DNA of 64,000 nt from positions 19,950 through 83,949 of the forward strand of contig CALUTL010000006.1 of assembly GCA_944323655.1 (NCBI GenBank). The letters run 5' to 3'. The stretch is from Candidatus Gastranaerophilales bacterium. GTDB taxonomy: Bacteria; Cyanobacteriota; Vampirovibrionia; Gastranaerophilales; Gastranaerophilaceae. The notes beneath the pieces were generated by a model. It ran no database searches, was not told the origin of the DNA, and saw nothing but the letters and a program-made list of their open reading frames with translations. Below, piece by piece: positions 1 to 64,000 of this stretch. How positions within the stretch are numbered: the first letter of the stretch is position 1; every line of letters begins with the position of its first letter. Position numbers and translations under genes: made by a program.

Positions 1-640
1 ATTCCCTTACCTGTGCGTTTTGCTCAAGAAGTTTTACCGTCAGCATTAGCATATCGTCAAAATCTATTGCATTATTGTTGTTTAGGGTATTTTCATATTC
101 TTCGTAAATTGATGCGATTTTTTGGGATTTGAAATCTCTTGCAAAGGTTGCGTAAGTATAAGCATCCTGCATTTTGTTCTTTGCGTTTGAAATAATTGTT
201 TTTACAAGCTTTGGCGCATAAACTTTATCGTCAAGGTTAAGCTTTTTTATTGCCTGCTTAATTACCGCAGTGCTGTCGGTTTCGTCGTAAATAGAGAAGT
301 TTTTGTCTAATCTTTTGCCGGATTGGAAGTTGTAATTATCTATGTTTTCTCTCAAAATTCTTCCGCAAATCCCGTGAAATGTCCCAACCCACATATATTT
401 AACGGTGTTTTCACCTAAAATATTTCCGAGTCGTTCTTTCATTTCTTTTGCGGCTTTGTTGGTAAATGTTACGGCTAAAATGTCCTTAGGACGCACTCCC
501 TGACGCACAAGATACGCAATCCTTGTTGTCAGAACTTTTGTCTTGCCGCTGCCGGCTCCTGCCAGTATCAATAGCGGACCTTTGACCGTTTGAACAGCCT
601 CTTTCTGCTCCTTGTTAAGATTCTCAAGTAGATTTTCCAT
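1..640 (-). CDS. UvrD/PcrA-family SF1 DNA helicase, N-terminal part (gene runs off the window start)
   Basis: Reverse-strand translation from ATG (640-638) reads MENLLENLNKEQKEAVQTVKGPLLILAGAGSGKTKVLTTRIAYL...ILAVTFTNKAAKEMKER. This contains the Walker A and motif Ia typical of UvrD/PcrA. The frame stays open to position 1. Confidence 0.9.
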   Translation of the reverse strand, partial: MENLLENLNKEQKEAVQTVKGPLLILAGAGSGKTKVLTTRIAYLVRQGVRPKDILAVTFTNKAAKEMKERLGNILGENTVKYMWVGTFHGICGRILRENIDNYNFQSGKRLDKNFSIYDETDSTAVIKQAIKKLNLDDKVYAPKLVKTIISNAKNKMQDAYTYATFARDFKSQKIASIYEEYENTLNNNNAIDFDDMLMLTVKLLEQNAQVRE

Positions 641-736
641 ACTCCCCTATTCCCAAAATTAAATTTTTGTGTTATAATCAGCATACTTGAAAAAAATATT
701 TATTGCAATTGTGATTTTATACAGAAGGTAGGAAAA

Positions 737-1330
737 ATGGCAGATGTAGAAGAAATTTTATTGGACGCAGGCGAAAAAAGCAATGATGAACAACCCTCGA
801 TTATGGTGCCGATTGATGATATGGATACCGTGAAAGTTGATTCTCCTAATACAGTTGATGAATTAGCTCAAGAACTTGCGACAATAAGACAGTCTGCTAA
901 AAAAATTGCTATTATCGGCAGCCGTAACCTTCCGATTACACATCAGCAAATGATTGAAACCCTTGCAACCGCTCTTGTTCGTCAGGGTAATACAATTATT
1001 ACTTCCGGAGGTTCCTCAGGTACTAACGCCGCTGCTATTAGAGGCGCTATGAAGGCTAACCCCGATAAATTAAAGGTTATTCTTCCCCAAACTATCGGAC
1101 AACAGCCCAGCGACGTGCAAGATCAGCTTATCGGGGTTCCGAATATCATTGAACACGCTGATCGAGCTATGATGACTTTGGCTGATGCTTCAAGAGTATG
1201 CAACAGAGAGATTATCGACGATTGCAACCAGTTGATATGCTTCCTCTCTCATACAAGTAAAACCCTTCATAATGCAGTTCAGTACGCTGAAGAAGGTCAT
1301 AAAGTTATTACGGTTTTCTATTTAGACTAG
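737..1330 (+). CDS. DprA/Smf-like (SLOG-type Rossmann) protein
   Basis: 197-aa ORF. The core IAIIGSRNLP...IITSGGSSGTNAAAIRGA resembles the GSR...SG.A.G.D core of the DprA family. A purine-rich SD (AAGGTAGGA) precedes the ATG. Confidence 0.5.
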   Translation: MADVEEILLDAGEKSNDEQPSIMVPIDDMDTVKVDSPNTVDELAQELATIRQSAKKIAIIGSRNLPITHQQMIETLATALVRQGNTIITSGGSSGTNAAAIRGAMKANPDKLKVILPQTIGQQPSDVQDQLIGVPNIIEHADRAMMTLADASRVCNREIIDDCNQLICFLSHTSKTLHNAVQYAEEGHKVITVFYLD

Positions 1331-1485
1331 ACAGAGTTTTACGGTTCTGTTTGTATATAAGGACAAGTTTTCAGCAGGGTTAAAGTTCAACCAGGCTTGT
1401 CTGTTTGTTGGCGGATTGGTAAATCCGGCCTGCCAGCTGTTGTATTTCGTTGAATGTTGAATTGGAACCTTGCTTTTAATCAGTT

Positions 1486-1701
1486 TTATATCTTTTCAAA
1501 TTCAAGTAAAAACTCAGCCGGTGTCTGCTCAAAGACAGATGCAATATCTTTAATAATGTTAATTTTAATCCCCTGTTTCTGGTTTTCAATTCTTGAAAGA
1601 ATTGCAGGATCAATCCCTGCAGTATTTGCAAGTTTATTTAAAGATAAACCTGCTTTTTCTCTTTTAAGTTTTATAAATTTTCCAAGGTTATCATATTGCA
1701 T
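1486..1701 (-). CDS. XRE-family helix-turn-helix regulator
   Basis: MQYDNLGKFIKLKREKAGLSLNKLANTAGIDPAILSRIENQKQ is a classic Cro/C1-type HTH. The internal Met at 1701 is preferred over the track start at 1737, but the start is uncertain. Confidence 0.7.
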   Translation of the reverse strand: MQYDNLGKFIKLKREKAGLSLNKLANTAGIDPAILSRIENQKQGIKINIIKDIASVFEQTPAEFLLEFEKI

Positions 1702-1782
1702 TATTGTTATTATGCAATACAATAAATATAAAATCATTGAGATTTCTCAATGAAAATTAAATAAATTATTTTGGAGAAATTT

Positions 1783-2124
1783 ATGACAGAAAGTATTACA
1801 GGAACCGCCTACGAAGAAATTAAAAAAAGATACAAACGGTTTTTTGACGTAAATTATCTTAAATTAAGATCTTTCAGTTATGTTCAGAAGAGGATTTTTA
1901 CAGATTTCGGTCCGCAGTATGTTGTGTCTGTTCTTATGTTTCAGCTTGCGGCTGAAGTCGCGCTGTTTATCAAATATTCTCCTGAAATTTTCGATAAATA
2001 CTCACGTCAGGATAGAAATGACCTGAAAAATTTCCTCAAAAACATGCGGCAGGTAACTTCGCACATAAACAAAATAAACATTGCTCTTGACAACATAAGC
2101 GGATTAATTGAAAAAGGTATGTAG
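1783..2124 (+). CDS. hypothetical protein
   Basis: ORF with GGAG 6 nt upstream of ATG 1783 (the track start 1771 is TTG). It is divergent from the XRE gene. No family recognised. Confidence 0.5.
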   Translation: MTESITGTAYEEIKKRYKRFFDVNYLKLRSFSYVQKRIFTDFGPQYVVSVLMFQLAAEVALFIKYSPEIFDKYSRQDRNDLKNFLKNMRQVTSHINKINIALDNISGLIEKGM

Positions 2125-2188
2125 TTTGTCGGTATAAGGCTGCGTTGATAATAGAAATATATGACGTTTCTGCGCATCTCCGGCGGGG

Positions 2189-2216
2189 TTGAAATTTAAG
2201 AAAAATAAGTTATAAT
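2189..2216 (+). promoter_or_regulatory. near-consensus sigma70-type promoter (TTGAAA-16 nt-TATAAT)
   Basis: TTGAAA at 2189-2194, a 16-nt spacer, and TATAAT at 2211-2216, read directly from the sequence. It would start a short transcript ending at the hairpin at 2278-2317. Confidence 0.4.
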
Positions 2217-2222
2217 AAAAAA

Positions 2223-2317
2223 TAAGGGCGGAGCAAGTTCCACCTTGCCCCTTTTAAAGCCCTGTCAGAGTAGTTTAAGCGCTAATATAATAAGTAATAT
2301 TATTATTAGCGCTTTTT
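2223..2317 (+). ncRNA. candidate ~95-nt antisense sRNA (putative type I antitoxin)
   Basis: Bounded by the promoter at 2189-2216 and an intrinsic terminator (stem AGCGCTAATA 2278-2287 / TATTAGCGCT 2304-2313, then TTTTT). It is fully complementary to the 3' part and terminator of the minus-strand mini-ORF at 2265-2336. Confidence 0.35.
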
Positions 2318-2336
2318 CGCTTATCGCGAAAGTCAC
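2265..2336 (-). CDS. candidate 23-aa hydrophobic peptide (type I toxin-like)
   Basis: AGGAGGTGATAAGA precedes GTG (2336-2334). Translation is (M)TFAISEKALIIILLIILALKLL, with stop TGA at 2267-2265. It is followed on the minus strand by the hairpin GGGGCAAG/CTTGCTCC (2230-2251, one G-U only on the minus strand) and a T-run. It is below the ORF-track size cut-off. Confidence 0.35.
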   Translation of the reverse strand: MTFAISEKALIIILLIILALKLL

Positions 2337-2507
2337 TCTTATCACCTCCTTTCCTGAAAAGTTTGACAAATTTATAGTTTGCGCTTTCCGGAAAAGTTAA
2401 TGTGAATCAGGGCTTGCCCTACGGTGTTATTATACAGAAATTTAATCTCAAGGTCAAATATTTCGGAAATATTATTAAATTTCACGGGCGGGTTTAGTCA
2501 ATAGAAA

Positions 2508-2909
2508 TTATTTTAAAAATACTCTCAAAACTCTGGTTGTAAATTGATTTATCATGTCAGCTTCAGCAGAATTCTGTTTTATGTCGATAATATCGTCTAT
2601 TGTATTGTTGTATTCTAATACGTCATTTTCAGGAGTGATAATAATTTTTTTTATAATTTCTCGGTTTGCCTCTTCTGAAATAAGCAAATTGTTGCCTTCA
2701 CTGCTTATGCTGATTTTATATCTTTTATCTTTAGTCTGCAAAACAGGAGTGGTATCCGGCGGAAATTTGCAGATACAATCCTCATTTAATGCAATCCCGT
2801 TTCGCTGGATACCGGAAAGTTTTTCTCTGATATTCAGGACATATTTTGTGTTGTCGTTGTTAAGAATCTGACCGCCGAAGGCTGGAAACTGTTTAAACGT
2901 AATATTCAT
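2508..2909 (-). CDS. hypothetical protein
   Basis: 133-aa ORF with no recognisable motif. The overlapping plus-strand track ORF at 2554-2871 is low-complexity and judged spurious. Confidence 0.5.
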   Translation of the reverse strand: MNITFKQFPAFGGQILNNDNTKYVLNIREKLSGIQRNGIALNEDCICKFPPDTTPVLQTKDKRYKISISSEGNNLLISEEANREIIKKIIITPENDVLEYNNTIDDIIDIKQNSAEADMINQFTTRVLRVFLK

Positions 2910-2986
2910 TAATTTAATACCTGTATTTATATATTACACCAATATTCGGGAATGACAAATTTTTTTTCTGTGGTATAATTTATTTT

Positions 2987-4159
2987 ATGGTCGATGACTT
3001 AATCAAACAACTTACGGGCAAAAATAAACAGGAATATGAAGCCGCTGCAGCTCATTTGGTTAACGAAGCCGATGAGGAAATGTTTAAGGCTCTTGTTGAA
3101 AAAGACGATTTTTTGTTCGATTTTGTTAAGCAAAATGTCGCTGAAAGAATTGCAAATGTTTTAAATGAAAATAATTACAAGAATCTTTTGTCGTTTTTAA
3201 AGTATTATTCGCCGTCTTATGAGGATGTTATTATCTCAACCCTTGTCAAATTTGCTGATGAAGATTTGACGGACAGAATGCTTGAGATTTTTGAAAACGG
3301 TACAAATTCCGAAAAAACTTATTGCGCCAAGTTTTTTACTTATATTCAAGATCCTTTGTCGATAGATCTTTTAAGAGAAAATGCCAAAACAGATGATGAA
3401 TTTTTGAATGCCAACTGTGCAGCAGCTCTTGGGGCAATGAAGGAGGAAACTTCTTATAACAATGCTATTTCAAATTTAAAATCTGAGGATGAGTTTGAAC
3501 AGCTTAAAGCAGTTAAGTTTTTGACGGCTTACGGAAACCAAAATGCGCTTTATCCGATTATTGAGGCGATGAAAAATTCTACAATGTCTGAAAATATTGC
3601 CGCTGAAATTCCTTATTTGACAGATATTTTCGCAATAATTGAAAATGATCTTGAAAACGGGCTTTTAATTTTAAACAATATTATTAACGGTTTTGGCGAA
3701 ATTATTCCGCTTTCTTCCGTATTTGATTATGAGATGTACGAGATTTTTGAACGATTAATGGTGCATGCAGACGACAGCAAAACCGCTGTTGTGCTTTTGA
3801 ATGCAAATGAAAAATTCGATACTCTGACTGAAAATGATGAATATCTTTACGATGAAGATAAAGATACCAAAAAAGAAATTCTTGATATTAACAAGCTTTT
3901 GAGTCATATAAATAAAAAAGAGCTTTTATGTTTTGTAAATCAAGAGCTTAACGAAAATAGTCCGTTTGTTTATACGGCACTTGATTTTGCGCAGGATATG
4001 TATGCGGTCAGACAACTTTTAAAATGCAACAACCAAACGATTATCGTAAAAACCGCTGAAATTCTTAAAGCTAATAACGAATTGGATGATACTTCCCGTC
4101 AGGTTGCGTTGTTGAAGATTACCGACGAAAATATTAAATCTATTATTCGTGCGCTTTAA
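2987..4159 (+). CDS. hypothetical helical-repeat protein
   Basis: 390-aa acidic ORF that appears alpha-helical and repeat-like (possibly HEAT/ARM-like, a guess only). Ends before a bidirectional terminator. Confidence 0.6.
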   Translation: MVDDLIKQLTGKNKQEYEAAAAHLVNEADEEMFKALVEKDDFLFDFVKQNVAERIANVLNENNYKNLLSFLKYYSPSYEDVIISTLVKFADEDLTDRMLEIFENGTNSEKTYCAKFFTYIQDPLSIDLLRENAKTDDEFLNANCAAALGAMKEETSYNNAISNLKSEDEFEQLKAVKFLTAYGNQNALYPIIEAMKNSTMSENIAAEIPYLTDIFAIIENDLENGLLILNNIINGFGEIIPLSSVFDYEMYEIFERLMVHADDSKTAVVLLNANEKFDTLTENDEYLYDEDKDTKKEILDINKLLSHINKKELLCFVNQELNENSPFVYTALDFAQDMYAVRQLLKCNNQTIIVKTAEILKANNELDDTSRQVALLKITDENIKSIIRAL

Positions 4160-4192
4160 TTTCTTTAAAGTCAGGTTTATACTTGTTTAATT

Positions 4193-4235
4193 AAAAAAAT
4201 ACAACTTCTGCAAAAATGTCGGAAGTTGTATTTTT
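4193..4235. terminator. bidirectional intrinsic terminator between convergent genes
   Basis: Stem ATACAACTTC (4199-4208) / GAAGTTGTAT (4222-4231), flanked by an A-run and a T-run. Confidence 0.7.
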
Positions 4236-4262
4236 AAGTTTGTACTGAATTGTGCTTTTCAA

Positions 4263-5561
<1,299 letters not shown>

Positions 5562-5600
5562 TTACACTTTTGACCTGCTTGTATTTTGACATAAAATCCG

Positions 5601-6989
5601 TTATTCTTCAAGTGACTTTTCCGTTAATTTGAATTTTTCTGCAAAAATAAGTTTTTTTATATTGATAGAGTATCCGATAAATACTACAACCGCTGCCGTA
5701 ACCCAAGCGATAGGTCCGGCATAAAAAATTCCGAAATAATTGAACTTAACCGCCAGATAAACCGCTGCAAAAGCTCTTATCATTAATTCCGTAAATGACG
5801 AAATTAAAGGGATTAAAGGTCTTCCCATTCCCTGAAGTGCATTTCTGAATACGAAAATTTGCGCCAAGAAGAAATAAAATATAGTACTTATTAAAAGATA
5901 ATCGTGTGCAATTTTGATTACGGAGGTTTTGTCGCTTCCGATAAATATTCCGACGATATCTGTACCCCAATATCTCATAACAACTGCCATTAAAAGACTT
6001 AAGATAAGATTAATCATAGAAGTTTTTAAAACCCCATATCTGATACGGTTAATATTTCCGGCACCGAAATTCTGCGCAACAAAAGCAGAAACAGCTACTC
6101 CAAATGATATCATCGGAAGAGTTGCAATCTGTTCAATTCTTAAAGCTGCCGTAAATGCCGCTATTACATCAGCTCCGAAAGTATTGCAGACACTTTGGAT
6201 TATCAAAATGCTTATCCCGAGTACAGAAAACTGTAATGCCATTGGAAGTCCGACATTTAAATGTTCCAAAATAAAATCCATATCTTCTTTTCTGTTTTCT
6301 TTTTTAAACAGCCAGTCATTTTTCGCTAAATGCAATATAGGAAAACGTTTTTTAATATATAACAAGCATAAAATAACGGAAAAAGCTTGTGATATGACTA
6401 CGGCAATTGCAGATCCCGGAACTCCCATATTAAATTTCATAATAAATAAAAGTGCCAATAAAACATTTAAAACCGATGCAACAATCAGAAAATACAAAGG
6501 AGTTTTGCTGTCACCCAGCGCTCTTAAAATACTTGCCAAAAGGTTATAATAGTTTGCAGTCAAAAGCCCGCCGACACAAATTTGAATGTACCAGTAAGCA
6601 TCAGTAAAAATTTCCTCAGGTACATTCATCATAAAAAGTATCGGCTTCATAAGCACAATAAACAAAATAGAGAAAAACACCGTAAATACCGTGCTTAAGA
6701 TCGTAGAAACCGCAACGGATCTTCTGACGCCGCAAACGTCACCGGCTCCGAATTTTTGCCCCGTAATCACTGCAAAACCGTTTGTCATGCCTGCAATAGC
6801 AAACATAATCAGGAAAAATAAAGGCGCAACAGCCCCGACAGAAGCTAAAGCCTTAACTCCCAAAAGTCTTCCGACAATTACGATATCTGCCAGATTATAC
6901 AACTGTTGAAAAACGTTGCCAATTAATAGCGGAATTGAAAACAACAGTATAAGTTTAATTGCAGGTCCTTTTGTTAAATCTTTAATCAT
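5601..6989 (-). CDS. MATE-family efflux transporter
   Basis: 462 aa and polytopic. The N-terminus ...LFSIPLLIGNVFQQLYNLADIVIVGRLLG is typical of MATE/NorM-type pumps, with about 12 hydrophobic segments. Confidence 0.9.
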   Translation of the reverse strand: MIKDLTKGPAIKLILLFSIPLLIGNVFQQLYNLADIVIVGRLLGVKALASVGAVAPLFFLIMFAIAGMTNGFAVITGQKFGAGDVCGVRRSVAVSTILSTVFTVFFSILFIVLMKPILFMMNVPEEIFTDAYWYIQICVGGLLTANYYNLLASILRALGDSKTPLYFLIVASVLNVLLALLFIMKFNMGVPGSAIAVVISQAFSVILCLLYIKKRFPILHLAKNDWLFKKENRKEDMDFILEHLNVGLPMALQFSVLGISILIIQSVCNTFGADVIAAFTAALRIEQIATLPMISFGVAVSAFVAQNFGAGNINRIRYGVLKTSMINLILSLLMAVVMRYWGTDIVGIFIGSDKTSVIKIAHDYLLISTIFYFFLAQIFVFRNALQGMGRPLIPLISSFTELMIRAFAAVYLAVKFNYFGIFYAGPIAWVTAAVVVFIGYSINIKKLIFAEKFKLTEKSLEE

Positions 6990-7032
6990 AATATTTACAC
7001 GGATATTTTCTAATATTATAAATCAAAAATTT

Positions 7033-7347
7033 TTATTTGATTATTTTATAAAGTTGATATAACAATCTTAAATTTTTGTCATTGGATTTTATTTCATCAA
7101 TTAATTCTTCTCGGATAGCAGAAATATTTTTTTGATGTTCAAAATCAAATAAATCCTTTGGTGAAACACCTAATACATCTGCAAGCCGACCGATTTTTTC
7201 AGCTCTTATAAAACTTTTTCCACACTCGATTTTACTTAAATTTCGTTCTGCAATGTCAATTTTTTCAGCAAGTTCTTCCTGAGAAAGTCTTTTTTTTATT
7301 CGTAATTCTTTTATTTTTTTACCAAATAAAGTTTTTATATCATCCAT
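7033..7347 (-). CDS. XRE-family HTH regulator
   Basis: FGKKIKELRIKKRLSQEELAEKIDIAERNLSKIECGK is a Cro/C1 HTH. Confidence 0.8.
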   Translation of the reverse strand: MDDIKTLFGKKIKELRIKKRLSQEELAEKIDIAERNLSKIECGKSFIRAEKIGRLADVLGVSPKDLFDFEHQKNISAIREELIDEIKSNDKNLRLLYQLYKIIK

Positions 7348-7488
7348 AATATTACTTAAAACAAAATATAGTAAAAATTGATTTTTAAATTAACGATATA
7401 AAACATACTTTGTAAATTGACAAAGTATATAAAAAATTGTATTATATGATGTAATAAATTGTTTTAAATAAATTTAAGGATATAAGAG

Positions 7489-8271
7489 ATGGTAAAAGAT
7501 AATAAAAATAAAAAGTCAGGTTTTACAGTAGCGGAAGTTTTAATAACTTTAGGAATAATCGGTATTGTTGCAGCAATGACAATACCACAAGTAATTAATG
7601 GATATAAAGAAAGAGAATACATAACAAAATTAAAAAAATTTTATACAATAATTAACCAAACAATGATGATGGCGATAGAAGATAATGGAAGTATAGAAAA
7701 TTGGGGGTTAGAATTATCAGGCAATTCAGCAGATCCATCTGAAGAAAAACTTGAAAATGATAAAATAATAAGAGAAAGATTTTTTGATATTATAACACCA
7801 TATTTAAATGTATTATACAGGTGTAATGAATTAGAAAAGGAATGCCCATCTTATGCACGAAAATCCCTTGATGGCACTGAATTTAGTAAATTTTCGGAAA
7901 GATTGGTTCTTGTAGATGGAACAATGATTAATTCTGTAACAGTCTTATCTCCAACTTGTGAATTAGAATATGGAACATCCAAAGCTTTAAAAAATGTGTG
8001 TGGTGAATTTTTTGTTGACTTAAACGGGTCAAAACTTCCGAATAAGACAGGTGAAGATGTATTTATTTTTTATTACACAAAATATGGTGTTGTACCTGCT
8101 GGTATGTCTGAGATAACAAAAACAAACAATACCTTTGAATCCTTGTGCAATAAGTCTGTGTCGAATAGATTAAACGGATATGCTTGCACAGCCTGGGTTT
8201 TATTTAATGAAAATATGGACTATTTGCATTGTAATGATTTGTCTTGGAGTGGAAAGAAAAAGTGTAAGTAA
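7489..8271 (+). CDS. prepilin-type N-terminal cleavage/methylation domain protein (type IV pilin / T2SS pseudopilin-like)
   Basis: The N-terminus KKSGFTVAEVLITLGIIGIVAAMTIPQ has the G|F-T-x-x-E motif followed by a hydrophobic helix. Confidence 0.8.
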   Translation: MVKDNKNKKSGFTVAEVLITLGIIGIVAAMTIPQVINGYKEREYITKLKKFYTIINQTMMMAIEDNGSIENWGLELSGNSADPSEEKLENDKIIRERFFDIITPYLNVLYRCNELEKECPSYARKSLDGTEFSKFSERLVLVDGTMINSVTVLSPTCELEYGTSKALKNVCGEFFVDLNGSKLPNKTGEDVFIFYYTKYGVVPAGMSEITKTNNTFESLCNKSVSNRLNGYACTAWVLFNENMDYLHCNDLSWSGKKKCK

Positions 8272-8369
8272 AAGTAATAAATAAAAACACTTGAAAATAA
8301 AAATCCTTTATGCAAAAATGAAACCTGTCAGTTAAAATCTATTTATACTGGCAGGTAAAAATTGAATAA

Positions 8370-8443
8370 GGCTGGGTAGCTCAGTTGGTGAGAGCGCACG
8401 GCTCATACCCGTGAGGTCGAGAGTTCGAATCTCTCCCCAGCTA
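8370..8443 (+). tRNA. tRNA-Met (anticodon CAU; could be tRNA-Ile2 if lysidine-modified)
   Basis: Folded by hand as a cloverleaf: acceptor GGCTGGG/CCCAGCT (G1-U72), D arm GCTC-AGTTGGTGA-GAGC, anticodon arm CACGG-CTCATAC-CCGTG, variable AGGTC, T arm GAGAG-TTCGAAT-CTCTC, discriminator A. No encoded CCA. Confidence 0.85.
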
Positions 8444-8446
8444 TTA

Positions 8447-8482
8447 TAAAAAAGAGTTTCAGGTTAATGAAACTCTTTTTTA
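8447..8482. terminator. bidirectional intrinsic terminator
   Basis: Stem AAGAGTTTC (8452-8460) / GAAACTCTT (8469-8477), flanked by AAAAA and TTTTT. It sits between the tRNA and the convergent hydrolase gene. Confidence 0.75.
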
Positions 8483-8505
8483 TTTTAATTTGTAAATCCA
8501 AATAT

Positions 8506-11283
8506 TTATGCTTTATTGTTTTTAAAGTATTCTACAACCGCATCGGTCATACATTCTGCATAATCTTCCATTAATTCTGGATTTTTCATTCTTTCTCTTC
8601 CTTTGGGGGATACCATAAAGGCAACTTCCCATAAAATGCTCGGTTTGTTTTGTATTTTTTCCATTGTTCTTAAAACATCATAATTCGCTTGTTTTGATTG
8701 TGCGTAATCGGGTTTTCCCTTAAAGATGAATTTGTCTTTCTCAGCTATTGTTTCATTTTGAGGAATCCATTTGTCAAATTTATTCTCCATAATTTGAGCT
8801 AATTTTTTACTTTGAGTTTGTTTTGCATAGTATATTTGAGTTCTGTCTTGTGTCGCTTTGTCGTGTGAATTTACGTGTACGGAGATGAACATGTCTGCTT
8901 TATTGCTTGATTTTTTAAGTTCTGACATAATCAAACGTCTGTGACCTTGTAAAAATATAACTTTTGCACCTTTTGCGCATAATTCATCTTTTAATCTCAT
9001 TCCATTGTCATAGTTTATTAACCATTCATCTTCAAGTCCTTTTAAACCGATAGTTCCTACATCAATACCGCCTTGAGAGTACCCGTGGCCTGCGTTGATG
9101 ATAATCGTTTTTCCGCTGAGAGGGCCTGATTTTGTCGGGTTAAATTCGGCTCTTGTAGCAACTACTTTGCCATTTATTTTGCGTTTTTGTTTTAGAAGAT
9201 TTCTGTTATCAAGTTTTACTACTCCGCTCATATTAACAATTTCAGTGGTTGTGTTGGTTGTTTTATCTACGGTAATCTTCTTTTTGTCAGGTGAAATCGC
9301 AAAGTCACTGTCGTTGTAGATGACTTTTATCTTTTGTCCGGGCGAAATTACACCGTTTTTATCAAGATTGTTGAGCTTGATTAAGTCTTCAAGCTTTACT
9401 CCGACACGTTTTGAGATTGCATATAAGGTGTCTTTCGGTTTTACTGTGTATATAAAACCCGGAATTTCAAGCATTTGACCTTCATTGATTTTGTCTGCGT
9501 CTACAATGTTGTTGACGTCTTTTAAAATTTCAACTGTCAAACCGAATTTTTTAGCTATTCTGAATAAATTTTCACCTTTTTTAACTTTATAACCAAGTTT
9601 CTGGATGTTAAGAACCTGTCCTTCGGAAATTTGATTTTTGTCTTTGATGTTGTTGTTTGCGCATAAAATATTATCGTCAATGTCGTATTGTCTTGATATT
9701 TTCCAAATGGTTTCACCTTTTTGTACGGTGTGTTCTCCGGTTATCGTATAAAGATCTCCGTCTTGGGTAATCTTAACATTTTTACTGTCCAGCATTTTCT
9801 GTAATTTTGATTGATCTTCATCACTCATATTAGATAACAAGTCTTTATTTTCAGTTCTGCTGCATCCTGAAAATAAGTTTAAGAAGCCTAAGATGAAGGC
9901 TCCGAATGATAATAAAAGTCCGGGGAAAGCTTTACCTAATTTTTGCCAAAATCCCTCTTTTGTGGTTTCTGTTTTTTCTTTTGTTTCTTTTGTTTCAACA
10001 GAAGCTTCTTCAGAGCTTTTCAATTTTGTTCCGACTGTTATCATTTTTGTTTCATTAGTTTTAGCTGTTGTGTTTGTTTGTGTATCAACTGCTGCTGAAG
10101 ATTGTGTTTTTGCTCCATTTGCCAAAGCAGTATCCGTCAATATTAACGGTATAATATCTTCTCCTTTTCCTATTTTTTCCGTAATTTCTTTTTGTGCTTT
10201 TAAATTGCTGAGCGGCGGAACGTTTAATTCTGTTCCGAGAATTATGCTGTCAGGGTTGCGGTTTGCTTTTTTGAATTCTTCGTAAAATTCTTTGAAGGTA
10301 ATGTTTCCTTTGTCTTCTATACTGTTATAAGCATCCTGTGCAACTGCATATAAGCCTTTTCCTTTGTATTTATCCGTTACTTTTATTTTTGTGGATTCCG
10401 CACTTCTGGGTTTTATCGAAATTTTACCTGTTTTATAGTTTTCATAGATTTTGTCAAGTTCAACTGTCGGAATATGGTTGTTTTTATGACAGTTTAATGC
10501 TTTTATGTAAAATTTATCTATAACTTTTTTGGCTTCTTCAAGTTCTTTGCCTTTCAAATCTCTTGTTGCAAGAATCATTCTGTTGAAGCTGCGTCTGTAT
10601 AAACCCGCATTTTCTTCTTTTTCAGCGTTTGTTTTTCCTGAGTATACATAATCAAGGTTGTCGATTACGGTTGAATAATCCTTGTTTTTTAAGGCATTCA
10701 TAAGAGTTTTGTTTTGGCTGATTTTTGAAAGTCCTTTGTTGTAGCAAAGGTCAATTAAACCTTCTTTGATTGAATTAGGAAGATTTTCGTAAGTTTTTTT
10801 GCCAATTCTTGCGTTAAGAAGTCTTTTTACTTCTCCTGCGTATTGTTCAATGGTTTCACCAAGATGTTTGTATGCTGTTTCTTGTGTGCGGGGTTTGTTT
10901 GTCAGCTCGCCAAATCCGCAGGTATAATTGTTATAAGTATCTTTATAAGGTGTTGTTACTGCTTCATAATAATAGTAGTTGTCACCTTCATAGTATTTCA
11001 AAAGGTCTATAAGATGGGTTTGTGCGTGCTGAATGGCAGTATTATCATCTTTTAATACTGTCGGTTTATACGGCGCAATCCCTGTGTTTTGGGTTATATT
11101 ATATAAAATTGCTCTCGTGTTTTCATCCCAAAATGTCGGGGTTGATTGTGTTTTCTGGGCTTTGAGAGTTGTTGCAAAAACGACGGGTTTTGTTTTTTTC
11201 GTTTTTGTCGATGTAACTTTTTTATCTTTATCTGTTTCTTCTAATCCCAATAATGTATTATTTGATATGGTTATGGTTAACAT
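8506..11283 (-). CDS. multidomain peptidoglycan hydrolase: lysozyme-like N-domain, TM segment, LysM repeats, C-terminal N-acetylmuramoyl-L-alanine amidase (Amidase_3-like)
   Basis: 925 aa. The N-terminal part has a phage-lysozyme-like pattern (YYEGDNYYYY...CGFGE...GLIDLCYNKG...GLYRRSFNRM). A hydrophobic segment (LLLSFGAFILGFLNLF) follows. There are at least 3 LysM units (e.g. YTVKPKDTLYAISKRVGVKLEDLIKLNNL). The C-terminus reads IIINAGHGYSQGGIDVG...DMFISVHVNSH. Confidence 0.85.
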   Translation of the reverse strand: MLTITISNNTLLGLEETDKDKKVTSTKTKKTKPVVFATTLKAQKTQSTPTFWDENTRAILYNITQNTGIAPYKPTVLKDDNTAIQHAQTHLIDLLKYYEGDNYYYYEAVTTPYKDTYNNYTCGFGELTNKPRTQETAYKHLGETIEQYAGEVKRLLNARIGKKTYENLPNSIKEGLIDLCYNKGLSKISQNKTLMNALKNKDYSTVIDNLDYVYSGKTNAEKEENAGLYRRSFNRMILATRDLKGKELEEAKKVIDKFYIKALNCHKNNHIPTVELDKIYENYKTGKISIKPRSAESTKIKVTDKYKGKGLYAVAQDAYNSIEDKGNITFKEFYEEFKKANRNPDSIILGTELNVPPLSNLKAQKEITEKIGKGEDIIPLILTDTALANGAKTQSSAAVDTQTNTTAKTNETKMITVGTKLKSSEEASVETKETKEKTETTKEGFWQKLGKAFPGLLLSFGAFILGFLNLFSGCSRTENKDLLSNMSDEDQSKLQKMLDSKNVKITQDGDLYTITGEHTVQKGETIWKISRQYDIDDNILCANNNIKDKNQISEGQVLNIQKLGYKVKKGENLFRIAKKFGLTVEILKDVNNIVDADKINEGQMLEIPGFIYTVKPKDTLYAISKRVGVKLEDLIKLNNLDKNGVISPGQKIKVIYNDSDFAISPDKKKITVDKTTNTTTEIVNMSGVVKLDNRNLLKQKRKINGKVVATRAEFNPTKSGPLSGKTIIINAGHGYSQGGIDVGTIGLKGLEDEWLINYDNGMRLKDELCAKGAKVIFLQGHRRLIMSELKKSSNKADMFISVHVNSHDKATQDRTQIYYAKQTQSKKLAQIMENKFDKWIPQNETIAEKDKFIFKGKPDYAQSKQANYDVLRTMEKIQNKPSILWEVAFMVSPKGRERMKNPELMEDYAECMTDAVVEYFKNNKA

Positions 11284-11445
11284 ATTTAACTCCCAAATAT
11301 TTAATATCCCCTGTGTATATATAAAGTATTTAATTTAATAAAGATTGATATTTTTTTTGATTGAATTTAATATTTGTTTACATTTAAGGTTTATTAGAAT
11401 AAAATTGTATTGTAAGACAGACAGTTTGAGTGATTTAATAAGATT

Positions 11446-12087
11446 ATGAAGAATTTGGCAGTTGATGCATTGAGGAATGTACCTTTATTAAACAAATATT
11501 ATACACATCCCGAAATGAGAGCAAAAGCAGTGGTTGTGCTTGGAAGTTCAAAAACAACCGAACCGTTGATGAAATATATGGATTTATGCTCTAAAACCAC
11601 AAAAGATTTGGTGAATCAGGGTTATAATATTGTAACAGGCTGCGGCACAAGAGGAATTATGGGGGCTGCATATAATGCGGCAAGGGAAAGTTCGGCTTTG
11701 AATTTAAAAGGAAAACCTGTTCAAAACCTTAGTATAGTTGTAAACCCGCTTTGGGGTGATGAAAACCTTAAGGATTGTCTGCTTATCGGAAAAGCGGGTT
11801 CGGAATCCGAAAGGATAGTTAAATTTACAAAAGTTGCGGATAATTTTGTTATTTTTCCGGGCGGGACAACTACTTTTCAGGAGGCTGCAACTTTGATTCG
11901 GCTTAATGTTCACTCATTAGAAAGCGGGGTTAAAAAGATTGTGCTTGTCGGAAAGGAGTTTTTCGCAGGATTAAAACAGCAATACGAAAATATGGCAAAT
12001 ATGGGACTTTTGAGTAAAAAACCTGAGGAAATTTTTAAGATTTTGTCTGAAAAACAAGAGATTGTTAATGAAATAGTGAAGAAATAA
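11446..12087 (+). CDS. LOG-family (TIGR00730-like) Rossmann protein
   Basis: IVTGCGTRGIMGAAYNAA and FPGGTTTFQEAATL match the LOG family PGGxGTxxE signature. Confidence 0.75.
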   Translation: MKNLAVDALRNVPLLNKYYTHPEMRAKAVVVLGSSKTTEPLMKYMDLCSKTTKDLVNQGYNIVTGCGTRGIMGAAYNAARESSALNLKGKPVQNLSIVVNPLWGDENLKDCLLIGKAGSESERIVKFTKVADNFVIFPGGTTTFQEAATLIRLNVHSLESGVKKIVLVGKEFFAGLKQQYENMANMGLLSKKPEEIFKILSEKQEIVNEIVKK

Positions 12088-12095
12088 CAATAAAG

Positions 12096-12121
12096 GCGCG
12101 GATTTGTTTACAAATCCGCGC
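12096..12121. terminator. bidirectional intrinsic terminator
   Basis: Perfect 11-bp GC-rich stem GCGCGGATTTG / CAAATCCGCGC with loop TTTA, between convergent genes. Confidence 0.75.
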
Positions 12122-12150
12122 AGCTCTTTGATAAAAAAATGATTTTACTA

Positions 12151-13182
12151 TTATTTTAACTGATTGTATTCTTTATCGGAAACCTTTTCAAGCCATTCTG
12201 TCGTGCCGCCTTCCGAAGGAACTTCCACTGCAAGATGACTAAACCAGCTATTTGGTGCGGCACCATGCCAGTGTTTAACTTCAGGGCTAATGTTTACAAC
12301 ATCTCCTGCTTTAAGTTCTTGTGCAGGTTTTCCCCATTCCTGATAGTAGCCTCTTCCTTGTACTACAATTAAAATTTGACCGCCTTTATGATGTATATGC
12401 CAGTCGTTGCGGCATCCGGGTTCAAAGGTTACGTTTGCAATTTTTACACCCTCTGTTGTCAGCGGATTTAGATAGCTTTGCCCGACAAAATATTTTGCAT
12501 AAGCCGTATTCGCTTCTCCTGTTGCAAACATTTCATTTTTCGGTGCGCTTGCTATTTCAAGAATTTCAGCGATTTGGTCGTCTTTAAGCCCTGTGTTTTT
12601 GCCCATTTGTATATGAGAATTAAGCTGAGATTCCGTACCTTTCATTGAGGCAAGAGCTGAAATAGTCGCAATTTCTCTCTCCTTATGGGTTAGAACTCCC
12701 CTTGCAAATATGTCTGCAAAAAGATGTTCCTTTAAATACTGATCAATTGCAGGCGCAAATTCAAATAACTTGCCTGTCACGTGATCTCCTGTTAATTCAA
12801 CTTGAATTTTGTCACCGTATGCAAATTTGTCTGTGCCGGAAGGCAAAACTTTTCCTTCTTCTCCTGTTTTGTCGTTTTTGTCTTTGCGTTCTTCCGTAAC
12901 CTTCATAAAGGCTGAAAGCCCGTTCAAGCTTCTTGGAAAGCCGCAGTATGCATAAAGTTGAACCAGAATTTCTTTTATTTCATTTACCGTTAAACCGTTG
13001 TCTAAGCCTGTATTTAACTCTCTTTCAAGGCTTTTAATATCTCCGGCTGCCGTGTAAGATGAAATTTTTGCAATGCTTGCTTCTTTTTTATTTAATGCTT
13101 CTTTCGACATACAAAATCCTCCTGTACATAAATTTATTGCCAGTAATAATAATGTTACGCTTAAAATTCTTCTTAAATTCAT
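12151..13182 (-). CDS. secreted carboxymuconolactone-decarboxylase-family (CMD) plus cupin domain protein
   Basis: Signal-like N-terminus. Two CMD-like segments (EIKEILVQLYAYCGFPRSLNGL; HKEREIATISALASMKG). The C-terminal cupin reads WHIHHKGGQILIVVQGRGYYQEWG...VKHWHGA. Confidence 0.75.
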   Translation of the reverse strand: MNLRRILSVTLLLLAINLCTGGFCMSKEALNKKEASIAKISSYTAAGDIKSLERELNTGLDNGLTVNEIKEILVQLYAYCGFPRSLNGLSAFMKVTEERKDKNDKTGEEGKVLPSGTDKFAYGDKIQVELTGDHVTGKLFEFAPAIDQYLKEHLFADIFARGVLTHKEREIATISALASMKGTESQLNSHIQMGKNTGLKDDQIAEILEIASAPKNEMFATGEANTAYAKYFVGQSYLNPLTTEGVKIANVTFEPGCRNDWHIHHKGGQILIVVQGRGYYQEWGKPAQELKAGDVVNISPEVKHWHGAAPNSWFSHLAVEVPSEGGTTEWLEKVSDKEYNQLK

Positions 13183-13329
13183 AAGTTTCTCCTTTAATTT
13201 ATTAAAATTTTAACATCTGATAGCAGCTCTCAGTCAAGATTTGGTTTGGCGGGCAATTTACATATTTGAAAGTTTGTAAAAAGAAAAGTATTATTTAATC
13301 AGACAGAAAATATTTTAGGGAGATTTTAC

Positions 13330-13953
13330 ATGGATACGCAAATTTTAAGCAAAATGTCATACGGGGTTTATGTAGTTTCGTCCGTGTGCGGGGATAAACC
13401 TGAAGGATGTATCGTAAATAGTGCAATTCAGGTTACTTATGATACGATTGCCGTAAGTGTTCATCATTCAAATTTTACCCACAAATGTATAGATGAGTCC
13501 GGAAAATTTGCTTTATCAATTCTCGGAGTTGATACGGATGAAAATGTTATTCCTGTTTTCGGGTTTCAGTCCGGAAAAAATGTCGATAAATTTCAAAATT
13601 TTAAGTATAAAATAGTTAACGGGCTTCCGATTCTTGAAGATACAATCGGATACATCGTTTGTCAGGTAATCGGAAAATTGGAAACCGATACCCATACGAT
13701 ATTTTTAGGTAAAATAATTGATACTAAAATGCTTAAAGAGGATATTCCGATGACTTATGCATACTATCATGCCGTCAAAAAAGGTTTAAGCCCTAAAAAT
13801 GCCCCGACTTACAGGGAAGAAAAACCTCAAAATAAACTTGCTTACCGCTGTAAAATCTGCGGATATATTTATGAAGGCGATATTACAAAAGAACCTGATA
13901 CTTATGTTTGTCCGATTTGCAAAAAAGGTAAAGAATTTTTTGAGAAAATTTAG
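13330..13953 (+). CDS. flavin reductase-like domain fused to rubredoxin
   Basis: N-terminal YGVYVVSS...GCIVNSAIQVT (flavin reductase-like). The C-terminal YRCKICGYIYEGD...YVCPICKKGKEFF carries two CxxC rubredoxin knuckles. Confidence 0.8.
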   Translation: MDTQILSKMSYGVYVVSSVCGDKPEGCIVNSAIQVTYDTIAVSVHHSNFTHKCIDESGKFALSILGVDTDENVIPVFGFQSGKNVDKFQNFKYKIVNGLPILEDTIGYIVCQVIGKLETDTHTIFLGKIIDTKMLKEDIPMTYAYYHAVKKGLSPKNAPTYREEKPQNKLAYRCKICGYIYEGDITKEPDTYVCPICKKGKEFFEKI

Positions 13954-14020
13954 TTTTATTTAAAGTTTTAATTTTTTGTAAACAAAAGCTGTAAACTTTG
14001 GTTTATGATAAAATAAGTAC

Positions 14021-14749
14021 ATGTTTGAAGAAAGAATTCAAGTTAAATATTCTGAAATGGATTATAAACAGGCTGTAAAGCCTTCGGCAATATTAAACTT
14101 TTTTCAGGATATGGCAAGCAAAAACGCTGAAAATTTAGGGTTTGGATATTCTTTTATTACAAAGAAAAATCTTGCCTGGTTTTTACTTAAATACAGAATA
14201 GAATTTGTGAAATATCCCGCAGAGGTTTGTAATCTGACTTTAAAAACACAACCGAGAGGATATAATAAGATTTTTGCATTTCGTAATTTTGAAATATGCA
14301 ACGGGCAGGAATTACTTGCAAGAGCTTCCAGCTGCTGGGCTTTAGTGAATACCGCAACCGGCAAAATGGCAAATATCGGTGAAGCACTTGAATTTAACCC
14401 CGGTATGCCGCCATATCAAAAACAAAATGAAGATTTGGATTTTGAAAAAATTTCAATACCACAGAAAATTGATGTTGAATCGGTTTTTGAGATTAGATAC
14501 GACGATATAGATGTTAATTGTCATGCAAATAACTGCAATTATATAATTTGGGCATTAGAGCCTTTGGGGTTTGATTTTAGAAGCTCGCATTGTATAAAGA
14601 CAATGGATATAATATTTAAAAAAGAGATTAAATATGGCAGTAAAGTTCTGTCACAAGTAGAAATAATTAATGAAACCAATACTTTGCATATATTGAAAAA
14701 TGCCGATACAGGTGAAGAATTGTGCTTAATTAATATAATTTGGAGTTAA
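14021..14749 (+). CDS. acyl-ACP thioesterase family protein
   Basis: 242 aa with a double hot-dog layout. The N-terminal VKYSEMDYKQAVKPSAILNFFQDMASKNAENLGFG...LAWFLLKYRIEF pattern is typical of FatA/B-like acyl-ACP thioesterases. Confidence 0.7.
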   Translation: MFEERIQVKYSEMDYKQAVKPSAILNFFQDMASKNAENLGFGYSFITKKNLAWFLLKYRIEFVKYPAEVCNLTLKTQPRGYNKIFAFRNFEICNGQELLARASSCWALVNTATGKMANIGEALEFNPGMPPYQKQNEDLDFEKISIPQKIDVESVFEIRYDDIDVNCHANNCNYIIWALEPLGFDFRSSHCIKTMDIIFKKEIKYGSKVLSQVEIINETNTLHILKNADTGEELCLINIIWS

Positions 14750-14755
14750 AAATAA

Positions 14756-15262
14756 ATGATAACGATAGTAAAAGTTGAAAAAAAAGATATAAAAGAGCTT
14801 GCAGCACTTGCAAAAGAAATATGGTTTGAGTATTGGGATTCTCTTCTGACGCTTGGTCAGATATATTATATGGTTAATAAATTTCAATCTGAAATTGCGA
14901 TTAATGAACAAATTGAACACGAAAATTATTCATATTATTTTATATTGGAAAACGGTGTTAAAATAGGATATTTTGGAGTAGCGCCGCAGGAAGATTATTT
15001 GTTTTTATCAAAAATTTATATATCGAAAAACTCTCGTTATAAAGGTTTTGGGCATATAGCTTTTGAAATAATTAAAAAAATTGCTCTAAATAACGATTTA
15101 AATAAAATTCATCTTACCGTTAACAAGCAAAACATAAAGACAATTCAAATATATGAAAAATGGGGATTTAAAACATTACATTCTTTAGTTACAAATATCG
15201 GAAACGGTTATCAAATGGATGATTATTTGATGGAATATGAAATAAAAGAGGAAGAAGATTAA
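14756..15262 (+). CDS. GNAT-family N-acetyltransferase
   Basis: 168 aa. IYISKNSRYKGFGHIAFEII matches the acetyl-CoA binding motif A (R/Q-x-x-G-x-G/A). Confidence 0.8.
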   Translation: MITIVKVEKKDIKELAALAKEIWFEYWDSLLTLGQIYYMVNKFQSEIAINEQIEHENYSYYFILENGVKIGYFGVAPQEDYLFLSKIYISKNSRYKGFGHIAFEIIKKIALNNDLNKIHLTVNKQNIKTIQIYEKWGFKTLHSLVTNIGNGYQMDDYLMEYEIKEEED

Positions 15263-15840
15263 TGTTTAAAGTAGTTGCAATAAACGGAAGTCCCAGAGAG
15301 GGCGGGAATACGGAAATAATGCTAAATGCGGCATTAGAACCTTTAAAAGAAGCTGGAGTTGAAACAAAAATTATACAGGTAGGCGGGAAAAACATTCATG
15401 GCTGCCGCGGCTGCTGGGCTTGCGGTAAAACTGCAAACAGAAAATGTGTTTTTAATGATGATATAGTGAATGATATTTTAGAGGACTTGTTCAGTGCAGA
15501 CGCAATAATTTTCGGAACCCCTTCATATTACGGCAATATGACTCCCGAATTAAAAGCCCTGATTGACAGAGCTGGAATTGTAGCTTCTGCAAACGGCAAA
15601 TTATTCAGACATAAAGTCGGGGCTGCCGTTATTGCCGAAAGAAGAGGGGGCGGAAGTTTTATTCAGGCAAGCATTCACGAAATGATGCTTATGAATGAAA
15701 TGATAATCCCGGGTTCTACCTATTGGAACTTCGGTTTTGGGCGCAATAAAGGTGAAGTCAGCGAAGATGCCGAGGCTATGGCTAATATGAAAAATCTTGG
15801 TGAAAATATCCTTATGCTTATTCAAAAATTGAATGCTTAA
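15262..15840 (+). CDS. NADPH-dependent FMN reductase / iron-sulfur flavoprotein-like
   Basis: MFKVVAINGSPREGGNTEIML plus the compact Cys cluster HGCRGCWACGKTANRKC. Its start overlaps the stop of the GNAT gene (TAATG). Confidence 0.8.
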   Translation: MFKVVAINGSPREGGNTEIMLNAALEPLKEAGVETKIIQVGGKNIHGCRGCWACGKTANRKCVFNDDIVNDILEDLFSADAIIFGTPSYYGNMTPELKALIDRAGIVASANGKLFRHKVGAAVIAERRGGGSFIQASIHEMMLMNEMIIPGSTYWNFGFGRNKGEVSEDAEAMANMKNLGENILMLIQKLNA

Positions 15841-15864
15841 ATCCTTAGCCCTTGTCGGGTTTTG

Positions 15865-16515
15865 TTATTTCAAAAATTCAAGGATATCAGAAGGTTTGTG
15901 AGCTATTAATTTTGCACCGTTGGCTTTGAGGAATTTTTCGTCTTTATATCCCCAGACAACGCTTATACAATCTAAACCGCTGTTTTTTGCGGTTTCGATA
16001 TCAACTTCGGAATCTCCTATGTAAAAAGTTTTATTTTTGTCACAATCTAAAACTTTCATAGCCTTTAAAACACTGTCAGGGTAAGGTTTTTTTCTAATCC
16101 CTTCGGCTTCCGATTCTCCAATCGCAAGTTCAACTTTATCGTTAAAATAATTTTTGCACAATTCTTTTACTGCCAAATCAAATTTGTTTGAAACAACTCC
16201 GATTTTATATCCCCGAAGTTTCAAATCTTCAAGCATTTCTAAAATCCCGTCAAAAGGTTTTGTTTTATTGTACATGTTTAATGCATAATGCTCTTTAAAA
16301 CAATTTAAACAACTGTCAAAATCCTTGTTTTTATCACCATCGGGCAAGGCGCGTTCCATCAAAAGCCGAACGCCGTTACCAACAAAAACCCGAATTTCTT
16401 CTAAAGTTCTTTTGGGGTATCCGAATTTTTCAAGTGCAAAATTTACACTGTCTTTCAAATCTTCAAGCGTGTATAAAAGTGTTCCGTCTAAATCAAAAAT
16501 TGCACCCTTTTCCAT
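15865..16515 (-). CDS. HAD-superfamily phosphatase (phosphoglycolate phosphatase-like)
   Basis: MEKGAIFDLDGTLLYT (DxDGT motif I), VVSNK (motif II), YIGDSEVD (motif IV). The Met at 16515 is preferred over the track start at 16545. Confidence 0.85.
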   Translation of the reverse strand: MEKGAIFDLDGTLLYTLEDLKDSVNFALEKFGYPKRTLEEIRVFVGNGVRLLMERALPDGDKNKDFDSCLNCFKEHYALNMYNKTKPFDGILEMLEDLKLRGYKIGVVSNKFDLAVKELCKNYFNDKVELAIGESEAEGIRKKPYPDSVLKAMKVLDCDKNKTFYIGDSEVDIETAKNSGLDCISVVWGYKDEKFLKANGAKLIAHKPSDILEFLK

Positions 16516-16561
16516 AACAAAATTATTATAAAATATAAAACTCAATAAGTGAATAAAAAAT

Positions 16562-17095
16562 TTATTCTTTGTATTTTCTTTTCATAATAACTTTGCCGTT
16601 TTCGTCATAGCCGTTTTCTCTAACCCAGTGTGCAATAAGTTTTCCTGCCGGATTAAATATAAAAGTTTCTGCTTTCGAAACTCTAAGACTCATATTAACA
16701 AGCTTTCCTTCAGTGTCGTATTTGTAAGCCTTAAACGGATATTCTGCCCGATCTTTAACCTCAATATGAGTTAGGATTCCTTCTTCTGAATAATACCAGA
16801 CGTTTAAAGGGTTGTCTTTATACATAACCGCATAGGAATTGTCTGAAAATAACGCTAAAACTCTATCCGTTAAAGTTATGTTTGCTTTTAAAAGTGCTGT
16901 CCGATTTTCTTTGTAATTTTCATCGGCAATGTGTGTCAGAATTGTTAACCCGTCAGGCTCAGGAAGTTCTTCTTTTAAAAGAGCTCCTCTTGCTTCCTCC
17001 GTTGTATATTGAACTCCGCCTGTCAAAACTTTTTCAGCATTTGCAGGAAGTACTGTTAATAAAGTTAAAAATAAAATAACCAAAAATCTTTTCAT
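16562..17095 (-). CDS. secreted hypothetical protein
   Basis: Signal peptide MKRFLVILFLTLLTVLPANA. No family recognised. Confidence 0.6.
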   Translation of the reverse strand: MKRFLVILFLTLLTVLPANAEKVLTGGVQYTTEEARGALLKEELPEPDGLTILTHIADENYKENRTALLKANITLTDRVLALFSDNSYAVMYKDNPLNVWYYSEEGILTHIEVKDRAEYPFKAYKYDTEGKLVNMSLRVSKAETFIFNPAGKLIAHWVRENGYDENGKVIMKRKYKE

Positions 17096-17219
17096 TACAA
17101 TTAATTTTAATAATCAAAACAGATTTTGTCAAATTTCAAAAAATAATCTTTTAATAACCTGTGTGTGTAATGTTTTTTTTACAGATAAATATTATAAGTA
17201 ATTTAAGAGAGAGAAAAAA

Positions 17220-17411
17220 ATGAAAATTTATCCCGTAAATCAAGTACACAAAAACACATTTAAAGGTAAAAATTTTACGACAAAAAAACTTCAATCTAAC
17301 ACAAAAGATTTTTTTGAAGCGGCGGGTGTTGTCTGCGTAACAAGTATTCCAATGTTTTTATATCTTTTGGCGTATCATTTGTATGAAAAACATATTAAAA
17401 AAAGAAAATAA
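17220..17411 (+). CDS. small hypothetical membrane protein
   Basis: 63-aa ORF with one hydrophobic helix (AAGVVCVTSIPMFLYLLAY), preceded by AGAGAGAGAAAAAA. Confidence 0.4.
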   Translation: MKIYPVNQVHKNTFKGKNFTTKKLQSNTKDFFEAAGVVCVTSIPMFLYLLAYHLYEKHIKKRK

Positions 17412-17479
17412 CTTAAAAAAAAGACCTTGCAAAAATATGCAAAGTCTTTAATTTTATAAATATCAATGTAAGTTATTAA

Positions 17480-18028
17480 CTATACGCAAGCAAATTCTTT
17501 GTTTTCAGAATTTACGCTGCAGAAATTGTAATCAGAACCATTTTGTTCATAATATCTGCGACCGTCAATAACAAGTTCGTTGCACTGATTTAAAGTTGTT
17601 AATGAAAGGTTTTTAGCAACTTTAGAGTCTACAATAAGCGTATTTACGTGGAAGTTTTTCGGCAACTGTTCAATTTTAGTTCCTGAAATGTTGAATACGT
17701 TAGTTCTGATTTCAGTGTTTAATTTTTCAACAGTTGATTTTTCCATGTTTAACCAGCCTGTGTAAATGTGTTCAGGCAATTTTTTAACTTTTGCACCAGC
17801 CATATTAACGCGGTCTGCATCAATAGGAGTTGCAAAATTTTTGATTTCAGCGCCTGTCATATTGATTTCTTGGCTAACCCAGCCGATAGTCAATTTGTCA
17901 ATAACGCATTTTGAAAGGTTTAAGTTACCTTCAATGTTTCCAAGTTCCAAATGTTTGATTGTGCAACCTGACAAGTCTAAATCACCGCCGTTATAGTTGC
18001 TGAGAATTTGTTCGTAGTCTTTTTTCAT
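17480..18028 (-). CDS. hypothetical repeat protein (beta-helix-like ~20-aa repeats)
   Basis: 182 aa with recurring L/I-x-N-M/I-x-G-x-K-I/V-x-x-L units. SD AAGGAGG upstream. Confidence 0.6.
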   Translation of the reverse strand: MKKDYEQILSNYNGGDLDLSGCTIKHLELGNIEGNLNLSKCVIDKLTIGWVSQEINMTGAEIKNFATPIDADRVNMAGAKVKKLPEHIYTGWLNMEKSTVEKLNTEIRTNVFNISGTKIEQLPKNFHVNTLIVDSKVAKNLSLTTLNQCNELVIDGRRYYEQNGSDYNFCSVNSENKEFACV

Positions 18029-18562
18029 AATTAACCTCCTTGTTAAGTAAGTGATTTAAATATAGTTTAGTTTTTTTTTAATGACATCCTCTATATAAAT
18101 GTTTTTTTATTTTCATTAAAATTTTTTATCTTTTTTGAATTTTATATTGATAATTTAACATCAAGTTTTTAAAAAGAAAATTTTTTAAAAAAAGTTAATA
18201 AAAATTTTAAATATAATATTGGTGTTAATTCTTGATTTACTTGAATTTTATTAAATTAAAAAAATGAAAATTTTTTAATTTTTTTTTGCAATTTTTTTAT
18301 AAAATTATTTTAAATTTTTAAATTTGAATTTAAGTAAAAAAAATAAAAAAGAAAAAATAATTTAAAAAGGATAAAAAATTAAATATAAATTTATGTAAAT
18401 AACTTTATTTTTTATTTTTTTTATATTAAAATTAATTAAAATTTTAAGCGTTTTTTTGTTGGAAAAAAAATATAATCAAAACAGGTCTTGTTGTAGAATA
18501 GCTAAAAACAAAATATTTGTTTTAAATAAAATAGAGTGTGGAAATAAGCATTAGGGTAAAAA

Positions 18563-19930
18563 ATGAAGGTCTTAGGAGTTAATTTAAACAACAACAGTAA
18601 AAGTAACATTTCAATGAAGCAACACATGGTAATAGCACCGCCGAGCAAAGCAGAAATTTTTTATAGTGAACACAAAGCAATAACTTATTCTTCGGCAGTA
18701 CTAGCGGCAGGATTAGGAGTAATTTATGCATCTAAAGGTCGTCCGGTTTCAAAACTTGCAAAGTCCATAGCGTCATCAATGGGCAAACTTTCTGACACTC
18801 AGGTTAATCCCAATCGTTTATCCTGTATTATGAGCGGGGAAGAACTGTTAAAAATGCTGCCGAGATTAAAAAAGGCAAGTTATGAAGCGACGGCGGATAA
18901 TATGAAAAAAGGTGTGTATAGAGCTGACTTGCACAGCCATTCAAACTATTCTGACGGTGTCGGATTAGTAAAAAATCTTCTTGATGATGCAACAGATTAT
19001 GCGGATTTTCTTTATTCAAAAACAAAAAACAAATTTATATATGCCCTAACAGACCATGATACCGTAAATGGCTTACAAGAAGCAATGACGATAATATCCG
19101 GTAATCCTGTAAGATATAAAAATCTTGATTTTGTACCGGCAATAGAGGTAAGTTTTGCCCATAGCGCCCCGAAATCAGGTAATGAATGCGAAGTATCCGA
19201 ACTTTTGGTTTACGGTATTAATCCGTATTCTCCTAAAATAAATGAATTTTTAGGTAAAATTCATCAAAAAAGATCAAATATGTTAAATAATTTTATAAAT
19301 GAAGCAAAAAATATAAATTCACTAGCAAAATTTTCCGTTGAGGAGTTTTCTAAATACTATGAATATGAAAAATACGGAAATATGATGAATCTTCACTGGA
19401 GGGCTTATCATTATGTCCAAACGAAGCATGCCGTAACAAAATATGCACATAATACTCATCAGGATCCGGAAGCTTTGTACAGACAAATAATGGAAGACTC
19501 CAAAGGGGCATCGGTCGGAATGTTGCATGACAAGGGTAAATTGCCGATGGATATAGGAGAATCAGAGGATTTTCAGGCCATATTCAAAAAATATGCTCCG
19601 CACTTTGAAAACGGTAAACTTATAGCTCCAAGTGAAAATACTTTTGAAGAAGTAATAGAAGCATTTAAAGATGAAAAAGGGATATTTATGGCATTTGCCC
19701 ATCCGGCTTATTTTGCAGAAAGGGTTGAAAATCCTAAAGAAACTTTGAAATATTTTATAGAAAATTCAAAAGGATTAATAAAAGCAAGTGAATCTTTCCA
19801 TCAGGCTTATGATACACGAATTAAACCCGATGTTGCGGAATCACTCCAAAAACAGACCGAAAAGCTTGGACTTTTGAACCTTGGCGGGCAGGACAATCAC
19901 AAAGGAAAATTATTTGAAATTACAATATAA
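18563..19930 (+). CDS. PHP-domain phosphoesterase family protein with N-terminal membrane/anchor region
   Basis: YRADLHSHSNYSDG and ALTDHDT are PHP (polymerase/histidinol phosphatase) metal-binding motifs. Confidence 0.7.
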   Translation: MKVLGVNLNNNSKSNISMKQHMVIAPPSKAEIFYSEHKAITYSSAVLAAGLGVIYASKGRPVSKLAKSIASSMGKLSDTQVNPNRLSCIMSGEELLKMLPRLKKASYEATADNMKKGVYRADLHSHSNYSDGVGLVKNLLDDATDYADFLYSKTKNKFIYALTDHDTVNGLQEAMTIISGNPVRYKNLDFVPAIEVSFAHSAPKSGNECEVSELLVYGINPYSPKINEFLGKIHQKRSNMLNNFINEAKNINSLAKFSVEEFSKYYEYEKYGNMMNLHWRAYHYVQTKHAVTKYAHNTHQDPEALYRQIMEDSKGASVGMLHDKGKLPMDIGESEDFQAIFKKYAPHFENGKLIAPSENTFEEVIEAFKDEKGIFMAFAHPAYFAERVENPKETLKYFIENSKGLIKASESFHQAYDTRIKPDVAESLQKQTEKLGLLNLGGQDNHKGKLFEITI

Positions 19931-19939
19931 GGTGGAAGA

Positions 19940-21184
19940 ATGAATATTACATTAACTAATAACATTTACTTTAACAAATACGGAAATATAAATAATACAA
20001 CAAAACCAAATTCAAATTTATATATTAACAATAAAAATTTAATAAAAAAAGACACATTTGAAAAACAATCAAATATTGAAAATAAACAAAATATATCATT
20101 TACCGGCGTAACTCGTGCGCTTAGTCAAGTTAAGATAAGATCATTGGATGATGCGATAAAACAATGGGAAAAATTGAGATATGCACCATATTATGAAGCA
20201 TTGGATGATTTTAAGTATCCTGAAAACAAGATAATACGTGCGCAGAACTTTGAGTTTTTAGATAAATTAACGCCTGAGATGAAAAAAGGTTTTGTAAATC
20301 ATTTTGAACAGGTAACGGGATTTCCGAATCTTGTTACGGTATCGGAAAGAATTGAAAATGAGTTTGTTAATCGAGTTTACGAAGCGGCGGAAAGAGTTGC
20401 GGGTGGCGTAAAGATAATAGCTGCAGGATATGATCCGACTTGTTCTGTTGCTTTAAGAAGGGCATTTCCCGGAAGCGGTTTGAATAAATCCTTTGTAGTT
20501 TTGCGTAATGCATCTTCTCTTTCCGATACGGAAGTTGTAAATCATTTTAAAGGAAATCTTTGGTTCAATACAGATCAGAGGATTTTGAGTTTAAATAAGG
20601 CGGATAATTTCCCAGAAGTATACACAATGGAGCAGGTTCATCATTGTCTTGATAAAATGGATGAAAGAGCAAAAGAGTTGTGGTTTGCAGATGGGGTTAA
20701 AACTTACATGAAGGACATGCTTGAATATGAAACTGATCCATTAAGAGGCGGTTATTTCAACATAAATTTAACCAGAGTTTTGCCCGGAAACGGTGTTACA
20801 AAAGAATTTGCAAAGAATTTTGCATATTTTATAGAATCAGTTCGTGACGGTAAAAATCTGATAAATAACAAAAGTTATTATAATACGTTATATTATGCAA
20901 TCAGGTTGTCGGAATTTGGTAAATACACGAATGTTTCAAGAATAAGTGCTCATAACAGACTTATATCTACGGGACAAGAACCTATTAAAGCAAAGTTACA
21001 ATTAAGAGAAGCTTTGGCAGGGGAATATTCACAGATGAATCCGGACGAAAAATTTGAGCTTGTCAAAGACATAATCAAAGCTGTTTCGAAAGACAACGAC
21101 AATCCGAAATTCACAAAATATTTTGAAAATGATCCGGCTGAAAATGAGCAGTATGCAAAATTGAACAGAGTTTTGGTTGAATAA
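19940..21184 (+). CDS. hypothetical protein
   Basis: 414-aa ORF lying 9 nt after the PHP gene (GGTGGAAGA SD). Asn-rich N-terminus. No family recognised. Confidence 0.65.
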   Translation: MNITLTNNIYFNKYGNINNTTKPNSNLYINNKNLIKKDTFEKQSNIENKQNISFTGVTRALSQVKIRSLDDAIKQWEKLRYAPYYEALDDFKYPENKIIRAQNFEFLDKLTPEMKKGFVNHFEQVTGFPNLVTVSERIENEFVNRVYEAAERVAGGVKIIAAGYDPTCSVALRRAFPGSGLNKSFVVLRNASSLSDTEVVNHFKGNLWFNTDQRILSLNKADNFPEVYTMEQVHHCLDKMDERAKELWFADGVKTYMKDMLEYETDPLRGGYFNINLTRVLPGNGVTKEFAKNFAYFIESVRDGKNLINNKSYYNTLYYAIRLSEFGKYTNVSRISAHNRLISTGQEPIKAKLQLREALAGEYSQMNPDEKFELVKDIIKAVSKDNDNPKFTKYFENDPAENEQYAKLNRVLVE

Positions 21185-21189
21185 TAAAA

Positions 21190-21945
21190 TTACATTTGAT
21201 TCACATAGAACATAACATTTTTAGCCCATTGACTACTTGCAGATTTAGCGCAATACTTGCCTGATTGAGCAATGGCATCAACTGTTGTCAGATGTTCATT
21301 AATTCTTCTGTTAATTATTCTAGCCATATCATCAATACATTTTTCGACGCTGTCAAAATCTTTAAGTCCGCTGCTTAGCATAATTCCGCCGATATTGTTT
21401 TTCTTAACGGCGGCTTTAGAAGTTCCTCTGCCTGATTCCTGCATAGCGATAGCGACAAGAAATGTTGGGTTAACGTTATATTTTTTGCCGGCATCAATGA
21501 AAGCTTGTCCTTTCCCATAGAAGGGATTATTTTTTTTAGTTCCGTTTTTTTTAGGAATAAGTTTTTCGATAAAATAATCAAGTTCTTCTGCTGTGCCGGG
21601 GTATTCTGAGCGTAAAAATTCGGAATTTTTGTTAAATTTATTTTTCGGATCCAGAGATAATTTGCTTAAAGGATAGGGATAAGTATTTTCTTCAATTTTA
21701 ATAGGAACTCCTGCGAATTTCGGAAGTTCAAAACGGGATAAACTAAATATTTCCGGTTCTGCTTTTAAAAGACTTTGAGCACGTCCTGAAATTGGGGCAA
21801 TAGATTCTGCTACTACCATTGTTACAGGAACAACTTTTTTAATTGTCGTCTTATTTACTTTTTCTTTAATTATTTTTTGCGGGGTGAATTTTTTCAAATT
21901 CATACGACTATAGCGCACGCACGCTTCAATTCGGGTTAAATGCAT
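21190..21945 (-). CDS. glucosaminidase-domain (FlgJ/LytD-like) peptidoglycan hydrolase
   Basis: NPTFLVAIAMQESGRGTSKAAVKKNNIGGI matches the mannosyl-glycoprotein endo-beta-N-acetylglucosaminidase core. Confidence 0.7.
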   Translation of the reverse strand: MHLTRIEACVRYSRMNLKKFTPQKIIKEKVNKTTIKKVVPVTMVVAESIAPISGRAQSLLKAEPEIFSLSRFELPKFAGVPIKIEENTYPYPLSKLSLDPKNKFNKNSEFLRSEYPGTAEELDYFIEKLIPKKNGTKKNNPFYGKGQAFIDAGKKYNVNPTFLVAIAMQESGRGTSKAAVKKNNIGGIMLSSGLKDFDSVEKCIDDMARIINRRINEHLTTVDAIAQSGKYCAKSASSQWAKNVMFYVNQM

Positions 21946-22028
21946 ATTCTATAAATCCTTATGGTTTTTTCCAGATATATTCTTTAAAAAACAAAAAAAA
22001 ATTTCAAGTCTTTAATATAAAGATTATC

Positions 22029-22517
22029 TTAATTTTTTACAATATATTTTTGAAGGAGAAGTTTTTTTAATGCTTTTGCGTAAATTGCATTCGGTTCGAT
22101 TTCGAGTAATTTTTCAAGATATTCAAGAGCTTTGTGATATTCACCGAGTTTTTTTTGAGCGGCGGCCATGGCAAATAGGGCATCAACGAATTTCGGATCA
22201 AGTTCAAGTGCTTTTTCCAAATCTTTGACGGCATTTTTGATGTTTGGATTTTCGATATCTTTACGGCTGAGGATTATATTTGCGCGGTTGTAATAAGCAT
22301 CTGTCATCTTGTCATTAAGTTGAATTGTTTTTGTGTAATCAAGCATTGCGTCGTTATATTTTTCTAAAGCCTGATTTGCAACTGCTCTGTAAAAATATGA
22401 AATATCCCAATCGTTTTTAAGTTCTATTGATTTGTTAATTTTTTTTATTGCATCTGAAAATTTGTTATTATTTATATCTGAAATTCCTTCATCAAGATAA
22501 GTTTTGTAATCGTCCAT
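22029..22517 (-). CDS. tetratricopeptide-repeat protein
   Basis: Multiple 34-aa TPR units (e.g. AYYNRANIILSRKDIENPNIKNAVKDLEKALELDPKF). Confidence 0.85.
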   Translation of the reverse strand: MDDYKTYLDEGISDINNNKFSDAIKKINKSIELKNDWDISYFYRAVANQALEKYNDAMLDYTKTIQLNDKMTDAYYNRANIILSRKDIENPNIKNAVKDLEKALELDPKFVDALFAMAAAQKKLGEYHKALEYLEKLLEIEPNAIYAKALKKLLLQKYIVKN

Positions 22518-22532
22518 GTTTTCCTCTTTGTT

Positions 22533-23213
22533 TTAGTATGGTCTTAGTGAAGTTAAAAATAAAAATCCGATAATTGTTAAAGATATCGTAAATGTTATCA
22601 GCATTACAATACCGAATACGGGAATTTTTGATTTGGTTTTGGATTTTGCGGGTTTTGATTTTTGTTTTTGATTTTTTTTAGTTGTTTGAACTTTTTTTTG
22701 AGGAAGTTCTTTGGGTTTTGTTTTTTTATATTGAATTTTTTTCTCGTTGTATCTTTCGGCAAGCGATTTATTTTTTTTGCCTGTGACAAGAAGCTCTGTA
22801 TCGTATTGCATTCTTAATAATTTGTCGCTCGGGCCGTTTTTGTAGACAGAATAACTGATTGCAACTTCAAAAGCTCTTTGAAGACATTCTAAGGCTGTGA
22901 TACCGTCTTTTTTAACTGTTGAGGAATGGGTAGATTTGTTGCCTTTTCTTTTTAAAAAATACAAATCATCCAGAAATTCTTTTTCTTGCGGATTCCCTTC
23001 GGCTTTATCTTTGAGTGTGGCAAGCATATCGTCGAAAGTTTCTTCAGAAGTTCTTCTGTTTCCGAGAACATCTTTGCAGACATTTTCGGCAAACCTTCTT
23101 GTCTGTGTCATGCACTGTTCAAAATATTCGTCACGATAAAGCTTTTCGGCTTCCGTGATTATATCAAAAAGGTTTTTATCGGTACTTTTTAGAAAATCAA
23201 AATTTGTTGCCAT
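22533..23213 (-). CDS. DUF4145-like domain protein with Lys-rich linker and C-terminal TM anchor
   Basis: MATNFDFLKSTDKNLFDIITEAEKLYRDEYFEQCMTQTRRFAENVCKDVL resembles the NFxFL...AE...R..E motif found at HsdR N-termini (DUF4145). The C-terminus IPVFGIVMLITFTISLTIIGFLFL is hydrophobic. The track start at 23360 is rejected because it overlaps the divergent gene. Confidence 0.6.
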   Translation of the reverse strand: MATNFDFLKSTDKNLFDIITEAEKLYRDEYFEQCMTQTRRFAENVCKDVLGNRRTSEETFDDMLATLKDKAEGNPQEKEFLDDLYFLKRKGNKSTHSSTVKKDGITALECLQRAFEVAISYSVYKNGPSDKLLRMQYDTELLVTGKKNKSLAERYNEKKIQYKKTKPKELPQKKVQTTKKNQKQKSKPAKSKTKSKIPVFGIVMLITFTISLTIIGFLFLTSLRPY

Positions 23214-23327
23214 CCTCAATCTCCGAAAATTATTATCACGTAAAAATATTTTTGCGGCAAGTATTGATTTTATTTTGTTTTTACGGTCAAAATGGTTGTG
23301 TAGCAATGTAATTTTAAGGTGGTAAAT

Positions 23328-24230
23328 ATGGAATTTAGTGTAAATGAAAAATGTATTCACTGCGGAAAATGTGTGAAGGATTGTCTTAGTAAAGCTTTAA
23401 AATTTGATGAAAATAAAATTCCGGTTTTGGATGAAAGCAAATGCAAAAAATGTCAGCATTGTATGGCGGTTTGTCCGGTCGGGGCATTATCAATTATGGG
23501 CAAAAACCCTGAAGATTCCGATTTGCCGAATAATTTGCCGGACGGTGAACAGGTTTTAAATTTGATTAAAAACAGAAGAAGTGACAGACATTACAAACAT
23601 GAAAATCTTGATAAAGAAACTATTGAAAAATTAAAAAATATGCTTAATTGGGTTCCGACGGGCGTAAACGATCACAGACTTCATTTTTCGTTTATTGATG
23701 ATGTTGAGGTTATGGATGAGGTGAGGGATTACACAAACGGAAAACTTTTAAGAATGCTTTCCTGCTGTGACAAAAGGAATATTATTTTGAACGGAATTAC
23801 ATCACCTGTAATCAATTTTGCGACTAAAAAATTTGAGCGATATAAAGAAGCTTTTTTGAAGGGAGAAGATATAATCTTTAGAGGCGCACCTCACATGGTT
23901 GTGGTGTCAACTCCTGCCGATGCGCCTTGTGCTGCAATAGATCCGATTATTGCATTATCTTATTTTGAACTTTATGCACAGAGTATGGGGATCGGAACTT
24001 GCTGGTGCGGATTAGCTTATGCTGTTTTAAGAATTTTTCCTGAACTTTGTGATCATCTTGAAATTCCTGAAAATTACAAAGTCGGATATGTGATGCTTTT
24101 TGGGCCGAAGGATGTGAATTATCCTCGTGCAACACAGCCCGAAAACTGTCAGATGGTTTCTGTTAAAAAAGGAATAAAAAATTCGACTTTAAAATCAAAA
24201 ATTAAAAGATATATAAGACACTTAGTGTAA
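23328..24230 (+). CDS. 4Fe-4S ferredoxin domain fused to a nitroreductase-family domain
   Basis: CIHCGKCVKDC and CKKCQHCMAVCP motifs are followed by a nitroreductase-like segment (IKNRRSDRHY...). ATG 23328 is preceded by AAGGTGG. Confidence 0.8.
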   Translation: MEFSVNEKCIHCGKCVKDCLSKALKFDENKIPVLDESKCKKCQHCMAVCPVGALSIMGKNPEDSDLPNNLPDGEQVLNLIKNRRSDRHYKHENLDKETIEKLKNMLNWVPTGVNDHRLHFSFIDDVEVMDEVRDYTNGKLLRMLSCCDKRNIILNGITSPVINFATKKFERYKEAFLKGEDIIFRGAPHMVVVSTPADAPCAAIDPIIALSYFELYAQSMGIGTCWCGLAYAVLRIFPELCDHLEIPENYKVGYVMLFGPKDVNYPRATQPENCQMVSVKKGIKNSTLKSKIKRYIRHLV

Positions 24231-24286
24231 AATCTTTTTATGTTAATATATTATTGGCTAAATAAAAATTAAAAGGAGAGTACAAA

Positions 24287-25597
24287 ATGACTCAGGCATG
24301 TATTTGTAAATCAGGTTTAACCTGTGATTTCTTCGGTTTTGATTTTTCAAAATACGAAGGTAATGTATCAAAATTTGTTGGAGAATTTTCAAAAAGAGCA
24401 AACCAAAAAGGTCAGTTTCTTAATTGGGTAAATCTTCCGCAAGAACAGATTAAAAGAGTTGATGAAATTTATACACTTGCAGAAAAATTAAAAGCACAAA
24501 CAGGCTGCGAAAGACTCAGCGTTATGGGTATCGGCGGTTCAAAGCATACTGTTGAACATATGTTAAGCATTAACGGCTTGAATATTTGCCAGGATAAAAT
24601 TGCTTTTTATTCAGACGTTGATTCTGCAAGTTTTGAAAGATTTTTATACAGAATGGGCAACAAGGTTACTTCATCAAACTATATGATTGCTTCAAAATCA
24701 GGTTCAACTTTTGAAACAAAAGACGGATTTTTGAGAATACAGCAAATGTTGATTGATGAATACAAAGCTCAAGGCCAATCACAAGAAGAAGCTGAAAAAT
24801 TGGCAGCTAAACATTTTATCGCAGTTACCGATGCTAATAAAGAAAAAAGCGAATTGAGAAGAACTTCTAACGAAAACGGCTGGCTTGGTGATTTGTACAT
24901 CCACGATGATGTCGGCGGAAGATTTTCTGCTTTTGATGATCACGCTTTGTTTACTTTGGCTTATGCAGGCATGAAAAAAGAAGATATGGTTAAAATGCTT
25001 TCTGCTGCGCAAGAAGTTTCTAAAATTTCACTTTCAAGTGATTTTGAAAACAATATCGCATTAAAAGAAGGTATTTTCTGGGCAGATGCAAAATTGAGCG
25101 GAATTGAAGCTTCAGTTCATCAATATATGGGTTCAATTTTTGAAAACACAGTTTACTGGCACGCTCAAATGCAGAATGAATCCGTAAAAGATACTTTAAA
25201 ACAAGTTGCAAAAGTTCCTGATGCAATGCACCACAGTGCGGAAGCTCATTTTAATCCTGCAAACAAGCTTGTTTTTGCGCTTACTGTTCCGAATGATAAC
25301 GGCGAATGCAAAGAAAATGCTGAAAGTTACATCGGCGCACTTTGCAAATCTTATGAAGTATCAGGCGCATTTTTCTGTGAACATATCGACACTCTTAAAA
25401 TGGGCTTAACTCCTGAAGCTGCGGGCGCTATGACTCAACTAAGAGCTTATGCGACCGTTTATCAGGAAATCGTTGAAAAAATTACCAAAGGAATCGCTTT
25501 TCCTGAAGTTCTTGACAGCGTTCTTCAGCCGCACGTTGAATTCTACAAAAAGAATTTGAAAGGCGGAGTTGTTGTTCCTGGCAGAGTTTCAAAATAG
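24287..25597 (+). CDS. pgi: glucose-6-phosphate isomerase
   Basis: VMGIGGSKH and IASKSGSTFET are PGI sugar-isomerase signatures. 436 aa, the short bacterial type. Confidence 0.85.
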   Translation: MTQACICKSGLTCDFFGFDFSKYEGNVSKFVGEFSKRANQKGQFLNWVNLPQEQIKRVDEIYTLAEKLKAQTGCERLSVMGIGGSKHTVEHMLSINGLNICQDKIAFYSDVDSASFERFLYRMGNKVTSSNYMIASKSGSTFETKDGFLRIQQMLIDEYKAQGQSQEEAEKLAAKHFIAVTDANKEKSELRRTSNENGWLGDLYIHDDVGGRFSAFDDHALFTLAYAGMKKEDMVKMLSAAQEVSKISLSSDFENNIALKEGIFWADAKLSGIEASVHQYMGSIFENTVYWHAQMQNESVKDTLKQVAKVPDAMHHSAEAHFNPANKLVFALTVPNDNGECKENAESYIGALCKSYEVSGAFFCEHIDTLKMGLTPEAAGAMTQLRAYATVYQEIVEKITKGIAFPEVLDSVLQPHVEFYKKNLKGGVVVPGRVSK

Positions 25598-25777
25598 TAT
25601 AAGCTTTTTCGATTTTGCCGGATTGAAAATTTTTTAACAGCAAGATTTGATAGCTTGAAATATGTAAAAAACACCGTTTTGTGAATAAATAGCAAAATGG
25701 TGTTTTTATTTTAGAAGTTATTTTTTTGCTCAAAATATGTTATAATATAGGCATAGATTTATTGGGAGTTATGAAAA

Positions 25778-26695
25778 ATGCTTGATTATGACAGTTTGCT
25801 TAAAAAAATTCCGAAAGTCAAAAAACTGCTTGACGATGGTTCAAATCATATTCTTTACCACTATACAAAGCCCGAAAAGCTTTTGAGTATTCTTGAATCA
25901 GGCACAATAAGGTTTTCTAATGCGCTTTATCTTAATGACAAAGAGGAAGTTACGTATTCGTATAAGCTTATCGGAAATCTTATTGACGAAATGCCTGAGC
26001 TTAACAAAGAATTGTTTTCCAAAATTAAAGAGCATTTTTATAAAAAATACAAAAATATTATTGACGGTCAGGACAATTTTAATAACAAATCCGAATATTA
26101 TACAATTTCGTTTTCGACAGAAAGCGATAACCTGACACTTTGGAACAATTATTCTAAAGGACAGACTTACACAGGCTACAATATCGGATTTTGCAAAAAA
26201 GATCTTATTGCCGATATGGAAAAACAAGGATTTCATTCTGTCTACGGCAATGTAATCTATTCTAAAGAAACCCAGATGACTATTTTGAAGCTTATTTTTG
26301 AAAAATGGAATAAGGAATTTGAAAAAATAGCTTGCGCTAAAATTACGCCGAAAATCCTCGAAAAACAACAGGATATTCTTTTTGAACTTGCAGATATTTT
26401 GAGTATAGTCAGTTTGTTCTTTAAAAATCCGTATTTTAAAGATGAAAAAGAATATCGTATTATTTTTATAAGTAATTACAGTTCAAATTCTTACAGGCAG
26501 ACGAAAATCTTTGAGAAAAACGGGCTTTTTATTCCTTATATTGAATATAAATTCTTGAAAAAAACAGTAAATTCAATAAATATCGGGCCGACTCTGGATG
26601 AAAATATTTTCTACACAAGCACTTGCCGTATGTTGTCGAATTTCGGGTATGACAAGAAAACAATTAATCGGTCTAAAATTCCTTTGAGATACTAA
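25778..26695 (+). CDS. DUF2971-like protein
   Basis: The N-terminal HILYHYTKPEKLLSILESGTIRFSNALYLNDKEE pattern matches what I remember for DUF2971. Confidence 0.55.
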   Translation: MLDYDSLLKKIPKVKKLLDDGSNHILYHYTKPEKLLSILESGTIRFSNALYLNDKEEVTYSYKLIGNLIDEMPELNKELFSKIKEHFYKKYKNIIDGQDNFNNKSEYYTISFSTESDNLTLWNNYSKGQTYTGYNIGFCKKDLIADMEKQGFHSVYGNVIYSKETQMTILKLIFEKWNKEFEKIACAKITPKILEKQQDILFELADILSIVSLFFKNPYFKDEKEYRIIFISNYSSNSYRQTKIFEKNGLFIPYIEYKFLKKTVNSINIGPTLDENIFYTSTCRMLSNFGYDKKTINRSKIPLRY

Positions 26696-26704
26696 AATTT
26701 TTCG

Positions 26705-27679
26705 CTAAACTTTTTTATCTAATTGAATTTTGAACAAATTTTTGCTGTTTCTGTAAAAAATTCTGCTTATCAATTTGTCGGCATCGCTTCCGAAATTGTT
26801 TTTGATAGCTTGTTTTATGTTTTGAATATTCTCATTATAAGCATTCGGCTGTTTAAGAGCTTTTTCTCCGAAAACTCCCAAAGGTGCGTCTGTTCCAAAT
26901 AACAAGCGTTCTGTTTTATCGCCTTTTGAAGTGTTTAAAAGTCTGCGGATTGCTTCTATAACATGCGGTTTTTCAGGATTTGCCCAGTCTACCCAGGCTA
27001 AATCGGCATAAAGTTTTGCATCTCCGTTTTCAATAGAATTGATAAGAGTGTTAATTCCCGCTTTATGAGATTTTTCTCCGCCTAAGCCCATGTGACCTAA
27101 TATTACAGGAACTTTCGGAAACTGTCTTGCTGTTGCGTAAATCCGTTTTGGATCAGAAACCCCGCCTCTTACAATACTTCCGTTATCTTTGCTTACAACT
27201 TCACAGTGAAACAAGCAGGGTTTATTATATTGTTCTGCAAGCTTCATATACGGAATATAACGAATATCGTCTGCCGGTATGTTTAAGCAGGCAGGATGAA
27301 ATTTTAAGCCTTTTATTAAATCAGGATATGTCTTTAATAACAATTCTATATTCTCAACACACCCAAACCCAGGCTGGCATACAACCAGCGGAATAAGTTT
27401 ATCATTTTTTAAACATTCTTTGAGTAAAATAAGATTCCCTTGAATTTCATTTTTATAAGGTTGTGCTTTATGGTTATTTATAATGCAGTCCAAATTCGAT
27501 ATTATAACTTTTTCGAGCTTATCTTTTCCGTTGTTGTATCTTTTATGGAAAATTTCTAAAACATCATTTGTCAAAAATTTGTCGTTAATCCATTTCCCGC
27601 AATGAGTGTGTGAGTCTATAATTTTGCCGTTGAAACTTTGATAGTTATGTGTTTTAGTTTGTGTATTATTTATAATCAT
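26705..27679 (-). CDS. amidohydrolase-family (TIM-barrel metal-dependent hydrolase) protein
   Basis: IIDSHTHCG near the N-terminus and a later LGHMG...FGTDAP pattern. Confidence 0.7.
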   Translation of the reverse strand: MIINNTQTKTHNYQSFNGKIIDSHTHCGKWINDKFLTNDVLEIFHKRYNNGKDKLEKVIISNLDCIINNHKAQPYKNEIQGNLILLKECLKNDKLIPLVVCQPGFGCVENIELLLKTYPDLIKGLKFHPACLNIPADDIRYIPYMKLAEQYNKPCLFHCEVVSKDNGSIVRGGVSDPKRIYATARQFPKVPVILGHMGLGGEKSHKAGINTLINSIENGDAKLYADLAWVDWANPEKPHVIEAIRRLLNTSKGDKTERLLFGTDAPLGVFGEKALKQPNAYNENIQNIKQAIKNNFGSDADKLISRIFYRNSKNLFKIQLDKKV

Positions 27680-27843
27680 TTGTTTAAAAATCCCTTGTGT
27701 TTGTTTTATGTTTATTTTGAAAAATCGTAAAAAAATTTTTTTACATTAATTATTAGTATTTTTAATAAAAATTAATGTTTTAATGTAAAAGTTACAAAGA
27801 TTTTAATCGTAAAAATAAGAAAATTACTTTATTTTAAATATGT

Positions 27844-28512
27844 TTATGCTATTTTTTCCAATTTATTATTCTTAACTTCCAATTTGTCGGAATTGTTTTT
27901 CTTTTTTAAATCAACCTTTGAATTTTGTTCAAAACCGAGGCTTCTCATTATCGGATGTAAAATATGATTGCTGAGTTCCGATGCAATCCAGGCTAGGCCT
28001 ATTACTGTTCCTGTCAGATTGCTTAATTCAATAACACCCTTCGGAAGCGGAAACTGGGGCGGTTTTTCATCATTTAAGAGATGTTCTTTTAAGGTTAATT
28101 TGTCATTTTCATTTGCTTTTAATGTGTCGGAAATTTTCGGTAAAAGCTTATGATTTTTACGTTCTTTGATGTCCATTTTGGAAAGTTTTGCGTAATTCAA
28201 AAACTCATTTGCATCTTTAAATTTAGGAAAATCCTTATCACCTTTCAGAATTTTTTGAGCTAATTTAAATCCGTATTTTTGGAAAATAAACGGAATCATT
28301 GTAAGATAAATTGCTACGCATAAAGTTTGGTACAAACCTTCTTTAGTTGCGGCATATTTTCGAGTGTTTATATCGACCTTTTTATCCATCATAATCGCAG
28401 CGGGTCTTCCGGTTGCTTTGAAGAAGGATTCTGTTGTGACGGTGTATTTTGTGTTGTTTGCAAAGTTTACAAACTGCGGATTTAGAAGGACGTTAGCTAT
28501 TTTATCAAGCAT
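27844..28512 (-). CDS. hypothetical membrane protein (paralog of upstream gene)
   Basis: Shares ...GRPAAIMMDKKVDINTRKYAATKEGLYQTL... with the neighbour's ...LRPTFTMMDKKQERDSRVYTAFREGLTGAV.... Its start overlaps the neighbour's stop (TAATG). Confidence 0.6.
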   Translation of the reverse strand: MLDKIANVLLNPQFVNFANNTKYTVTTESFFKATGRPAAIMMDKKVDINTRKYAATKEGLYQTLCVAIYLTMIPFIFQKYGFKLAQKILKGDKDFPKFKDANEFLNYAKLSKMDIKERKNHKLLPKISDTLKANENDKLTLKEHLLNDEKPPQFPLPKGVIELSNLTGTVIGLAWIASELSNHILHPIMRSLGFEQNSKVDLKKKNNSDKLEVKNNKLEKIA

Positions 28513-29054
28513 TACACACCTCCTATTTTCATTCCGGAATTATAAAAACTATTGAAATTGTAAGGGTTTATTGTTTTATAATTTCCGAAATTTACGGATT
28601 TGACGGGTTGAGAGGGTTTAATTACAGCCGAAGCCGGTTTTTGGGATGGATTATTTTTTTTGCCCGTAAAAAAGTTCAATAAAGGTTTTGTTGTCATATT
28701 GCAAATCCCGGGGATAATAAATAATGCCGTTATACTTACCGTAATCAAGGATAATGTGGATTTCATTTTGGGTAATTCTTTTAAATGGTTAGTTTTTTTT
28801 GCCAGATGATAGGCAAGTTTTTCGACAACGGCATCTGTTGCAAGATAAGAAACGAATGCAACAGCACCGGTTAAGCCTTCTCTAAATGCAGTGTAAACTC
28901 TTGAATCCCTCTCCTGCTTTTTGTCCATCATAGTAAATGTCGGGCGTAAAATCCCTTTAGACACCGCAATAGTTAAAGCTCCGTATAAAGCTTTGTTATT
29001 TTTCCCAAGCGACATGCATAAATCTTTGAACTTTTTTTGAAAAGGGGTATTCAT
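28512..29054 (-). CDS. hypothetical membrane protein (paralog of downstream gene)
   Basis: See the paralog above. 180 aa with hydrophobic segments. Confidence 0.6.
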   Translation of the reverse strand: MNTPFQKKFKDLCMSLGKNNKALYGALTIAVSKGILRPTFTMMDKKQERDSRVYTAFREGLTGAVAFVSYLATDAVVEKLAYHLAKKTNHLKELPKMKSTLSLITVSITALFIIPGICNMTTKPLLNFFTGKKNNPSQKPASAVIKPSQPVKSVNFGNYKTINPYNFNSFYNSGMKIGGV

Positions 29055-29243
29055 ATAAAAATCACCATTCTAATTCTAAATAGTAAAATAAGTTTGTAAA
29101 ATGTTTTTTTAATTCGGTGCAATATTCCTTAATATTGTTAAAAATAAATTTCAGTTAGTTTTTAAGATTTTACAAATTGCATTTGAGCTTTATAAATTAT
29201 AAAATAATATTTGATATTTTGGGGAATTTAAGGGAGAAGATTA

Positions 29244-32200
29244 ATGAATTGTATAAATAAGTTATGTCCTTTAGCAAATTTGGAATTTGATAAGTTATTT
29301 TTAGGACAGTTATTTTCACATTTTGCTGATGCAATCATACAATTTTTGCTTGTTTCAATGTTGATACAGATTTCAGGCAGTGCAGGAAAATCTATTGCAA
29401 TAATGTTTTTTGTATTTTTGCTTCCTCAATTTATGTTAACCCTGTTTTCCGGAGCTTTGTGCGACAGGTTTTCAAGAAAAGCAATACTTTCTGTAAGTTG
29501 TATATTCAGAACATTAATTACTTTAGCGATTGCTCTTTTGTTGCCTCAATTATCTCAAAATTTAATTTATATATTTGCATTTTTATTAGGTACTGGAGCT
29601 GCTTTTTTCTATCCTGCAAAAATGTCTGCAGTTACAAATATTGTCAGAAGCGAACAATTAAAATTTGCAAATGCTCTAACTTCTTCTGTCGGTGCTGTTG
29701 CATTGCTGTTTGGGGCTTTGGGTGCAAATTATCTTTTGAAAATCGGTGATTTGCAAGCTTTTTTAATTGTTGCCGGCATGTATTTATTTGGTGCAATTTT
29801 TACGGCTGTTATTAAATTCTTAATCCCGCAGAATTATTTTATTCATAAAGAAAAATCAAATGATATTATTCTGGCTTTTAATTATCTCAAAAAACATAAA
29901 AAAGTTCTTTATCTTGTCGGATTAACCATTTGTTTGCAATTTATCGTTGCAGTTTTTTCAAACAGTTTTAATGCTTTGATTACGGATTATTACGGGTTAA
30001 GTTTTTCGGCTTTAACTTATTTAAGGACTATTTTAGGTATCGGTATTTTAGCCGGCATGTTCGCTGCAATTTATTTTGCAAGAATAATGAGGATTCCTCA
30101 TTTGTTTGCAAGCGGTTTTATTGTTTTGTGTTTAGCGTTAGTTACGGCGCCTTTGTGCAAAAGCATTGATACAGCTTGGGGCTGGTTAATTCCGATTGGA
30201 ATGGCGGATGCTGTCGTTATTGTTATGCTGGATACTATTTTGCAGAAAATTACTCCCGACAGAGTGCGCGGTAAAGTTTTTGGTTTGCAGCTTACGGCGA
30301 GCACCTTGAGTTTTCTTGTCGGAACTGTGATTGTTGCAAATGTTATCGGATTTATTAATCCTTTAGAGGTTTTTAGGGGTATTGCATTTTTATCCTTTGT
30401 TTTAGCGGCTTTAGTTTTAATATTTGATAAATCTTTCAGGTATTTTTTACTTAAAGCTACGTTGGGGCATATTTTTTTACTTTTGTTTAGGTATAGAGTT
30501 GAAGGTGCGGAAAATATTCCTCGCAAAGGCAAAATTATATTAGCGGGGAATCATACAGGACATCTCGATCCGTTTATTGTTCAGATGGCAACTCATCGTC
30601 AATTGTGGTTCGTGACAGGTCCGGCAGCTTTTAAAACTCCTGTTGTAAGACATTTATTAAAATATTTCAATGTTTTACCTTTAAAATTTGGCAAGGGTTT
30701 AGAAGCTATTGAAAGTGCAAATAAAAAACTTATTTCCGGCGAAGCCGTAATAATCTTTCCTGAAGGTAAGTTTACGCCAAACGGCGAGATTTGCAAATTT
30801 AACAGAGGTGTCGGATTGATGGCAAAAGCAACCAATGCGCCGATTATTCCTTTTGCAATACAGGGTGGGTTTGAAACTTGGGGAAGAACAAGAAAATTCC
30901 CTAAATTATTTAATACAATCGTGATTCAATTTGGTCAGCCTATAACTGATTTTGACTGTGATGAAAAGGAAATTGCACATGAACTGCAAACTTGCGTGAA
31001 TTTTATGAAAAAATCTCTTGAAAGACGCGCATTTTATAAAATAAATCATAAATTGCATTCAAACTTTTTGGATCTTATGCAAGAAAAAAGTGATATCTAC
31101 GGTCAGGTAAAGGCGTTATCTTTAAAAACAAAAGACGGATATGAAGAATTAAGTTATATTAAAATTTCCAGAAAAGCCAAAAAATTTGCAAATTATCTTA
31201 TTGAAACTGTAAAAGTAGAACGTGGCGAAAGAATTGCTATAATTTGTGAATCTCGACCGGAATTTGCAATAGGAATGTTTGCATCAATTCAGACAGGAGC
31301 TATCACTGTACCGTTGGATGTTAAATTGACTGTGCCTGAACATACGCATATTTTAAATGACTGTAATCCTCGTATTATTTTATGTTCAAGCCATTATTTA
31401 GAGCATGCGCTTGAGGTAAAAAATAATGTCCCGTCAATTGAGAACATATTTGTGCTTGATGATGAAGAAAAAGAACATCCTGAAATTTTATCGGTTTCAT
31501 CACTTGAAGCTGATATAGAAAAAGATTTAGGCCGTCCGAGATCTTTGGATGAAACGGCACTAATCGTTTACACTTCTGGTACAACAGGTAACCCTAAAGG
31601 GGTTATGATTAGTTTCGGGAATATTTATTCGCAATTGAGAGATTTTGAATCAATGTTTAAGCTTACACATGAACATACTCTGCTTTCAATTTTACCTCTA
31701 AATCATTTGCTGGAATTGGATTGCGGATTTTTTGGGATGCTTTATATGGGGGCAAAAATTGTTTATATAAAATCTCTTAATCCGAAAGAATTGACAACGG
31801 TAATGAAAGAAAAAAGAATTACCAATATGATTGTCGTTCCGCTTGTAGCCAAAATGCTTAAAAACAGCATTGACAAACAAATAAAAAAACAATCCGAAAC
31901 TGCTCAAAATATATTTAAAGTATTATATAATTTTGCGAAATTTATGCCTCGAAAAGTTCGTCGTTTAATGTTCAAAACAATTATAGACGGATTAGGCGGG
32001 AGATTAGAATGTTTTATTTGCGGAGGAGCACCTTTAGAGGACGGAGTTGCAGAATTTTTTGACAGAATCGGTATTCCTGTATTTCAGGGTTACGGGTTAA
32101 CCGAAACTTCTCCGACGATTTCAACAAACCGTTACGGACATTCAAAAATCGGAACAGTCGGACAGGCTCTGCCTTCTGTCATTGTAAAAATTGCAGATAA

Positions 32201-32711
32201 CGGAGAAATTCTTGCAACAGGCCCGAATGTTATGCAAGGATATTACGGTAAACCGGAAATGACAGCAGAGGTAATTGATGAGGACGGCTGGTTCCATACA
32301 GGTGATATCGGCGAAATTGACAAACAAGGATTTATCAAAATTACCGGCAGAATTAAGAATATGATAGTTCTTGGTGGCGGCAAAAAAATCTTCCCGGAAG
32401 AAGTGGAAGCTGTTTTGGAAACTTCAGAGTTAATAAAAGAAGTTTGTGTGATGTCTTTGACGATAAAATCCGGAAACAAAGCCGGAACAGAAGAAGTTGG
32501 TGCAATTATAACTCCTTCCGATGAATTACTTCAAAAATCCGATGAGGAAATTCAAAAAGAATTGGAAAAAGAAGTAAAAAGGCTTTCAGATGCGAATTTG
32601 GCACCTTATAAAGCCCCCACGGTTGTAGTTCTTCATCGTGATGAGTTGCCAAAAACTTCTACAAGAAAGGTTAAGAGAAAAGATTTAAAAGAATGGTATG
32701 AAAATCTTTAA
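29244..32711 (+). CDS. triple fusion: MFS (LplT-like) transporter, PlsC-type acyltransferase, and acyl-CoA/ACP synthetase (Aas-like)
   Basis: 1155 aa. Residues ~1-400 are polytopic and MFS-like. The middle has the acyltransferase HX4D block (AGNHTGHLDPF) and FPEGK. The C-terminal part has AMP-binding motifs (YTSGTTGNPKGV, GYGLTETS, TGDIG). Confidence 0.85.
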   Translation: MNCINKLCPLANLEFDKLFLGQLFSHFADAIIQFLLVSMLIQISGSAGKSIAIMFFVFLLPQFMLTLFSGALCDRFSRKAILSVSCIFRTLITLAIALLLPQLSQNLIYIFAFLLGTGAAFFYPAKMSAVTNIVRSEQLKFANALTSSVGAVALLFGALGANYLLKIGDLQAFLIVAGMYLFGAIFTAVIKFLIPQNYFIHKEKSNDIILAFNYLKKHKKVLYLVGLTICLQFIVAVFSNSFNALITDYYGLSFSALTYLRTILGIGILAGMFAAIYFARIMRIPHLFASGFIVLCLALVTAPLCKSIDTAWGWLIPIGMADAVVIVMLDTILQKITPDRVRGKVFGLQLTASTLSFLVGTVIVANVIGFINPLEVFRGIAFLSFVLAALVLIFDKSFRYFLLKATLGHIFLLLFRYRVEGAENIPRKGKIILAGNHTGHLDPFIVQMATHRQLWFVTGPAAFKTPVVRHLLKYFNVLPLKFGKGLEAIESANKKLISGEAVIIFPEGKFTPNGEICKFNRGVGLMAKATNAPIIPFAIQGGFETWGRTRKFPKLFNTIVIQFGQPITDFDCDEKEIAHELQTCVNFMKKSLERRAFYKINHKLHSNFLDLMQEKSDIYGQVKALSLKTKDGYEELSYIKISRKAKKFANYLIETVKVERGERIAIICESRPEFAIGMFASIQTGAITVPLDVKLTVPEHTHILNDCNPRIILCSSHYLEHALEVKNNVPSIENIFVLDDEEKEHPEILSVSSLEADIEKDLGRPRSLDETALIVYTSGTTGNPKGVMISFGNIYSQLRDFESMFKLTHEHTLLSILPLNHLLELDCGFFGMLYMGAKIVYIKSLNPKELTTVMKEKRITNMIVVPLVAKMLKNSIDKQIKKQSETAQNIFKVLYNFAKFMPRKVRRLMFKTIIDGLGGRLECFICGGAPLEDGVAEFFDRIGIPVFQGYGLTETSPTISTNRYGHSKIGTVGQALPSVIVKIADNGEILATGPNVMQGYYGKPEMTAEVIDEDGWFHTGDIGEIDKQGFIKITGRIKNMIVLGGGKKIFPEEVEAVLETSELIKEVCVMSLTIKSGNKAGTEEVGAIITPSDELLQKSDEEIQKELEKEVKRLSDANLAPYKAPTVVVLHRDELPKTSTRKVKRKDLKEWYENL

Positions 32712-32725
32712 TATAAAAAGGTTTT

Positions 32726-33061
32726 TTATCTCCAGTAAACTTTGAATTTTTCAATTTCTTCAAGAGTTTTGTGATAATCCCCCTTGAAACATATCGTTCT
32801 ATCGTCAATGTATAAATAAGACGGTAATTTTACGTTTGTCACATCTTTAAAAAACTTATCTAAATTGTTATTAATTAGCCATTTAGTTGCAAGCATCAAA
32901 TTTCTCGATGTAAAAAGATACAATTCAGCACTTTGAGATAACTTTTCTAAAAACTCATAAGCCCCGACCTTAATTTTAGGGATATAATTTTCATTGAATT
33001 TTTCTTTCCCGTACTCATTTAGAACGCCGTCTAAATCTATAAGTATCTTTTTAGTGAACAT
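32726..33061 (-). CDS. small HAD-like hydrolase (5'-nucleotidase-like)
   Basis: MFTKKILIDLDGVLNEY (DxDG motif). The start at 33061 is chosen; the 80-aa N-terminal extension in the track is low-complexity and overlaps the next gene's promoter region. Confidence 0.55.
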   Translation of the reverse strand: MFTKKILIDLDGVLNEYGKEKFNENYIPKIKVGAYEFLEKLSQSAELYLFTSRNLMLATKWLINNNLDKFFKDVTNVKLPSYLYIDDRTICFKGDYHKTLEEIEKFKVYWR

Positions 33062-33128
33062 AAATATTATCCTATTATTGCTAGTTATACTAGTTGTACA
33101 TAATGCTAGTATAACTAACAATTTAAAA

Positions 33129-33347
33129 ATGAACAAGCCATTTTTAGAAAAATTAGCCAAGAGGCTAAAATATTTAAGAGAAGAAAGAAATTTAACACAG
33201 GATGATCTTGGAGTAAATGGTGTATCAAGATCAATGATTAGTTTGCTTGAACTTGCCAAGACAGATGTTACTGTTACTAAGTTAAAAATTATAGCTGACA
33301 ATTTAGGTGTTGAAGTAAAAGATTTATTTGATTTTAAAGATCAATAA
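33129..33347 (+). CDS. XRE-family HTH protein (1 of 3 tandem paralogs)
   Basis: MNKPFLEKLAKRLKYLREERNLTQDDLGVNGVSRSMISLLE. The track ORF is trimmed to the Met at 33129. Confidence 0.75.
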   Translation: MNKPFLEKLAKRLKYLREERNLTQDDLGVNGVSRSMISLLELAKTDVTVTKLKIIADNLGVEVKDLFDFKDQ

Positions 33348-33349
33348 TT

Positions 33350-33562
33350 ATGGACAAGGTTTTATTACAAAAATTAGCAAATCGCATAAAAGAGTTGAGG
33401 AAATTACATAAGTACACTCAAGATGATTTAGCGGATTTAGCCCAAATTGCACGCTCTACTTTAGGGAATATTGAAACTGCTCAAAATGATGTAACCTTTT
33501 CCAAATTAAATAAAATAGCCAAAGCTTTTAATCTAACATTAGCTGAATTTTTAAATTTTTAA
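33350..33562 (+). CDS. XRE-family HTH protein (2 of 3)
   Basis: LLQKLANRIKELRKLHKYTQDDLADLAQIARSTLGNIE. Lies 2 nt after the previous stop. Confidence 0.8.
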   Translation: MDKVLLQKLANRIKELRKLHKYTQDDLADLAQIARSTLGNIETAQNDVTFSKLNKIAKAFNLTLAEFLNF

Positions 33563-33563
33563 A

Positions 33564-33773
33564 ATGAGACAAGATATAAGACAAATATTAGCAAATAATA
33601 TTAAAAATCTGCGAACACAGAAAAAATTAAGCAGAGAAGAATTATCTTTAATTTTAGGAGTTGATAATTCTTATGTTTCAAAACTCGAAAAAGGTAAAAT
33701 AAATATTACTTTAGATAAAATTGAAATGCTAGCCAATTATTTTGAAACAGAAGTATATTTATTATTAAAATAA
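33564..33773 (+). CDS. XRE-family HTH protein (3 of 3)
   Basis: ILANNIKNLRTQKKLSREELSLILGVDNSYVSKLE. Lies 1 nt after the previous stop. Confidence 0.8.
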   Translation: MRQDIRQILANNIKNLRTQKKLSREELSLILGVDNSYVSKLEKGKINITLDKIEMLANYFETEVYLLLK

Positions 33774-33995
33774 ATCTTATTGATAATTTAGGGTATCTTA
33801 AATTGCAAGTAAAAATAAAATTGCACTTTATTGCACTGGGCTAAAATAGGCTTTGTGAGCAGGATAGACCCTGAAATAAATTCAGGGTGACAGAATTTTA
33901 GTGCAAAAGAGTGCAAGAAAGCGGATTGTCGGCAGAGGGCTAAAGCGAAGCGTGCCCGTTTAACGCCGACAACCAAGTAAGAGTACTTGAGTGCA
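33773..33995. repeat. left copy of island-bracketing repeat unit (TTGCACT / AGTGCAA heptamer arrays)
   Basis: Shares exact blocks of 19 nt (33811-33829 = 55145-55163), 21 nt (33900-33920 = 55243-55263) and 15 nt (33981-33995 = 55265-55279) with the right copy. TTGCACT occurs at 33821 and 33831; AGTGCA(A) occurs at 33900, 33910 and 33990. A 60-nt GC-rich insert (33921-33980) is absent from the right copy. Confidence 0.85.
33867..33891. repeat. REP-like hairpin GACCCTGAAATAAATTCAGGGTGAC
   Basis: 8-bp stem ACCCTGAA/TTCAGGGT with loop ATAAA. It is the same family as the two hairpins at 52024-52085. Confidence 0.8.
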
Positions 33996-34085
33996 GCGGA
34001 TTTTCGGTAGGGCGAAGCGAGGCTTGACTAGCAAGCCCGTAAGGTGTCGGGAAGCTGAGAACTTTCCGACACCCCGAATAATCCA
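33921..34085 (+). ncRNA. GC-rich structured segment; candidate ncRNA or small inserted element (function unknown)
   Basis: Strongly GC-enriched relative to its surroundings. Hairpins: TTGTCGGC...GCCGACAA (33926-33972), GGCTTG/CAAGCC (~34021-34037), and a 12-bp stem GGTGTCGGGAAG/CTTTCCGACACC (~34043-34072) whose single G-T pair is only tolerated on the plus strand. The motif GCGGATTNTCGGNAG..GGC..GCGAAGCG occurs twice (33921 and 33996), each time directly after a GAGTGCA site. Confidence 0.35.
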
Positions 34086-34147
34086 AGACGAAAAGACTGG
34101 TTTAAAGAAACTTCTATTTAAAGATTAAATAGACAAAAAAGATGAGC

Positions 34148-35254
34148 TTAATTAAATAACTTTGAACATTTTTCTTGAATGTCTAATGCAATATCTTTTG
34201 CGAATTTTTCTTTTAGTCCTATATTTTTTGCCACGGCTAGAATATTATCTAAAGTTGGATTTTTACCCTCACCATTAATCGTAGTTGCGTGTTCGCCATT
34301 AAATGAAAAACTATAAGTCAAATCATACGCAGGAGATAAATGCCATTCTTTTTTTGTATCATCAAAAAGAAAAGAAAAATTCTTTGAATGGTCATCTCTG
34401 TTATGTGCAAACACATTAAAGCACATTAACCTGAATAATTGTTCAATATCTTGATAATTTCTTGTTAACTCAAGCGTAAGTTTCATCAATGTATTGTAAT
34501 CAAGGTTAGGAAACCTATGACTTGTTTCTAACAGCCCGCTTGCGGATACCATATGAACTTTTTTACCATTTTTGCGGTCAAACCTTTTTATTCCAAAATA
34601 TCCTGAACAAACTTTAGATGGGAATAGCCTTGTTTCAGTCATATTTATTCCGCAATCTTTTGCACATAGGGAATATTGATATTCTTTTTCACCAATATTT
34701 TTAGAATCAGAGGATGATGGAAACTTAATAATCCAATCCTCGTTATCAATAGATGTCAAAATCTTTGGTCTTGCTCCACCTGATGACCCGCCTAATTGAA
34801 AAAGTTCATCCAAATTATCCGAATTTTGTGATTCTAATATTTTTGAACACTCTTGTGCAAGAATATCATAATCCGCAATGTTATTTTTAGATTCAAACCT
34901 ATGTTCAGGTTTATAAGTTAAAGCCCCCATACCACTTTCTTGAACAACAGCAAGTCTATTGAGGTTATCTATTTCATTAGGGTTAATTTTATTTTTCAAA
35001 AATAACCTGTCAACAAGCAATCTTCCCCAACCGTCAGGCAAACTGTCGTTAAAAACTCCAAATAAACCGCCAAAAGGGTCGTATTTTGGGATAAAAACTT
35101 TCTTGATAAGCGGCAAACTAAAAGGTGAAATGCTAAATCCATTATTTAACCAATCTGAGTCATATTCAAAAGCAGCAACTCTTTCAGGTGTTTTGGCAAG
35201 AGTTCCAACTAAAATATCGTTATAAAAAACTTTTAAATATTTATAGTTATCCAT
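34148..35254 (-). CDS. hipA: HipA-family Ser/Thr kinase toxin
   Basis: LPDGWGR, GGSSGGARPK and DDHSKNFSF are HipA N- and C-domain signatures. Overlaps hipB by 8 nt. Confidence 0.9.
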   Translation of the reverse strand: MDNYKYLKVFYNDILVGTLAKTPERVAAFEYDSDWLNNGFSISPFSLPLIKKVFIPKYDPFGGLFGVFNDSLPDGWGRLLVDRLFLKNKINPNEIDNLNRLAVVQESGMGALTYKPEHRFESKNNIADYDILAQECSKILESQNSDNLDELFQLGGSSGGARPKILTSIDNEDWIIKFPSSSDSKNIGEKEYQYSLCAKDCGINMTETRLFPSKVCSGYFGIKRFDRKNGKKVHMVSASGLLETSHRFPNLDYNTLMKLTLELTRNYQDIEQLFRLMCFNVFAHNRDDHSKNFSFLFDDTKKEWHLSPAYDLTYSFSFNGEHATTINGEGKNPTLDNILAVAKNIGLKEKFAKDIALDIQEKCSKLFN

Positions 35255-35525
35255 TTATAACCTCATCAATTGAGTTGTAGCTTTTTTGCAAAAATAAATT
35301 TTCTAAATCATGCTCTAGATTAAGAGCTATTAGGATTTTTATAAAAGAATTCAGAGAAATTTCATACTTGGATTCAAACCTTTTTATAGAACCGAGACTT
35401 ACACCTGATTTAGTTGCAAGCTGAGCTTGAGAAATCTTAAGCTTTTTCCTGTGCTGCTTAATTTTCCCAACCAGTTCTTTTGCTATATCATTAGGAGTCT
35501 TAGGATTAAATATAAAGTTACCCAT
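35247..35525 (-). CDS. hipB: HipB-like XRE-family antitoxin
   Basis: KIKQHRKKLKISQAQLATKSGVSLGSIKRFE HTH, immediately upstream of and overlapping hipA. Confidence 0.8.
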   Translation of the reverse strand: MGNFIFNPKTPNDIAKELVGKIKQHRKKLKISQAQLATKSGVSLGSIKRFESKYEISLNSFIKILIALNLEHDLENLFLQKSYNSIDEVING

Positions 35526-35584
35526 AGATAATATATTATACTAATTTTATTTAAAAGTCAATAATTAGATAATATATTATCTAA
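35525..35584. promoter_or_regulatory. two palindromic putative HipB operators
   Basis: TAGATAATATATTATAC (35525-35541, touching the hipB start codon) and the perfect palindrome TTAGATAATATATTATCTAA (35565-35584). Confidence 0.5.
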
Positions 35585-35672
35585 TATTATATACAGAAAA
35601 AATACAACAAAATGAAGTTGTGTTGTATTTTTTGAATTCGGGAGCCAAATTTTCTAAACCCCGCTTGAATGC

Positions 35673-35701
35673 CGTTTAAACATTGTTTAAATAGTGTTTA
35701 A
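35673..35701. repeat. three 11-bp-phased GTTTAAA iterons upstream of the recombinase gene
   Basis: GTTTAAAcatt GTTTAAAtagt GTTTAAAtttt, at 35673, 35684 and 35695. Confidence 0.7.
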
Positions 35702-35771
35702 ATTTTGTGTCATTCGTCTTTACTTTTTATAGGGAAGAAGCAAACATTGTCTGTGATTAAGCGGATTTTAA

Positions 35772-36311
35772 ATGAACATAGTACAACCTATAAAAAAGAT
35801 AGAAGACATCCAAAAGATTAAAAAATATCTTGCAAAAAAGCCAAGAGATGCACTGCTTTTTAGTTTCGGGATAAATACAGGACTTAGAATATCTGATATA
35901 TTATCGCTTGATATTGGGGATGTAAAAGGCAGAGATTATATTGAAATTAGGGAGAAAAAGACGAATAAGTATAAGAAATTTCCGCTTAATAGATTTTTGA
36001 AGGAGGAGATTAATTTATTTGTAGAGGGTTTGGCGAGTGAGCAACCGCTTTTTTATACACAAAAACATTGCAGGCTTGATAGAGCACAGGCGTATAGAAT
36101 TTTGAATAAGGCAGCACAAGCTGTTGGGGTGAAGGAAAGAATCGGAACACATACGCTAAGGAAGACATTCGGATATCATCATTATAAAAAATATAATGAT
36201 ATAGTACTCCTGCAAAAAATCTTTAACCACTCCTCTCCATCAGTAACACTCCGCTACATCGGCATTGAACAAGACACAATAGATGAAAGTTATATGAATT
36301 TTTATTTATAA
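35772..36311 (+). CDS. minimal (catalytic-domain-only, FimB/FimE-sized) tyrosine recombinase
   Basis: 179 aa with GLRISDILSL (Arg I), HTLRKTFGYH (H-x-x-R), NHSS (His) and LRYIG (Tyr nucleophile). No N-terminal core-binding domain. Confidence 0.85.
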   Translation: MNIVQPIKKIEDIQKIKKYLAKKPRDALLFSFGINTGLRISDILSLDIGDVKGRDYIEIREKKTNKYKKFPLNRFLKEEINLFVEGLASEQPLFYTQKHCRLDRAQAYRILNKAAQAVGVKERIGTHTLRKTFGYHHYKKYNDIVLLQKIFNHSSPSVTLRYIGIEQDTIDESYMNFYL

Positions 36312-36413
36312 AAAGTTAATAATTAATTTACAGATTAAAGTTGCTGATAGAACAAATAACACTATTTATTATGTTAATATTACTGTATGACAAAATATTT
36401 CTTTACAAAACTC

Positions 36414-36442
36414 TTGACATTAAAAGTTTTTTATGTTAATAT
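36414..36442 (+). promoter_or_regulatory. consensus-like sigma70 promoter for the R-M operon (TTGACA-17 nt-TAATAT)
   Basis: TTGACA at 36414-36419, a 17-nt spacer, and TAATAT at 36437-36442. Lies ~160 nt upstream of the first ORF at 36606. Confidence 0.55.
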
Positions 36443-36605
36443 ATATGTAGAACAAAAATTCCTATGAACATAATAAAGGGTTTGTTCGATAGGAATTCTT
36501 TACACTAATAGTTTAATATTAGCCTGACAACTATATTTTAAACTATTAAAGAAGAAAAATCAAGTGTAGAGTTTTGTGTAGTAACCCTTTAGAAAGGATA
36601 AAATC

Positions 36606-36815
36606 ATGTTACGTAGATATTACGTAAACAACTCTGCGCAGTCAAATGGCGACCATGAAGTTCATGAAGAACATTGCACGTTCTTGAAACTAGCTGTTGA
36701 TGTTAAATTTCTCGGTTGGTTTGAAAACGGCATTCAAGCTGTAGCATATGCAAAGAAGTTTTATTCACGTGCTGATGGCTGTTTTTACTGTTGCAAAGAA
36801 GCGCACAAGCGTTAA
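36606..36815 (+). CDS. small Cys/His-rich protein (putative zinc-binding), unknown function
   Basis: 69 aa with NGDHEVHEEHC...GCFYCCKEAH. SD AAAGGA upstream. First ORF of the R-M transcription unit. Confidence 0.6.
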   Translation: MLRRYYVNNSAQSNGDHEVHEEHCTFLKLAVDVKFLGWFENGIQAVAYAKKFYSRADGCFYCCKEAHKR

Positions 36816-36871
36816 TTGAACTGTGAGGTAAGGGGGGGATTTCCCCCGCTCGCCTCAATAAAGGAAATTAA

Positions 36872-37507
36872 ATGAAAAAATTTACATTAAATCAAATAGT
36901 AGAAATTCAAGCCGGACTTGTTTTATCGAGAACGGGTGCTAAGCAACTTGAATTAATAAAAAGAAATGTTGCAGAAAAAGTTTCAGACATTACAGTTCGA
37001 AAATATAAAGCAATTACTTTACGTTCAATAACAGATGTTGGAATTTTAGATTTGTCTCAATGTGATGATTTTGATAGCAAAGAAGAAATTTCTGATAGAT
37101 ATTTAACACATAATAATGATATTTTAGTAAGAATGTTTACACCTTTGAAATGCTGTTTAATTAATAGCGAGGAAGAAAATCTTGTTGTTCCATCGCAGTT
37201 TTGTATTTTAAAGTTAAAAGATTCTTTCAGAGATATTATTTTACCTGAGTATTTGTATTTGGTAATGCGAAATAAGGATTTTTCAAAGCAAGTACAAAAA
37301 TTAGAAGAAGGTTTTCAATTGCGATCGATAAAAACGTCTTCTATTGCTAAAATCAAAATAAATATTCCAGACATTGCAACGCAAGAAAAACTTATTAATG
37401 TTTCAAATTTAATAAGAAGAAAAGAAAAACTGATGTCAGAATTAATTATTCAAGAAAAACTATACAATGAAACTATTTTAGAAAAATTAATCAAAGGAGA
37501 AATATAA
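36872..37507 (+). CDS. hsdS: type I R-M specificity subunit, half-size (single target-recognition domain)
   Basis: 211 aa: one TRD-sized region followed by the conserved helical tail IPDIATQEKLINVSNLIRRKEKLMSELIIQEKL. Its stop shares a nucleotide with the hsdM ATG (TAATG). Confidence 0.7.
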   Translation: MKKFTLNQIVEIQAGLVLSRTGAKQLELIKRNVAEKVSDITVRKYKAITLRSITDVGILDLSQCDDFDSKEEISDRYLTHNNDILVRMFTPLKCCLINSEEENLVVPSQFCILKLKDSFRDIILPEYLYLVMRNKDFSKQVQKLEEGFQLRSIKTSSIAKIKINIPDIATQEKLINVSNLIRRKEKLMSELIIQEKLYNETILEKLIKGEI

Positions 37508-39072
37508 TGAAAACTACAAGAGCAGATATAGAAGCAGCGTTATGGAGGGGGGCTAATACTTTTAGGGGTATTATTGATGCCGCAAACTATAAAGATTATG
37601 TATTATCAATGCTATTTGTAAAATATTTGAGTGATACATTCAAAGAAAATGTAGAAAATTTAAAATCAAAATATCCTGATGAACAAAGATTTGAAAGAGC
37701 AAAATCAAGACTGCCATTTGCACTAAGTGAAGAGCAAACCTTTGATTACTTATATGAGAATAGGTTCAACTCTGAAATCGGTCAAAAAATAAATGCAGCT
37801 TTAAGAGCAATAGAAGACAATAATCCACAGTTACAAGGAGTTTTCAGAAGTGTAGATTTTAATAGTGAACCTAATTTAGGAAACCCAAAGCAAAAAGCTA
37901 CAACTTTAAGAAATTTATTGGAAGATTTTAAATCTCTTGATTTAAGGCCTTCAATGATTGAAGTTAAAGAAAATCAAGTAGCGTCTGACGTTCTTGGAGA
38001 TGCATTTGAATATATGATTGGTGAATTTGCAAGCCAAGCAGGCAAAAAGGCCGGCTCATTCTTTACTCCAATGATGGTCTCAGAACTTATGGCACAAATC
38101 GCAAAACCTAAACAAGGAGATAGTATTTATGACCCAACCTCAGGTTCTTGCTCATTACTTATAAGGGCTGCAAAATATGCAGGAGTTAAGCAAGTATCAA
38201 TTTATGGACAAGAGATGAATGGTTCTTCTTGGTCAATGGGCAAAATGAATATGTTTATTCACGATATTATGGATTCTAAAATAGCTTGGGGAGACACTTT
38301 AGCAAATCCTGCTCACCTTGATAGTGATGGAAATCTGATGAAGTTCAATGTGGTTGTTGCTAATATGCCATTTTCTCAAGATAAGTGGGCTGAAGGGTTT
38401 AACCCTGGAGGGGAGAGTGATGGTAAAGAAAAAAACAAAGATAAAAAGTTTAAAATGGAAGCAAAGTATGATCCTTACAATAGGTTTGATTGGGGTATAC
38501 CACCTTCAAGTAAAGGTGATTGGGCATTTTTGCTACACATGATAAACAGTTTACAACCTGATGGAAGAATGGTTGCAGTAGTTCCGCATGGTGTCTTATT
38601 TAGAGGAGCTTCAGAGGGTATTATAAGAAAAAGAGTTATAGAAGAAAATCTTTTGGATGCTGTAATTGGACTGCCGGAAAACTTATTTTTTGGAACTTCA
38701 ATCCCTGCTTGCTTATTGGTTATTAAGAAAAACAGATCCGACAAAGATGTATTATTTATTGACGCATCAGGTGAAGGCAGATATGTCAAAGATAAAACAC
38801 AAAACAAACTAACTCAAAAGAATATTGATGATATTTTAGATGTTTATAATAAACGAGAAACAGTAGATAAATTCTCTTATGTGGCAACTTTTGAAGAAAT
38901 TAAAGAAAATGAGTTTAATTTAAACATTCCTCGCTATGTTGACACATTTGAGGAAGAAGAAATTATAGATATTGCGCAAGTGCAAACAAATATCAAAAAT
39001 ATTAAATCTGAGCTTGAAGTAGTTGAAAAGGACTTGGCAGATGCCCTTAAAGAATTAGGGGTGGAGGTATAA
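37507..39072 (+). CDS. hsdM: type I R-M N6-adenine DNA methyltransferase subunit
   Basis: N-terminal HsdM_N-like LWRGANTFRG, the AdoMet motif IYDPTSGSCSLL, and the catalytic VVANMPF (NPPF variant). Confidence 0.93.
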   Translation: MKTTRADIEAALWRGANTFRGIIDAANYKDYVLSMLFVKYLSDTFKENVENLKSKYPDEQRFERAKSRLPFALSEEQTFDYLYENRFNSEIGQKINAALRAIEDNNPQLQGVFRSVDFNSEPNLGNPKQKATTLRNLLEDFKSLDLRPSMIEVKENQVASDVLGDAFEYMIGEFASQAGKKAGSFFTPMMVSELMAQIAKPKQGDSIYDPTSGSCSLLIRAAKYAGVKQVSIYGQEMNGSSWSMGKMNMFIHDIMDSKIAWGDTLANPAHLDSDGNLMKFNVVVANMPFSQDKWAEGFNPGGESDGKEKNKDKKFKMEAKYDPYNRFDWGIPPSSKGDWAFLLHMINSLQPDGRMVAVVPHGVLFRGASEGIIRKRVIEENLLDAVIGLPENLFFGTSIPACLLVIKKNRSDKDVLFIDASGEGRYVKDKTQNKLTQKNIDDILDVYNKRETVDKFSYVATFEEIKENEFNLNIPRYVDTFEEEEIIDIAQVQTNIKNIKSELEVVEKDLADALKELGVEV

Positions 39073-39074
39073 AT

Positions 39075-39500
39075 ATGATATCTATTGGAATTAGAATAAC
39101 AGCTAAAGAATTAAGATATGCCATTATAGACTTAAAAAAAAGAATAATGTTAAATAAAGAAGATCATTGTGTAAAATTTCCTAAAAATATTGATGATGCA
39201 GAAAAATTCCAGTGGCTATATAAAGAAATTGAAGAAATAGTAAAACAATATCCTATAAATAAAGTTGTAATTTGTGAAAATAATTATGGTCGAGATTCAA
39301 AAGCATTAAGACTGTCTAATCGACTTGATGCAATAGTTGTATTAGCTTTTGCAAACAATTGTATACCAACAACAATAAAATCTCTAAACTTAAAAGAAGA
39401 AGATATGTTGGTAACAGCAGAAAAACATGTTGGAAAGACAGATAAATATTGGAATAAAATGATTGCATCTTGTATTATTGTTGCCATAGGAGATAAATAA
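39075..39500 (+). CDS. hypothetical 141-aa protein nested in the R-M operon (possibly RNase H-like/DUF3010-like fold, a weak guess)
   Basis: GGAGG lies 8 nt upstream of ATG 39075, which is 2 nt after the hsdM stop. Its 3' end carries the SD for the kinase gene. MISIGIRITAKELRYAIIDL...INKVVICEN loosely recalls RuvC/DUF3010-type N-termini. Confidence 0.7.
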   Translation: MISIGIRITAKELRYAIIDLKKRIMLNKEDHCVKFPKNIDDAEKFQWLYKEIEEIVKQYPINKVVICENNYGRDSKALRLSNRLDAIVVLAFANNCIPTTIKSLNLKEEDMLVTAEKHVGKTDKYWNKMIASCIIVAIGDK

Positions 39501-40553
39501 TTGACATACAAAGTAACATATAAAATAAATGAAAAATATGAAATAAAAAAACTTTTGGGGCAAGGAAATTTTGGCCAAGTCTACCTTGTTCATAATAAGA
39601 TTTTAAATAAAGAAAGAGTAATAAAAATAGTACAGGTTATAGATGCAGATACTTTTCAGGAAGCTCAAATTGGAAATATTATTACACATAAAAATTTAGT
39701 AAAAATTCATAGTGCAGAATATAATCAAGATTTACAACATTTAATTATTGAAATGGATTATTGTGAGAAAGGTTCAATAGAAAGTAAATTAAATGCAAAC
39801 GGTTATTTGCCATTAAAAAAGGCTATTAAATATACAATTGAGTTATTAAGAGGATTAGAAGCATTACATGGAAATAGTATTTTTCATAATGATATTAAAC
39901 CTAAAAATATCCTTATAAGTAGTGATGATAGAGCGATGTTAACTGATTATGGAATTGCGATGATGTCATCTGATAAACAACCAATAAATCCACAAAAAGG
40001 ATTTTACAAATTACATTATGCTCCAGAGTCTTTCGAAACAGCTTGTATAAATATATCAACAGATATATATCAAGTTGGACTTACTTTATTCAGAATTATT
40101 AATGGCGTTGAGGTTTTGCCAACAAAATTTTATCAAATAGGTGAAGAATCATATTTTGAATTAGTAAAAAGTGGCAAATTAATTGCTAAAAACGATTATT
40201 TAGACTTTGTTCCAAGACAAATAAAAATGATTATTAACAAAGCGATATCTCCTGATATTAAGAAACGATATCAAACAGCAAGAGAGATGAGGCATTCTTT
40301 AGAACAATTAATTATATCTGGAGACTGGAATCTTGATTCGAATGGTATTTTGTATGGAGAGGATAATAGATTTAAATATACATTTGATATTGAAACCAAA
40401 CAAAATAAATATAATTTTAAAGCATATAAAATTAATAAAAAGTCTAATATAAAAACACAAATTCATAAATATGATAAAAAAAATATTGATATTAAATCTT
40501 TAAATGCGCATAAAAAGAATTTCATGCAAGATGTTGTTACAGGAAATATATAA
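39501..40553 (+). CDS. Hanks-type Ser/Thr protein kinase with unassigned ~80-aa Lys/Asn-rich C-terminal tail
   Basis: LGQGNFGQVYLV (Gly loop), RVIKIV (Lys), HNDIKPKNILI (catalytic loop, non-RD), LTDYGIA (DFG-like), YAPE (APE). The TTG start directly follows the orf141 stop, with AGGAG 8 nt upstream. No in-frame ATG lies upstream of the Gly loop. Confidence 0.88.
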   Translation: MTYKVTYKINEKYEIKKLLGQGNFGQVYLVHNKILNKERVIKIVQVIDADTFQEAQIGNIITHKNLVKIHSAEYNQDLQHLIIEMDYCEKGSIESKLNANGYLPLKKAIKYTIELLRGLEALHGNSIFHNDIKPKNILISSDDRAMLTDYGIAMMSSDKQPINPQKGFYKLHYAPESFETACINISTDIYQVGLTLFRIINGVEVLPTKFYQIGEESYFELVKSGKLIAKNDYLDFVPRQIKMIINKAISPDIKKRYQTAREMRHSLEQLIISGDWNLDSNGILYGEDNRFKYTFDIETKQNKYNFKAYKINKKSNIKTQIHKYDKKNIDIKSLNAHKKNFMQDVVTGNI

Positions 40554-41820
40554 AAGGGCTATAGAAACTGTGTTAAAAAACAAAAAAGAAGAAATTAAAA
40601 ATAGAATAGATTTAATTAATCGAGGGGAAGTTCCCGAGGGTTATAAATGTTGTTGGGGGTACATATACCCTGAATCTTGGAATATTAAAAGTTTAAAAGA
40701 TCTGTTCTACAAAGTTAAAACAAAAAATGCAGCAAATGAGAGTTTGCCTGTTTTAACCAACTCTGCAACACTTGGTGTAATTTTGCAAGATGAATATTTT
40801 GATAGAGAAATTGTAAATGATGAAAATACCAATAATTATTATATTGTTGAAAATGGAGATTTCATGTATAATCCACGGATTTCATCCAATGCACCGGCAG
40901 GACCAATTAACAGGAATACACTCGGACAAAAGGGTATAGCGTCACCTTTGTATACTATATTCAGAGCTAAAGATACTAAAAATATTGAATTTGTAGAAAA
41001 ATATTTTAAGTCAAATTATTGGCATAGATACATGAAAAGTGTTTCGAATCAAGGTGCACGACATGATCGACTAAACATAAATGATGAAGATTTTATGCGT
41101 ATGCCTATTCCTCAACCATCAAAACAAGAGCAGGAGAAGATTGCGAAGATTTTGAACTGCTGTGATAAGGTTATTGAACTTAAACAAAAATTGCTGGAAG
41201 AAAAAAATAAAGAATTTATTATTGCTATTAATAAATTAATTTATAAAAATAATCTGAAGTATCCAATAAAAAAAATTGAAGAAGTTTGTGAAATATTAGA
41301 TAATAAAAGAATTCCATTAAATGACGAAGAAAGATTAAATATAAAAGGATCAATACCTTATTATGGTGCAAATGGTGTTTTAGACTTTATCAATAAATAT
41401 ATATTTGATGAAGAGCTTGTTTTATTGGCTGAAGATGGTGGACATTTTGATGAATATTATAAGAGACCTATTGCACAATTTGTAAAAGGAAAATCTTGGA
41501 TAAATAATCATGCTCATATTTTGAAAGCAAAAAATAAAGAAAATTTATACTTGTATTTTTCACTAGTTCATAAAAATATTTTATCTATATTAAATGGAGC
41601 AGGTCGTGCAAAATTAAATCAAGCAGATTTAAAAAAAATAAAAATACCATATCCTGAAGACAAAAAACAGAATGAAATAGCTAGAATATTATCGATGAAA
41701 GAAAAGCACATTAAACTTTTAGAACAAGAACTTGATCAATATAAGCAGCTAAAAAAAGCCCTTTCACAACTGCTTTTGACAGGCATTGTAAGAATAGTGG
41801 AGGTAGATTGTGAAAACTGA
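40504..41820 (+). CDS. hsdS: type I R-M specificity subunit, full-size (two TRDs)
   Basis: Two TRD-sized regions separated by the central conserved helix PQPSKQEQEKIAKILNCCDKVIELKQKLLEEK. The C-terminal helix reads KKQNEIARILSMKEKHIKLLEQELDQYKQLKKAL. The start is uncertain (ATG 40504 or 40531); either overlaps the kinase gene's 3' end. Confidence 0.88.
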   Translation: MRIKRISCKMLLQEIYKRAIETVLKNKKEEIKNRIDLINRGEVPEGYKCCWGYIYPESWNIKSLKDLFYKVKTKNAANESLPVLTNSATLGVILQDEYFDREIVNDENTNNYYIVENGDFMYNPRISSNAPAGPINRNTLGQKGIASPLYTIFRAKDTKNIEFVEKYFKSNYWHRYMKSVSNQGARHDRLNINDEDFMRMPIPQPSKQEQEKIAKILNCCDKVIELKQKLLEEKNKEFIIAINKLIYKNNLKYPIKKIEEVCEILDNKRIPLNDEERLNIKGSIPYYGANGVLDFINKYIFDEELVLLAEDGGHFDEYYKRPIAQFVKGKSWINNHAHILKAKNKENLYLYFSLVHKNILSILNGAGRAKLNQADLKKIKIPYPEDKKQNEIARILSMKEKHIKLLEQELDQYKQLKKALSQLLLTGIVRIVEVDCEN

Positions 41821-42760
41821 TGTTTATTTTGCAAAAAAAGACGGGATGTTATTGATTGCTTATGAAAACCATAAGCAACAAAATGTTTTTTTGCAGGTTG
41901 ATTATGCAGATTTTGCCCCTCAAATACGAGCACAACTTATATGTGACAAAAATTATAATATTGAAAAAATTATCACTAATGCTTATGAATATCCGATTAT
42001 AAAAAAAGAAAATATGGAAATCGGAGTTAAATATAAACATATTTGGAAGCCTTTAATGCAAAATAATATAGAAAAAGAGCTAGATTTTTCTGTACAAGAA
42101 GCATATAGAGCCAAAAGAGATTTAGGAATACTTATTCAAAAACTGCAAGAAATTTTGTTATTTATTGAACCATCTAATGAAGGATTAAAAGCATATAGTC
42201 ATAAGGCAAGAGAACTATTGTTTTTAGCCTGTTCAGATCTTGAATGCAGTTTAAAAAAATATTGTTTTGGAAAAAATGACAGAATGAAAGATTATGTTAA
42301 ATTAATTGATTATATAGATTTAACAAAATATAAATTATCTCTTGTCGGGTATTCAAATCCATATAAATGTTGTCCTTTTGAAAATTGGAATAAAAAAGAG
42401 CCGTCAAAATCAATTCCCTGGTATTATGCATACAACCAAATTAAACATAATATTGATAAGAACTTTCATATGGCAACTCTTGAAAACTGTATTAATGCAA
42501 TAGCTGCAAATATTATTTTATTTGCTGTCAGGTATTCAGTACGGTATATATATGGAAAAGACGATGTTTGTTCTAATTTAATAAAAAGTTCTTTGGATTA
42601 TAGAATTGAAAATAGTATGGATTTTTATATCCCAATTTATGAAGGCGAAAGAAGTTATTCCGGAGCATTTACGATGCCATACAAATTTCATAACGGACAA
42701 GTTGTTGAAAATAGCTATGATATAGGAAATCTTCTTCCTTTTGTAGAAAAAGAATTGTAA
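41810..42760 (+). CDS. hypothetical 316-aa protein nested between hsdS and hsdR
   Basis: GTG 41810 is preceded by GGAGG (41799-41803) and lies 11 nt inside hsdS. The ORF ends 17 nt before hsdR. No Walker motif seen. The segment WYYAYNQIKHNIDKNF is noted, but no family was recognised. Confidence 0.72.
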   Translation: MKTDVYFAKKDGMLLIAYENHKQQNVFLQVDYADFAPQIRAQLICDKNYNIEKIITNAYEYPIIKKENMEIGVKYKHIWKPLMQNNIEKELDFSVQEAYRAKRDLGILIQKLQEILLFIEPSNEGLKAYSHKARELLFLACSDLECSLKKYCFGKNDRMKDYVKLIDYIDLTKYKLSLVGYSNPYKCCPFENWNKKEPSKSIPWYYAYNQIKHNIDKNFHMATLENCINAIAANIILFAVRYSVRYIYGKDDVCSNLIKSSLDYRIENSMDFYIPIYEGERSYSGAFTMPYKFHNGQVVENSYDIGNLLPFVEKEL

Positions 42761-42777
42761 AATATAAGGAAATAATT

Positions 42778-45700
42778 ATGACATTAAATCATTACCAATA
42801 TAACGAAAGACCTGAAAGCCAAGAACCTGCAATCGAATTGCTTGAAAAATTGGGCTGGAAATATTTATCACCCACCGACGCAGAAAAACAACGTGGGAAT
42901 TTATATAATGTAATTTTAAAAGACGATTTAATGAATTTTTTAAAAGAGCAAAGATATGATTACAAAGGTGAAAAATTCCAATTTTCTTCAAGCAATATTG
43001 CTCATGCTATTTCTGATATTGATATTCCTTTGCAGTCAGGTTTGATGAAGACTTCAAAAGAAATATATGATCTTTTGATTTATGGAAAAAGCTACGAAGA
43101 AGATTTGTATGATGGCGGAAAATCCTCTTTTGATTTAAAATTTATTGATTGGAAACATCCTGAAAAGAATATTTTAAGAGTTACAGAGGAGTTTTCTGTT
43201 CAAAAGTTGGACCGCTCCAAAAGGCGTCCTGATATTGTTTTAACAGTTAATGGAATTCCTCTAGTTGTAATCGAATGCAAGAAGTCTTCAGTTAGTATTG
43301 ATGAAGGTATAAGACAAAATATTAAAAATTGGAAAGCTGATGAAATTCCACATTTATTTAAATTTATTCAACTGGTAGTTGCAATGAATTCACATAGTTT
43401 TAAATATGGAACCTGTGGAACAAAATTTGAGTTTTTTGTACCTTGGAAGGAAAAAGATACTGATTGGATGAATAAACAGTTAGAAGAATTAATTCAAGGA
43501 AGGCTTCCAAAAGAACAAGATAAAAATATAATTGCAATGCTTTCACCTGAAAGATTGTTTGAAATAATACAATATTATACGTTATACGATAATAATGTAA
43601 AAAAAGTTGCCAGATATCAACAATTTTTTGGAATTCGAAAAGCTATTAACCGTATTACACTAAAAGATGGCAAAGGAACAAGAAATGGTGTGATTTGGCA
43701 TACTCAAGGCAGTGGAAAATCATTAACCATGGTTATGCTTGTAAAAAAAATTATTGCAGTTTCTCAAGAAGAAAATTCTGATATAAAAAATCCTAGGTTT
43801 GTTCTTGTAAATGACAGAATTAATTTAGACAAACAGTTAAGAGATAACTTCTCTAATACCCAGATGAATCCTGCAAGAGCAAAAACAGGCAAAGGTTTAA
43901 TTGAATTATTAAAAGATGAGGGTGAAACTCTTATTACTACTGTTATTCATAAATTTGAAAAAGCAGCAAAACAAAAGACTAAATTAAATGACAACAACAT
44001 ATTTATTTTAATAGATGAATGCCATAGAACACAGAGTGGCAATTTTCATAATTTCATGACGGATGTTTTACCAAATGCTGTAAAAATTGGATTTACCGGT
44101 ACTCCATTATTAAAAACAGAAAAACAAAGTACGTATGACAGGATTGGTCCGTTAATAGATAGTTATCCGATTAATAAGGCTGAAGAAGATAAGGTTATTG
44201 TTCCTCTTGTTTATGAAGGTCGTAAAATTCCGCAAAAAACTACAAGCGATGCAATTGATCAATATCTGGAACAAAGTCTAATTGGATTAACCGAGCAACA
44301 ACAGGAAGATTTAAAACGTAAATATAGTAGATTTACAAGTATTGCTCCAACAATGCCTAGGTTGACTTGTCTTGCATATGCAATAAAACAACATTATGAA
44401 AGATACATTAAACCAAATGGATTTAAAGCTATGATTGCAGAATCCTCAAGAGTAAGTGCTATTGAATTACATAAACTGCTAAAAAGCCTTGGTTTAAAAA
44501 CAGCTGTAGTAATTTCCCCAGAAGCAAGAGCTGAAGGTGAAGAATTAAACAATAGTGATAAAGATAAAATTGCGCAATTTTTTAAAACCGAAATTGAGCC
44601 TTTATATGGAATGAATTATGAAGCTTATGAAGATTGGGCAAAAAATAGCTTTACCGATGGTGAAGATATTGATATTTTAATAGTAAAAGATAAATTATTA
44701 ACTGGATTTGATGCTCCTATTGCACAAGTTTTGTATGTAGATAAATCAATGAAAACGCATAATTTATTACAAGCTATTGCTAGAGTAAATAGAGTTTTTC
44801 CTGGCAAAAAGAATGGGCGAATTGTTGATTTTTATGGTATTTTTGAGAATTTAACTTCTGCTATGGACTTGTATTCAGATAAAGAATCCGGAATGAATCA
44901 GTTTGATAAAGACGATATTAAAAAAACTATATATGGTCCGGAAGATGTAAAAAAAGAACTGTATAACAACTATGATCAAGTTATGCAATTTATTGCAGGA
45001 CATAACACTGATGACACAGAAGAAATACAATTATTATTTAAAGATGAAGATATAAGAAAAGATTTTTATGAAAAACTATTGAATTTTTCAAACTCACTTG
45101 ATACGGCAATAAGTAATTATAATGTATATGAAGGAATTGGTATTGATGAAATTAAAAGATTGCAAAAAGATTATGTCTATTTGCAAAAATTAAGAAGTGG
45201 CATAAAACTTCGATATGGTGAGACTGTTGATTTTTCTGTTTATGAATCTTCCATTAAAAATTTACTAAATCAATTCGTTTCAGCCGAAGCTGATGAAATT
45301 GTAATAAATCCGCTTTATCTATCAGATAAAGCAACTATGGAAAAAGAATTAGAAAAGCTACCCTCTTTAAGGGCTAAAGCAGAAGCTATGGTATATAATA
45401 TAGCAACAAGGCTCTCTGAGACAAGAGAAAAAGACCCGATTTTTTATAAAACATTTAGACAAAGATTAGACGAAACTATTGCAGAGTATAATAAAACAAG
45501 AAATGAAGAAGCTTATTTAGCACAAATGAAAGATCTTGAAAATGATTACGAAAAGGGATTTGTTGGGAATAAATATCCAACGGTTATTTCTGATGATGAT
45601 GACGCTAAAGGTTTTTATGGAAATATAAAATTAGAATTAGAAAAAAATATCAAAATCTCAGAAAATGATGATATAGATAATCAACTGGGTATTTTGGCAA

Positions 45701-45894
45701 TATTAATAAAAAATACATTTAGAAATTCCCAAAAACCAGGGTGGCAATATAATACAGTACTTATAAATAACATAAAACAAGAAATTGAAGATGCTATTTT
45801 TGATTTTGTAGATAATAATGGTATTACATTGGATATGGACCAACTAGATAAAATAGAAGAAGATATTTTAATGACTGCAAAGAGTATATTTTGA
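42778..45894 (+). CDS. hsdR: type I restriction enzyme R subunit (SF2 helicase-nuclease)
   Basis: 1038 aa with a PD-(D/E)xK-like N-terminus (PDIVLTVNGIPLVVIECKK), Walker A TQGSGKSLTM, DEAH-like LIDECHRTQ, and TGTPL. Confidence 0.95.
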   Translation: MTLNHYQYNERPESQEPAIELLEKLGWKYLSPTDAEKQRGNLYNVILKDDLMNFLKEQRYDYKGEKFQFSSSNIAHAISDIDIPLQSGLMKTSKEIYDLLIYGKSYEEDLYDGGKSSFDLKFIDWKHPEKNILRVTEEFSVQKLDRSKRRPDIVLTVNGIPLVVIECKKSSVSIDEGIRQNIKNWKADEIPHLFKFIQLVVAMNSHSFKYGTCGTKFEFFVPWKEKDTDWMNKQLEELIQGRLPKEQDKNIIAMLSPERLFEIIQYYTLYDNNVKKVARYQQFFGIRKAINRITLKDGKGTRNGVIWHTQGSGKSLTMVMLVKKIIAVSQEENSDIKNPRFVLVNDRINLDKQLRDNFSNTQMNPARAKTGKGLIELLKDEGETLITTVIHKFEKAAKQKTKLNDNNIFILIDECHRTQSGNFHNFMTDVLPNAVKIGFTGTPLLKTEKQSTYDRIGPLIDSYPINKAEEDKVIVPLVYEGRKIPQKTTSDAIDQYLEQSLIGLTEQQQEDLKRKYSRFTSIAPTMPRLTCLAYAIKQHYERYIKPNGFKAMIAESSRVSAIELHKLLKSLGLKTAVVISPEARAEGEELNNSDKDKIAQFFKTEIEPLYGMNYEAYEDWAKNSFTDGEDIDILIVKDKLLTGFDAPIAQVLYVDKSMKTHNLLQAIARVNRVFPGKKNGRIVDFYGIFENLTSAMDLYSDKESGMNQFDKDDIKKTIYGPEDVKKELYNNYDQVMQFIAGHNTDDTEEIQLLFKDEDIRKDFYEKLLNFSNSLDTAISNYNVYEGIGIDEIKRLQKDYVYLQKLRSGIKLRYGETVDFSVYESSIKNLLNQFVSAEADEIVINPLYLSDKATMEKELEKLPSLRAKAEAMVYNIATRLSETREKDPIFYKTFRQRLDETIAEYNKTRNEEAYLAQMKDLENDYEKGFVGNKYPTVISDDDDAKGFYGNIKLELEKNIKISENDDIDNQLGILAILIKNTFRNSQKPGWQYNTVLINNIKQEIEDAIFDFVDNNGITLDMDQLDKIEEDILMTAKSIF

Positions 45895-46598
45895 TGAAAA
45901 AATATTATTTATTAAAAGATAAAAAAGGGTTCTTAATTGATATAGAACGTAAGAATATTAAAAACTATAATATAAGGATTTTGCCTGACAATAACATAAA
46001 GTGTTCAGTCCCAATGCAGACTACAGATGAAGAGATTTCCAAGTTTTTAAAATCTAAAGAATGCTGGATCTATAAACACAATGTCAGACAAGAAAAACTT
46101 CAACCATTACAAAATAAAGATATTCTGAAAAATGGTGGTTTTGTTAAAATTTTAGGACATTTTTATAATGTAAAAATCGAATCATCACAAAGTTTTAAAA
46201 TCATTTTAAATGATAGGAATATCATTTTTTATACAAATGAAGTTGATAATATTGATAAAAAATATCGAAATTTTGCAAGAAAAAATATGCAAGAATATTT
46301 TGAAAAGGTAATAGAAAAATTTTATCCAATAATAAGAAAATATAATAAACCTAAACCAATATTAAAAATTAGAAAAATGAAAGCCTGCTGGGGAACTAGT
46401 AATCCTGAACAAAATGCAATTACTTTAAATGAATATTTATATTCAGCATCTCCTTATTGTATTGAATATGTTGTGCTGCATGAATTAACTCATTTTTTAT
46501 ACACAAATCATGATAAACAATTTTTTGATTTTATAAGTATTCATATGCCAGATTGGCAAGAACGAAAAAACAAATTAAATACAGATTTTAATATATAA
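45894..46598 (+). CDS. YgjP/DUF45-like (M48/WLM-like) zinc metallopeptidase
   Basis: VVLHELTHFLYTNHDKQFFDFISIHMPDWQERKNKL (HExxH plus the typical downstream pattern). The ATG overlaps the hsdR stop (TGATG). Confidence 0.82.
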   Translation: MKKYYLLKDKKGFLIDIERKNIKNYNIRILPDNNIKCSVPMQTTDEEISKFLKSKECWIYKHNVRQEKLQPLQNKDILKNGGFVKILGHFYNVKIESSQSFKIILNDRNIIFYTNEVDNIDKKYRNFARKNMQEYFEKVIEKFYPIIRKYNKPKPILKIRKMKACWGTSNPEQNAITLNEYLYSASPYCIEYVVLHELTHFLYTNHDKQFFDFISIHMPDWQERKNKLNTDFNI

Positions 46599-46653
46599 AC
46601 TTGCTTTTATCTTGATTTTAAGTGATGAATACGATACCTAAAAAGGAGGTCGT

Positions 46654-46878
46654 ATGAGTAAAAATAAGAAATATCGCATTAAGCAAAAAGATTTTAGGAA
46701 GTTGGAAAAACTAGCAGAGCGGATTTATAACACAACTACTGTGATTGATTATTTTTGCAGGACGCAACAAGAAATTGAAGAGCTATATAATCTTGCCCAA
46801 ATTGTAGAAAATTTAAGGCGAGATTCTGATACTGTAAACGCATTTTTTATAAATTATCCTGACAACAAAAATTTTTAG
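46654..46878 (+). CDS. hypothetical small protein
   Basis: 74-aa ORF with a strong SD AAAGGAGG 5 nt upstream. Confidence 0.6.
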   Translation: MSKNKKYRIKQKDFRKLEKLAERIYNTTTVIDYFCRTQQEIEELYNLAQIVENLRRDSDTVNAFFINYPDNKNF

Positions 46879-47016
46879 ATGGTATTTAAAACTTGTTTTA
46901 ATACTGTTCAAAAAGTGTTCAAAAATGGATTGTGTCTGAATGATACGTTTTGTGTTTATTTACTTGATATTTGACCCATTGAGAGTGATATATATCATTG
47001 CTGATAAGAGGTAGCA

Positions 47017-47232
47017 ATGATTGAATTAGGCAAAAAATACAAGCTTAAAAAGATTAAAGGTTTTAAGAGCTCTGATAATGAGTATTACAAAGTAATTGGC
47101 TTCTACAATTTCGACACTGTAATTTGTGAAAACACTTGCGGAGAAAGATTTGTATTTATGAAAGAGTTTTTAATAGACCCACAAAAGCCTGATGATATCT
47201 ATTCAGATTTGATACTTGAAAGGAAAGAATGA
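47017..47232 (+). CDS. hypothetical small protein
   Basis: 71-aa ORF with AGAGG upstream. Overlaps the next ORF (ATGA). Confidence 0.5.
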   Translation: MIELGKKYKLKKIKGFKSSDNEYYKVIGFYNFDTVICENTCGERFVFMKEFLIDPQKPDDIYSDLILERKE

Positions 47233-47423
47233 TGACAGAAAAAGACTATGCACTTTATGGAACAAAGGTTTTGAATTTAAAAACACAAGAAATCGGATTA
47301 CTGATTTGTATATGGAAAAATAAGTTTGCAGATGCAGAGATAGATTACGCAACTTGTGTTGATAAGCAAGGCAAAAAATACAACATAGAGCTAATTGATA
47401 TTATCCCATTTGAGAAAAAATAA
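47229..47423 (+). CDS. hypothetical small protein
   Basis: 64-aa ORF translationally coupled to the previous one. Confidence 0.5.
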   Translation: MMTEKDYALYGTKVLNLKTQEIGLLICIWKNKFADAEIDYATCVDKQGKKYNIELIDIIPFEKK

Positions 47424-47473
47424 TACAAAGAATATTTTAATAACACATTTAGCAAAATAACATTCAATTGCAA

Positions 47474-49189
47474 TTAATCTTTATATAAAATGTGAAAAAA
47501 TTTAATAATATCTTGATTTATTTCATTACTTTTAAAACTTTTGGCGATTTTATTATTTGAAAAAGAAATCTTATATTTATGTTGGATTTCCGCTTTTATT
47601 GATTTTAAGATTTCTTTTCCTGAACAAATTTTTATTTTTTCATCTAATGAATTCCAATGGCTTTCTACAATTTCAATTGCTTTTTTTGTTATTGCGGTAT
47701 ATCCCAAACTTTTATCTTCTTCTTGTATTTTTTGTCCAAATTGACAAATTATGTTATCTTTATTTTTATTTAATATACTTTCAATCAATTTAATAATTTC
47801 ATCAAGAGAAATTTCTTTTTCTTGCCTAATAATTCTATATATTACATTTGGATTTATAAGATAATTTTCAATTTCTTTGCTATCCCAAATGATTAAATTG
47901 ATCCCATGTTCATTAGCTTCTTGAGTCATTTTTATATTATTTTCTTCTTTAGAATAATCCTTATCTAAAATACAATATGTTTGTATAGTATTACCAGAAC
48001 TTATTTTTGTTATTTCGTTTGCGCCAAGAACTTTTTTCCATTGAGATTTGCCACCAATTTTTATAATTGGAATTTCATTAAAATTTTCATAATGTAAAAT
48101 ATTTGCAAAGTAAGACAAAATTTTATCGTCATCACCTTCTACATATAAGCATTTTTTACAATGAGAAAATTTAATAAATTCTAAATTCGAAGAATACCCT
48201 ATATCATCAATAATATTTTGAACTGTAGGGTTATCATTAGCATACTTTGATCTATATTTATTTTTTTGTACAATTAATACATTTTTAGGATCAGTTTTTG
48301 ATATAAACTCGAAAGAATGACTAGATAATATAATTTGCTTATTTGTATTTAAAAGAATCTCATATAATTTGTTTTGTAAATCTGCATGCAGATATACATC
48401 TGGTTCATCAATAATCAATGTGTTTGCTGTTTGTTCAGTAAATATAAACCATAGAATTTGCATCCACATTTGTAATCCATGCCCCATAGCTCCAATTTCA
48501 GCTATAAAATCATTTTCTCGCAATAACAATGTTAATATTCCATTATTGTTGTCAACATCAGAGATTGTTAAACCTGGCCAACTTTGTTGTACGATAGTTT
48601 TATATTTTGGTAAAAGATTCTGATTATTATATAACTTATTTCTAAAATGTAATGACGTTGTAGATAACATTTCGGCTCTTTTAATTGTTTCATCTTGAAG
48701 GACTTTCTCTTCTAAGTTTAAAGGGCCTATTTGAGGTAAAGTTGCTACTTCAGGGAAATTATATCGCATTGCATTACTTTTACTTTTTATTATTTCATTA
48801 TTAGAGTTTCTTAACAATGCAAATATGGTTTCATTTTCTCCGTAAAATATTTCAATCGAAGATTTATCTGTAAATGTAATTTTGGCATATGGTATACCAT
48901 CGTATCTATGAGGAATTGAATTATATTGTCTGATAATTCTTTTTATTTCTGGAGAAATTCCTTTTATTCGAAATCGACTTTCTTCTGTATGTAAATTACT
49001 AATCCAAGAGGGGACATCTTTAAAAGTTAAATATTTATACTTTTTTGTTATTAAAGCAACAATCCTTAATATCTCAATTATGGTAGATTTTCCTGCATTA
49101 TTTTTCCCTACCATTAAAGTTAAATCTTTAAATTTTAATGTATGTTTTTTAAATCCTCTATAATTTTCTATGTAAATTGAATCTAACAT
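47474..49189 (-). CDS. ABC/AAA-type ATPase fused to a Toprim/DUF4435-like nuclease domain (OLD-family or fused PARIS AriA-AriB-like)
   Basis: Walker A GKNNAGKSTIIE, Walker B LIIDEPDVYLH, a signature-like HGLQMW, then the C-terminal CLYVEGDDDK, YCILDKD and EIENYLINP, typical of Toprim/DUF4435 modules. Confidence 0.8.
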   Translation of the reverse strand: MLDSIYIENYRGFKKHTLKFKDLTLMVGKNNAGKSTIIEILRIVALITKKYKYLTFKDVPSWISNLHTEESRFRIKGISPEIKRIIRQYNSIPHRYDGIPYAKITFTDKSSIEIFYGENETIFALLRNSNNEIIKSKSNAMRYNFPEVATLPQIGPLNLEEKVLQDETIKRAEMLSTTSLHFRNKLYNNQNLLPKYKTIVQQSWPGLTISDVDNNNGILTLLLRENDFIAEIGAMGHGLQMWMQILWFIFTEQTANTLIIDEPDVYLHADLQNKLYEILLNTNKQIILSSHSFEFISKTDPKNVLIVQKNKYRSKYANDNPTVQNIIDDIGYSSNLEFIKFSHCKKCLYVEGDDDKILSYFANILHYENFNEIPIIKIGGKSQWKKVLGANEITKISSGNTIQTYCILDKDYSKEENNIKMTQEANEHGINLIIWDSKEIENYLINPNVIYRIIRQEKEISLDEIIKLIESILNKNKDNIICQFGQKIQEEDKSLGYTAITKKAIEIVESHWNSLDEKIKICSGKEILKSIKAEIQHKYKISFSNNKIAKSFKSNEINQDIIKFFHILYKD

Positions 49190-49206
49190 ATCAAACCTGA
49201 TTTTTA

Positions 49207-50100
49207 TTATTCTTCACTAAAGAAATCTTCATCAATCTTTTTGATTTCGATTTTAGTTTTGACTTGGACGCCTAAGTTATGCTTAATCATTAATTCAGTC
49301 AATTCTTCACCATCAACTAAGCGTATGACTTTTCCCTGTATGGATGCTGCTTTCTTTTTAGCTCTTTCATCAAAAAAGCTGGTTGTTATAAATACTCCCT
49401 TTCTTACCGGAGAACAGCCTAGAGCTCCTGCGAAATTTTGCATTTCTTTTTCATTGACTTTATTGTCTGAGTATCTTTTAGCTTGCAGGTATATTTTTTC
49501 TAATCCCAATTCATCTTCATCAATTATGCCATCTACTCCGCCATCATGACTCATTTTAGTCATAGATCCGACACCATAATTCATTTTTTCCATAAGTTGA
49601 AGAACGATTTGTTCAAATCTTACAGGGTCTATTTGTTTTAATCTTGTTAGCAATTCTGTTTGTAGATTTTCTTTATACATATCTTGAGCATGTGCTAACA
49701 TTTCGTCTGGAGTATCAGTTTTACTTTCTTGTATGTTTTTATCAGAAGTTTTTTCATCTTTATTAGGTTTTACAAATTCTAAAAATTCATTATATTGCTT
49801 TAGATAGTTTAGTATATCTTTAGGTTTATCTTGAAGGGCTTTTTCGCCTCTTTCATTAATAACAAAATAGGCTCTTCTAGGTGAATCTATCAATTTAGCA
49901 GCTTTTAAATATGTTCTAGCCCAACCTACTCTACCTGCGAATTTATTACTACCACTAGAAATTTTTTCCTCCAATTCTTCATTTGTTAATTTTAGTTTCT
50001 TTGCTAAAATATCAACAATTTCCGTAATTCGATGTTCCTTTTTATCAGATAAAACTTCTAAAACTGGTATCATTAATTCATCATATTTAGGTATTGCCAT
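49207..50100 (-). CDS. mrr: Mrr-family type IV restriction endonuclease
   Basis: The Mrr_N winged helix reads IPKYDELMIPVLEVLSD...RVGWARTYLKAAKLI. The catalytic core reads FEQIVLQLMEKM...DGGVDGII...IYLQAKRY. Confidence 0.85.
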   Translation of the reverse strand: MAIPKYDELMIPVLEVLSDKKEHRITEIVDILAKKLKLTNEELEEKISSGSNKFAGRVGWARTYLKAAKLIDSPRRAYFVINERGEKALQDKPKDILNYLKQYNEFLEFVKPNKDEKTSDKNIQESKTDTPDEMLAHAQDMYKENLQTELLTRLKQIDPVRFEQIVLQLMEKMNYGVGSMTKMSHDGGVDGIIDEDELGLEKIYLQAKRYSDNKVNEKEMQNFAGALGCSPVRKGVFITTSFFDERAKKKAASIQGKVIRLVDGEELTELMIKHNLGVQVKTKIEIKKIDEDFFSEE

Positions 50101-50145
50101 TCATAAACTCCTTTTTCTTAAGCATAGCATAAAAATTTGCAGGAG

Positions 50146-50544
50146 TTATTCTATACCTAAAATTTCACGCTCGATTTGGCGGATGAAGTCCGGAGAGAGT
50201 TCTTTTTTGACTTGTGGAGTTTTGTTTTGTGTTTCAAGTTCTTTCAATTCTGGGAACAATTTCAAGATATTCACCAGTGAATAATATTCAGCCTGGCTTA
50301 TTTGGATTTCTTGTTGTTTGCTATTTGCGATTTTCTCCATAAGCTTTTGGGCAAACTTTTGCAAATCCTCTTTGAACTGGGATTTATCATACATGGATTC
50401 TTTTCGCTTTTTATCCCAATCATATTGCTTTTTCCAGTAAAACAAAGTTCTTTTTGCAATCCCAAGTTCTAAAGAGATTTCACTAACGGTCGAGCCTTTT
50501 AAATACATTTGCTCTGCTTGTTTAAATAATTTCATTTTGCTCAT
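50146..50544 (-). CDS. HTH-domain protein, last gene of the transposition operon
   Basis: YLKGSTVSEISLELGIAKRTLFYWKKQYDWDKK is an HTH of the small-terminase/transposase-helper type. Its start abuts the upstream gene's stop. Confidence 0.6.
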   Translation of the reverse strand: MSKMKLFKQAEQMYLKGSTVSEISLELGIAKRTLFYWKKQYDWDKKRKESMYDKSQFKEDLQKFAQKLMEKIANSKQQEIQISQAEYYSLVNILKLFPELKELETQNKTPQVKKELSPDFIRQIEREILGIE

Positions 50545-51104
50545 TAAAATCCCTCAAAAATTAAGTTTTCTATTCCAAAATGGTTTTTGTCTTGTACTTT
50601 TTTAACCTGATAAACGCAACTTCTATCAATCACTCCAAGGTGTTGGAAATATTTTATCAGTTGGTTTAGAAGTGCCATTGTGTTTTTAATTCTGCGGGGC
50701 TTAAGGCGTCTTAATTCGCAGACTTTAAAAAGTTCTTTTATCGACTCAATATCAATTTCATGCAGGTAATAGCAGTTTATAAAAGGTATAATATTGAAGT
50801 TAAAAATAGCGTTATAGTTCCTATAAGTCTCGAATTTGCAGTATTTTTCGACATAATTTTTCATAAAATATTCTTTTGCATCTTCTATACTAATTTTTAT
50901 GTGTTTATTCTTTAGCGGGCTGAATATTTCATAATTTTCACCTGTCTTTGTTTCTTCATTGTATTTGTAAATCCCGTTTTCAAAAAGTATTTTATTGCTG
51001 TTCAAAAGCTGTTCAAGCTTTGTTTTGCAATCGCATTCTGCTATCAATTCAATATCATCAAGGGTAAATTCTTTTAATCTCTTAGCTAATTTTTCAATGT
51101 TCAT
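50544..51104 (-). CDS. protein resembling an integrase N-terminal SAM-like (core-binding) domain, with no catalytic domain
   Basis: KFETYRNYNAIFNFNIIPFINCYYLHEIDIESIKELFKVCELRRLKPRRIKNTMALLNQLIKYFQHLGVI follows the Phage_int_SAM pattern. 186 aa. Overlaps the ATPase gene by 4 nt. Confidence 0.5.
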   Translation of the reverse strand: MNIEKLAKRLKEFTLDDIELIAECDCKTKLEQLLNSNKILFENGIYKYNEETKTGENYEIFSPLKNKHIKISIEDAKEYFMKNYVEKYCKFETYRNYNAIFNFNIIPFINCYYLHEIDIESIKELFKVCELRRLKPRRIKNTMALLNQLIKYFQHLGVIDRSCVYQVKKVQDKNHFGIENLIFEGF

Positions 51105-51781
51105 ATAATTTGCTCCATAACTTCTTTTGTAATTTCTTCTAAATTATTTTCTTTTGCAAAACTTTCAAGTTTGCTTATAAGCTGTACAATTTGTCTGAAC
51201 CTATTGTATTTTTTGTGTATATATTCTATCGAATCAGGGGTAAACGGTATTTCAGATAGTTGGCTAAAAATTTGGCTTAAATCTTCTATTTCAAAGGTTT
51301 CAAACTTTACAATCTCACTAAATCTGTCATACAGGTGCTTGTATCTTTCAAGTTTTCTAAGAGCCAAGCCCATTCCGACAAAGATTATCGGGCAATCTGT
51401 TTTATCGTGGATATCTCTTAGGGTCTCGACACTTTTGTAATTGTTCATCAAGTAGTCGATTTCATCTACAAAAATAATTTTTGGCTTTTGAATAAGTTTG
51501 CTAATCACTACATTAAAGTTGTCCGAGGTCAAATACCGAGGAAGTTCGTCCATTTCTCTAACAATTTCTTCAACAAGCCACCTGCTTGTCATAAGGTTTG
51601 AGGCTCGAATATAAATCCCGTCATATTTGCAGGCTAGCCAAAGTGCCGTTTGAGATTTTCCAAGCCCCGGCTCGCCATATATAAGTCCCATTTTAGGAAT
51701 GTTTTTGGGTTTGCTTTTCAGGGCTTCAACTAAGCCTATAAAATTCCTTACATTTCGAGTTTTTATAAAGATTTTTTTCAT
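51101..51781 (-). CDS. AAA+ ATPase of the MuB/TnsC/TniB type
   Basis: Walker A GEPGLGKSQTALWLA, Walker B IIFVDEIDYL. Lies directly downstream of the DDE transposase. Confidence 0.82.
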   Translation of the reverse strand: MKKIFIKTRNVRNFIGLVEALKSKPKNIPKMGLIYGEPGLGKSQTALWLACKYDGIYIRASNLMTSRWLVEEIVREMDELPRYLTSDNFNVVISKLIQKPKIIFVDEIDYLMNNYKSVETLRDIHDKTDCPIIFVGMGLALRKLERYKHLYDRFSEIVKFETFEIEDLSQIFSQLSEIPFTPDSIEYIHKKYNRFRQIVQLISKLESFAKENNLEEITKEVMEQII

Positions 51782-51849
51782 TTTATCCTTTCTTGGTTGC
51801 TCGCAATAAACGGGTATGGCTTCGCCTTAGACCCACTGCTTGCAATCCG

Positions 51850-53625
51850 CTATTCATATAACAGTTTGTACTCCTTTGTTTGTTTAAATTCTGCAATCCA
51901 AGTGTCGCTTGGGTTATGTTTTATCAAATATTCGTATTTTTCTGAATTGTTTTTGAAAATCGGGAGTGACTTTTCTCCGTTGTTTATTTTTTGAACACCA
52001 TTTGAACGAGGCTTGAACTTATTGTCACCCTGAACTTGTTTCAGGGTCTCTGGTGTTGCAGATTCTGAAATAAATTCAGAATGACATTCTAAAAATTTTA
52101 TTTCATCATTAGTCAATAACTTTTTAACCGAGTTTATCGTTTTCCGTTTCAGTTTTTGTTGTTTTTGAATTTTTTGTTTGTAATCCTCTAAATCCTCGAC
52201 CGTTCCTAAAATCTTTGCCATCGGGTGAGTTTCGGTTACTCGCTCTGCGGTGCATAAGTATTCGCCTTTCGGGGTAAAAACTTTCACATTAGTTAGATCA
52301 AACAGGTTGTATTTTACCAGAACTTTTCCTCTCAGTCCGTATAGTCTTTCGTCAAAATAGTCGCAGTTCAAGAACCTTACACCATTTCGCTGAATTGTTT
52401 TGACTTCAGTCGCCAGCATCAAGTCATCAAGCAAGCTTTTATCAATATTCTGTTTCTTTCGATTTTCTAAAACCTCTGCGATTGTCATATTCGGTGCATT
52501 TGTGCAGGGCTGAGAGTTCTTGAACTTAAGCCACATATCAATCATTTTGATTGTTTCTTCTATAGTTGGGATATAATCTTGGTGTAAGTTTTTATGAAAA
52601 ATTTCGTTTCGTTTCAAGTATGCAGGTTTGTTGATAATTGATGAGCCGACATAACTTGGCATTAGTTTTTCAAAGCCTTCTTGAAATTCTTTAAAGAACC
52701 TCTCAATAACTTTTGACCTTGCGTTATATGGTCTTGCAAATACCGTTTCAATCCCGAGTTTTGCATAGAGCCCATAAAAGCCTAATTCTCCAAATCCTTT
52801 GTCATCTGTAAAATACTTTGCTCTGAAAGCTCTGCCGTTATCTTGATAGACAATTTTAGGTATCATATCGAGGTTTATTATTACGTTTCTTAGGGCACTT
52901 GCAATACATTGGGTGTTTTCTTCAAGCATAATTTCATAACCGACCAGTGCTGTGGATTTCCAGTCCAAAAACCCGACCAAAGTCGCTCGACAAGGCTTGC
53001 CAGTAAACGGATTAATCACTTGAAACGCCAGTTTATGACCGTCTGCGACTAAAATATCCCCGACATCAAGCAGGCTCGCGTCCCTTTTAATATACGGTTC
53101 GACTTTGTCAGAAAGTGCCTTTTCACCGTCTCTGGCAAGCACCCATTTGTCGTAATTATTGTCCTTAAACCATTTTGCATAACGTCTAAATGTAATATCT
53201 GCAGGGATAAAACTTTGACCTTGCTCTTTGAGTTTGTATTTTGTAAGTGCGATTGCTTTGCCGATACAAATTCTGTTGGGGTGCAAAAGTAAGCCCATAA
53301 ATATTTTGATTTCTTCATCCGTCAGGCAGGTTCTGTATTCATTCACAGAAACGTATTTGTAATTAGGGATTAGCCTTGTATAATCCTCTGTTCCGTCTAA
53401 ACTTGCTTTCCAACGATGCAGGCTTCCTCGTGAGATTTTACCTAAAACATTGAAAAGGTAGGAATTTGAACTATTATGCAGTTTGACAAAATCATAGTCT
53501 GCTTGAAGTTTGTTGACAGCTTTACGGCGAAACTCTTGCCATTTGCGGATTAAATCAAGTTTTGCAAGAGCATTTTGTTTTGCCTTCTCAGGGGTGTATT
53601 TGATTGTCTCAACTTGGTTTTCCAT
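51850..53625 (-). CDS. Mu/TnsB/TniA-type DDE transposase (rve core plus Mu-transposase C-terminal-like domain)
   Basis: DDE candidates are VADGHKL, YQDNGRAF and VIERFFKE. The segment IQRNGVRFLNCDYFDERLYGLRGKVLVKYNLFDLTNVKVF is Mu-transposase-C-like. The start at 53625 (AAGGA upstream) is preferred over the track start at 53661. Confidence 0.9.
   Translation of the reverse strand: MENQVETIKYTPEKAKQNALAKLDLIRKWQEFRRKAVNKLQADYDFVKLHNSSNSYLFNVLGKISRGSLHRWKASLDGTEDYTRLIPNYKYVSVNEYRTCLTDEEIKIFMGLLLHPNRICIGKAIALTKYKLKEQGQSFIPADITFRRYAKWFKDNNYDKWVLARDGEKALSDKVEPYIKRDASLLDVGDILVADGHKLAFQVINPFTGKPCRATLVGFLDWKSTALVGYEIMLEENTQCIASALRNVIINLDMIPKIVYQDNGRAFRAKYFTDDKGFGELGFYGLYAKLGIETVFARPYNARSKVIERFFKEFQEGFEKLMPSYVGSSIINKPAYLKRNEIFHKNLHQDYIPTIEETIKMIDMWLKFKNSQPCTNAPNMTIAEVLENRKKQNIDKSLLDDLMLATEVKTIQRNGVRFLNCDYFDERLYGLRGKVLVKYNLFDLTNVKVFTPKGEYLCTAERVTETHPMAKILGTVEDLEDYKQKIQKQQKLKRKTINSVKKLLTNDEIKFLECHSEFISESATPETLKQVQGDNKFKPRSNGVQKINNGEKSLPIFKNNSEKYEYLIKHNPSDTWIAEFKQTKEYKLLYE
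52024..52085. repeat. pair of REP-like hairpins inserted in frame in the transposase gene
   Basis: GTCACCCTGAActtgtTTCAGGGTC and GATTCTGAAataaaTTCAGAATGAC, translated as ...HSEFISESATPETLKQVQGDNKF.... The second matches the hairpin at 33867-33891. Confidence 0.8.
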
Positions 53626-53704
53626 TGTCTCAAAATCCTTGTAATGCTTTGTGCAACACATTCATCACTCGTTTTGAGACAGAAGTCAAGTGTTAAAAAT
53701 TTAA

Positions 53705-55042
53705 TTATTTTCTAATATATATTTTACCCCATTTTCGGTTATTTTCTGAAAAGATAACTTGAGCATGTAATAGCTTGTCAATTTCTTTTCTAATATTATA
53801 ATATTCTTCAGGGCTATACACTCCATAAAATTTTGAATCAGTTACTTTTTTACCATACCTTGCAATTCGAGATACACCTAATTCACCAGATAATATTTTA
53901 GCTATTACAGATTTATTAAATTCTCCATTAAAACTACGTATACATTCAATGATTATTTTTTCCATATTACCAGCTTTTTCTAAACTATATCCTTTATTTA
54001 TTTTTTCTGGGTATATTGTAGCTTCTTTATCTTTTACATAATTTATTAATTCATTTATGTTTTTAATTTTCTTTATATCATCTAAGTTATAACGAGATAA
54101 AATTCTTTTATTATAAATACATTTTAAATAATGTTCATTAAAATCTTTACATCCGCAATTTTTAAACATTTTTGTAGATAAGTTTATTATTTTAGGATAT
54201 TTATTACATATTTTTGTTGCTATTGGGATGGAAGTTTCATCATTATCTATTAGTAAATAGCACTTTTCATATTTATCAAAATTTATAACAGATAGTTGAT
54301 TTAAAAGCCCACTAACACCATTACTACATGTAACAATGTGATATTCATTTATTTTATTTTGCTCAGTTAAGTGTTGGTAAAGAACATAACCGTCAAAGTA
54401 ACCTTCTACAATAATCAAATTTTTTTGATCATTGAAAGCATTAATTTGAGCAAGACCAGTTGGCGTTCCTTTCTCTCTAGATATACCATCTTTGCTAAAA
54501 TCAAGAGGACGATATTCAAAACCAATTAAATATGCTGTATATTCAGTTGAATATTTTATTGTAGGTATTACCCACCGCCTTTTTTGTGTGTCATAACCTA
54601 GAACAACATTCATAGCAGTTTCTTTGGTTATTCCTCTTTTTTCTAATAATACAGTTAAAGCTTCTAGGTTTCCCATTAAACTTATCATATTTATTGCGGC
54701 ATAATTAACAAATTCTAATTGTTTTTCATCTTCATATATAATTGAAGCTTTTTCTTCTTTTTCTTTTGATATTTTTTTTATATTCTGATATTTGTTTTCT
54801 AAAAATTCTTTCCAAGCATTCGGATTATTTTTTGATTCATTGCTTATAATATTCTTAATTAGTTGTCTAGAATGTTCCCCTTCGCTAGCAAAACAATACA
54901 CAATACCTTTTTGAGCATTATATGTCAAATTGTCTTTATGACTATCTAAACAGTACGGGCATTGCCATACATATTGGGATCCCTTTTTTCTTTCTGGTGG
55001 ACCTAAATATTTTATTAATAAATCTAACGTAATTTCAATCAT
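53705..55042 (-). CDS. DnaG-like primase/Toprim protein (zinc-finger plus Toprim), first gene of the transposition operon
   Basis: WQCPYCLDSHKDNLTYNAQKGIVYCFA (primase-type Zn finger), IIVEGYFDG (Toprim Glu), LLIDNDETS (DxD). Confidence 0.78.
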   Translation of the reverse strand: MIEITLDLLIKYLGPPERKKGSQYVWQCPYCLDSHKDNLTYNAQKGIVYCFASEGEHSRQLIKNIISNESKNNPNAWKEFLENKYQNIKKISKEKEEKASIIYEDEKQLEFVNYAAINMISLMGNLEALTVLLEKRGITKETAMNVVLGYDTQKRRWVIPTIKYSTEYTAYLIGFEYRPLDFSKDGISREKGTPTGLAQINAFNDQKNLIIVEGYFDGYVLYQHLTEQNKINEYHIVTCSNGVSGLLNQLSVINFDKYEKCYLLIDNDETSIPIATKICNKYPKIINLSTKMFKNCGCKDFNEHYLKCIYNKRILSRYNLDDIKKIKNINELINYVKDKEATIYPEKINKGYSLEKAGNMEKIIIECIRSFNGEFNKSVIAKILSGELGVSRIARYGKKVTDSKFYGVYSPEEYYNIRKEIDKLLHAQVIFSENNRKWGKIYIRK

Positions 55043-55079
55043 AATTACTTTAAGTCTTATAAATTTCTACTATTTTTAC

Positions 55080-55108
55080 AGTATATATAATTTTTGGAAT
55101 TATTTCAA
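55080..55108 (-). promoter_or_regulatory. putative sigma70 promoter of the primase-transposase operon (TTGAAA-17 nt-TATACT on the minus strand)
   Basis: The minus strand reads TTGAAA (55108-55103), a 17-nt spacer, and TATACT (55085-55080), ~40 nt upstream of the primase ATG at the inner edge of the right repeat unit. Confidence 0.45.
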
Positions 55109-55280
55109 TCTCGTTAATAATTTGTGGTATCTCAATTTACAAGCAAAAATAAAATTGCACTTTTTGCACTTTCTTGCACTTGACTTAACTTCAAACACCG
55201 AGGCGATTTTAGCCTAATGTGGTTTAAAAAATTTGTAAATGGAGTGCAAAAGAGTGCAAGAAATGAGTACTTGAGTGCAA
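55107..55280. repeat. right copy of island-bracketing repeat unit
   Basis: TTGCACT at 55155, 55164 and 55174 (9-10 bp phasing). AGTGCAA at 55243, 55253 and 55274. Same orientation as the left copy. Confidence 0.85.
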
Positions 55281-55367
55281 AAAATGTCCCATACATCTCA
55301 ATACTAAAAAACAGCCTCAATCGTGCTGTCTGTCTGATTTTTTATTAAATTTTCTTCGTCTCAATGT

Positions 55368-55397
55368 CCCAGAAACCTATTACCCAGAAACCTATTA
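55368..55397. repeat. perfect tandem duplication 2 x 15 bp (CCCAGAAACCTATTA)
   Basis: Read directly: 55368-55382 and 55383-55397 are identical. Confidence 0.9.
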
Positions 55398-55470
55398 TAC
55401 ACAAAACTCTAAAAATTACCCAAATTTTCACAATAAAAAAGACCCCTTAAACTAGGAGTCTTCTTTAATC

Positions 55471-55544
<74 letters not shown>

Positions 55545-55582
55545 ATAAACTACTTTTACTATTTTCAAAATTCAGAACATTT

Positions 55583-55660
55583 GACCCTTATCAGGCCTCT
55601 CGAAAAACAATACTCAATTGTTTTTCTCGGCAGAGTGCTCTAAACACCTGAGCTAGCAGC
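55583..55660 (-). pseudogene. tRNA-Ile 5'-half remnant interrupted by a hairpin
   Basis: 55634-55660 matches the tRNA 5' acceptor/D-arm region (55517-55544) with 2 mismatches. 55584-55595 repeats the anticodon-arm segment ACCCTTATCAGG. A 10-bp-stem hairpin (55602-55626) lies between them. There is no T arm or 3' acceptor. Confidence 0.6.
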
Positions 55661-56109
55661 TTTCTTTTATCCGGAACCTCTGCTCCCTTTGCAAACTATC
55701 CATAAACATTATCAATCTATCGAAATTTTGCATCGGTTTTCTGCATATTCTTATTGTCAATCCAAAACACCCTCTGTCTTTTGCTTTTCGGAAAGTGTTT
55801 TAGGCACTTGGCAAACATTTTTGCCCGCTCGCAAAATCTAATCTACTATAAACATTTTTTAAAATCAAGTCTTTTCTTTTGCTTATGTTTTTATTGCTAT
55901 TGTTGAATTTAATTTCTCAATTCTCAAATTGTATTATCCGGTTATACTTAAAAAAGTCATAAATCCCGTTGTATAAGCGTTAAAACACACTTTCATCGCC
56001 AATTATGGCAAAATATGTTAATAATTTGTTACAAATCCCGATATTATTTAATTTTTTTTACAACTATGCCGTTATCGTATTTGGATATTTACTCTGCAAG
56101 GATGTTCTG

Positions 56110-57018
56110 ATGATTGTACTTGATACAGATTTAACAACACTTTTAAGTAAATTAAACGTTTCTTACACCAAAATGGTTGAAATGTATTCTATGATGTCTG
56201 TCGAAGATATCGTAGAGGCTGAAGCTGCGCAAGGCAATCAGGCGGCTGTTGAATATGCGACGGAATTATTCAGCAATCCCGACAAGCTTGTTGAAATTTT
56301 TAATCTTGCAGATCCTAATAACAAGTTTTTAATCCTTAGCACAATGACTTCTGACAAACTTCAGAAATTTCTTCCGCTGATGGAGGAAGAAGATTTACAG
56401 CAAGGTTTGTATTTCTTTACCGAAGATAAACTTCTTGCAATGTTAAAGGAGCTTCCGCCGGAACAGCTTGTAAATACCGTTATGGAGATGTTCTCTGAAG
56501 AAGAAGTTATAAGACTTATGCCAAATAGCGAGCTTGATAACTTTTTAACCAGCACTGATGTAGATAAAGGTAATATTTTAAAACATCTTCAATCTATTCC
56601 GCCTGAATATCTTGCACAAATGATTGAAGGAGTTACTGGTCAGGAATGCCAAGATAAAAGTAATTTTGATATGGTTAAACAGATTGACAAATTTAATCCT
56701 CTAGAATTTAAGGATGCTTTGTATTCAATGCAATCTACTCAAAAGCAACAATTGACTCTTAATTTGGCAAATCAGCATCCTGAGCTTTACCAGCTTTTTA
56801 GTCCTGAAGCTTATACGAATATGATTCATGCCCAAAAGCAAAAACCTGAACTTGTCAAAGCTATGCATGTTATTGAACCGGAAGAAAAAATTAAAATGGT
56901 TGAAGAACTTCCGAACGACTTGCTTTCTATGGTTATTACGCAGATTGATGCAAGAGATTTTGCAGATAGCTTAATCAATAAATTCCCTGAAGTTCTGGCT
57001 GAAATTATTGCAGGATAA
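56110..57018 (+). CDS. hypothetical acidic helical protein
   Basis: ATG 56110 is preceded by AAGGA 7 nt upstream. The track start at 56005 adds a hydrophobic 35-aa extension with no SD. No family recognised. Confidence 0.6.
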   Translation: MIVLDTDLTTLLSKLNVSYTKMVEMYSMMSVEDIVEAEAAQGNQAAVEYATELFSNPDKLVEIFNLADPNNKFLILSTMTSDKLQKFLPLMEEEDLQQGLYFFTEDKLLAMLKELPPEQLVNTVMEMFSEEEVIRLMPNSELDNFLTSTDVDKGNILKHLQSIPPEYLAQMIEGVTGQECQDKSNFDMVKQIDKFNPLEFKDALYSMQSTQKQQLTLNLANQHPELYQLFSPEAYTNMIHAQKQKPELVKAMHVIEPEEKIKMVEELPNDLLSMVITQIDARDFADSLINKFPEVLAEIIAG

Positions 57019-57021
57019 GTT

Positions 57022-57522
57022 TTAAGCTTGTTTTATAGTGTCAAGAGCCATTCTGATTGCGGCTTTTGCAAATGCTGATTTCATTATTTTTCTTGGTAAG
57101 AACGGGTTGAAGGTGTATTTTTTAACTGTTGTTATCCCTTGAAATCCGGTTGAAATATAGATTAAGCCGACGGGTTTTTCTTTTGAACCGCCTGTTGGGC
57201 CTGCAATTCCGGTTGTGCATAGGGCAATGTCGCAGTTTGAAAGTTTTTGAAGCCCTTCGGCCATTGATTGTGCGCATTCAGGGCTTACTGCACCATAGTT
57301 TTCAAGGATTTCGCTGCTTACGTTAAGGTACTTATGTTTGGCTGAATTTGCGTATGTTACGTGGCTTTCAAGTAGGTAGTCGGAGCTTCCCGAAATATCG
57401 GTCAGCATTGAAGCAACAAGCCCTCCTGTGCAGCTTTCGGCGGTCGAAATCGTTAAGTGTTTCTCTTTTAAAAGTTTTGCAAGCTTTTTTAAATCACTGT
57501 TAAACATCAATTTTCCCTGCAT
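57022..57522 (-). CDS. CinA C-terminal domain protein (nicotinamide-nucleotide amidohydrolase PncC-like)
   Basis: LTISTAESCTGGLVASMLTDISGSS and ALCTTGIAGPTGG are CinA/PncC signatures. Confidence 0.85.
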   Translation of the reverse strand: MQGKLMFNSDLKKLAKLLKEKHLTISTAESCTGGLVASMLTDISGSSDYLLESHVTYANSAKHKYLNVSSEILENYGAVSPECAQSMAEGLQKLSNCDIALCTTGIAGPTGGSKEKPVGLIYISTGFQGITTVKKYTFNPFLPRKIMKSAFAKAAIRMALDTIKQA

Positions 57523-57530
57523 TTTTATTT

Positions 57531-58919
57531 TTAGAAAACATCGGTTTTAATCGGGTTTTTAAATTTAGTGATATTACCTTGGAACAGCAGTTTAACGGTT
57601 CCGACAGGGCCGTTTCTGTGTTTTGCGATAATAATTTCCGATTCGCCTTTGTTTGCGGCTTTAATTGATTCGTCTTCCTCGCCGTCGGCTTTTCTGTAAT
57701 ATTCGTCACGATAAATAAACATAACAATATCGGCATCCTGCTCGATTGCGCCTGATTCACGAAGGTCTGAAAGCATTGGACGCTTGTCTGTTCTTGATTC
57801 TACCGCACGGGATAGCTGTGAAAGCGCAATTACCGGTACATCAAGCTCTCTTGCAAGTGTTTTTAAGCCTCTTGAAATCGCTGAAATCTGCTGCATACGG
57901 TCTTCTTTGCCTGAGCTTTCCATAAGCTGAAGATAGTCTATTACGACAAGCCCGAGGTTTTTCTCTTCCATTTTTAACCGTCTGCACTTTGCGCGAACAT
58001 CCGTTAAGGTGCAGCCTGAAGTATCATCAATATAAATCGGAGCTTGAGCAAACGAGTTCATTGCATCTGCAAGCTTTTCCCAATCTTTGCTTTGCATGTG
58101 CCCTGTTTTAAGCCTTTGGGTATCAACTTCTGCTTCTGAGCACAACATACGCTGAACAAGCTGTTCCTTTGACATTTCAAGAGAAAATATTGCAACAGGG
58201 GTTTTGGCTTTTATTGCAACGTTTTGCGCAATATTCAAGGCAAATGCGGTTTTTCCCATTGAAGGACGTGCCGCAAGAATGATTAAATCCGATTTTTGAA
58301 GCCCGCTTGTCATTGTATCAAGTTCGTAAAAATTCGTCGGAACCCCGATTAATTCATCTTTGTGTTCATAGCGGTATTCTATCTTTTCATAAGTGTTTAA
58401 GACAAGGTCTTTGACGTGTACAAGGTCTGTTGTTGCCTTTTTAGAGGCTATATCAAAAATGAGCTTTTCTGCTTGATCGAGAGATCTGTCAATAGGATTC
58501 ATATCGTATCCAAAAGATACTATTTCGCTGCCGGCGTTAATCAAGGCTCTTTTAATTGCTTTTTCCTGAATAATTTTTGCGTAATATTCAATATTCGCCG
58601 TACTTATCGCATTAAGCGCCAAATCGTTTATAAATGCACGTCCGCCGACTGTTTCAAGTTTTGAATTATAATCAAGAACGTTTGAAACCGATACGATATC
58701 AATTCTTTCGTTAGAATTGAAAAGCTGAATCATTGCTTCATAAACGTATCTGTGTGCGGGTTTGTAGAAACTTTCCGGTTTTAACCCTTCTACTACCTTT
58801 GTTATGACCACAGGATTTACTAAAATTGCGCCGAGAACCGCTTCTTCAGCCTCTGTATTTTGTGGAATCATATGTAAATCGTTGTTATTTTGGTTATTTT
58901 TTTCTCTTGTTGCAGGCAT
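57531..58919 (-). CDS. dnaB: replicative DNA helicase DnaB
   Basis: PQNTEAEEAVLGAIL (DnaB N-domain), Walker A AARPSMGKTAFALN, LVVIDYLQLM, and SQLSRAVESR. Confidence 0.95.
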   Translation of the reverse strand: MPATREKNNQNNNDLHMIPQNTEAEEAVLGAILVNPVVITKVVEGLKPESFYKPAHRYVYEAMIQLFNSNERIDIVSVSNVLDYNSKLETVGGRAFINDLALNAISTANIEYYAKIIQEKAIKRALINAGSEIVSFGYDMNPIDRSLDQAEKLIFDIASKKATTDLVHVKDLVLNTYEKIEYRYEHKDELIGVPTNFYELDTMTSGLQKSDLIILAARPSMGKTAFALNIAQNVAIKAKTPVAIFSLEMSKEQLVQRMLCSEAEVDTQRLKTGHMQSKDWEKLADAMNSFAQAPIYIDDTSGCTLTDVRAKCRRLKMEEKNLGLVVIDYLQLMESSGKEDRMQQISAISRGLKTLARELDVPVIALSQLSRAVESRTDKRPMLSDLRESGAIEQDADIVMFIYRDEYYRKADGEEDESIKAANKGESEIIIAKHRNGPVGTVKLLFQGNITKFKNPIKTDVF

Positions 58920-59090
58920 GCTTTATCCCTTCTGTTTTCTTAATCATAGTACAGGCGAATTTGATTTTTAATAAAATGTTTTATTTTGTAATGTAAAATT
59001 TTTGTAATATTTAATTTGTTTTCCTAAAGTTTTTACTCCAAAAACCGATAAAAGGCATGTGAAGGTTAGATAGTAAAAGGAGTAATTCTT

Positions 59091-59228
59091 ATGTACAGAT
59101 ATACAATTTGGCCCGGTGTGTACAGCTTTAAAGACGAGATTGCATTGTTTCTTTTATATATAAAAGATCAATTCGGAGATTTGGTGAAAAAGATTAAGAG
59201 AGCAGAGAACGCTATTGAGGAACAATAG
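59091..59228 (+). CDS. candidate 45-aa protein (below the ORF-track cut-off)
   Basis: AAAGGAG lies 8 nt upstream of ATG 59091. Translation is MYRYTIWPGVYSFKDEIALFLLYIKDQFGDLVKKIKRAENAIEEQ. Followed by the intrinsic terminator at 59278-59312. Confidence 0.35.
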   Translation: MYRYTIWPGVYSFKDEIALFLLYIKDQFGDLVKKIKRAENAIEEQ

Positions 59229-59277
59229 CTGTTGATTTAGGATTTGTGTGAAGTGTCAAAAAAGACACAAGATTGTT

Positions 59278-59312
59278 GAAAGAGTGAAAAAATTAATTCA
59301 CTCTTTTTTTTT
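59278..59312. terminator. intrinsic terminator (bidirectional context)
   Basis: Stem AGAGTGAA (59281-59288) / TTCACTCT (59297-59304), followed by T8. Confidence 0.7.
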
Positions 59313-59317
59313 GACTT

Positions 59318-60265
59318 TTAGGATTTTGAAACAGTTAAAACAAGATTTTTGGCAAGTTCAAGAGCTTCGTTAAATACTTTTTCGTTTGTCAGAAAATCCT
59401 CACGGGAAACGTATTTTGAAACAATTTTTCTTGCGTAAGAGCCGATTGCAATTCCGTTGAAGTTAATTCCGCACATTTTAGCAAGTTCGGCAGTTTTAGA
59501 GTTTGTCCCGCCAGAAAGCATTATAAAAACAGGTAATTTGGCATTTTGGACAATTTCTGCGGTCGCAACGGCTTGCAGAGTTGTTTTATAGTCGTCCTGC
59601 CCGCCGCTCATCGGGAATCCGTCGGCCTGTATGATTGTGCGGTAGGGTTCAATTTCCGAAGTAATTTTTTTCAAAAATTCTACAAGCTCTGTATCGCTTA
59701 AATTCCCGCGGCTTGTGCAAATGCTTAACATCCCTTTGAAGTTGCTTTTTATATATTCCCAATTTTTAAAAATTTCATTATAATCCTTCCCGTCTGCGTG
59801 AAATTCTACACAATCAATTCCCATATCAAGCAGGGGCGGAAGAACTTCTGAAAGCTCTTTTGCTTCTGAAATATAGCTTATTGCACCTTTCGGGCATGCT
59901 TTTAAGCATCTTCCGCAGCCGATACAGCGATTTTTTTTGACTTTGTGGTATACAATCGCTTTTTGAGGGCAGATTTCGTCGCATTGTCCGCAGGAAATGC
60001 ATTTTTCATAATCTATTACGGCCTTATTTACGTGCGGATCCCCTTTAATTCCGACGCTTACGCAAAGGTATGCATCATTGACTTCCGCAAATTCAAGCCC
60101 TTTTTTTGCGGCATTTATAACTTCTTTTGAGGCATTAATGTCGAAAAAACGGCATCCTGCTTTTGCATAAAGTGCCGTAAGTTTTTCAACTTCCGCCAAG
60201 TCTTGATTTCCCGCTCCGCAGACAAGTTTAAAACATTTTCCAGATTCCAGCAAATCCTTTAGCAT
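59318..60265 (-). CDS. 4Fe-4S dicluster protein, LdpA-like
   Basis: CISCGQCDEICP and CIGCGRCLKACP motifs. The N-terminal FKLVCGAGNQDL...AGCRFFDINA recalls cyanobacterial LdpA-type proteins (from memory). Confidence 0.7.
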   Translation of the reverse strand: MLKDLLESGKCFKLVCGAGNQDLAEVEKLTALYAKAGCRFFDINASKEVINAAKKGLEFAEVNDAYLCVSVGIKGDPHVNKAVIDYEKCISCGQCDEICPQKAIVYHKVKKNRCIGCGRCLKACPKGAISYISEAKELSEVLPPLLDMGIDCVEFHADGKDYNEIFKNWEYIKSNFKGMLSICTSRGNLSDTELVEFLKKITSEIEPYRTIIQADGFPMSGGQDDYKTTLQAVATAEIVQNAKLPVFIMLSGGTNSKTAELAKMCGINFNGIAIGSYARKIVSKYVSREDFLTNEKVFNEALELAKNLVLTVSKS

Positions 60266-60268
60266 AAA

Positions 60269-61453
60269 CTACTTCACCATATAATTGTAAACCATTTCGG
60301 AGGCTTTTACAATATATTCTTTGCCGAGAATCGAATTATAAGGGCGGTTTACCATAATCGCTACTATGTATTTTTTGCCGTTCGGAGCATAAACAATTCC
60401 GGCATCTCCAAGCATTTTGCCGATATCGCCTGTTTTGTGGACAATGCTTGCACCTGCACCTAAGCCTGCCGGAAGTAGTCTGTCATTATGAACGTGTCCC
60501 ATATAGTCAAACATCTTTTCTCTTGAACTTACGCTCAAAAAATTCGGGTTATCAAGGTTGTAGAGCATTCTTGCAAGGTCTTCAGTTGTGGTGAAGTTTG
60601 TTCCGCCCATATCAGGAAGCCATGTCTTTACCTGTGTTTGACTCAAGCCCCACTGACGGATTCCTGAATTTACATCGTACATGGAGCCTAACTTTGCCAT
60701 TATCATATTCGTTGCGGAATTGTCCGATTCGGTTATCATTAGGCGCGCAAGATCGTCAATTGTCCAAACGGAATTTTCCGCCTTAAACTGCAAACTTCCA
60801 GAACCTTCCGCTCTGTAGTAATCTTTCAAAATCATTGTGTCATAAATTGTTAGCTGGCCTGCTTCAATCGAGCGGAAAAGCTGGATTAATACAGGAATTT
60901 TGATTATACTTGCAGCGGAATAAAGCTTGTCGGAATTTATCCCTGCGTAATTCCCTGTTTCGTAATCCCAGACAAATACAGAAGGTTCTATCGTAGGGTA
61001 TAGTGTGCCAAGATTTTCAAGCTGATTTTCAAGTCCCGTCATTCTTTCATTTAAGTTTAATTCAAGCATTTGCGGGTGTTTGGTTTCTGCGCCTGATAGA
61101 AAATATCTTCCTAAAAATAAATTGTTGTTAAGATATCCGATTGTCGGGTTTAAAAGTTTATAAGAATCTGCTTTTATCGCAGGGTACGGTGATTTGTGGA
61201 AGAATGACTTAATAATTCTGTTGTAGCAAGTTGGGTAAACAAAAGCCATAATAAGGCTTAAAATCGCAACGGATATAATGCTGTGGATAACGTTATAGCG
61301 TTGTTTTTTAGATGAATGGGCTTTTATATAACGAGGTTCTGCGGGTTTTACAACTTTATACGGGTGGTATTCTCTTTGCGGCATTTGCCTTGCATCAAGA
61401 CGGTTCCTCTCGTAATATCCACGATAATTTCGTTCTCCGGCTAACTTCGGCAT
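60269..61453 (-). CDS. membrane-anchored class A beta-lactamase-fold serine hydrolase
   Basis: SAASIIK (SxxK), ESDNSATN (SDN), HKTGD (KTG), and an N-terminal TM helix. Confidence 0.8.
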   Translation of the reverse strand: MPKLAGERNYRGYYERNRLDARQMPQREYHPYKVVKPAEPRYIKAHSSKKQRYNVIHSIISVAILSLIMAFVYPTCYNRIIKSFFHKSPYPAIKADSYKLLNPTIGYLNNNLFLGRYFLSGAETKHPQMLELNLNERMTGLENQLENLGTLYPTIEPSVFVWDYETGNYAGINSDKLYSAASIIKIPVLIQLFRSIEAGQLTIYDTMILKDYYRAEGSGSLQFKAENSVWTIDDLARLMITESDNSATNMIMAKLGSMYDVNSGIRQWGLSQTQVKTWLPDMGGTNFTTTEDLARMLYNLDNPNFLSVSSREKMFDYMGHVHNDRLLPAGLGAGASIVHKTGDIGKMLGDAGIVYAPNGKKYIVAIMVNRPYNSILGKEYIVKASEMVYNYMVK

Positions 61454-61628
61454 TTATTCCTCCCACTATCCTATGATTATAATATTCTAAACATAAATTT
61501 TTATATTGGCAACTCGGTTACATTTTCGTAAAAAGCCGCCAAAATTCCTGGGTTAATTAGTTTAATTCTTCTGTCTTTATAAAAAACTATTTTTAACAAA
61601 AAAGCACTAAAAAGGCGCTGAACAATAC

Positions 61629-63491
61629 CTAAATACTTGTCGAAAGCGATGGTGCAATAGTTATAAATTGTCTGACTAAATCGCTGTCCCATTGAGTGCC
61701 TGCACCCATTTTAAGGATTTCGCAAGCCTTTTCAACACCTAACCCTTTTCTGTAAGGTCTGTCTGAAATAAGTGCGTGGAAAGCATCTGCAACCGATACG
61801 ATTCTTGCAGACAGCGGAATTTCTTCCCCTTTAAGCTTTTCGGGATAACCGCTTCCGTCAAAATGTTCGTGGTGATATTTAACCATCGGGATTAAATCTC
61901 TTAAAGCTTCGTTTGGCGCAAGCACTTTTTCTGCACCTATGACAGGGTGCTGTTTCATAATCTCCCACTCATCATCCGACAGGTGAGAAGGCTTTTTAAG
62001 TACGTTTTCGGGTATACCGATTTTGCCGACATCGTGTAATAATGCGCCAAGTTTTATGCGTTCAACTTCTTCTTCCGGAAGGTTAATCGCACGGGCAAGG
62101 GCTTCAGAGTACCTTGAAACTGATGTCGAATGACCTTTTGTATAAGGATCTTTCGCATCTATTGCGCCTGCAAGTGAGGTTACCATTTCCATTAAGTGAT
62201 TTTGAGAACTGATTTGTTCGTTGTTGAATTTGTGAACAAGTTCTTCTTCAAAGTTTATTCCGACTTGAGAATGTCTTTTGGCAAGAACCTCCGCAAACGA
62301 ATTTAAGCTGTCGTTGCTCCAGAAATTGTAGTCGCTGCTGCTTATAATTGCTGACATTCCTTCTTTGTAGCCTTTTGCTTGCGAAATGTACATCGCTTGT
62401 TCTGCCAGCACAAGAAGTTTTTCCTGATTTTCAGTGCATTCCGGATATGTCGAAATTCCGACGGAAACCTTTACCGGCCCGACATCATCCACAAAACAGC
62501 ACGAAAGCGTGTATGTTATGTATTCTGCCAAGTATTTGGCATCCGCAGTGTTTGTGTCAGGCAAGATTATCGCAATTTCATCCCCGCCGTATCGTCCTGC
62601 TTTATCGTTGCTTCTTATGTTTTGTTTAATCTTGTCCGCAAGAAGTCTTATAACTTCGTCGCCTTTAGCATGCCCGAGTTCTCGGTTAATTTTTGAAATG
62701 TTGTTCACATCCATCATTATTATGGAAAGATTGGTTTTGTTATCTTTTGCACGCTGAAGTTCTTTTGACAATACCTCCTGAAATCCCCTGTGATTATATA
62801 GAGAAGTCAGATTATCAGTATTGTCGTATTTGCTTGCTTTTTCTTTTAAATTTATATTATCAATGAACATCGCAGCGTAATTCGCTATAAATGAAAACAT
62901 TGAAGATTCAGCTTCTGTTACTTCCATTCCCGCAATCAAAACGCCAATGCAATGATCAATTGAAATTAAAGGCACTATGTATGAAGGCGAATCCTGAAGA
63001 TAAGGAATATTTAAAAATTTGTCATCTTCTCTTGTTATTACGGAAGCTTTTTTAAAACTTTCAACAACAGGATTGCTTTCGTCAGACATGAAAATCTTTG
63101 ACGAATAAGTGCTTCCGAATTTATTTTGAAGTTTAAGATTAATACAGTTGGATTTTTCGTGGAAAAGCCCGTAAGCCGTAAAAAGACAGTTTAATTTGTC
63201 GGTAAACAAATCATGCAATACTGTAAATAAATCTGATGCGGTATGTTTATTTTTTAAAGCAGTATTAAGTTCGTTTATTATACCCGCAATATCAGAAGAT
63301 TTTTTAGAAATTGTATTGCTTGCATAACCGCTGTAAAGCCTGTTATTTGTTTTTTGAGCGTTAATATTATTAATACGTGCAATAATTCCGCTGTCGGCAA
63401 TAGGATTTGAAACCCTGCTTTTCAGAGGATTCGAAGCCGCTGATTTCACCGCTTCCGTATTATTTTTATTTGCTTGCTTACTTTTTTCCAT
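61629..63491 (-). CDS. sensor-domain / GGDEF diguanylate cyclase / HD-GYP phosphodiesterase hybrid
   Basis: RYGGDEIAIIL (GGDEF) and HHEHFDGSGYP (HD-GYP). Confidence 0.9.
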   Translation of the reverse strand: MEKSKQANKNNTEAVKSAASNPLKSRVSNPIADSGIIARINNINAQKTNNRLYSGYASNTISKKSSDIAGIINELNTALKNKHTASDLFTVLHDLFTDKLNCLFTAYGLFHEKSNCINLKLQNKFGSTYSSKIFMSDESNPVVESFKKASVITREDDKFLNIPYLQDSPSYIVPLISIDHCIGVLIAGMEVTEAESSMFSFIANYAAMFIDNINLKEKASKYDNTDNLTSLYNHRGFQEVLSKELQRAKDNKTNLSIIMMDVNNISKINRELGHAKGDEVIRLLADKIKQNIRSNDKAGRYGGDEIAIILPDTNTADAKYLAEYITYTLSCCFVDDVGPVKVSVGISTYPECTENQEKLLVLAEQAMYISQAKGYKEGMSAIISSSDYNFWSNDSLNSFAEVLAKRHSQVGINFEEELVHKFNNEQISSQNHLMEMVTSLAGAIDAKDPYTKGHSTSVSRYSEALARAINLPEEEVERIKLGALLHDVGKIGIPENVLKKPSHLSDDEWEIMKQHPVIGAEKVLAPNEALRDLIPMVKYHHEHFDGSGYPEKLKGEEIPLSARIVSVADAFHALISDRPYRKGLGVEKACEILKMGAGTQWDSDLVRQFITIAPSLSTSI

Positions 63492-64000
63492 GACCTTCTA
63501 CAATTTGTTGTCTTTTTTAAAACCTGTGATTTTAAATTATTGCCTGATGTGGATATTAAATTAACATTCCTTAAAATTATTTTACTTTATATCTCTTCAA
63601 AAACAATACCCCATTCAGAGGGCAAAGCAAAACAATATATGTCGGATTAATTATAATTATCCAAATCTAAATGATAATGAAAATCCTTTCTTAACTACCA
63701 AAACCAAAATCACAAAATATCTTCTACTACATTAGTAGTATACATTAATTATTAAGCTTTGTCAACATGTTATAAAAATTAGTATTGTAATTTTTAAAGA
63801 CTTATGATAGTATCAAAATACTTTCGCAGGAAATTTGTCCTTTTATAATGCAGAAAGTAATGGTTTCTTAATTCAATATTTAAAGGTGATACATCATTAA
63901 TTTTTATTAAGAATGCAGGTTGAAAGACATTTTATTGCCTCTCGCCTCGGTTGTATCCCAAAAATCCGTAAATTTGAAATATTTTAACTTAATATCTTCA

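Follow-up and report, generated by a model that had tools for sequence, protein, structure and literature searches.

RESULTS

Organization of the locus

Nine open reading frames (ORFs), all on the + strand, occupy positions 36606-46598 of the window, the 64,000-nucleotide stretch of DNA analyzed here. In order, they encode a Cys/His mini-protein (orf69), a short HsdS, HsdM, orf141, a Hanks-type Ser/Thr kinase, a long HsdS, orf316, HsdR, and a YgjP-like metallopeptidase. The earlier note on this DNA had described a tightly packed Type I R-M locus with two S genes, a mini-protein leader, and a trailing HExxH peptidase, in which four of the nine genes have no canonical R-M role. That description held: the nine ORFs, their tight junctions, a hairpin, and a promoter match all exist. 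The spacing is 56 nt between orf69 and the short hsdS, 2 nt between hsdM and orf141, 0 nt between orf141 and the kinase gene, and 17 nt between orf316 and hsdR; the short hsdS overlaps hsdM by 1 nt, the long hsdS overlaps orf316 by 11 nt, and hsdR overlaps the peptidase gene by 4 nt with a TTG start at 45891 or by 1 nt with an ATG at 45894. The reported kinase/hsdS overlap is doubtful, as it rests on ATG 40504, which opens the longest ORF of the long HsdS and is probably the wrong start. GTG 40570, behind AAGGG, is the likely start, since homology to relatives resumes at 40567 and the relatives' N termini point there; the gap between the two genes would then be 16 nt, with no overlap. The operon is probably transcribed as one unit.

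The core enzyme genes are intact. HsdM (37507..39072, +) is an N6-adenine methyltransferase with DPTSGSCS and NMPF motifs (TIGR00497, 297.8 bits against a cutoff of 242.75; N6_Mtase, 2.6e-102). HsdR (42778..45894, +) carries a PD-(D/E)xK nuclease (D...ECK) and GSGKS and DECH helicase motifs, with HSDR_N, SWI2_SNF2, and T1R_D3 domains (TIGR00348, 505 bits against a cutoff of 284.55). Together with a two-TRD HsdS containing coiled-coil regions, this HsdM and this nuclease-plus-SF2-motor HsdR make up a Type I R-M set, for which sequence-specific methylation and ATP-dependent restriction are predicted. The last gene (45891..46598, +), coupled to the hsdR stop codon, encodes a YgjP-like/SprT-like HExxH metallopeptidase of the YgjP-like/M48-SprT group, with a HELTH motif (PF01863, 149.7 bits against a cutoff of 26). 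Its position is filled likewise in L003, L113, L114, L126, L127, L131, and L132 among the related loci.

A conserved promoter, structured leader, and mini-protein gene precede the R-M genes

The promoter region (36365..36457, +) contains a TG-extended TTGACA-17-TAATAT sequence at 36414-36442. A 31-nt element occurs twice, at 36365-36395 and 36427-36457, the second copy overlying the −10 box; the two copies are candidate operator sites or tandem promoters. Scanning recovered the promoter proposed in the earlier note, but matches of this kind are no more frequent here than chance predicts (68 versus 73 expected). Support for it comes instead from sequence conservation across loci, which extends to loci with an HsdM identity of only 78%. 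The −35 and −10 boxes and both element copies are kept in L010, L011, and L014-17 and are recognizable in L022 and L035.

Between the promoter and orf69 lies a conserved, structured 5' leader of about 160 nt (36443..36605, +), absent from the earlier note. It comprises a hairpin, P1 (AAUUCCUAUGAAC/GUUCGAUAGGAAUU), and a long-range helix, P2 (CUUUACAC/GUGUAGAG), which encloses an inner hairpin, P3. P2 shows compensatory changes, from A-U to G-C in L014-17 and from U-A to A-U in L022, and L022 forms the same P1 and P3 hairpins from different sequences. A search of Rfam returned no match for the leader.

orf69 (36606..36815, +) encodes 69 aa and has 35 homologues, which share the motif N..AQ.NGDHEVH...C ... 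DGC..C..(C)H, with N8, Q12, N14, G15, D16, H17, E18, V19, H20, and C24 invariant. The AF2 model (pLDDT 93) is β-rich with a single helix and Cys/His ligands. The protein is probably zinc binding and is a candidate regulator; no family could be assigned, and no fold or sequence match was found in the PDB. In L010, L011, L014-17, L022, and L035 it precedes the short S, and outside those loci its homologues are unlinked to R-M genes.

Directly 3' of the orf69 stop codon, in the junction with the short hsdS, is a GC-rich hairpin without a U-tract (36824..36857, +; −24.2 kcal/mol, z = −3.5), as claimed earlier. Three other clades preserve the structure but not the sequence: L014, L016, and L022 each form a hairpin at this site (z = −3.9 to −4.1) that is unrelated in sequence to the one in the window. 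It may be a partial terminator, or a stabilizer of the upstream cistron's 3' end that sets the ratio of orf69 to R-M products.

The short S tracks hsdM while the long S exchanges TRDs

The short HsdS (36872..37507, +) is a 211-aa protein with one TRD and one coiled-coil helix. PADLOC recognizes it as Specificity_I (2e-14), while its Pfam score of 18.1 bits falls under the cutoff of 22. A short S sits at the same gene position in L003, L113, L114, L123, L126, L127, and L131. The long HsdS (40570..41820, +) has two TRDs and matches Methylase_S twice (112 bits). Its TRD1 (about 40648-41059) differs from that of L010, its TRD2 is common to both, and TRD1 and TRD2 have been swapped independently among relatives.

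The two subunits diverge in distinct ways. Short S identity is 99, 96, and 95% where HsdM identity is 99, 98, and 98%, respectively; it is 60-62% where HsdM identity is 88-89%, and 41-42% where HsdM identity is 78%. Among loci with HsdM identities of 97-99%, long S identities are 74, 73, 32, and 40%. The short S evolves in step with hsdM, and the long S exchanges TRDs. The locus has the features of an hsdSMS system: a conserved, non-recombining one-TRD S just upstream of hsdM and a hypervariable full S downstream.

The same arrangement is known from the staphylococcal hsdRSMS locus, exemplified by S. xylosus (PMC10030836), in which a one-TRD short S (about 190-210 aa) precedes hsdM and a long S follows it, the short S is conserved without recombination, and the long S exchanges TRDs. 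HsdM is 39% identical between the two systems. They differ in that the S. xylosus order is R-S-M-S, with hsdR first under its own promoter, and in that the YgjP peptidase, embedded cargo, and leader gene are absent there; moreover, the two HsdR proteins belong to different lineages, with only 25% identity, and the short S proteins show a marginal match (16% identity over 127 aa, pairwise E of 2e-5). [quoted passage not shown] By analogy, both S proteins may serve one motif here as well, an inference tempered by the 16% identity of the short S proteins and by the failed complementation in that study. The earlier note had proposed two specificities from one scaffold. We find this unlikely, because the S and M pattern, a short S that tracks hsdM and a long S that swaps TRDs, matches that of S. 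xylosus hsdRSMS with its single non-palindromic motif.

The operon is a mosaic with exchangeable cargo

We compared the make-up of the operon across about 150 related loci. orf69, short hsdS, hsdM, long hsdS, hsdR, and the YgjP peptidase gene form a chassis that is intact in the window and recurs across phyla, its order being found again in Melainabacteria, Alpha- and Epsilonproteobacteria, and Elusimicrobia. L003-5 have the same chassis with RhuM and orf124 in slot one and an orf316 homologue in slot two, and it is also present in L113, L114-116, L131, and L132, as well as in Methylocystis parvus pMpar-1, Novosphingobium resinovorum pHR1a, and an Arcobacter plasmid.

In the hsdM|hsdS slot lies a 1.49-kb cassette (39075..40566, +) with orf141 and the kinase gene; its edges coincide exactly with the stop of hsdM and the start of hsdS. 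In a relative 97% identical in DNA, a phosphatase gene and a DUF4160 gene stand exactly in place of orf141 and the kinase, with breakpoints at 39074/39075 and 40567. Compared with L010, the window shows 96.8% DNA identity as far as 39074 and no relationship from there to 40567; beyond that, TRD1 is unrelated, and 96.6% identity resumes from 41060 to 47392. Cassettes in near-identical relatives encode a DUSP-like phosphatase with DUF4160, DUF3644, DUF6119, RhuM, Fic, OLD, or DUF3800, and cargo genes of several relatives match PADLOC PDC-S05 (RhuM), PDC-S19 (DUF3644), PDC-S72 (Fic), or Old.

These comparisons bear on the view, taken in the earlier note, of one integrated nine-gene super-operon. 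Spelled out, this reading would have a short S homodimer recognize a palindrome and the long S an asymmetric target, so that one M/R set enforces two specificities, with the four unassigned genes encoding dedicated accessory subunits. The genes are indeed tightly packed, the short S has a complete TRD and a coiled-coil helix, the short S TRDs of distant clades differ (about 20% identity), and, as cited in PMC10030836, Type IC half-S proteins, engineered or naturally truncated, dimerize on palindromes (Abadjieva 1993; MacWilliams and Bickle 1996). However, within a clade TRDs are swapped in the long S and never in the short S, the only tested hsdSMS system has one non-palindromic motif needing both S genes, and operons that are 97% identical have unrelated genes in place of the supposed accessory ones, which are also found without R-M genes. 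We regard such an integrated system as very improbable. Because its guests are exchangeable modules in two known insertion slots, the locus is better described as a mosaic than as one new nine-part machine.

orf141 and the kinase form an autonomous two-gene module

orf141 (39075-39500, +) is likely to adopt a RuvC/RNase H-like fold, judging by similarities below threshold: DUF3010 scored 15.4 bits (cutoff, 25) and RuvC NF000711 scored 22.3 bits (cutoff, 163), and 6 and 5 of 40 family members gave weak matches. Family members have Arg in place of the first catalytic Asp, and the last Asp is also missing from the window copy. With scores below curated cutoffs and an incomplete DEDD set, we did not assign orf141 to RuvC or DUF3010; no PADLOC 2.0 model matched it either.

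The kinase (39501-40553, +; Pkinase, 7.8e-37) has an intact G-loop, K42, E54, HND131, DYG, and APE. Across loci, the kinases are 34-44% identical over their full length, all catalytic residues being invariant (G-loop, K42, E54, H129-N-D131, N136, D149-Y-G, and P175-E). The best PADLOC matches are PD-T4-6 (PDLC04042, 9.8e-42) and mad6 (4e-41). In its Hanks-type Ser/Thr kinase fold with intact catalytic residues, it resembles PD-T4-6 of E. coli, Stk2 of S. epidermidis, MAD6 of MADS, and PglW of BREX type 2; it differs from them in carrying a conserved C-terminal domain of its own (about 80 aa) and in the RuvC/DUF3010-like partner that always precedes it, PD-T4-6 being listed as a one-gene system. 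A gene of the orf141 family directly precedes a 350-360 aa kinase in 12/12 distinct loci, and a single-gene PD-T4-6/Stk2-type system was therefore rejected, although the kinase model and the catalytic residues fit. MADS was rejected too: scores reached 139.6 against 460 for MAD6, 48.3 against 720 for MAD2, and 16-25 against 400 for MAD5, and MAD1, 3, 4, 7, and 8 were absent. PglW scored 61 against a cutoff of 990 (NCBIfam), and no other MADS or BREX genes were present.

Among the 12 loci, the pair occupies the M|S slot in three, the S|R slot in six, and a free-standing position in three. orf141 and the kinase are thus an autonomous two-gene module. As in 'guilt by embedding', the cargo lies between hsd genes, is replaced in close relatives, and is present outside R-M loci; a defense role is predicted from this embedding, from mobility, and from the match to a generic kinase model.

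The pair could instead be a HipBA-like, toxin-antitoxin-type addiction module, with the kinase as toxin and the small upstream gene product as antitoxin, that stabilizes a mobile R-M island rather than sensing phage, a reading to which we give little credence. It would account for a small upstream gene whose stop codon overlaps the start codon of the kinase gene at every locus, for occurrences on plasmids, an ICE, and viral contigs, and for HipBA next to the operon and several relatives. Against it, orf141 has the signature of a RuvC/RNase H-like fold instead of a DNA-binding antitoxin-type domain, and the kinase is of the Hanks type, not the HipA type; in any case, toxin-antitoxin-like behavior and abortive-infection defense are compatible.

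orf316 occupies the hsdS|hsdR slot

The second cargo gene, orf316 (41810..42760, +), lies in the hsdS|hsdR (PrrC-type) slot and encodes a 316-aa protein of an unnamed family, with a confident model (pLDDT 91.4) and invariant E120, P121, Y129, H131, K132, E145, W204, Y205, Y208, K212, H213, N234, and R241. Pfam, NCBIfam, and PADLOC, including the PADLOC 2.0 models, returned no match, and fold searches found no known relative. PrrC, an anticodon nuclease with a P-loop ATPase N-domain and a nuclease C-domain, has only its position in common with orf316, which has neither a P-loop nor PrrC similarity, and that identity was rejected. orf316 constitutes a solitary-gene family: the distant homologues examined, at 51 genome loci, have no conserved neighbor, and none of the 16 IMG/VR viral contigs with homologues carries R-M genes with them. 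Embedding and mobility point to a predicted defense role.

In 26/28 close genome homologues, hsdR lies immediately downstream of orf316, an adjacency that could reflect functional coupling to the enzyme and not autonomy. In a PrrC-type guard model, the guests would be tied physically or functionally to the Type I enzyme; the intact R-M complex would silence them, and its disabling by an anti-restriction protein of a phage (Ocr, ArdA, or Stp-like) would release them, so that embedding would be mechanistic and more than a convenient landing site. orf316 sits in the exact PrrC slot, and the 26/28 adjacency spans two HsdR lineages (76-99% and 33-35% identical to the window HsdR), across both of which orf316 itself is 60-66% identical; the orf141-kinase pair lies within a Type I operon in 9/12 loci, and protection by V. 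cholerae TgvAB is 10-100 fold better inside the whole cluster (PMC11411939). Nevertheless, both modules also turn up on their own, on an ICE and on viral contigs, and next to unrelated genes, the kinase pair sits in either slot, and dozens of unrelated cargo types share these slots. We consider the guard model unlikely, though less so than an addiction pair.

DISCUSSION

The locus looks like a functional Type I R-M operon and belongs to the 'short S + long S' kind described before. Its arrangement, presented as new in the earlier note, has already been published in the RRDM island (PMC12255303), TgvAB (PMC11411939), and 'guilt by embedding' (bioRxiv 10.1101/2024.01.29.577857). In EPEC E2348/69, the RRDM island reads rptR-hsdM-hsdS-darT-darG-hsdR-M48 peptidase, and its hsdS|hsdR site was termed a hotspot (PMC12255303). 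Both loci have a small leader gene ahead of a Type I R-M operon, a two-gene module embedded between hsd genes (for defense in RRDM, and predicted to be so in the window), a trailing Zn-metallopeptidase, and a single upstream promoter, which is regulated and has repeated operator elements in RRDM and putatively so here. RRDM differs in having no short S, only one filled slot, and DarTG2 as cargo instead of a kinase pair or orf316. RptR, a DNA-binding repressor of 79 aa, is helical, whereas orf69 has an unrelated, β-rich Cys/His predicted fold; an RptR-type repressor (79-aa helical, with DNA-recognition helix α4 and a TAGCTA operator) was rejected for orf69, only its position and the promoter repeats being analogous. 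Exchangeable cargo between hsd genes, found elsewhere too, is likewise shared with PrrC/EcoprrI, TgvAB of V. cholerae VPI-2 (PMC11411939), and the HEC/PDC candidates of Payne et al. (bioRxiv 10.1101/2024.01.29.577857), and the slot in relatives holds PDC-S05, PDC-S19, PDC-S72, or Old. The window departs from this class in that orf141 and orf316 lie outside the PADLOC 2.0 models and orf316 lacks a P-loop and PrrC similarity. The kinase pair, orf316, orf69, and the structured 5' leader are as yet undescribed.

Altogether, we think it probable that this is a 'short S - M - long S - R - YgjP peptidase' Type I operon whose chassis carries two filled cargo slots. Transcription would start at the conserved promoter (36414-36442) and pass through the structured leader and orf69, and read-through past the conserved hairpin into the R-M genes would make orf69 more abundant than the enzyme. 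M2 with the long S, helped by the short S, would methylate one bipartite motif, and addition of HsdR would allow restriction of unmethylated DNA. orf141 and the kinase would be a self-contained second-line defense module, in which the RuvC-fold partner, probably non-catalytic, would sense or restrain, and the active non-RD Hanks kinase would phosphorylate host or phage proteins, aborting infection in a Stk2/PD-T4-6-like manner. orf316 would act as a solitary effector, with a conserved His/Lys/Glu/Arg cluster in its helical core. Homologous recombination between two conserved stretches, the 3' end of hsdM and the N-terminal region of hsdS, may be how cassettes are exchanged.

More tentatively, three undescribed modules could ride on an ordinary chassis, a reading that we hold possible but short of likely. 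The first would be an anti-phage pair in which a RuvC-fold sensor with a degenerate catalytic site works with a dedicated Hanks kinase bearing a C-terminal domain of its own; the second, the orf316 family of solitary effectors, spread across phyla and prophages, with no solved or annotated fold relative; the third, a unit in which zinc-type orf69, the covarying 160-nt leader RNA, and the intercistronic hairpin control R-M expression.

As a Type I operon with two filled slots, the locus is a further example of Type I R-M landing pads for defense cargo, an idea already published. The strictly conserved RuvC-like and kinase pair would extend Stk2/PD-T4-6 immunity to two components, possibly including a nucleic acid sensor. 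orf316 represents a widespread family of R-M slots and prophages, with a confident model and no known fold. The base-exact breakpoints point to a route of cassette exchange, conservation of the short S and of the YgjP peptidase suggests that a large Type I subfamily has accessory biology still to be explained, and the leader RNA with orf69 offers a way into island regulation in gut Melainabacteria and their gene-sharing partners.

The conserved co-directional block also runs beyond the YgjP gene, which the earlier note did not include. Three small ORFs follow on the + strand (together 46654..47423): orf74 (46654-46878), orf71 (47017-47232), and orf64 (47229-47423), with orf74 and orf64 conserved in related loci. 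A HipBA pair adjoins the operon, as it does in several relatives.

Conserved Type I R-M chassis and variable guest genes

All nine plus-strand ORFs claimed in the earlier note were found at exactly the positions given there. Reading downstream, they are orf69 (36606–36815; no family in database scans), a short S gene (36872–37507; 211 aa, with one target recognition domain, TRD), hsdM (37507–39072; TIGR00497 above cutoff), orf141 (39075–39500; weak RuvC and DUF3010 matches only), a Hanks-type Ser/Thr kinase gene (39501–40553), a long hsdS with two TRDs (ending at 41820), orf316 (41810–42760; no family in database scans), hsdR (42778–45894; TIGR00348 above cutoff), and a YgjP-like peptidase gene with an HExxH motif (45891–46598). 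The junction lengths also held, save that the probable start of long hsdS is GTG 40570, preceded by AAGGG, rather than ATG 40504, because homology to the relatives begins at 40567 and their N termini begin at the equivalent residue. In the 1.95-Mb source genome, where the window lies on contig 6, no second Type I system was found. The nearest public loci come from gut MAGs of Gastranaerophilales/Melainabacteria.

We gathered 80 genome loci encoding orf316 relatives and mapped the window proteins onto them. The Gastranaerophilales loci L010, L011, and L014 to L017 share one chassis order with the window, orf69–short S–hsdM–slot–long S–orf316–hsdR–YgjP; the cut-short loci L012 and L013 contain those chassis parts that they cover. 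Two loci from gut alphaproteobacterial MAGs, L022 and L035, also keep the chassis order. The content between hsdM and long hsdS varies by locus: a DUSP-like phosphatase with DUF4160 in L010 and L011, DUF3644 (PADLOC PDC-S19) in L012, DUF6119 in L014, and RhuM (PDC-S05) with DUF3644, DUF6119, or DUF4160 in L015 to L017. Further loci carry a Fic-HTH protein (PDC-S72; L020), an OLD nuclease (L025), or DUF3800 (L032), and orf141 and the kinase occupy this hsdM-hsdS slot only in the window, L013, and L090.

Comparison of the window with L010 at the DNA level was decisive. Identity is 96.8% up to 39074, two bases beyond the hsdM stop; no similarity exists across 39075–40566; identity returns at 40567–40647, the conserved hsdS N terminus, and stands at 96.6% across 41060–47392. 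Thus, the kinase cassette is a discrete 1.49-kb insert, and TRD1 of the long S was exchanged separately. The locus had been proposed to be one integrated nine-gene super-operon; given that the slot contents differ between relatives and that orf141 and the kinase are a discrete insert, it is instead a mosaic.

Relationship of the two S genes

In this clade, divergence of the short S parallels that of hsdM, and the long S is shuffled. Relative to the window, L010, L011, and L012 are 99, 96, and 95% identical in the short S and 99, 98, and 98% in HsdM, with 74, 73, and 32% in the long S. In L013, in which the short S falls outside the contig, HsdM is 97% and the long S 40% identical. The corresponding values are 60 to 62%, 88 to 89%, and 32 to 55% in L014 to L017; in L022 and L035, they are 42 and 41% for the short S, 78% for HsdM, and, from partial matches, 27 and 40% for the long S. 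Short S proteins of distant clades share only ~20% identity. TRD1 of the window's long hsdS (40648–41059) is unrelated to that of L010 in an otherwise 97%-identical copy with the same TRD2, which makes the pair a clean natural case of single-TRD exchange. Both TRDs differ from the window in L012 and L013.

A short S–hsdM–long S layout was described earlier in Staphylococcus xylosus and further staphylococci (PMC10030836). In that system, strains that methylate different motifs all have the same short S, which never recombines with the long S, and expression in Escherichia coli yielded the expected single nonpalindromic motif only with both S genes present (PMC10030836). The earlier note had read the presence of two S genes as two specificities from one scaffold. 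The tracking of hsdM by the short S, the shuffling of the long S, and the staphylococcal need for both S genes speak against this reading. The window HsdM is 39% identical to that of S. xylosus hsdRSMS, and the short S proteins align only marginally. Considering the S. xylosus precedent, we regard two specificities as quite unlikely. We also considered, and rejected, an hsdS shufflon or phase variation in which the neighboring tyrosine recombinase of 179 aa would invert hsdS: both hsdS genes have the same orientation, and no significant direct or inverted repeats were found between them or elsewhere in 35500–47000.

The experimentally studied RRDM island of EPEC (rptR-hsdM-hsdS-darT-darG-hsdR-M48) shares the design of the window operon, namely, a small leader gene, a Type I R-M operon, embedded guests, and a trailing Zn-peptidase, and the operon fits the general concept of embedded defense. 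Altogether, the observation stands and the earlier interpretation holds in part, with the integrated unit and the dual specificity left unsupported. The overall design is known; the orf141-kinase pair, orf316, orf69, and the leader are parts for which we found no description. For the four non-R-M genes, we infer function throughout.

orf141 and the kinase form a putative two-gene module

A full HMMER search gave an orf141 family of 78 cluster representatives, each of ~150 aa, with the consensus MK.LGIR.SP..IRYA ... NEY ... MADAI.AA. Among 40 members, 6 weakly matched DUF3010 and 5 weakly matched RuvC, and the best PDB sequence match of the family was RuvC with a nonsignificant E value. The family has Arg throughout at the position of the first RuvC catalytic Asp, and the last catalytic Asp is also missing from the window copy. 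Within the phylum, besides the window copy, only weak matches were obtained (open frames of 160 to 230 aa and one of 417 aa), which are probably genuine RuvC. A pattern scan of metagenome contigs found nothing with the reduced alignment, and the full alignment was too divergent for scanning; gene contexts were instead taken from exact look-ups.

In every readable context, the next gene encodes a kinase of 350 to 360 aa whose start overlaps or abuts the orf141-family gene. The pair also occupies the hsdS-hsdR slot of the same chassis in L113, L114 to L116, L131, and L132 and on two plasmids, Methylocystis parvus pMpar-1 and Novosphingobium resinovorum pHR1a. It is free-standing in L111/L112, in L117 (within an ICE), and on the viral contigs L128 to L130. 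Judged by these contexts, orf141 and the kinase appear to be an autonomous two-gene module. The literature yielded no description of an obligate pair of a RuvC-like protein and a kinase.

The paired kinases are 34 to 44% identical over their whole length, with all catalytic residues invariant, and have in common a C-terminal domain of ~80 aa. The best matches to defense models were PD-T4-6 (1e−41) and mad6 (4e−41). Membership in MADS or BREX-2 was rejected, since NCBIfam MAD6 and PglW scores were far below cutoffs and the partner genes are absent. The pairing in all contexts, the invariant catalytic residues, and the PD-T4-6 and mad6 matches point to a kinase-based abortive-infection module, in which the small RuvC-fold partner would act as a sensor or a restraint for the kinase. 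The main alternative is that the two genes constitute a toxin-antitoxin-like pair. A cultured organism, M. parvus OBBP, could conveniently replace the window's uncultured source in experiments: its pMpar-1 locus (L126; NZ_CP092969.1, 225934–235643) follows the same logic and has both slots filled, in the order short S–hsdM–GIY-YIG–long S–orf141-family gene–Ser/Thr kinase–hsdR–SprT-like peptidase.

orf316 resembles a solitary guest of the hsdS-hsdR slot

None of the 142 orf316 homologues is named, and we found no description of the family in the literature. Searches with 25 members recovered no Pfam family even at an E value of 10, and no NCBIfam or PADLOC match was obtained. An AlphaFold model built from the family alignment was confident (pLDDT, 91.4; pTM, 0.88) and placed a helical core between an N-terminal beta domain and a C-terminal beta region. 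Invariant residues lie in the core (E120, H131, K132, E145, Y205, Y208, K212, H213, N234, and R241). Foldseek returned nothing from the PDB at an E value of ≤0.001, nor did a profile search of PDB sequences; the single real match in BFVD was an uncharacterized Siphoviridae fragment. orf316 may be a HEPN or PrrC-like nuclease, but we do not advance this reading: the only HepT matches were faint (Foldseek/PDB probability, 0.13; target TM, 0.44), Rx4-6H is absent, and Pfam gave no match.

In 26 of 28 genome loci, spanning two HsdR lineages, a close homologue (>50% identity) occupies the PrrC slot between hsdS and hsdR, and orf316 may be functionally tied to the Type I enzyme in a PrrC-like manner. 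The 51 distant homologues have no conserved neighbor, and family members with 27 to 41% identity occur on 16 IMG/VR viral contigs (L139 to L154; 4 to 45 kb) with no R-M genes nearby. Together, these contexts match a solitary guest gene that favors the PrrC slot. On one of these viral contigs (L140), a tyrosine recombinase gene is directly upstream of the orf316-family gene. In a Treponema sp. MAG (L021, 10001–10943), a homologue with 76 to 79% identity is split in two frames with no adjoining hsdR and is probably a decaying copy.

orf69 and the structured leader

orf69-family proteins of 66 to 74 aa share two motifs, N..AQ.NGDHEVH...C, which is invariant, and DGC..C..(C)H at the C terminus. 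The orf69 model, beta-rich and confident (pLDDT, 93), had no neighbor in the PDB. Every complete relative in the clade has orf69 upstream of the short S; more distant homologues are found amid housekeeping genes or precede either unknown genes or a DndB-like gene and CBASS. A strong hairpin directly follows the orf69 stop in every clade, with differing sequences, no U-tract, and z values of −3.5 to −4.1.

The promoter-like site noted at 36414–36442 was at chance level by scan (68 sites versus 73 expected), although its sequence is conserved across diverged loci. The promoter region shares ~80% DNA identity with L022 and is better kept than the orf69 protein (56% amino acid identity). A 31-nt element occurs at 36365–36395 and 36427–36457, 62 nt apart, with the second copy overlapping the −10 box; L014 to L017 conserve the two copies, which are also recognizable in L022. 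Between the promoter and orf69 lies a conserved 5′ leader of ~160 nt (36443–36605) that folds into helices P1, P2, and P3. In P2 (CUUUACAC/GUGUAGAG), two other clades carry compensatory changes; P1 and P3 have clade-specific sequences, and in L022 the hairpins are kept with different sequence. An Rfam search returned tRNA only, with no match for the leader, which may be a cis-regulatory RNA of R-M operons.

RptR, the leader repressor of the RRDM island, acts via repeats in its promoter (PMC12255303). By analogy, orf69 or the leader may regulate the window operon. orf69 was rejected as an RptR homologue, as its predicted fold differs. Neither the orf69 family nor the structured leader was found described in the literature.

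Genomic surroundings

The operon is situated in a defense island with HipBA, a small tyrosine recombinase, an OLD-like ATPase-Toprim gene, and Mrr. The HipA/HipB pair (34148–35525) is also near the short-S Type I operon in L010, L014, and L032, and an Arcobacter plasmid (L123) has only an annotated HipA-family toxin gene near such an operon. This proximity in several unrelated hosts suggests that the two travel together. The tyrosine recombinase (35772–36311; 179 aa, catalytic domain only) lies upstream of the operon and is kept in L010, L011, and L014 but not in L015 to L017; in L006, a solitary orf316 homologue lies between two similar genes.

L010 (CABROM010000004.1), with 96 to 100% identity to the window, is recorded as "uncultured Clostridium sp.," a label that is probably wrong, since all other close relatives are Gastranaerophilales/Melainabacteria MAGs. 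Downstream of YgjP, small codirectional ORFs without family occupy 46654–47423; no terminator-like site was found before them, and they may belong to the operon's transcription unit. Of these, orf74 and orf64 are conserved in the same place in L010 and L014 to L017, and orf71 is conserved in L010 and L014.

Follow-up and report, generated by a model that had tools for sequence, protein, structure and literature searches.

The eukaryote-like exclusion kinases 933W Stk and Stk2 abort infection upon activation by a phage protein, and staphylococcal Stk2 was reportedly described as an abortive-infection kinase by Depardieu in 2016. PrrC is an anticodon nuclease that is held silent by the restriction-modification (R-M) complex. 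Further precedents for kinase-based phage defence are PD-T4-6, a Ser/Thr kinase of E. coli UMB0949 that consists of a single 436-aa gene and was cloned with ~180 bp of upstream DNA, so without a partner (PMC9519451 and its supplement), and Mad6 of MADS, a system in whose authors' detection model Mad7 and Mad8 are mandatory (bioRxiv 10.1101/2023.03.30.534895). Following the idea of guilt-by-embedding, the nesting of cargo genes predicts a function in defence, and type I R-M, DISARM and BREX systems are the commonest hosts of embedded cargo (bioRxiv 10.1101/2024.01.29.577857). Here, we describe a pair of genes, encoding a small protein and a Hanks-type Ser/Thr kinase, that is nested in a type I R-M operon of a Candidatus Gastranaerophilales bacterium.

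Results

A two-gene insertion in a type I R-M operon

In the window (the whole stretch of 64,000 nt of DNA that was analysed), HsdM, HsdS and HsdR are encoded together according to Pfam and PADLOC, which identifies the host locus as a type I R-M operon (Table 1). Between hsdM and the two-TRD hsdS lie orf141 and the kinase gene, a PrrC-like placement that had been noticed in a sequence-only reading of this stretch. The junctions are as described there: orf141 starts 2 nt past the hsdM stop and is preceded by GGAGG, and the TTG start of the kinase abuts the orf141 stop with a gap of 0 nt, its AGGAG lying in the 3′ end of orf141. Homologues of the kinase begin at the aligned position, which supports the TTG start. 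The additional claim that the kinase 3′ end overlaps hsdS holds for the longest hsdS ORF (ATG 40504, 50 nt of overlap) only. Similarity to the hsdS of sibling strains starts only at 40579; the true start is therefore possibly GTG 40570, 16 nt past the kinase stop, in which case the overlap disappears.

Table 1 Features of the host operon and of the embedded gene pair (window positions).
Feature	Position	Strand	Evidence and remarks
shortS, half-size HsdS-like gene, 211 aa	36872..37507	+	PADLOC Specificity_I 2e-14; weak Pfam Methylase_S match; host operon member
hsdM, host type I methyltransferase	37507..39072	+	Pfam N6_Mtase 2.6e-102, HsdM_N 2.2e-24; PADLOC MTase_I 3.5e-135; stop TAA at 39070-39072
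Exchangeable cargo segment	39060..40578		Last 4 hsdM codons, orf141 ribosome-binding site, orf141, kinase, ~25 nt more
GGAGG, orf141 ribosome-binding site	39063..39067	+	Sequence reading; within hsdM 3′ end; 7 nt 5′ of ATG 39075
orf141, 141 aa, small partner protein	39075..39500	+	ATG start; TAA stop 39498-39500
AGGAG, kinase ribosome-binding site	39488..39492	+	Sequence reading; within orf141 3′ end; 8 nt 5′ of TTG 39501
Hanks-type Ser/Thr kinase, 350 aa	39501..40553	+	TTG start; Pfam Pkinase 7.8e-37 over residues 13-265
Kinase residues 275-350, family-specific C-terminal domain	40323..40550	+	Conservation across the family; pLDDT ~97
hsdS, host specificity subunit with two TRDs	40504..41820	+	Pfam Methylase_S 4e-32 in two stretches; PADLOC Specificity_I 7.5e-66
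orf316	41810..42760	+	Between hsdS and hsdR; second embedded gene, outside the pair; PHROG 19461 at 1.5e-36
hsdR, host type I restriction subunit	42778..45894	+	Pfam HSDR_N, SWI2_SNF2, T1R_D3-like; PADLOC REase_I 1.2e-150
YgjP/SprT-like zinc metallopeptidase	45891..46598	+	Pfam YgjP-like 1.4e-43; overlaps hsdR stop; final gene in operons of the host type

The host operon belongs to a recurrent type. The shortS gene directly upstream of hsdM has counterparts of 190-211 aa at the same place in loci L001, L002, L003, L118, L132 and L133, and a YgjP-like gene was found 3′ of hsdR in every pair-bearing type I operon with an available hsdR 3′ flank. The second embedded gene, orf316, had no match in Pfam, PADLOC or NCBIfam, and its homologue fills the same slot in locus L001. 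Scans for signals of transcription were uninformative: in this AT-rich DNA, 61 promoter-like sites were found versus 68.6 expected, and the plus strand had no terminator-like site before 45560. The base composition showed no anomaly at the cassette (~26-36% G+C across 33-50 kb). A 179-aa tyrosine recombinase encoded nearby raised the possibility of phase variation of hsdS by a shufflon; this was rejected, as neither direct nor inverted repeats of significance link the cassette borders, hsdS or shortS. The window is itself a defence island and also encodes HipBA, a type IV enzyme and an AriA/OLD-like ATPase.

The two genes behave as one unit

A survey of the neighbourhoods of homologues, as suggested along with the sequence-only reading, found the partner gene immediately upstream of the kinase in all 27 distinct intact kinases that were checkable. 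The distance from the partner stop to the kinase start was -11 to +4 nt in 26 of the 27 distinct kinase clusters, the exception being a frameshifted kinase. The choice of query mattered for this survey: among at least 80 loci listed in a contig scan with the whole-kinase alignment, 2 were true family loci and the rest ordinary Hanks kinases, and an alignment cropped to the C-lobe and tail yielded 36 specific metagenome loci. As a negative control, 78 loci with Hanks kinases of the ordinary kind were compared, and the partner was absent from all of them, among the matches listed. In a search of 72,556 plasmids, the partner was confined to 3 records, all holding a full-length family kinase. Cultured carriers are Methylocystis parvus OBBP (plasmid pMpar-1; WP_016919168.1 and WP_016919169.1) and Novosphingobium resinovorum HR1a (plasmid pHR1a); another example of the pair is WP_211151894.1 with WP_211151893.1. 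The pairwise identities of the partner proteins correlated with those of the kinases (r = 0.92, a value reached in 0 of 2000 permutations). The arrangement is not a chance one, since ~30 unrelated loci have this pair with an equally tight junction; orf141 and the kinase are translationally coupled, always co-occurring and co-diverging. A third conserved gene was sought in an all-against-all comparison of neighbours and rejected, as none co-varies with the pair.

A predicted RuvC fold with replaced catalytic residues in orf141

The structure predicted for orf141 (AF2, pLDDT 96.4) was searched with Foldseek, and the twelve top matches were all RuvC structures, including 7xhj, 4ld0 and 1hjr (TMq 0.75-0.83 to the RuvC proteins from Deinococcus, Thermus and E. 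coli), with TEFM and YqgF/RuvX also among the matches. The model thus places orf141 in the RuvC/RNase H-like fold, a relationship that the sequence-only reading had missed. At the level of sequence the likeness is slight, with ~12-18% identity to RuvC; NCBIfam RuvC gave 22.3 bits versus a cut-off of 163, a profile search of PDB sequences with orf141 found no RuvC, and orf141 matched no PADLOC model, PDC candidates included. The family itself comprises 94 representatives, collected by an exhaustive profile search that was needed because a word-based search gave just 3 close relatives.

Residues were mapped onto RuvC by the fold match and by an hhalign match of low probability (24.5%) to a provisional RuvC reference sequence, which pairs R7 of the orf141 family with D7 of RuvC and K67 with E66. 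Read in this way, position 7 is Arg in 65, Lys in 4, Asn in 2 and Cys in 1 of 72 members and acidic in none. Of these 72 members, 67 have Lys at position 67, 66 have Glu at position 70 and 59 have Asp at position 132. Arg7, Arg14, Asn27 and Trp47 make up a conserved face. The window's own orf141 has Arg7, Cys67 and Ser132 at the former catalytic positions and Asn at position 70. With the limits of that low-probability alignment and provisional reference, the acidic tetrad of RuvC (Asp7, Glu66, Asp/His138, Asp141) is not present in orf141, which is probably a pseudo-nuclease whose metal-binding acids have been swapped for basic or neutral residues. The C-terminal domain of TEFM is likewise a pseudo-nuclease of RuvC fold. 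Unlike RuvC, which is encoded with ruvAB, orf141 is encoded with a kinase.

A complete kinase with a family-specific C-terminal domain

All catalytic motifs noticed from the sequence (GQGNFGQVY, VIKI with Lys42, HNDIKPKN, DYG, APE) are indeed kept, and K42, D131, K133, N136 and D149 are invariant among 48 members of the kinase family. The enzyme is of the non-RD type (HND, DYG), and the codons of Lys42, Asp131 and Asp149 occupy 39624-39626, 39891-39893 and 39945-39947. In the predicted structure (AF2, pLDDT 90.8, pTM 0.90), the C-terminal domain is modelled as six short strands and a terminal helix. As anticipated, no relative of this tail was recognised when the PDB was searched with a profile and 21 tails were scanned against Pfam, and Foldseek with the whole kinase model aligned the kinase domain only, no match covering the C-terminal domain. 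The protein is a kinase with a complete catalytic apparatus, predicted to be active, and a family-specific C-terminal domain.

The pair occupies exchangeable slots

In three sibling strains (L093-L095), the flanking DNA is 87-97% identical to the window, and the gene tables place an unrelated DUF6119 gene in the slot 39060-40578. In blastn, identity to these strains is 94-97% up to 39059, is then broken across the cassette and resumes at the conserved islands of hsdS (40579-40647, 41126-41210 and from 41726 onward).

Beyond these strains, ~31 loci were inspected for context, and 25 contexts could be judged, of which 14 lie inside multigene restriction-type operons and ~8 have no recognisable defence neighbour. 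Ten type I operons carry the pair, including two partial cases (L096, L100), and the pair sits either between hsdM and hsdS or between hsdS and hsdR. It was also found inside a DISARM class 1 operon (DrmC 228 bits versus a cut-off of 133), inside a type III R-M operon adjoining McrBC and inside MTase+S operons resembling MAD2/MAD5, and it also stands beside GmrSD and beside Gao_Iet with an MmeI-type R-M system. Other cargo in its host operons includes Shedu SduA and the PADLOC defence candidates PDC-S72, PDC-S54 and PDC-S50. Some copies are found on plasmids and beside integrases or mobilisation genes, and others have no restriction genes within 8 kb (L004-L006), as in L004, where the pair lies between LysR and MerR genes; in L111, another context with no recognisable defence neighbour, it follows AcrB/OEP genes. 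The varying slots, the diverse host systems, the solitary copies and the swap for DUF6119 in the sibling strains fit exchangeable cargo that uses the operon's expression. The pair is swappable cargo of restriction operons, not a fixed part of the R-M system.

Comparison with described systems

The best match of the kinase in a defence database was PADLOC PD-T4-6 (PDLC04042, 9.8e-42, with ~20 further PD-T4-6 models among the best 25 of 34 matches), with which the pair has in common a Hanks-type kinase as the phage-defence gene (PMC9519451), a role that is a prediction for the pair. Because PD-T4-6 models also catch housekeeping kinases of the PknB type (PMC11514479), that is, ordinary Hanks kinases, this match is generic and non-discriminating; tools of the PADLOC type would label the locus 'type I R-M with embedded PD-T4-6'. 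Whereas PD-T4-6 is a single gene for 436 aa, a kinase of 350 aa is encoded here together with a pseudo-RuvC partner directly upstream. Compared via profile models only, the PD-T4-6 matches mostly ended near kinase residues 270-283 and in a few cases at 316-342 (best 25 of 34 matches), and none of those listed reached the model's own C-terminal end. The stk genes of the 933W type are 32% identical to the kinase over the kinase domain (tblastn), with a similarity that ends at residue 278-281, so the C-terminal domain is not common to stk. Unlike the pair, 933W Stk and Stk2 are single genes, located in a chromosomal island or in the immunity region of a prophage, and have no known RuvC-fold partner.

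MADS Mad6 and PglW of BREX type 2 are Hanks-type kinases whose genes, like the kinase gene of the pair, sit in one operon with those for a methyltransferase and a specificity subunit. The kinase matched the PADLOC models mad6 (4.2e-41) and PglW (9.4e-17) but stayed far from the NCBIfam cut-offs, with 139.6 bits versus 460 for MAD6, over the kinase core only, and 61 bits versus 990 for PglW. Mad6 (612 aa) and PglW (~1400 aa) are both large proteins of several domains, and each is a fixed and essential component of its system, whereas the pair is optional cargo in a complete HsdMSR host. Neither Mad7 nor Mad8 is encoded in the host operon, whose genes are those for HsdM, HsdS, HsdR, YgjP, shortS and orf316 besides the pair, and no BREX genes were found in the window region.

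As to nested modules, the pair shares with PrrC, DarTG2 and others the logic of an independent module that is placed among hsd genes and co-expressed with them (bioRxiv 10.1101/2024.01.29.577857; PMC12255303). DarTG is an ADP-ribosylating toxin-antitoxin pair, and its proteins are unrelated to orf141 and the kinase. Neither protein had a PrrC or RloC match among the PADLOC (for the kinase, best 25 of 34), Pfam and NCBIfam matches listed, and in contrast to PrrC, which is silenced by the R-M complex, no dependence on Hsd proteins is indicated for the pair. The hsd slots of relatives are occupied by SduA, PDC-S72 and PDC-S54; no PDC model was among the best 25 of the 34 PADLOC matches of the kinase. 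CapK/CapS, a kinase-substrate pair that regulates immune operons, was set aside as a match, as CapK is an anti-sigma-type kinase with a different fold and CapS a STAS-domain repressor (PMC13373217). In agreement with the impression from the sequence that no system of this composition had been described, no system made of a RuvC-like protein and a Ser/Thr kinase was found in PADLOC, NCBIfam, Pfam, PHROGs or the literature searched.

Discussion

Our preferred reading, to which we assign a probability of about 0.6, is that orf141 and the kinase form a self-contained phage-defence cassette, of an abortive-infection or toxin-antitoxin-like kind, carried as exchangeable cargo in the slots of restriction-type operons. 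The pseudo-RuvC protein, probably a RuvC-like dimer, would bind the kinase and either keep it inactive or serve as its sensor, this assignment of roles being a guess, and it may recognise branched or broken DNA arising from phage replication or restriction. Infection would then release or activate the kinase, which would phosphorylate host or phage proteins and thereby halt phage growth. The cassette would be expressed from the promoter of the host operon and would work without the Hsd proteins. Against a function in defence stand the contexts without a recognisable defence neighbour (~8 of 25), and the embedding in restriction operons could instead mean a functional link to restriction. A more specific version, which we regard as unlikely, makes the pseudo-RuvC protein a sensor of DNA structure whose basic, non-cutting site recognises Holliday junctions, forks or ends made by restriction and switches on the bound Hanks kinase; in restriction operons, the pair would be a second line of defence, triggered during restriction or after its failure.

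The sequence-only reading had suggested a second-line defence coupled to R-M or a regulator of restriction. The link to defence is supported, given a single unit whose partner is always upstream, the 14 of 25 contexts in restriction-type operons and the cargo of known or candidate defence genes around it; a specific coupling to this R-M system, by phosphorylating Hsd subunits or regulating restriction, is not supported, as slots and hosts vary and siblings carry DUF6119. In its general form, such an accessory would tune restriction through phosphorylation by the kinase, with a host factor or subunits of the Hsd, Res or Drm type as substrates, either alleviating it after DNA damage or backing it up when blocked, with the pseudo-RuvC protein sensing DNA ends or branched DNA produced by a translocating nuclease. 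Every multigene host is indeed a system of restriction or of DNA modification (type I, type III, DISARM, MTase+S), the ten independent type I hosts share one operon type (shortS-M-S-R-YgjP) and translation of the pair is coupled to that of the operon; moreover, kinases are integral to MADS and, by the PglW model, to BREX type 2 (bioRxiv 10.1101/2023.03.30.534895), and CapK/CapS offers a precedent, with another kinase fold (PMC13373217). Yet the hosts are mechanistically unlike one another, the slot position is inconstant, some copies have no restriction gene within 8 kb and no further gene co-varies with the pair. The same R-M operon with DUF6119 in the sibling strains implies that the R-M system does not need the pair, and embedded cargo is in any case hosted most often by type I R-M, DISARM and BREX (bioRxiv 10.1101/2024.01.29.577857), so that we consider a regulator of restriction improbable.

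The strict linkage of the two genes also invites the idea of a plain toxin-antitoxin or addiction module, made up of a kinase toxin and, encoded upstream of it, a small antitoxin protein; such a module would stabilise its carrier plasmid, island or operon without any role against phages. HipA is a kinase toxin, and a HipBA pair lies within the window. The layout is typical, with a small upstream gene joined to a larger enzyme gene at -11 to +4 nt; no intact kinase among those checked lacks the partner, and there are copies on plasmids, beside integrases or mobilisation genes, and solitary ones amid housekeeping genes. The partner, however, has a well-folded, globular structure like that of RuvC and conserves basic residues where the active site used to be, unlike a typical labile antitoxin or DNA-binding HTH antitoxin, and the strong bias towards slots of restriction operons that also take proven defence genes is unexpected for pure addiction. 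We therefore hold this explanation to be quite improbable as it stands, and it overlaps with the defence cassette, since many toxin-antitoxin pairs act in defence. Nucleases are the commonest kind of effector in defence systems, and the RuvC fold of orf141 (TM ~0.8) together with Glu at position 70 (66/72) and Asp at 132 (59/72), near the former active site, could mean that orf141 is an active, non-canonical nuclease whose cleavage of DNA or RNA is turned on upon infection by the kinase as regulator or sensor. The wider family, mostly retaining Glu70 and Asp132, makes a non-canonical catalytic site possible in relatives. But the position of the first catalytic Asp is acidic in 0 of 72 members, that of Glu66 is Lys in 67, the window's orf141 also lacks Glu70 (Asn) and Asp132 (Ser), and NCBIfam RuvC reaches ~22 bits versus a cut-off of 163, all of which makes an active nuclease very unlikely.

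Returning to the defence cassette, the comparison with the sibling strains shows, in a clean case from nature, one cassette exchanged for another where hsdM and hsdS meet; if the pair protects against phages, such exchange helps account for how restriction operons gather other defence genes. The pair is probably a new two-gene kinase defence cassette, with a mechanism that we infer. If it protects against phages, the small set of bacterial defences based on kinases would gain a defined two-component system, the fold of the partner would suggest DNA structures as the trigger, and systems of this kind would be among those that annotation pipelines hide under the generic label PD-T4-6. Should the partner in fact sense DNA, the pair would represent bacterial immune signalling from aberrant DNA to a kinase, with a logic akin to that of the eukaryotic DNA-damage checkpoint kinases.

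The RuvC-fold partner and the kinase form one unit

The product of orf141, which lies with the Hanks-type kinase gene between hsdM and hsdS of the type I restriction-modification (R-M) operon, matched nothing in Pfam, PADLOC or the PDB sequences, and its RuvC signals were faint (NCBIfam RuvC, 22 bits, cut-off 163; PHROG 159 at 5e-4). An exhaustive profile search gave a family of 94 representatives, almost all 140-160 aa long. The sequence-only reading had left the fold to structure prediction; when an AlphaFold2 model (pLDDT 96.4, alignment of 72 family members) was compared with the PDB using Foldseek, the best twelve matches were all RuvC resolvases (TMq up to 0.83). In hhalign, the family 'LGIR' pairs with RuvC 'LGID' and 'IK' with 'IE', in a low-probability alignment with a manually entered RuvC sequence. 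Of the 72 family members, 65 have Arg at position 7 and none an acidic residue there, 67 have Lys at position 67, and the window's orf141 has Arg7, Cys67, Asn70 and Ser132. Because a RuvC fold is combined with replaced catalytic positions, we read orf141 as a predicted pseudo-nuclease on a RuvC scaffold, its catalytic site probably not retained.

orf141 and the kinase are one unit. When profiles of both families were run against all loci collected, a RuvC-fold gene stood directly 5′ of every intact family kinase having upstream DNA (27 clusters, no two more than 90% identical), with a partner/kinase junction of -11 to +4 nt in 26 of them (4-nt and 1-nt overlaps commonest; the exception is a frameshifted kinase). 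The linkage of the two families, for which a neighbourhood survey had been proposed, thus holds in 27/27 intact clusters. Two loci carry 5′-truncated kinase remnants without the partner, which was also absent from 78/78 loci of ordinary Hanks kinases. Pairwise identities of partner and kinase were correlated (r = 0.92; 0/2000 permutations as high), and among 72,556 plasmids the partner occurred only in the three records with a full-length family kinase. Comparison of neighbours across loci found no third gene travelling with the pair.

About 100 clusters, 350-366 aa long and aligning end to end, make up the family of the kinase (Pfam Pkinase, 7.8e-37), with Lys42, Asp131, Lys133, Asn136 and Asp149 invariant. 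The DFG motif of the kinase is DYG and its catalytic loop HND, making it a non-RD kinase. In the AlphaFold2 model (whole-protein pTM 0.90), residues 275-350 form a conserved C-terminal domain (six strands, one helix; pLDDT about 97). For this ~80-aa tail, unrecognised at first reading, searches of Pfam and of PDB sequences found no relative, and it was covered by no structural match in a Foldseek search with the whole kinase model. A distant branch still has the pair (L011 8893-10388, L130 208-1720, L013, L014, L016; partner 27-35 bits, kinase 190-245 bits), and kinases of intermediate similarity (175-197 bits), e.g., in Paraclostridium ghonii, are without the partner.

PADLOC labels the kinase PD-T4-6 (9.8e-42). 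PD-T4-6 itself consists of one 436-aa gene, which was cloned with no partner (PMC9519451), whereas the window kinase has one upstream, and PD-T4-6 models also match housekeeping PknB-type kinases (PMC11514479). Mad6 (MADS) and PglW (BREX) scores are far below the curated cut-offs, with the companion genes of both systems absent, and embedding is the sole feature common with PrrC. orf141 matched no PADLOC candidate, not even those based on genes embedded in type I operons (bioRxiv 10.1101/2024.01.29.577857). RefSeq annotates both cultured examples as 'hypothetical protein' and 'serine/threonine-protein kinase', and a literature search for the pair's composition found nothing; the earlier impression that no described system has this composition stands for the databases and literature searched. 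We regard the finding itself as real and read it as a probable kinase-based defence that travels as cargo within host operons.

Gene layout and exchange of the cassette

The ORF map and raw sequence agree with the orf141 and kinase junctions and ribosome-binding sites (RBSs) of the sequence-only reading, and all kinase motifs quoted there were found (GQGNFGQVY, VIKI, HNDIKPKN, DYG, APE). The kinase TTG start is supported by the family alignment, in which homologues start at the aligned position. The reported kinase/hsdS overlap (50 nt) holds for the longest hsdS ORF only: among the candidate starts (ATG 40504, ATG 40531, TTG 40534, GTG 40570), GTG 40570 is possibly the true one, since blastn matches with sibling hsdS genes begin at 40579, and the overlap may therefore be an artefact of choosing the longest ORF. 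Pfam and PADLOC identified the neighbours as half-size HsdS-like, HsdM, two-TRD HsdS, HsdR and a YgjP/SprT-like metallopeptidase; orf316, between hsdS and hsdR, matched neither.

The pair is cargo, not a fixed R-M component. Sibling contigs share 87-97% DNA identity with the window on both sides of a variable stretch, as far as 39059 and from 41726 onward, and have in common with it the half-size HsdS-like gene, HsdM (at least 90% protein identity), orf316, HsdR and YgjP, while between hsdM and hsdS a 557-aa DUF6119 (PF19614) gene replaces the pair. Within the variable stretch, sibling matches are confined to conserved hsdS parts (40579-40647 and 41126-41210), so that the exchanged cargo is 39060-40578, plus the usual TRD replacement in hsdS. 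The DUF6119 gene had no PADLOC match and is therefore itself a candidate, so far unlisted, for embedded cargo with a defence role. One sibling (L093 7188-10252) has hsdR in two pieces, ORFs of 137 aa and 836 aa, which may reflect either a pseudogene or a misassembly.

By our own count, 14 of 25 judgeable contexts place the pair inside multigene restriction-type operons, with two more beside defence genes and about eight with nothing recognisable, which upholds the expected linkage to defence loci. All pair-hosting type I operons with available ends have the same unusual frame, with a half-size HsdS-like gene before hsdM and a YgjP/SprT-like gene at the hsdR stop. orf316, possibly a second embedded gene, had no Pfam, PADLOC or NCBIfam match; L001 has a homologue in the same slot, and the 90% cluster of orf316 contains 211 proteins, some as short as 261 aa. 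The direct repeats and 69-aa ORF 5′ of the half-size gene may be an operator and small regulator. For the tyrosine recombinase 5′ of the operon, a repeat search found no repeats that would mark recombination sites. The ATPase and type IV enzyme 3′ of the operon make the region a defence island.

Features of the operon region and settings of the pair (L numbers, loci from other genomes or metagenomes; L093-L095, sibling strains)
Feature or setting	Position or locus	Strand	Remarks
Three tandem small Xre-type HTH genes	32994-33773		just 5′ of R-M operon
HipB-HipA pair	34148-35525	-	just 5′ of R-M operon
Tyrosine recombinase, 179 aa	35772-36311		no N-terminal domain; 5′ of operon; homologue directly 5′ of pair in L120 (6083-6685)
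Two 31-nt direct repeats, 62 nt apart	36365-36457		overlap best promoter-like site, 36414-36442
Cys/His-rich 69-aa ORF	36606-36815		opens operon, 3′ of repeats; conserved in siblings
Half-size HsdS-like gene (190-211 aa across host operons)	36872-37507		precedes hsdM
hsdM	37507-39072	+	TAA 39070-39072
orf141 RBS GGAGG	39063-39067	+	7 nt 5′ of ATG
orf141	39075-39500	+	ATG 39075; TAA 39498-39500
Kinase RBS AGGAG	39488-39492	+	8 nt 5′ of TTG
Kinase	start TTG 39501	+	abuts orf141 stop, no gap
orf316	41810-42760		between hsdS and hsdR; PHROG 19461, 1.5e-36
YgjP/SprT-like zinc metallopeptidase gene	45891-46598		abuts or overlaps hsdR stop
AriA/OLD/GajA-like ABC ATPase (571 aa; PADLOC AriAB 8.8e-24) and type IV methyl-directed restriction enzyme (297 aa; 1.8e-69)	47474-50100	-	3′ of operon
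DUF6119 gene in sibling slot	L093 3293-4966; L094 4275-5948; L095 2792-4465		equivalent to window 39060-40578
Type I, hsdM/pair/hsdS	L001		adjoins PDC-S72 gene
Type I, hsdS/pair/hsdR	L002		adjoins PDC-S54
Type I, hsdS/pair/hsdR	L003		adjoins Shedu SduA
Type I, hsdS/pair/hsdR	L118; Methylocystis parvus OBBP pMpar-1; Novosphingobium resinovorum pHR1a
Type I, pair directly before hsdR	L102		locus cut at 5′ end
Partial type I	L096		truncated kinase remnant beside hsdS
Partial type I	L100		pair about 1.9 kb 5′ of hsdR
DISARM class 1 operon			pair between methylase and DrmA; DrmC 228 bits, cut-off 133
Type III R-M			pair between mod and res; adjoins McrBC
MAD2/MAD5-like methylase and specificity genes			pair 3′ of them
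Two GmrSD genes			pair beside them, non-embedded
Gao_Iet and MmeI-type enzyme			pair beside them, non-embedded
Solitary pair	e.g., Zoogloeaceae		between LysR and MerR genes

Discussion

Most likely, the pair is an autonomous defence cassette of two genes that draws on its host operon for expression. Comparative genomics gives good support to this defence reading, which was already part of the sequence-only reading. The analyses show that the genes behave as a unit and as cargo, keep defence company, and combine an intact kinase with a RuvC-fold partner whose active site appears replaced. The main rival, that the pair regulates or assists restriction, would explain its bias toward restriction-type hosts but accounts poorly for the varying slot, the differing host systems, the solitary copies and the DUF6119 gene that takes its place in sibling strains. 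The coupling to R-M originally proposed is not well supported. Two lesser alternatives are that the pair is a pure addiction module and that orf141 is an active nuclease of a non-canonical kind.

Kinase-based defences are known elsewhere (PD-T4-6, Stk2, 933W Stk). By analogy with these and from the gene layout, the partner would bind and control the kinase, as inhibitor or sensor, and the kinase would be the effector, phosphorylating host or phage proteins and so stopping infection; a pseudo-RuvC sensing branched or broken DNA is an attractive but unproven idea. Cultured carriers of the pair are available, which makes a direct test of the defence reading possible.

Follow-up and report, generated by a model that had tools for sequence, protein, structure and literature searches.

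A candidate single-gene phage defence protein of a large unannotated family in the hsdS–hsdR slot of a type I restriction-modification operon

In the prr (EcoprrI) locus of Escherichia coli, a type I restriction-modification (R-M) operon, the slot that separates hsdS from hsdR is occupied by prrC, the gene of an anticodon nuclease. The same slot is filled by an open reading frame of 316 codons, here called X, in a Candidatus Gastranaerophilales genome, of which we analyzed a stretch of 64,000 nucleotides (the window). Which kind of protein does X encode, and does it depend on the R-M system in which it is embedded?

The gene and its operon

The features of the locus are collected in Table 1. 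X is a real gene and not a chance open reading frame. The N-terminus MKTDVYF is common to 142 homologous clusters, the dN/dS ratios against five relatives (0.06–0.18) indicate strong purifying selection and the GC3 is similar to that of the adjoining genes. The ribosome-binding site of X lies within the 3′ end of hsdS and is separated from the GTG start by a spacer of 6 nt. The stop codon of hsdS (TGA, 41818–41820) makes for an overlap of 11 nt with X, and a gap of 17 nt separates the stop codon of X (TAA, 42758–42760) from the ATG of hsdR (42778). The start, the spacing, the overlap and the gap, all described in the sequence-only reading of this locus, could be read back exactly, and the position and coupling proposed there are right: in the window the translation of X is coupled to that of hsdS. 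In the alphaproteobacterial relatives the gene is coupled to hsdR via a 4-nt overlap.

Table 1. Features of the X locus (window coordinates)
Feature	Position	Strand	Basis
hsdM	37507..39072	+	N6_Mtase 2.6e-102, HsdM_N
Second cargo slot (hsdM–hsdS junction): orf141 and Ser/Thr kinase (PD-T4-6/MAD6-like)	39075..40553	+	
hsdS, full length, upstream flank of the X slot	40504..41820	+	Methylase_S 4e-32
GGAGG ribosome-binding site of X, within hsdS 3′ end	41799..41803	+	read from sequence
Swappable cassette holding X	41803..42783	+	blastn, window against L087
Gene X (316 aa; large unannotated family)	41810..42760	+	ORF, GTG start
N-terminal beta-rich module, residues 1–75	41810..42034	+	AF2 secondary structure
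Conserved helical core with small beta-hairpin, residues 87–262	42068..42595	+	AF2 models, conservation
Motif Y(S/G)HKxRELL, residues 129–137	42194..42220	+	conservation analysis
Signature motif WYxAYNxxKH (W204–F219)	42419..42466	+	conservation analysis
hsdR, downstream flank of the X slot	42778..45894	+	HSDR_N 8.6e-42, SWI2_SNF2 1.5e-69, T1R_D3-like
YgjP-like metallopeptidase gene, 4-nt overlap with hsdR	45891..46598	+	Pfam YgjP-like 1.4e-43

X is transcribed in the tightly packed array hsdS′-hsdM-(orf141-kinase)-hsdS-X-hsdR-ygjP. Since a scan for promoters and terminators gave counts no different from those in shuffled sequence, we do not claim an internal promoter. In operons of this type ygjP is a constant companion of hsdR, whether X is present or absent, and it follows hsdR in most related loci. 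The junction of hsdM and hsdS is a second variable slot, in which near-identical backbones carry other cargo and of which the kinase module is one allele. The composite, multi-layer operon that had been proposed from the sequence is thereby borne out.

The slot between hsdS and hsdR

The arrangement is kept in close relatives: 22 of the 26 close-clade loci have the order hsdS-(0–2 genes)-X-hsdR-ygjP. X is 60–66% identical in operons where HsdR is only 33% and HsdM 44% identical; divergent type I lineages thus carry it time and again in this one slot. A clade of X sequences with 42% identity also follows hsdS in Oxalobacter.

The content of the slot is exchanged. A sister R-M locus (L087) whose HsdR is 90% identical to that of the window carries a 100-aa ORF and SduA (Shedu) in place of X; in a blastn comparison of both loci the homology ends at 41802 and resumes at 42784 with clean breakpoints. 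Other related operons have GmrSD, PDC-S01, PDC-S02 or PDC-S39 at this site, and two loci (L090 and L094) have complete hsdM-hsdS-hsdR-ygjP operons with an empty slot. The hsdS–hsdR slot is a hotspot of recombination, where X takes turns with Shedu, GmrSD and further candidates for embedded defence genes. Shedu shares with X the single-gene format and the exact cassette position on this backbone. The two proteins are, however, unrelated: SduA is a PD-(D/E)xK nuclease (SduA_C), whereas X has a helical core without the SduA_C domain.

X occupies a slot in which related operons carry known anti-phage genes and is therefore a strong candidate for a new single-gene phage defence. The inference from nesting ("guilt by embedding") has been established for type I R-M systems (bioRxiv 10.1101/2024.01.29.577857), and TgvAB gives further support for this concept (PMC11411939). 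X is nested in a multi-gene defence system and is itself neither a mobility nor a housekeeping gene. In this it resembles the HEC/PDC candidates of Payne et al. in PADLOC and TgvAB of the Vibrio cholerae island VPI-2, which are likewise uncharacterized genes nested in type I R-M operons; candidates of the Payne type are found in the X slot of related operons next to GmrSD and SduA as alternative cargo. From this genomic context we consider the interpretation of X as a defence cassette to be quite probable.

It could be argued that X is an accessory or regulatory type I subunit, needed for example for specificity, for restriction alleviation or to assemble HsdR, and no independent effector. X is always the gene directly before hsdR-ygjP, in many cases with an overlap of 4 nt, and is kept while the hsdM–hsdS cargo turns over. 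Nevertheless we regard such a role as very unlikely, as sister R-M operons are complete with an empty slot or with unrelated cargo, X is without an Hsd domain, the great majority of the family lives away from R-M genes and the conservation pattern (see below) resembles an active site more than an interface. The accessory specificity or anti-anti-restriction factor considered from the sequence alone is disfavoured on the same grounds as a guarding of X by the R-M complex (see below).

Conservation and predicted structure of the protein family

In a search of representatives clustered at 50% identity (E ≤ 1e-3) the family of X numbers no fewer than 2,731 clusters, and its close relatives make up 142 clusters. 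It is spread patchily over many phyla, and X is 60–66% identical between Melainabacteria and Alphaproteobacteria gut MAGs. This distribution, together with locations that are limited to mobile and defence regions and neighbours that differ between loci, makes it hardly credible that X is a housekeeping or metabolic protein which is in the operon by chance; the absent functional annotation is the sole point for such a proposal.

A Pfam scan of X gave no match even at E = 10, AAA and ABC families included, scans against NCBIfam and PADLOC were empty and a profile search of the PDB sequences returned no match at E ≤ 10. The sequence-only reading was correct in seeing neither a P-loop (GxxxxGK[ST] is absent) nor another familiar motif. 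Pfam scans of 10 and then of 115 divergent family members yielded scattered noise only. When X and three distant members were compared with the 5,027 models of PADLOC-DB v2.0.0, the PDC models included, there were 0 matches, and the X family is therefore outside the HEC/PDC catalogue. The same library does recognize the neighbouring slot cargo PDC-S01, PDC-S02, PDC-S39 and SduA. In RefSeq the E. coli members, to which WP_227534336.1 and WP_001564476.1 belong, are labelled only "hypothetical protein", and literature searches by protein accession of family members found no citing paper in the library searched.

The motif WYxAYNxxKH is the signature of the family; in X it falls within residues 204–219 (WYYAYNQIKHNIDKNF). 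The element singled out from the sequence was well chosen, being the most conserved one of this very large family. W193, Y208, K212 and H213 do not vary among 115–118 divergent members, and conservation reaches 95% or more at R134, E143, E145, Y162 and N209 (96% at N209). R134 is part of a second motif, Y(S/G)HKxRELL, where it is 98% conserved, and the motif is followed by E143 (an aspartate in the window copy) and E145, conserved to 95–97%. At three positions which are 83–94% conserved in the family the window copy deviates (T159M, R80K and R215I), which counts against the reading favoured below.

The AF2 model of X is a single compact and confident fold (pLDDT 91.6, pTM 0.88). Its N-terminal beta-rich module is specific to the R-M-embedded clade and is not alignable to distant members: a BLASTP alignment of X with SEN8 gp01, a phage homologue under accession YP_009785143.1, covers only residues 70–275, and the matches of the representative search mostly begin past profile position ~50–100. 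The invariant and near-invariant residues of the helical core span positions 121–243, with G72 and R/K80 just upstream of the core and Y273 just downstream. In Foldseek searches with the full-length model the PDB gave no match and BFVD only an uncharacterized phage fragment of 153 aa. With a model of the core alone the best PDB match had an E-value of 1.9, and there was no significant neighbour. About half of the top 50 core matches are HEPN toxins, among them 7ae2, 5yep, 7bxo, 6m6u, 1wwp and 1ylm, all at E ≥ 1.9, with probabilities of at most 0.33 and TM scores of 0.3–0.5, the target-normalized ones mostly 0.33–0.50.

The HEPN toxins (HepT/SO_3166, DUF3644/HEC-08, Abi2, RiboL-PSP) have a helical-bundle core, as is predicted for X, and the same defence-island lifestyle, and they recur among the best, sub-threshold, Foldseek matches of X. 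The spacing of the polar, histidine-containing Y-N-x-x-K-H in X is that of R-N-x-x-x-H in HEPN proteins, but a tyrosine replaces the defining arginine. By sequence, membership of X in HEPN was rejected, with Rx4-6H absent and the invariant Y208 at the arginine position in the 115–118 members. HEPN_RiboL-PSP matched 2 of 115 members at E 0.066–0.22, which is noise level and was not accepted as evidence. In hhalign comparisons the family profile reached a probability of 0.3–0.5% against the DUF3644 (HEPN) profile and no relationship with a DUF4145 protein or an AIPR protein. Neither these profile comparisons nor the Foldseek searches of the PDB returned a significant match for X. The loose HEPN likeness noticed in the sequence is kept only as a lead, in view of the absent Rx4-6H, the negative profiles and the sub-threshold structural matches.

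Other folds were considered and rejected. For an HD phosphohydrolase D214 would be needed, which is only 62% conserved and an asparagine in the window copy; the hairpin of X has no conserved histidine or aspartate as in an HNH/His-Me finger; the helical core does not fit the PD-(D/E)xK fold; and a tyrosine recombinase and RNase T2 are without profile or structural support.

Distant members and the proposed function

The distant members of the family are solo genes. In 50 of the 51 distant loci analyzed there is no type I R-M gene nearby, and a search for conserved partner genes around the 51 homologues found none, the neighbours differing from locus to locus. Most neighbours are ordinary or mobile-element genes, a point against a defence role; the immediate ones include a type IIG R-M enzyme, Lit, PifA, mad5 and HsdS. 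SEN8 gp01 (34% identity to X, E 2e-42) is located between cos and the portal gene gpQ, a site known as the cos-proximal hotspot of P2-like phages (PMC9122126). Twelve of the 16 E. coli matches are alike in sequence and of the SEN8 gp01 type; one of these, that of strain C21, was inspected and is in the P2 hotspot. SEN8 gp01 and the E. coli prophage homologues between gpA and gpQ take the place of the cos-proximal cargo of P2 (old, tin and the systems of Rousset et al. 2022), whereas the window copy is chromosomal, embedded in an R-M operon and only 34% identical. Another distant member is flanked by two AIPR genes, with AAA and Peptidase_S8 genes alongside.

These loci bear on the comparison with PrrC, which like X is a single, co-expressed gene within hsdS–hsdR and is presumed to back up restriction. 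Could X be a latent toxin of this type, bound and silenced by HsdMS(R) and freed once the R-M enzyme comes under attack from an anti-restriction protein of a phage? The common slot, the translational coupling to hsdS in the window and to hsdR in relatives and the retention of the position across divergent type I lineages would all be consistent with this. However, X has no similarity to PrrC and lacks its ABC-ATPase N-domain, the P-loop and the Arg-Glu-His ACNase domain (no homologous domain in Pfam, NCBIfam or PADLOC). Nearly all PrrC genes lie within type I R-M operons (Payne et al., bioRxiv 10.1101/2024.01.29.577857), whereas the X family is mostly solo, with many members on phages and plasmids. 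With 50 of the 51 distant loci free of type I R-M genes, the X protein needs no Hsd subunit as antidote. Moreover the gene for which X is swapped as a cassette, Shedu, is an autonomous system, and the N-terminal module of the embedded clade is conserved while HsdR diverges to 33%, which argues against co-evolving contacts. We therefore consider a PrrC-type latency of X to be unlikely. Of the latent toxin or abortive-infection effector guarded by the R-M complex, as X had been described from its sequence, the defence effector is supported by context (the slot shared with Shedu, GmrSD and PDC candidates, the P2 hotspot and the AIPR island); the guarding is not supported, given a family mostly without R-M, the cassette swap and the missing PrrC features.

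The mobile surroundings might also be taken to mean that X serves the mobile elements themselves, be it as an addiction or exclusion toxin or as a recombination or homing factor targeting such slots. Distant members adjoin resolvases, integrases and a relaxase, one stands at the edge of an integrative element as its final gene and 12 plasmids carry a family member, 8 of these being conjugative; the conserved arginine, histidine and tyrosine could in principle form a DNA-cleaving site. A service of this kind is quite unlikely in our view, as X matches no recombinase, transposase or HNH model and no structure, is always co-oriented and translationally coupled within the operon, has cassette breakpoints at gene boundaries and shares its slot with cargo that consists of defence genes.

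Taken together we favour, with a probability of roughly 0.6, that X, a candidate for single-gene defence, is autonomous, moves horizontally and was captured in the hsdS–hsdR slot of a type I R-M operon. X would then be a second-line effector acting once a phage escapes restriction. The conserved helical core may be the enzyme, and the clade-variable beta module, made up of N- and C-terminal strands, may sense or regulate. As a candidate active site we propose Y208, N209, K212 and H213 on one helix face and R134, E143 and E145 on another helix, together with Y162 and W193. The most likely substrate would be nucleic acid, and the chemistry possibly that of a metal-independent, HEPN-like RNase which halts the growth of the infected cell; that X is an RNase-like effector is nevertheless doubtful.

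Three independent contexts tie the family to defence, namely the type I R-M slot with its Shedu swap, the P2 hotspot and the AIPR island, and at the locus itself the cargo of two slots turns over independently while the R-M backbone stays nearly identical. Many new immune systems have come to light among the genes that restriction operons harbour. Tentatively, and short of favouring it, we put forward that X founds a widespread family (thousands of sequence clusters in many bacterial phyla, in phages and on plasmids) of anti-phage effectors that consist of a single protein, with an undescribed fold and a non-canonical catalytic centre of Y-N-x-x-K-H with Arg and Glu. If true this would be a new enzymatic solution for abortive infection, missed by every current defence catalogue. 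Since E. coli and Salmonella homologues are present in P2-like prophages, testing by plaque assay is straightforward. Should defence be confirmed, a new effector family, possibly with a new catalytic fold, would be added to the bacterial immune repertoire.

The gene between hsdS and hsdR

The sequence-only reading had described, at the hsdS-hsdR junction, a 316-aa ORF (hereafter X) that starts with GTG inside the end of hsdS behind a GGAGG, ends shortly before hsdR and lacks a P-loop. Re-reading of the sequence matched this description exactly, and the flanking genes are genuine HsdS and HsdR. The array runs half-size hsdS (36872), hsdM, orf141, a Ser/Thr kinase gene, hsdS, X, hsdR and a ygjP-like peptidase gene with intergenic gaps of -1, 2, 0, -50, -11, 17 and -4 nt, and this tight packing fits a single operon. 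The length of X and its N-terminus MKTDVYF are found in 142 homologous clusters, and since this N-terminus is common to them the GTG start is confirmed. With dN/dS values of 0.06-0.18 against five relatives, X is a real and strongly constrained gene. Neither Pfam (even at E=10) nor NCBIfam nor PADLOC gave a match.

Several further features were observed in and around the operon. The kinase ORF overlaps the first possible hsdS start by 50 nt, and the true start of hsdS may lie further downstream than 40504. The half-size hsdS, kept in 13 relatives, could be a second specificity subunit or a remnant of an hsdS shuffling system. The small ORF between the integrase fragment and the half-size hsdS (MLRRYYVNNSAQSNGDHEVHEEHC...CFYCCKEAHKR), or the hairpin that follows it, could act on the R-M operon as controller protein or attenuator.

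Coordinates of the features discussed (in the window unless a relative's locus is named)
Feature	Position	Strand	Remarks
Truncated tyrosine-integrase gene	35772-36311		179 aa; upstream of half-size hsdS
Promoter-like site TTGACA-17-TAATAT	36414-36442		upstream of the 69-aa ORF
Cys/His-rich ORF	36606-36815	+	69 aa
Hairpin G7ATTTC5	36832-36847		after the 69-aa ORF, just before the R-M operon
Half-size hsdS	36872-37507		211 aa; one target-recognition domain; 1-nt overlap with hsdM start
hsdM-hsdS junction	39075-40553		second variable cargo slot
orf141	39075-39500		0-nt gap before kinase gene
Kinase ORF/hsdS overlap	40504-40553
GGAGG	41799-41803		6 nt upstream of X GTG
X	41810-42760	+	316 aa; GTG 41810, TAA 42758-42760
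hsdS stop	41818-41820		inside first codons of X; 11-nt overlap
hsdR ATG	42778		17-nt gap after X
YgjP-like metallopeptidase gene	45891-46598		3' of hsdR
Other second-slot cargo	L001 7955-8755; L003 1862-2866; L005 7023-8732; L006 6787-8804; L008 7407-8749
X copy, Treponema MAG	L013 10251-10970		81% identity; truncated to 239 aa
X copy, rumen proteobacterial MAG	L024 9995-10945		51% identity
DUF4145-domain protein gene next to WP_001564476.1, E. coli CS18F	L164 6149-7498		small integrase-flanked island near the vat gene

The hsdS-hsdR junction as a cargo slot

We scanned metagenomes with the HsdR of the window. Among the relatives at least 89% identical for which upstream sequence was available, five carry X and one, locus L087 (HsdR 90%), does not. 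There a 100-aa ORF and a Shedu SduA gene (SduA_C 1e-25; PADLOC SduA) replace X; DNA homology to the window ends at 41802 and restarts at 42784, that is, at the ribosome-binding site of X and the third codon of hsdR, so that one cassette has cleanly taken the place of the other. More distant hsdM-hsdS-[slot]-hsdR-ygjP operons hold SduA, GmrSD, YhcG/DUF1016 or NucS-like nucleases (PADLOC PDC-S02), AAA_14 with DUF4143 (PDC-S01), DUF7380 with DUF4209 (PDC-S39) or DUF4062 with HATPase_c_4, and two of them (L090 and L094) have an empty slot. The cargo slot recombines, X is one of its alleles, and at other loci bona fide defence genes occupy it. That X might instead be an accessory subunit of the R-M enzyme is disfavoured by these sister operons without it.

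This variation is the 'embedding' pattern set out by Payne et al. (bioRxiv 10.1101/2024.01.29.577857), for which TgvAB is an experimentally validated example (PMC11411939), and type I operons with a defence gene inside are an architecture already known from PrrC, TgvAB and the embedded candidates (PDC) of Payne et al. The PADLOC library we used contains the PDC models. Neither X, nor its Salmonella phage homologue SEN8 gp01, nor two further distant members matched any model in it, and the family is therefore absent from the PDC catalogue.

In 22 of the 26 loci of the close clade (L001-L026, >50% identical to X) the order is hsdS, 0-2 extra genes, X, hsdR and ygjP. In alphaproteobacterial gut MAGs X is 60-66% identical to that of the window, its stop usually overlapping the hsdR start by 4 nt, whereas HsdR is only 33% and HsdM 44% identical; divergent type I lineages therefore carry X at one and the same position. 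Another clade, 42% identical, lies downstream of hsdM-hsdS in an Oxalobacter MAG. Two close-clade copies, those of L013 and L024, have no detectable type I R-M operon.

The ygjP-like gene comes next after hsdR, in most cases overlapping it slightly, in the window and in loci L084-L162; almost all related operons have it, even those with HsdR identity as low as about 30%. As it is kept whether the slot is filled or empty, it is a constant partner of this HsdR type. The second slot also varies. The window and L004 carry orf141 and a PD-T4-6/MAD6-like Ser/Thr kinase there; the sole match of orf141 is a RuvC equivalog far below threshold (NCBIfam E 9.5e-5, 22 bits vs cut-off 163). Five backbones with HsdM 88-99% identical hold other cargo: DSPc-like phosphatase with DUF4160, DUF3644 (HEPN), DUF6119, RhuM with DUF3644, and RhuM with DUF4160. 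One of them, L001 (CABROM010000004.1), a gut MAG labelled 'uncultured Clostridium sp.' whose nearest relatives are Gastranaerophilales/Melainabacteria, has X 100%, HsdM 99% and HsdR 98% identical to the window but HsdS only 74% and different cargo, so that specificity and cargo turn over rapidly on one backbone.

A large family in phages, plasmids and islands

We built a profile from 31 homologues and ran it against 1.84 billion representative proteins; 2,731 clusters passed E<=1e-3 and 524 passed E<=1e-30, almost all with lengths of 280-345 aa. Scanning one genome per GTDB species gave 236 loci in Melainabacteria, Alpha-, Beta- and Gammaproteobacteria, Bacteroidota, Cyanobacteria, Planctomycetota, Bacillota, Spirochaetes and CPR bacteria. 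Sources that give these proteins a name call them 'hypothetical protein', and Pfam gave no match beyond noise for any of 115 divergent members. The family is large, named by no database searched and new to every library searched.

Among 115-118 divergent members W193, Y208, K212 and H213 are invariant, and G72, R80, P121, R134, E143, E145, T159, Y162, P189, F190, W204, Y205 and N209 are at least 90% conserved. The element WYYAYNQIKHNIDKNF (residues 204-219), which the sequence-only reading had singled out as loosely HEPN-like, was well chosen: given this conservation it is the signature of the family, W-Y-x-A-Y-N-x-x-K-H. Another conserved helix reads (G/S)-H-K-x-R-E-L-L-x-L-A-C-T-E-x-E. What the whole family has in common is confined to residues ~70-285; the N-terminal ~70 and C-terminal ~40 residues are peculiar to individual clades.

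No conserved neighbour was common to the 51 analysed loci with <45% identity to X. Their immediate neighbours are diverse, comprising ordinary genes, mobile-element genes (a resolvase in three loci, a relaxase) and defence genes: a type IIG/ISP-like R-M enzyme of 1,318 aa immediately upstream, KAP NTPase/PifA, DEAD helicase plus T5orf172, Lit/Peptidase_U49, Abi_alpha, mad5 and HsdS. A 39%-identical member is flanked on both sides by AIPR genes, with FRG and AAA + Peptidase_S8 genes alongside, and a 41%-identical one stands last in a small integrative element. Twelve plasmids, eight of them conjugative, carry a member. SEN8 gp01 (34% identity, E 2e-42), which retains every motif, is encoded between cos and the portal gene. 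Sixteen E. coli genomes carry a homologue, 12 of them the same sequence type; in C21, the sole locus of that type inspected, it is placed between gpA and gpQ and adjoins an RNase-A-like toxin/immunity pair and an HNH gene; this position is the P2-like cos-proximal defence hotspot of Rousset et al. (PMC9122126). A second allele, WP_001564476.1, occupies an integrase island, immediately 5' of the gene for a 449-aa DUF4145-domain protein, with which it may form a two-gene module, and a third at a prophage tail-fibre/invertase end. Relatives of X live alone, in phage-defence hotspots and mobile-element cargo regions. A role in the mobile elements themselves or in addiction is possible, many neighbours being recombinases, although X has no recombinase-like features.

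Predicted structure and possible function

The AlphaFold2 model of X (31-sequence alignment) is a confident single unit (mean pLDDT 91.6, pTM 0.88): beta strands at the N-terminus (1-75) are followed by a helical core that includes a small hairpin (87-262), and further strands form the C-terminus. Foldseek matches of the full model in the PDB fell short of significance (best E 0.076, TM about 0.1), and BFVD gave only an uncharacterised phage fragment; the core-only model (pLDDT 84.7) likewise had no significant PDB match (best E 1.9). The predicted fold may be new. About half of the top 50 PDB neighbours of the core, none significant, are HEPN toxins (7ae2, 5yep, 7bxo, 6m6u, 8yuf, 1wwp and 1ylm among them; target-normalised TM mostly 0.33-0.50), the only recurring structural neighbours, and we regard this likeness between models and structures as a lead and not a result. 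Y-N-x-x-K-H is spaced as the HEPN R-N-x-x-x-H; the Arg position, however, is an invariant Tyr. No HEPN profile was matched beyond noise by the 115 members, and hhalign against a DUF3644 HEPN profile that we built gave a probability of 0.3-0.5%. With membership tests that fail or give only non-significant matches, we do not file X as HEPN.

Nor do we class X with PrrC, with which, among the features compared, it shares position alone. The sequence-only reading had proposed a latent toxin guarded by the Hsd complex in the manner of PrrC. For this clade such guarding is disfavoured, since relatives occur solo, X swaps with Shedu and its N-terminal module does not co-vary with HsdR.

We favour X as an autonomous single-protein defence effector, in which the clade-specific beta module would sense or regulate and the conserved helical core would be catalytic. 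The conserved residues are rich in Tyr, Trp, Lys, Arg, His, Asn and Glu, which suggests that the substrate is a nucleic acid or a nucleotide and the chemistry metal-independent. Because of the HEPN-motif spacing and the recurring HEPN neighbours our preferred, tentative mechanism is a HEPN-like RNase (probability roughly 0.3). The P2-prophage homologues open the finding to direct testing in E. coli and Salmonella.
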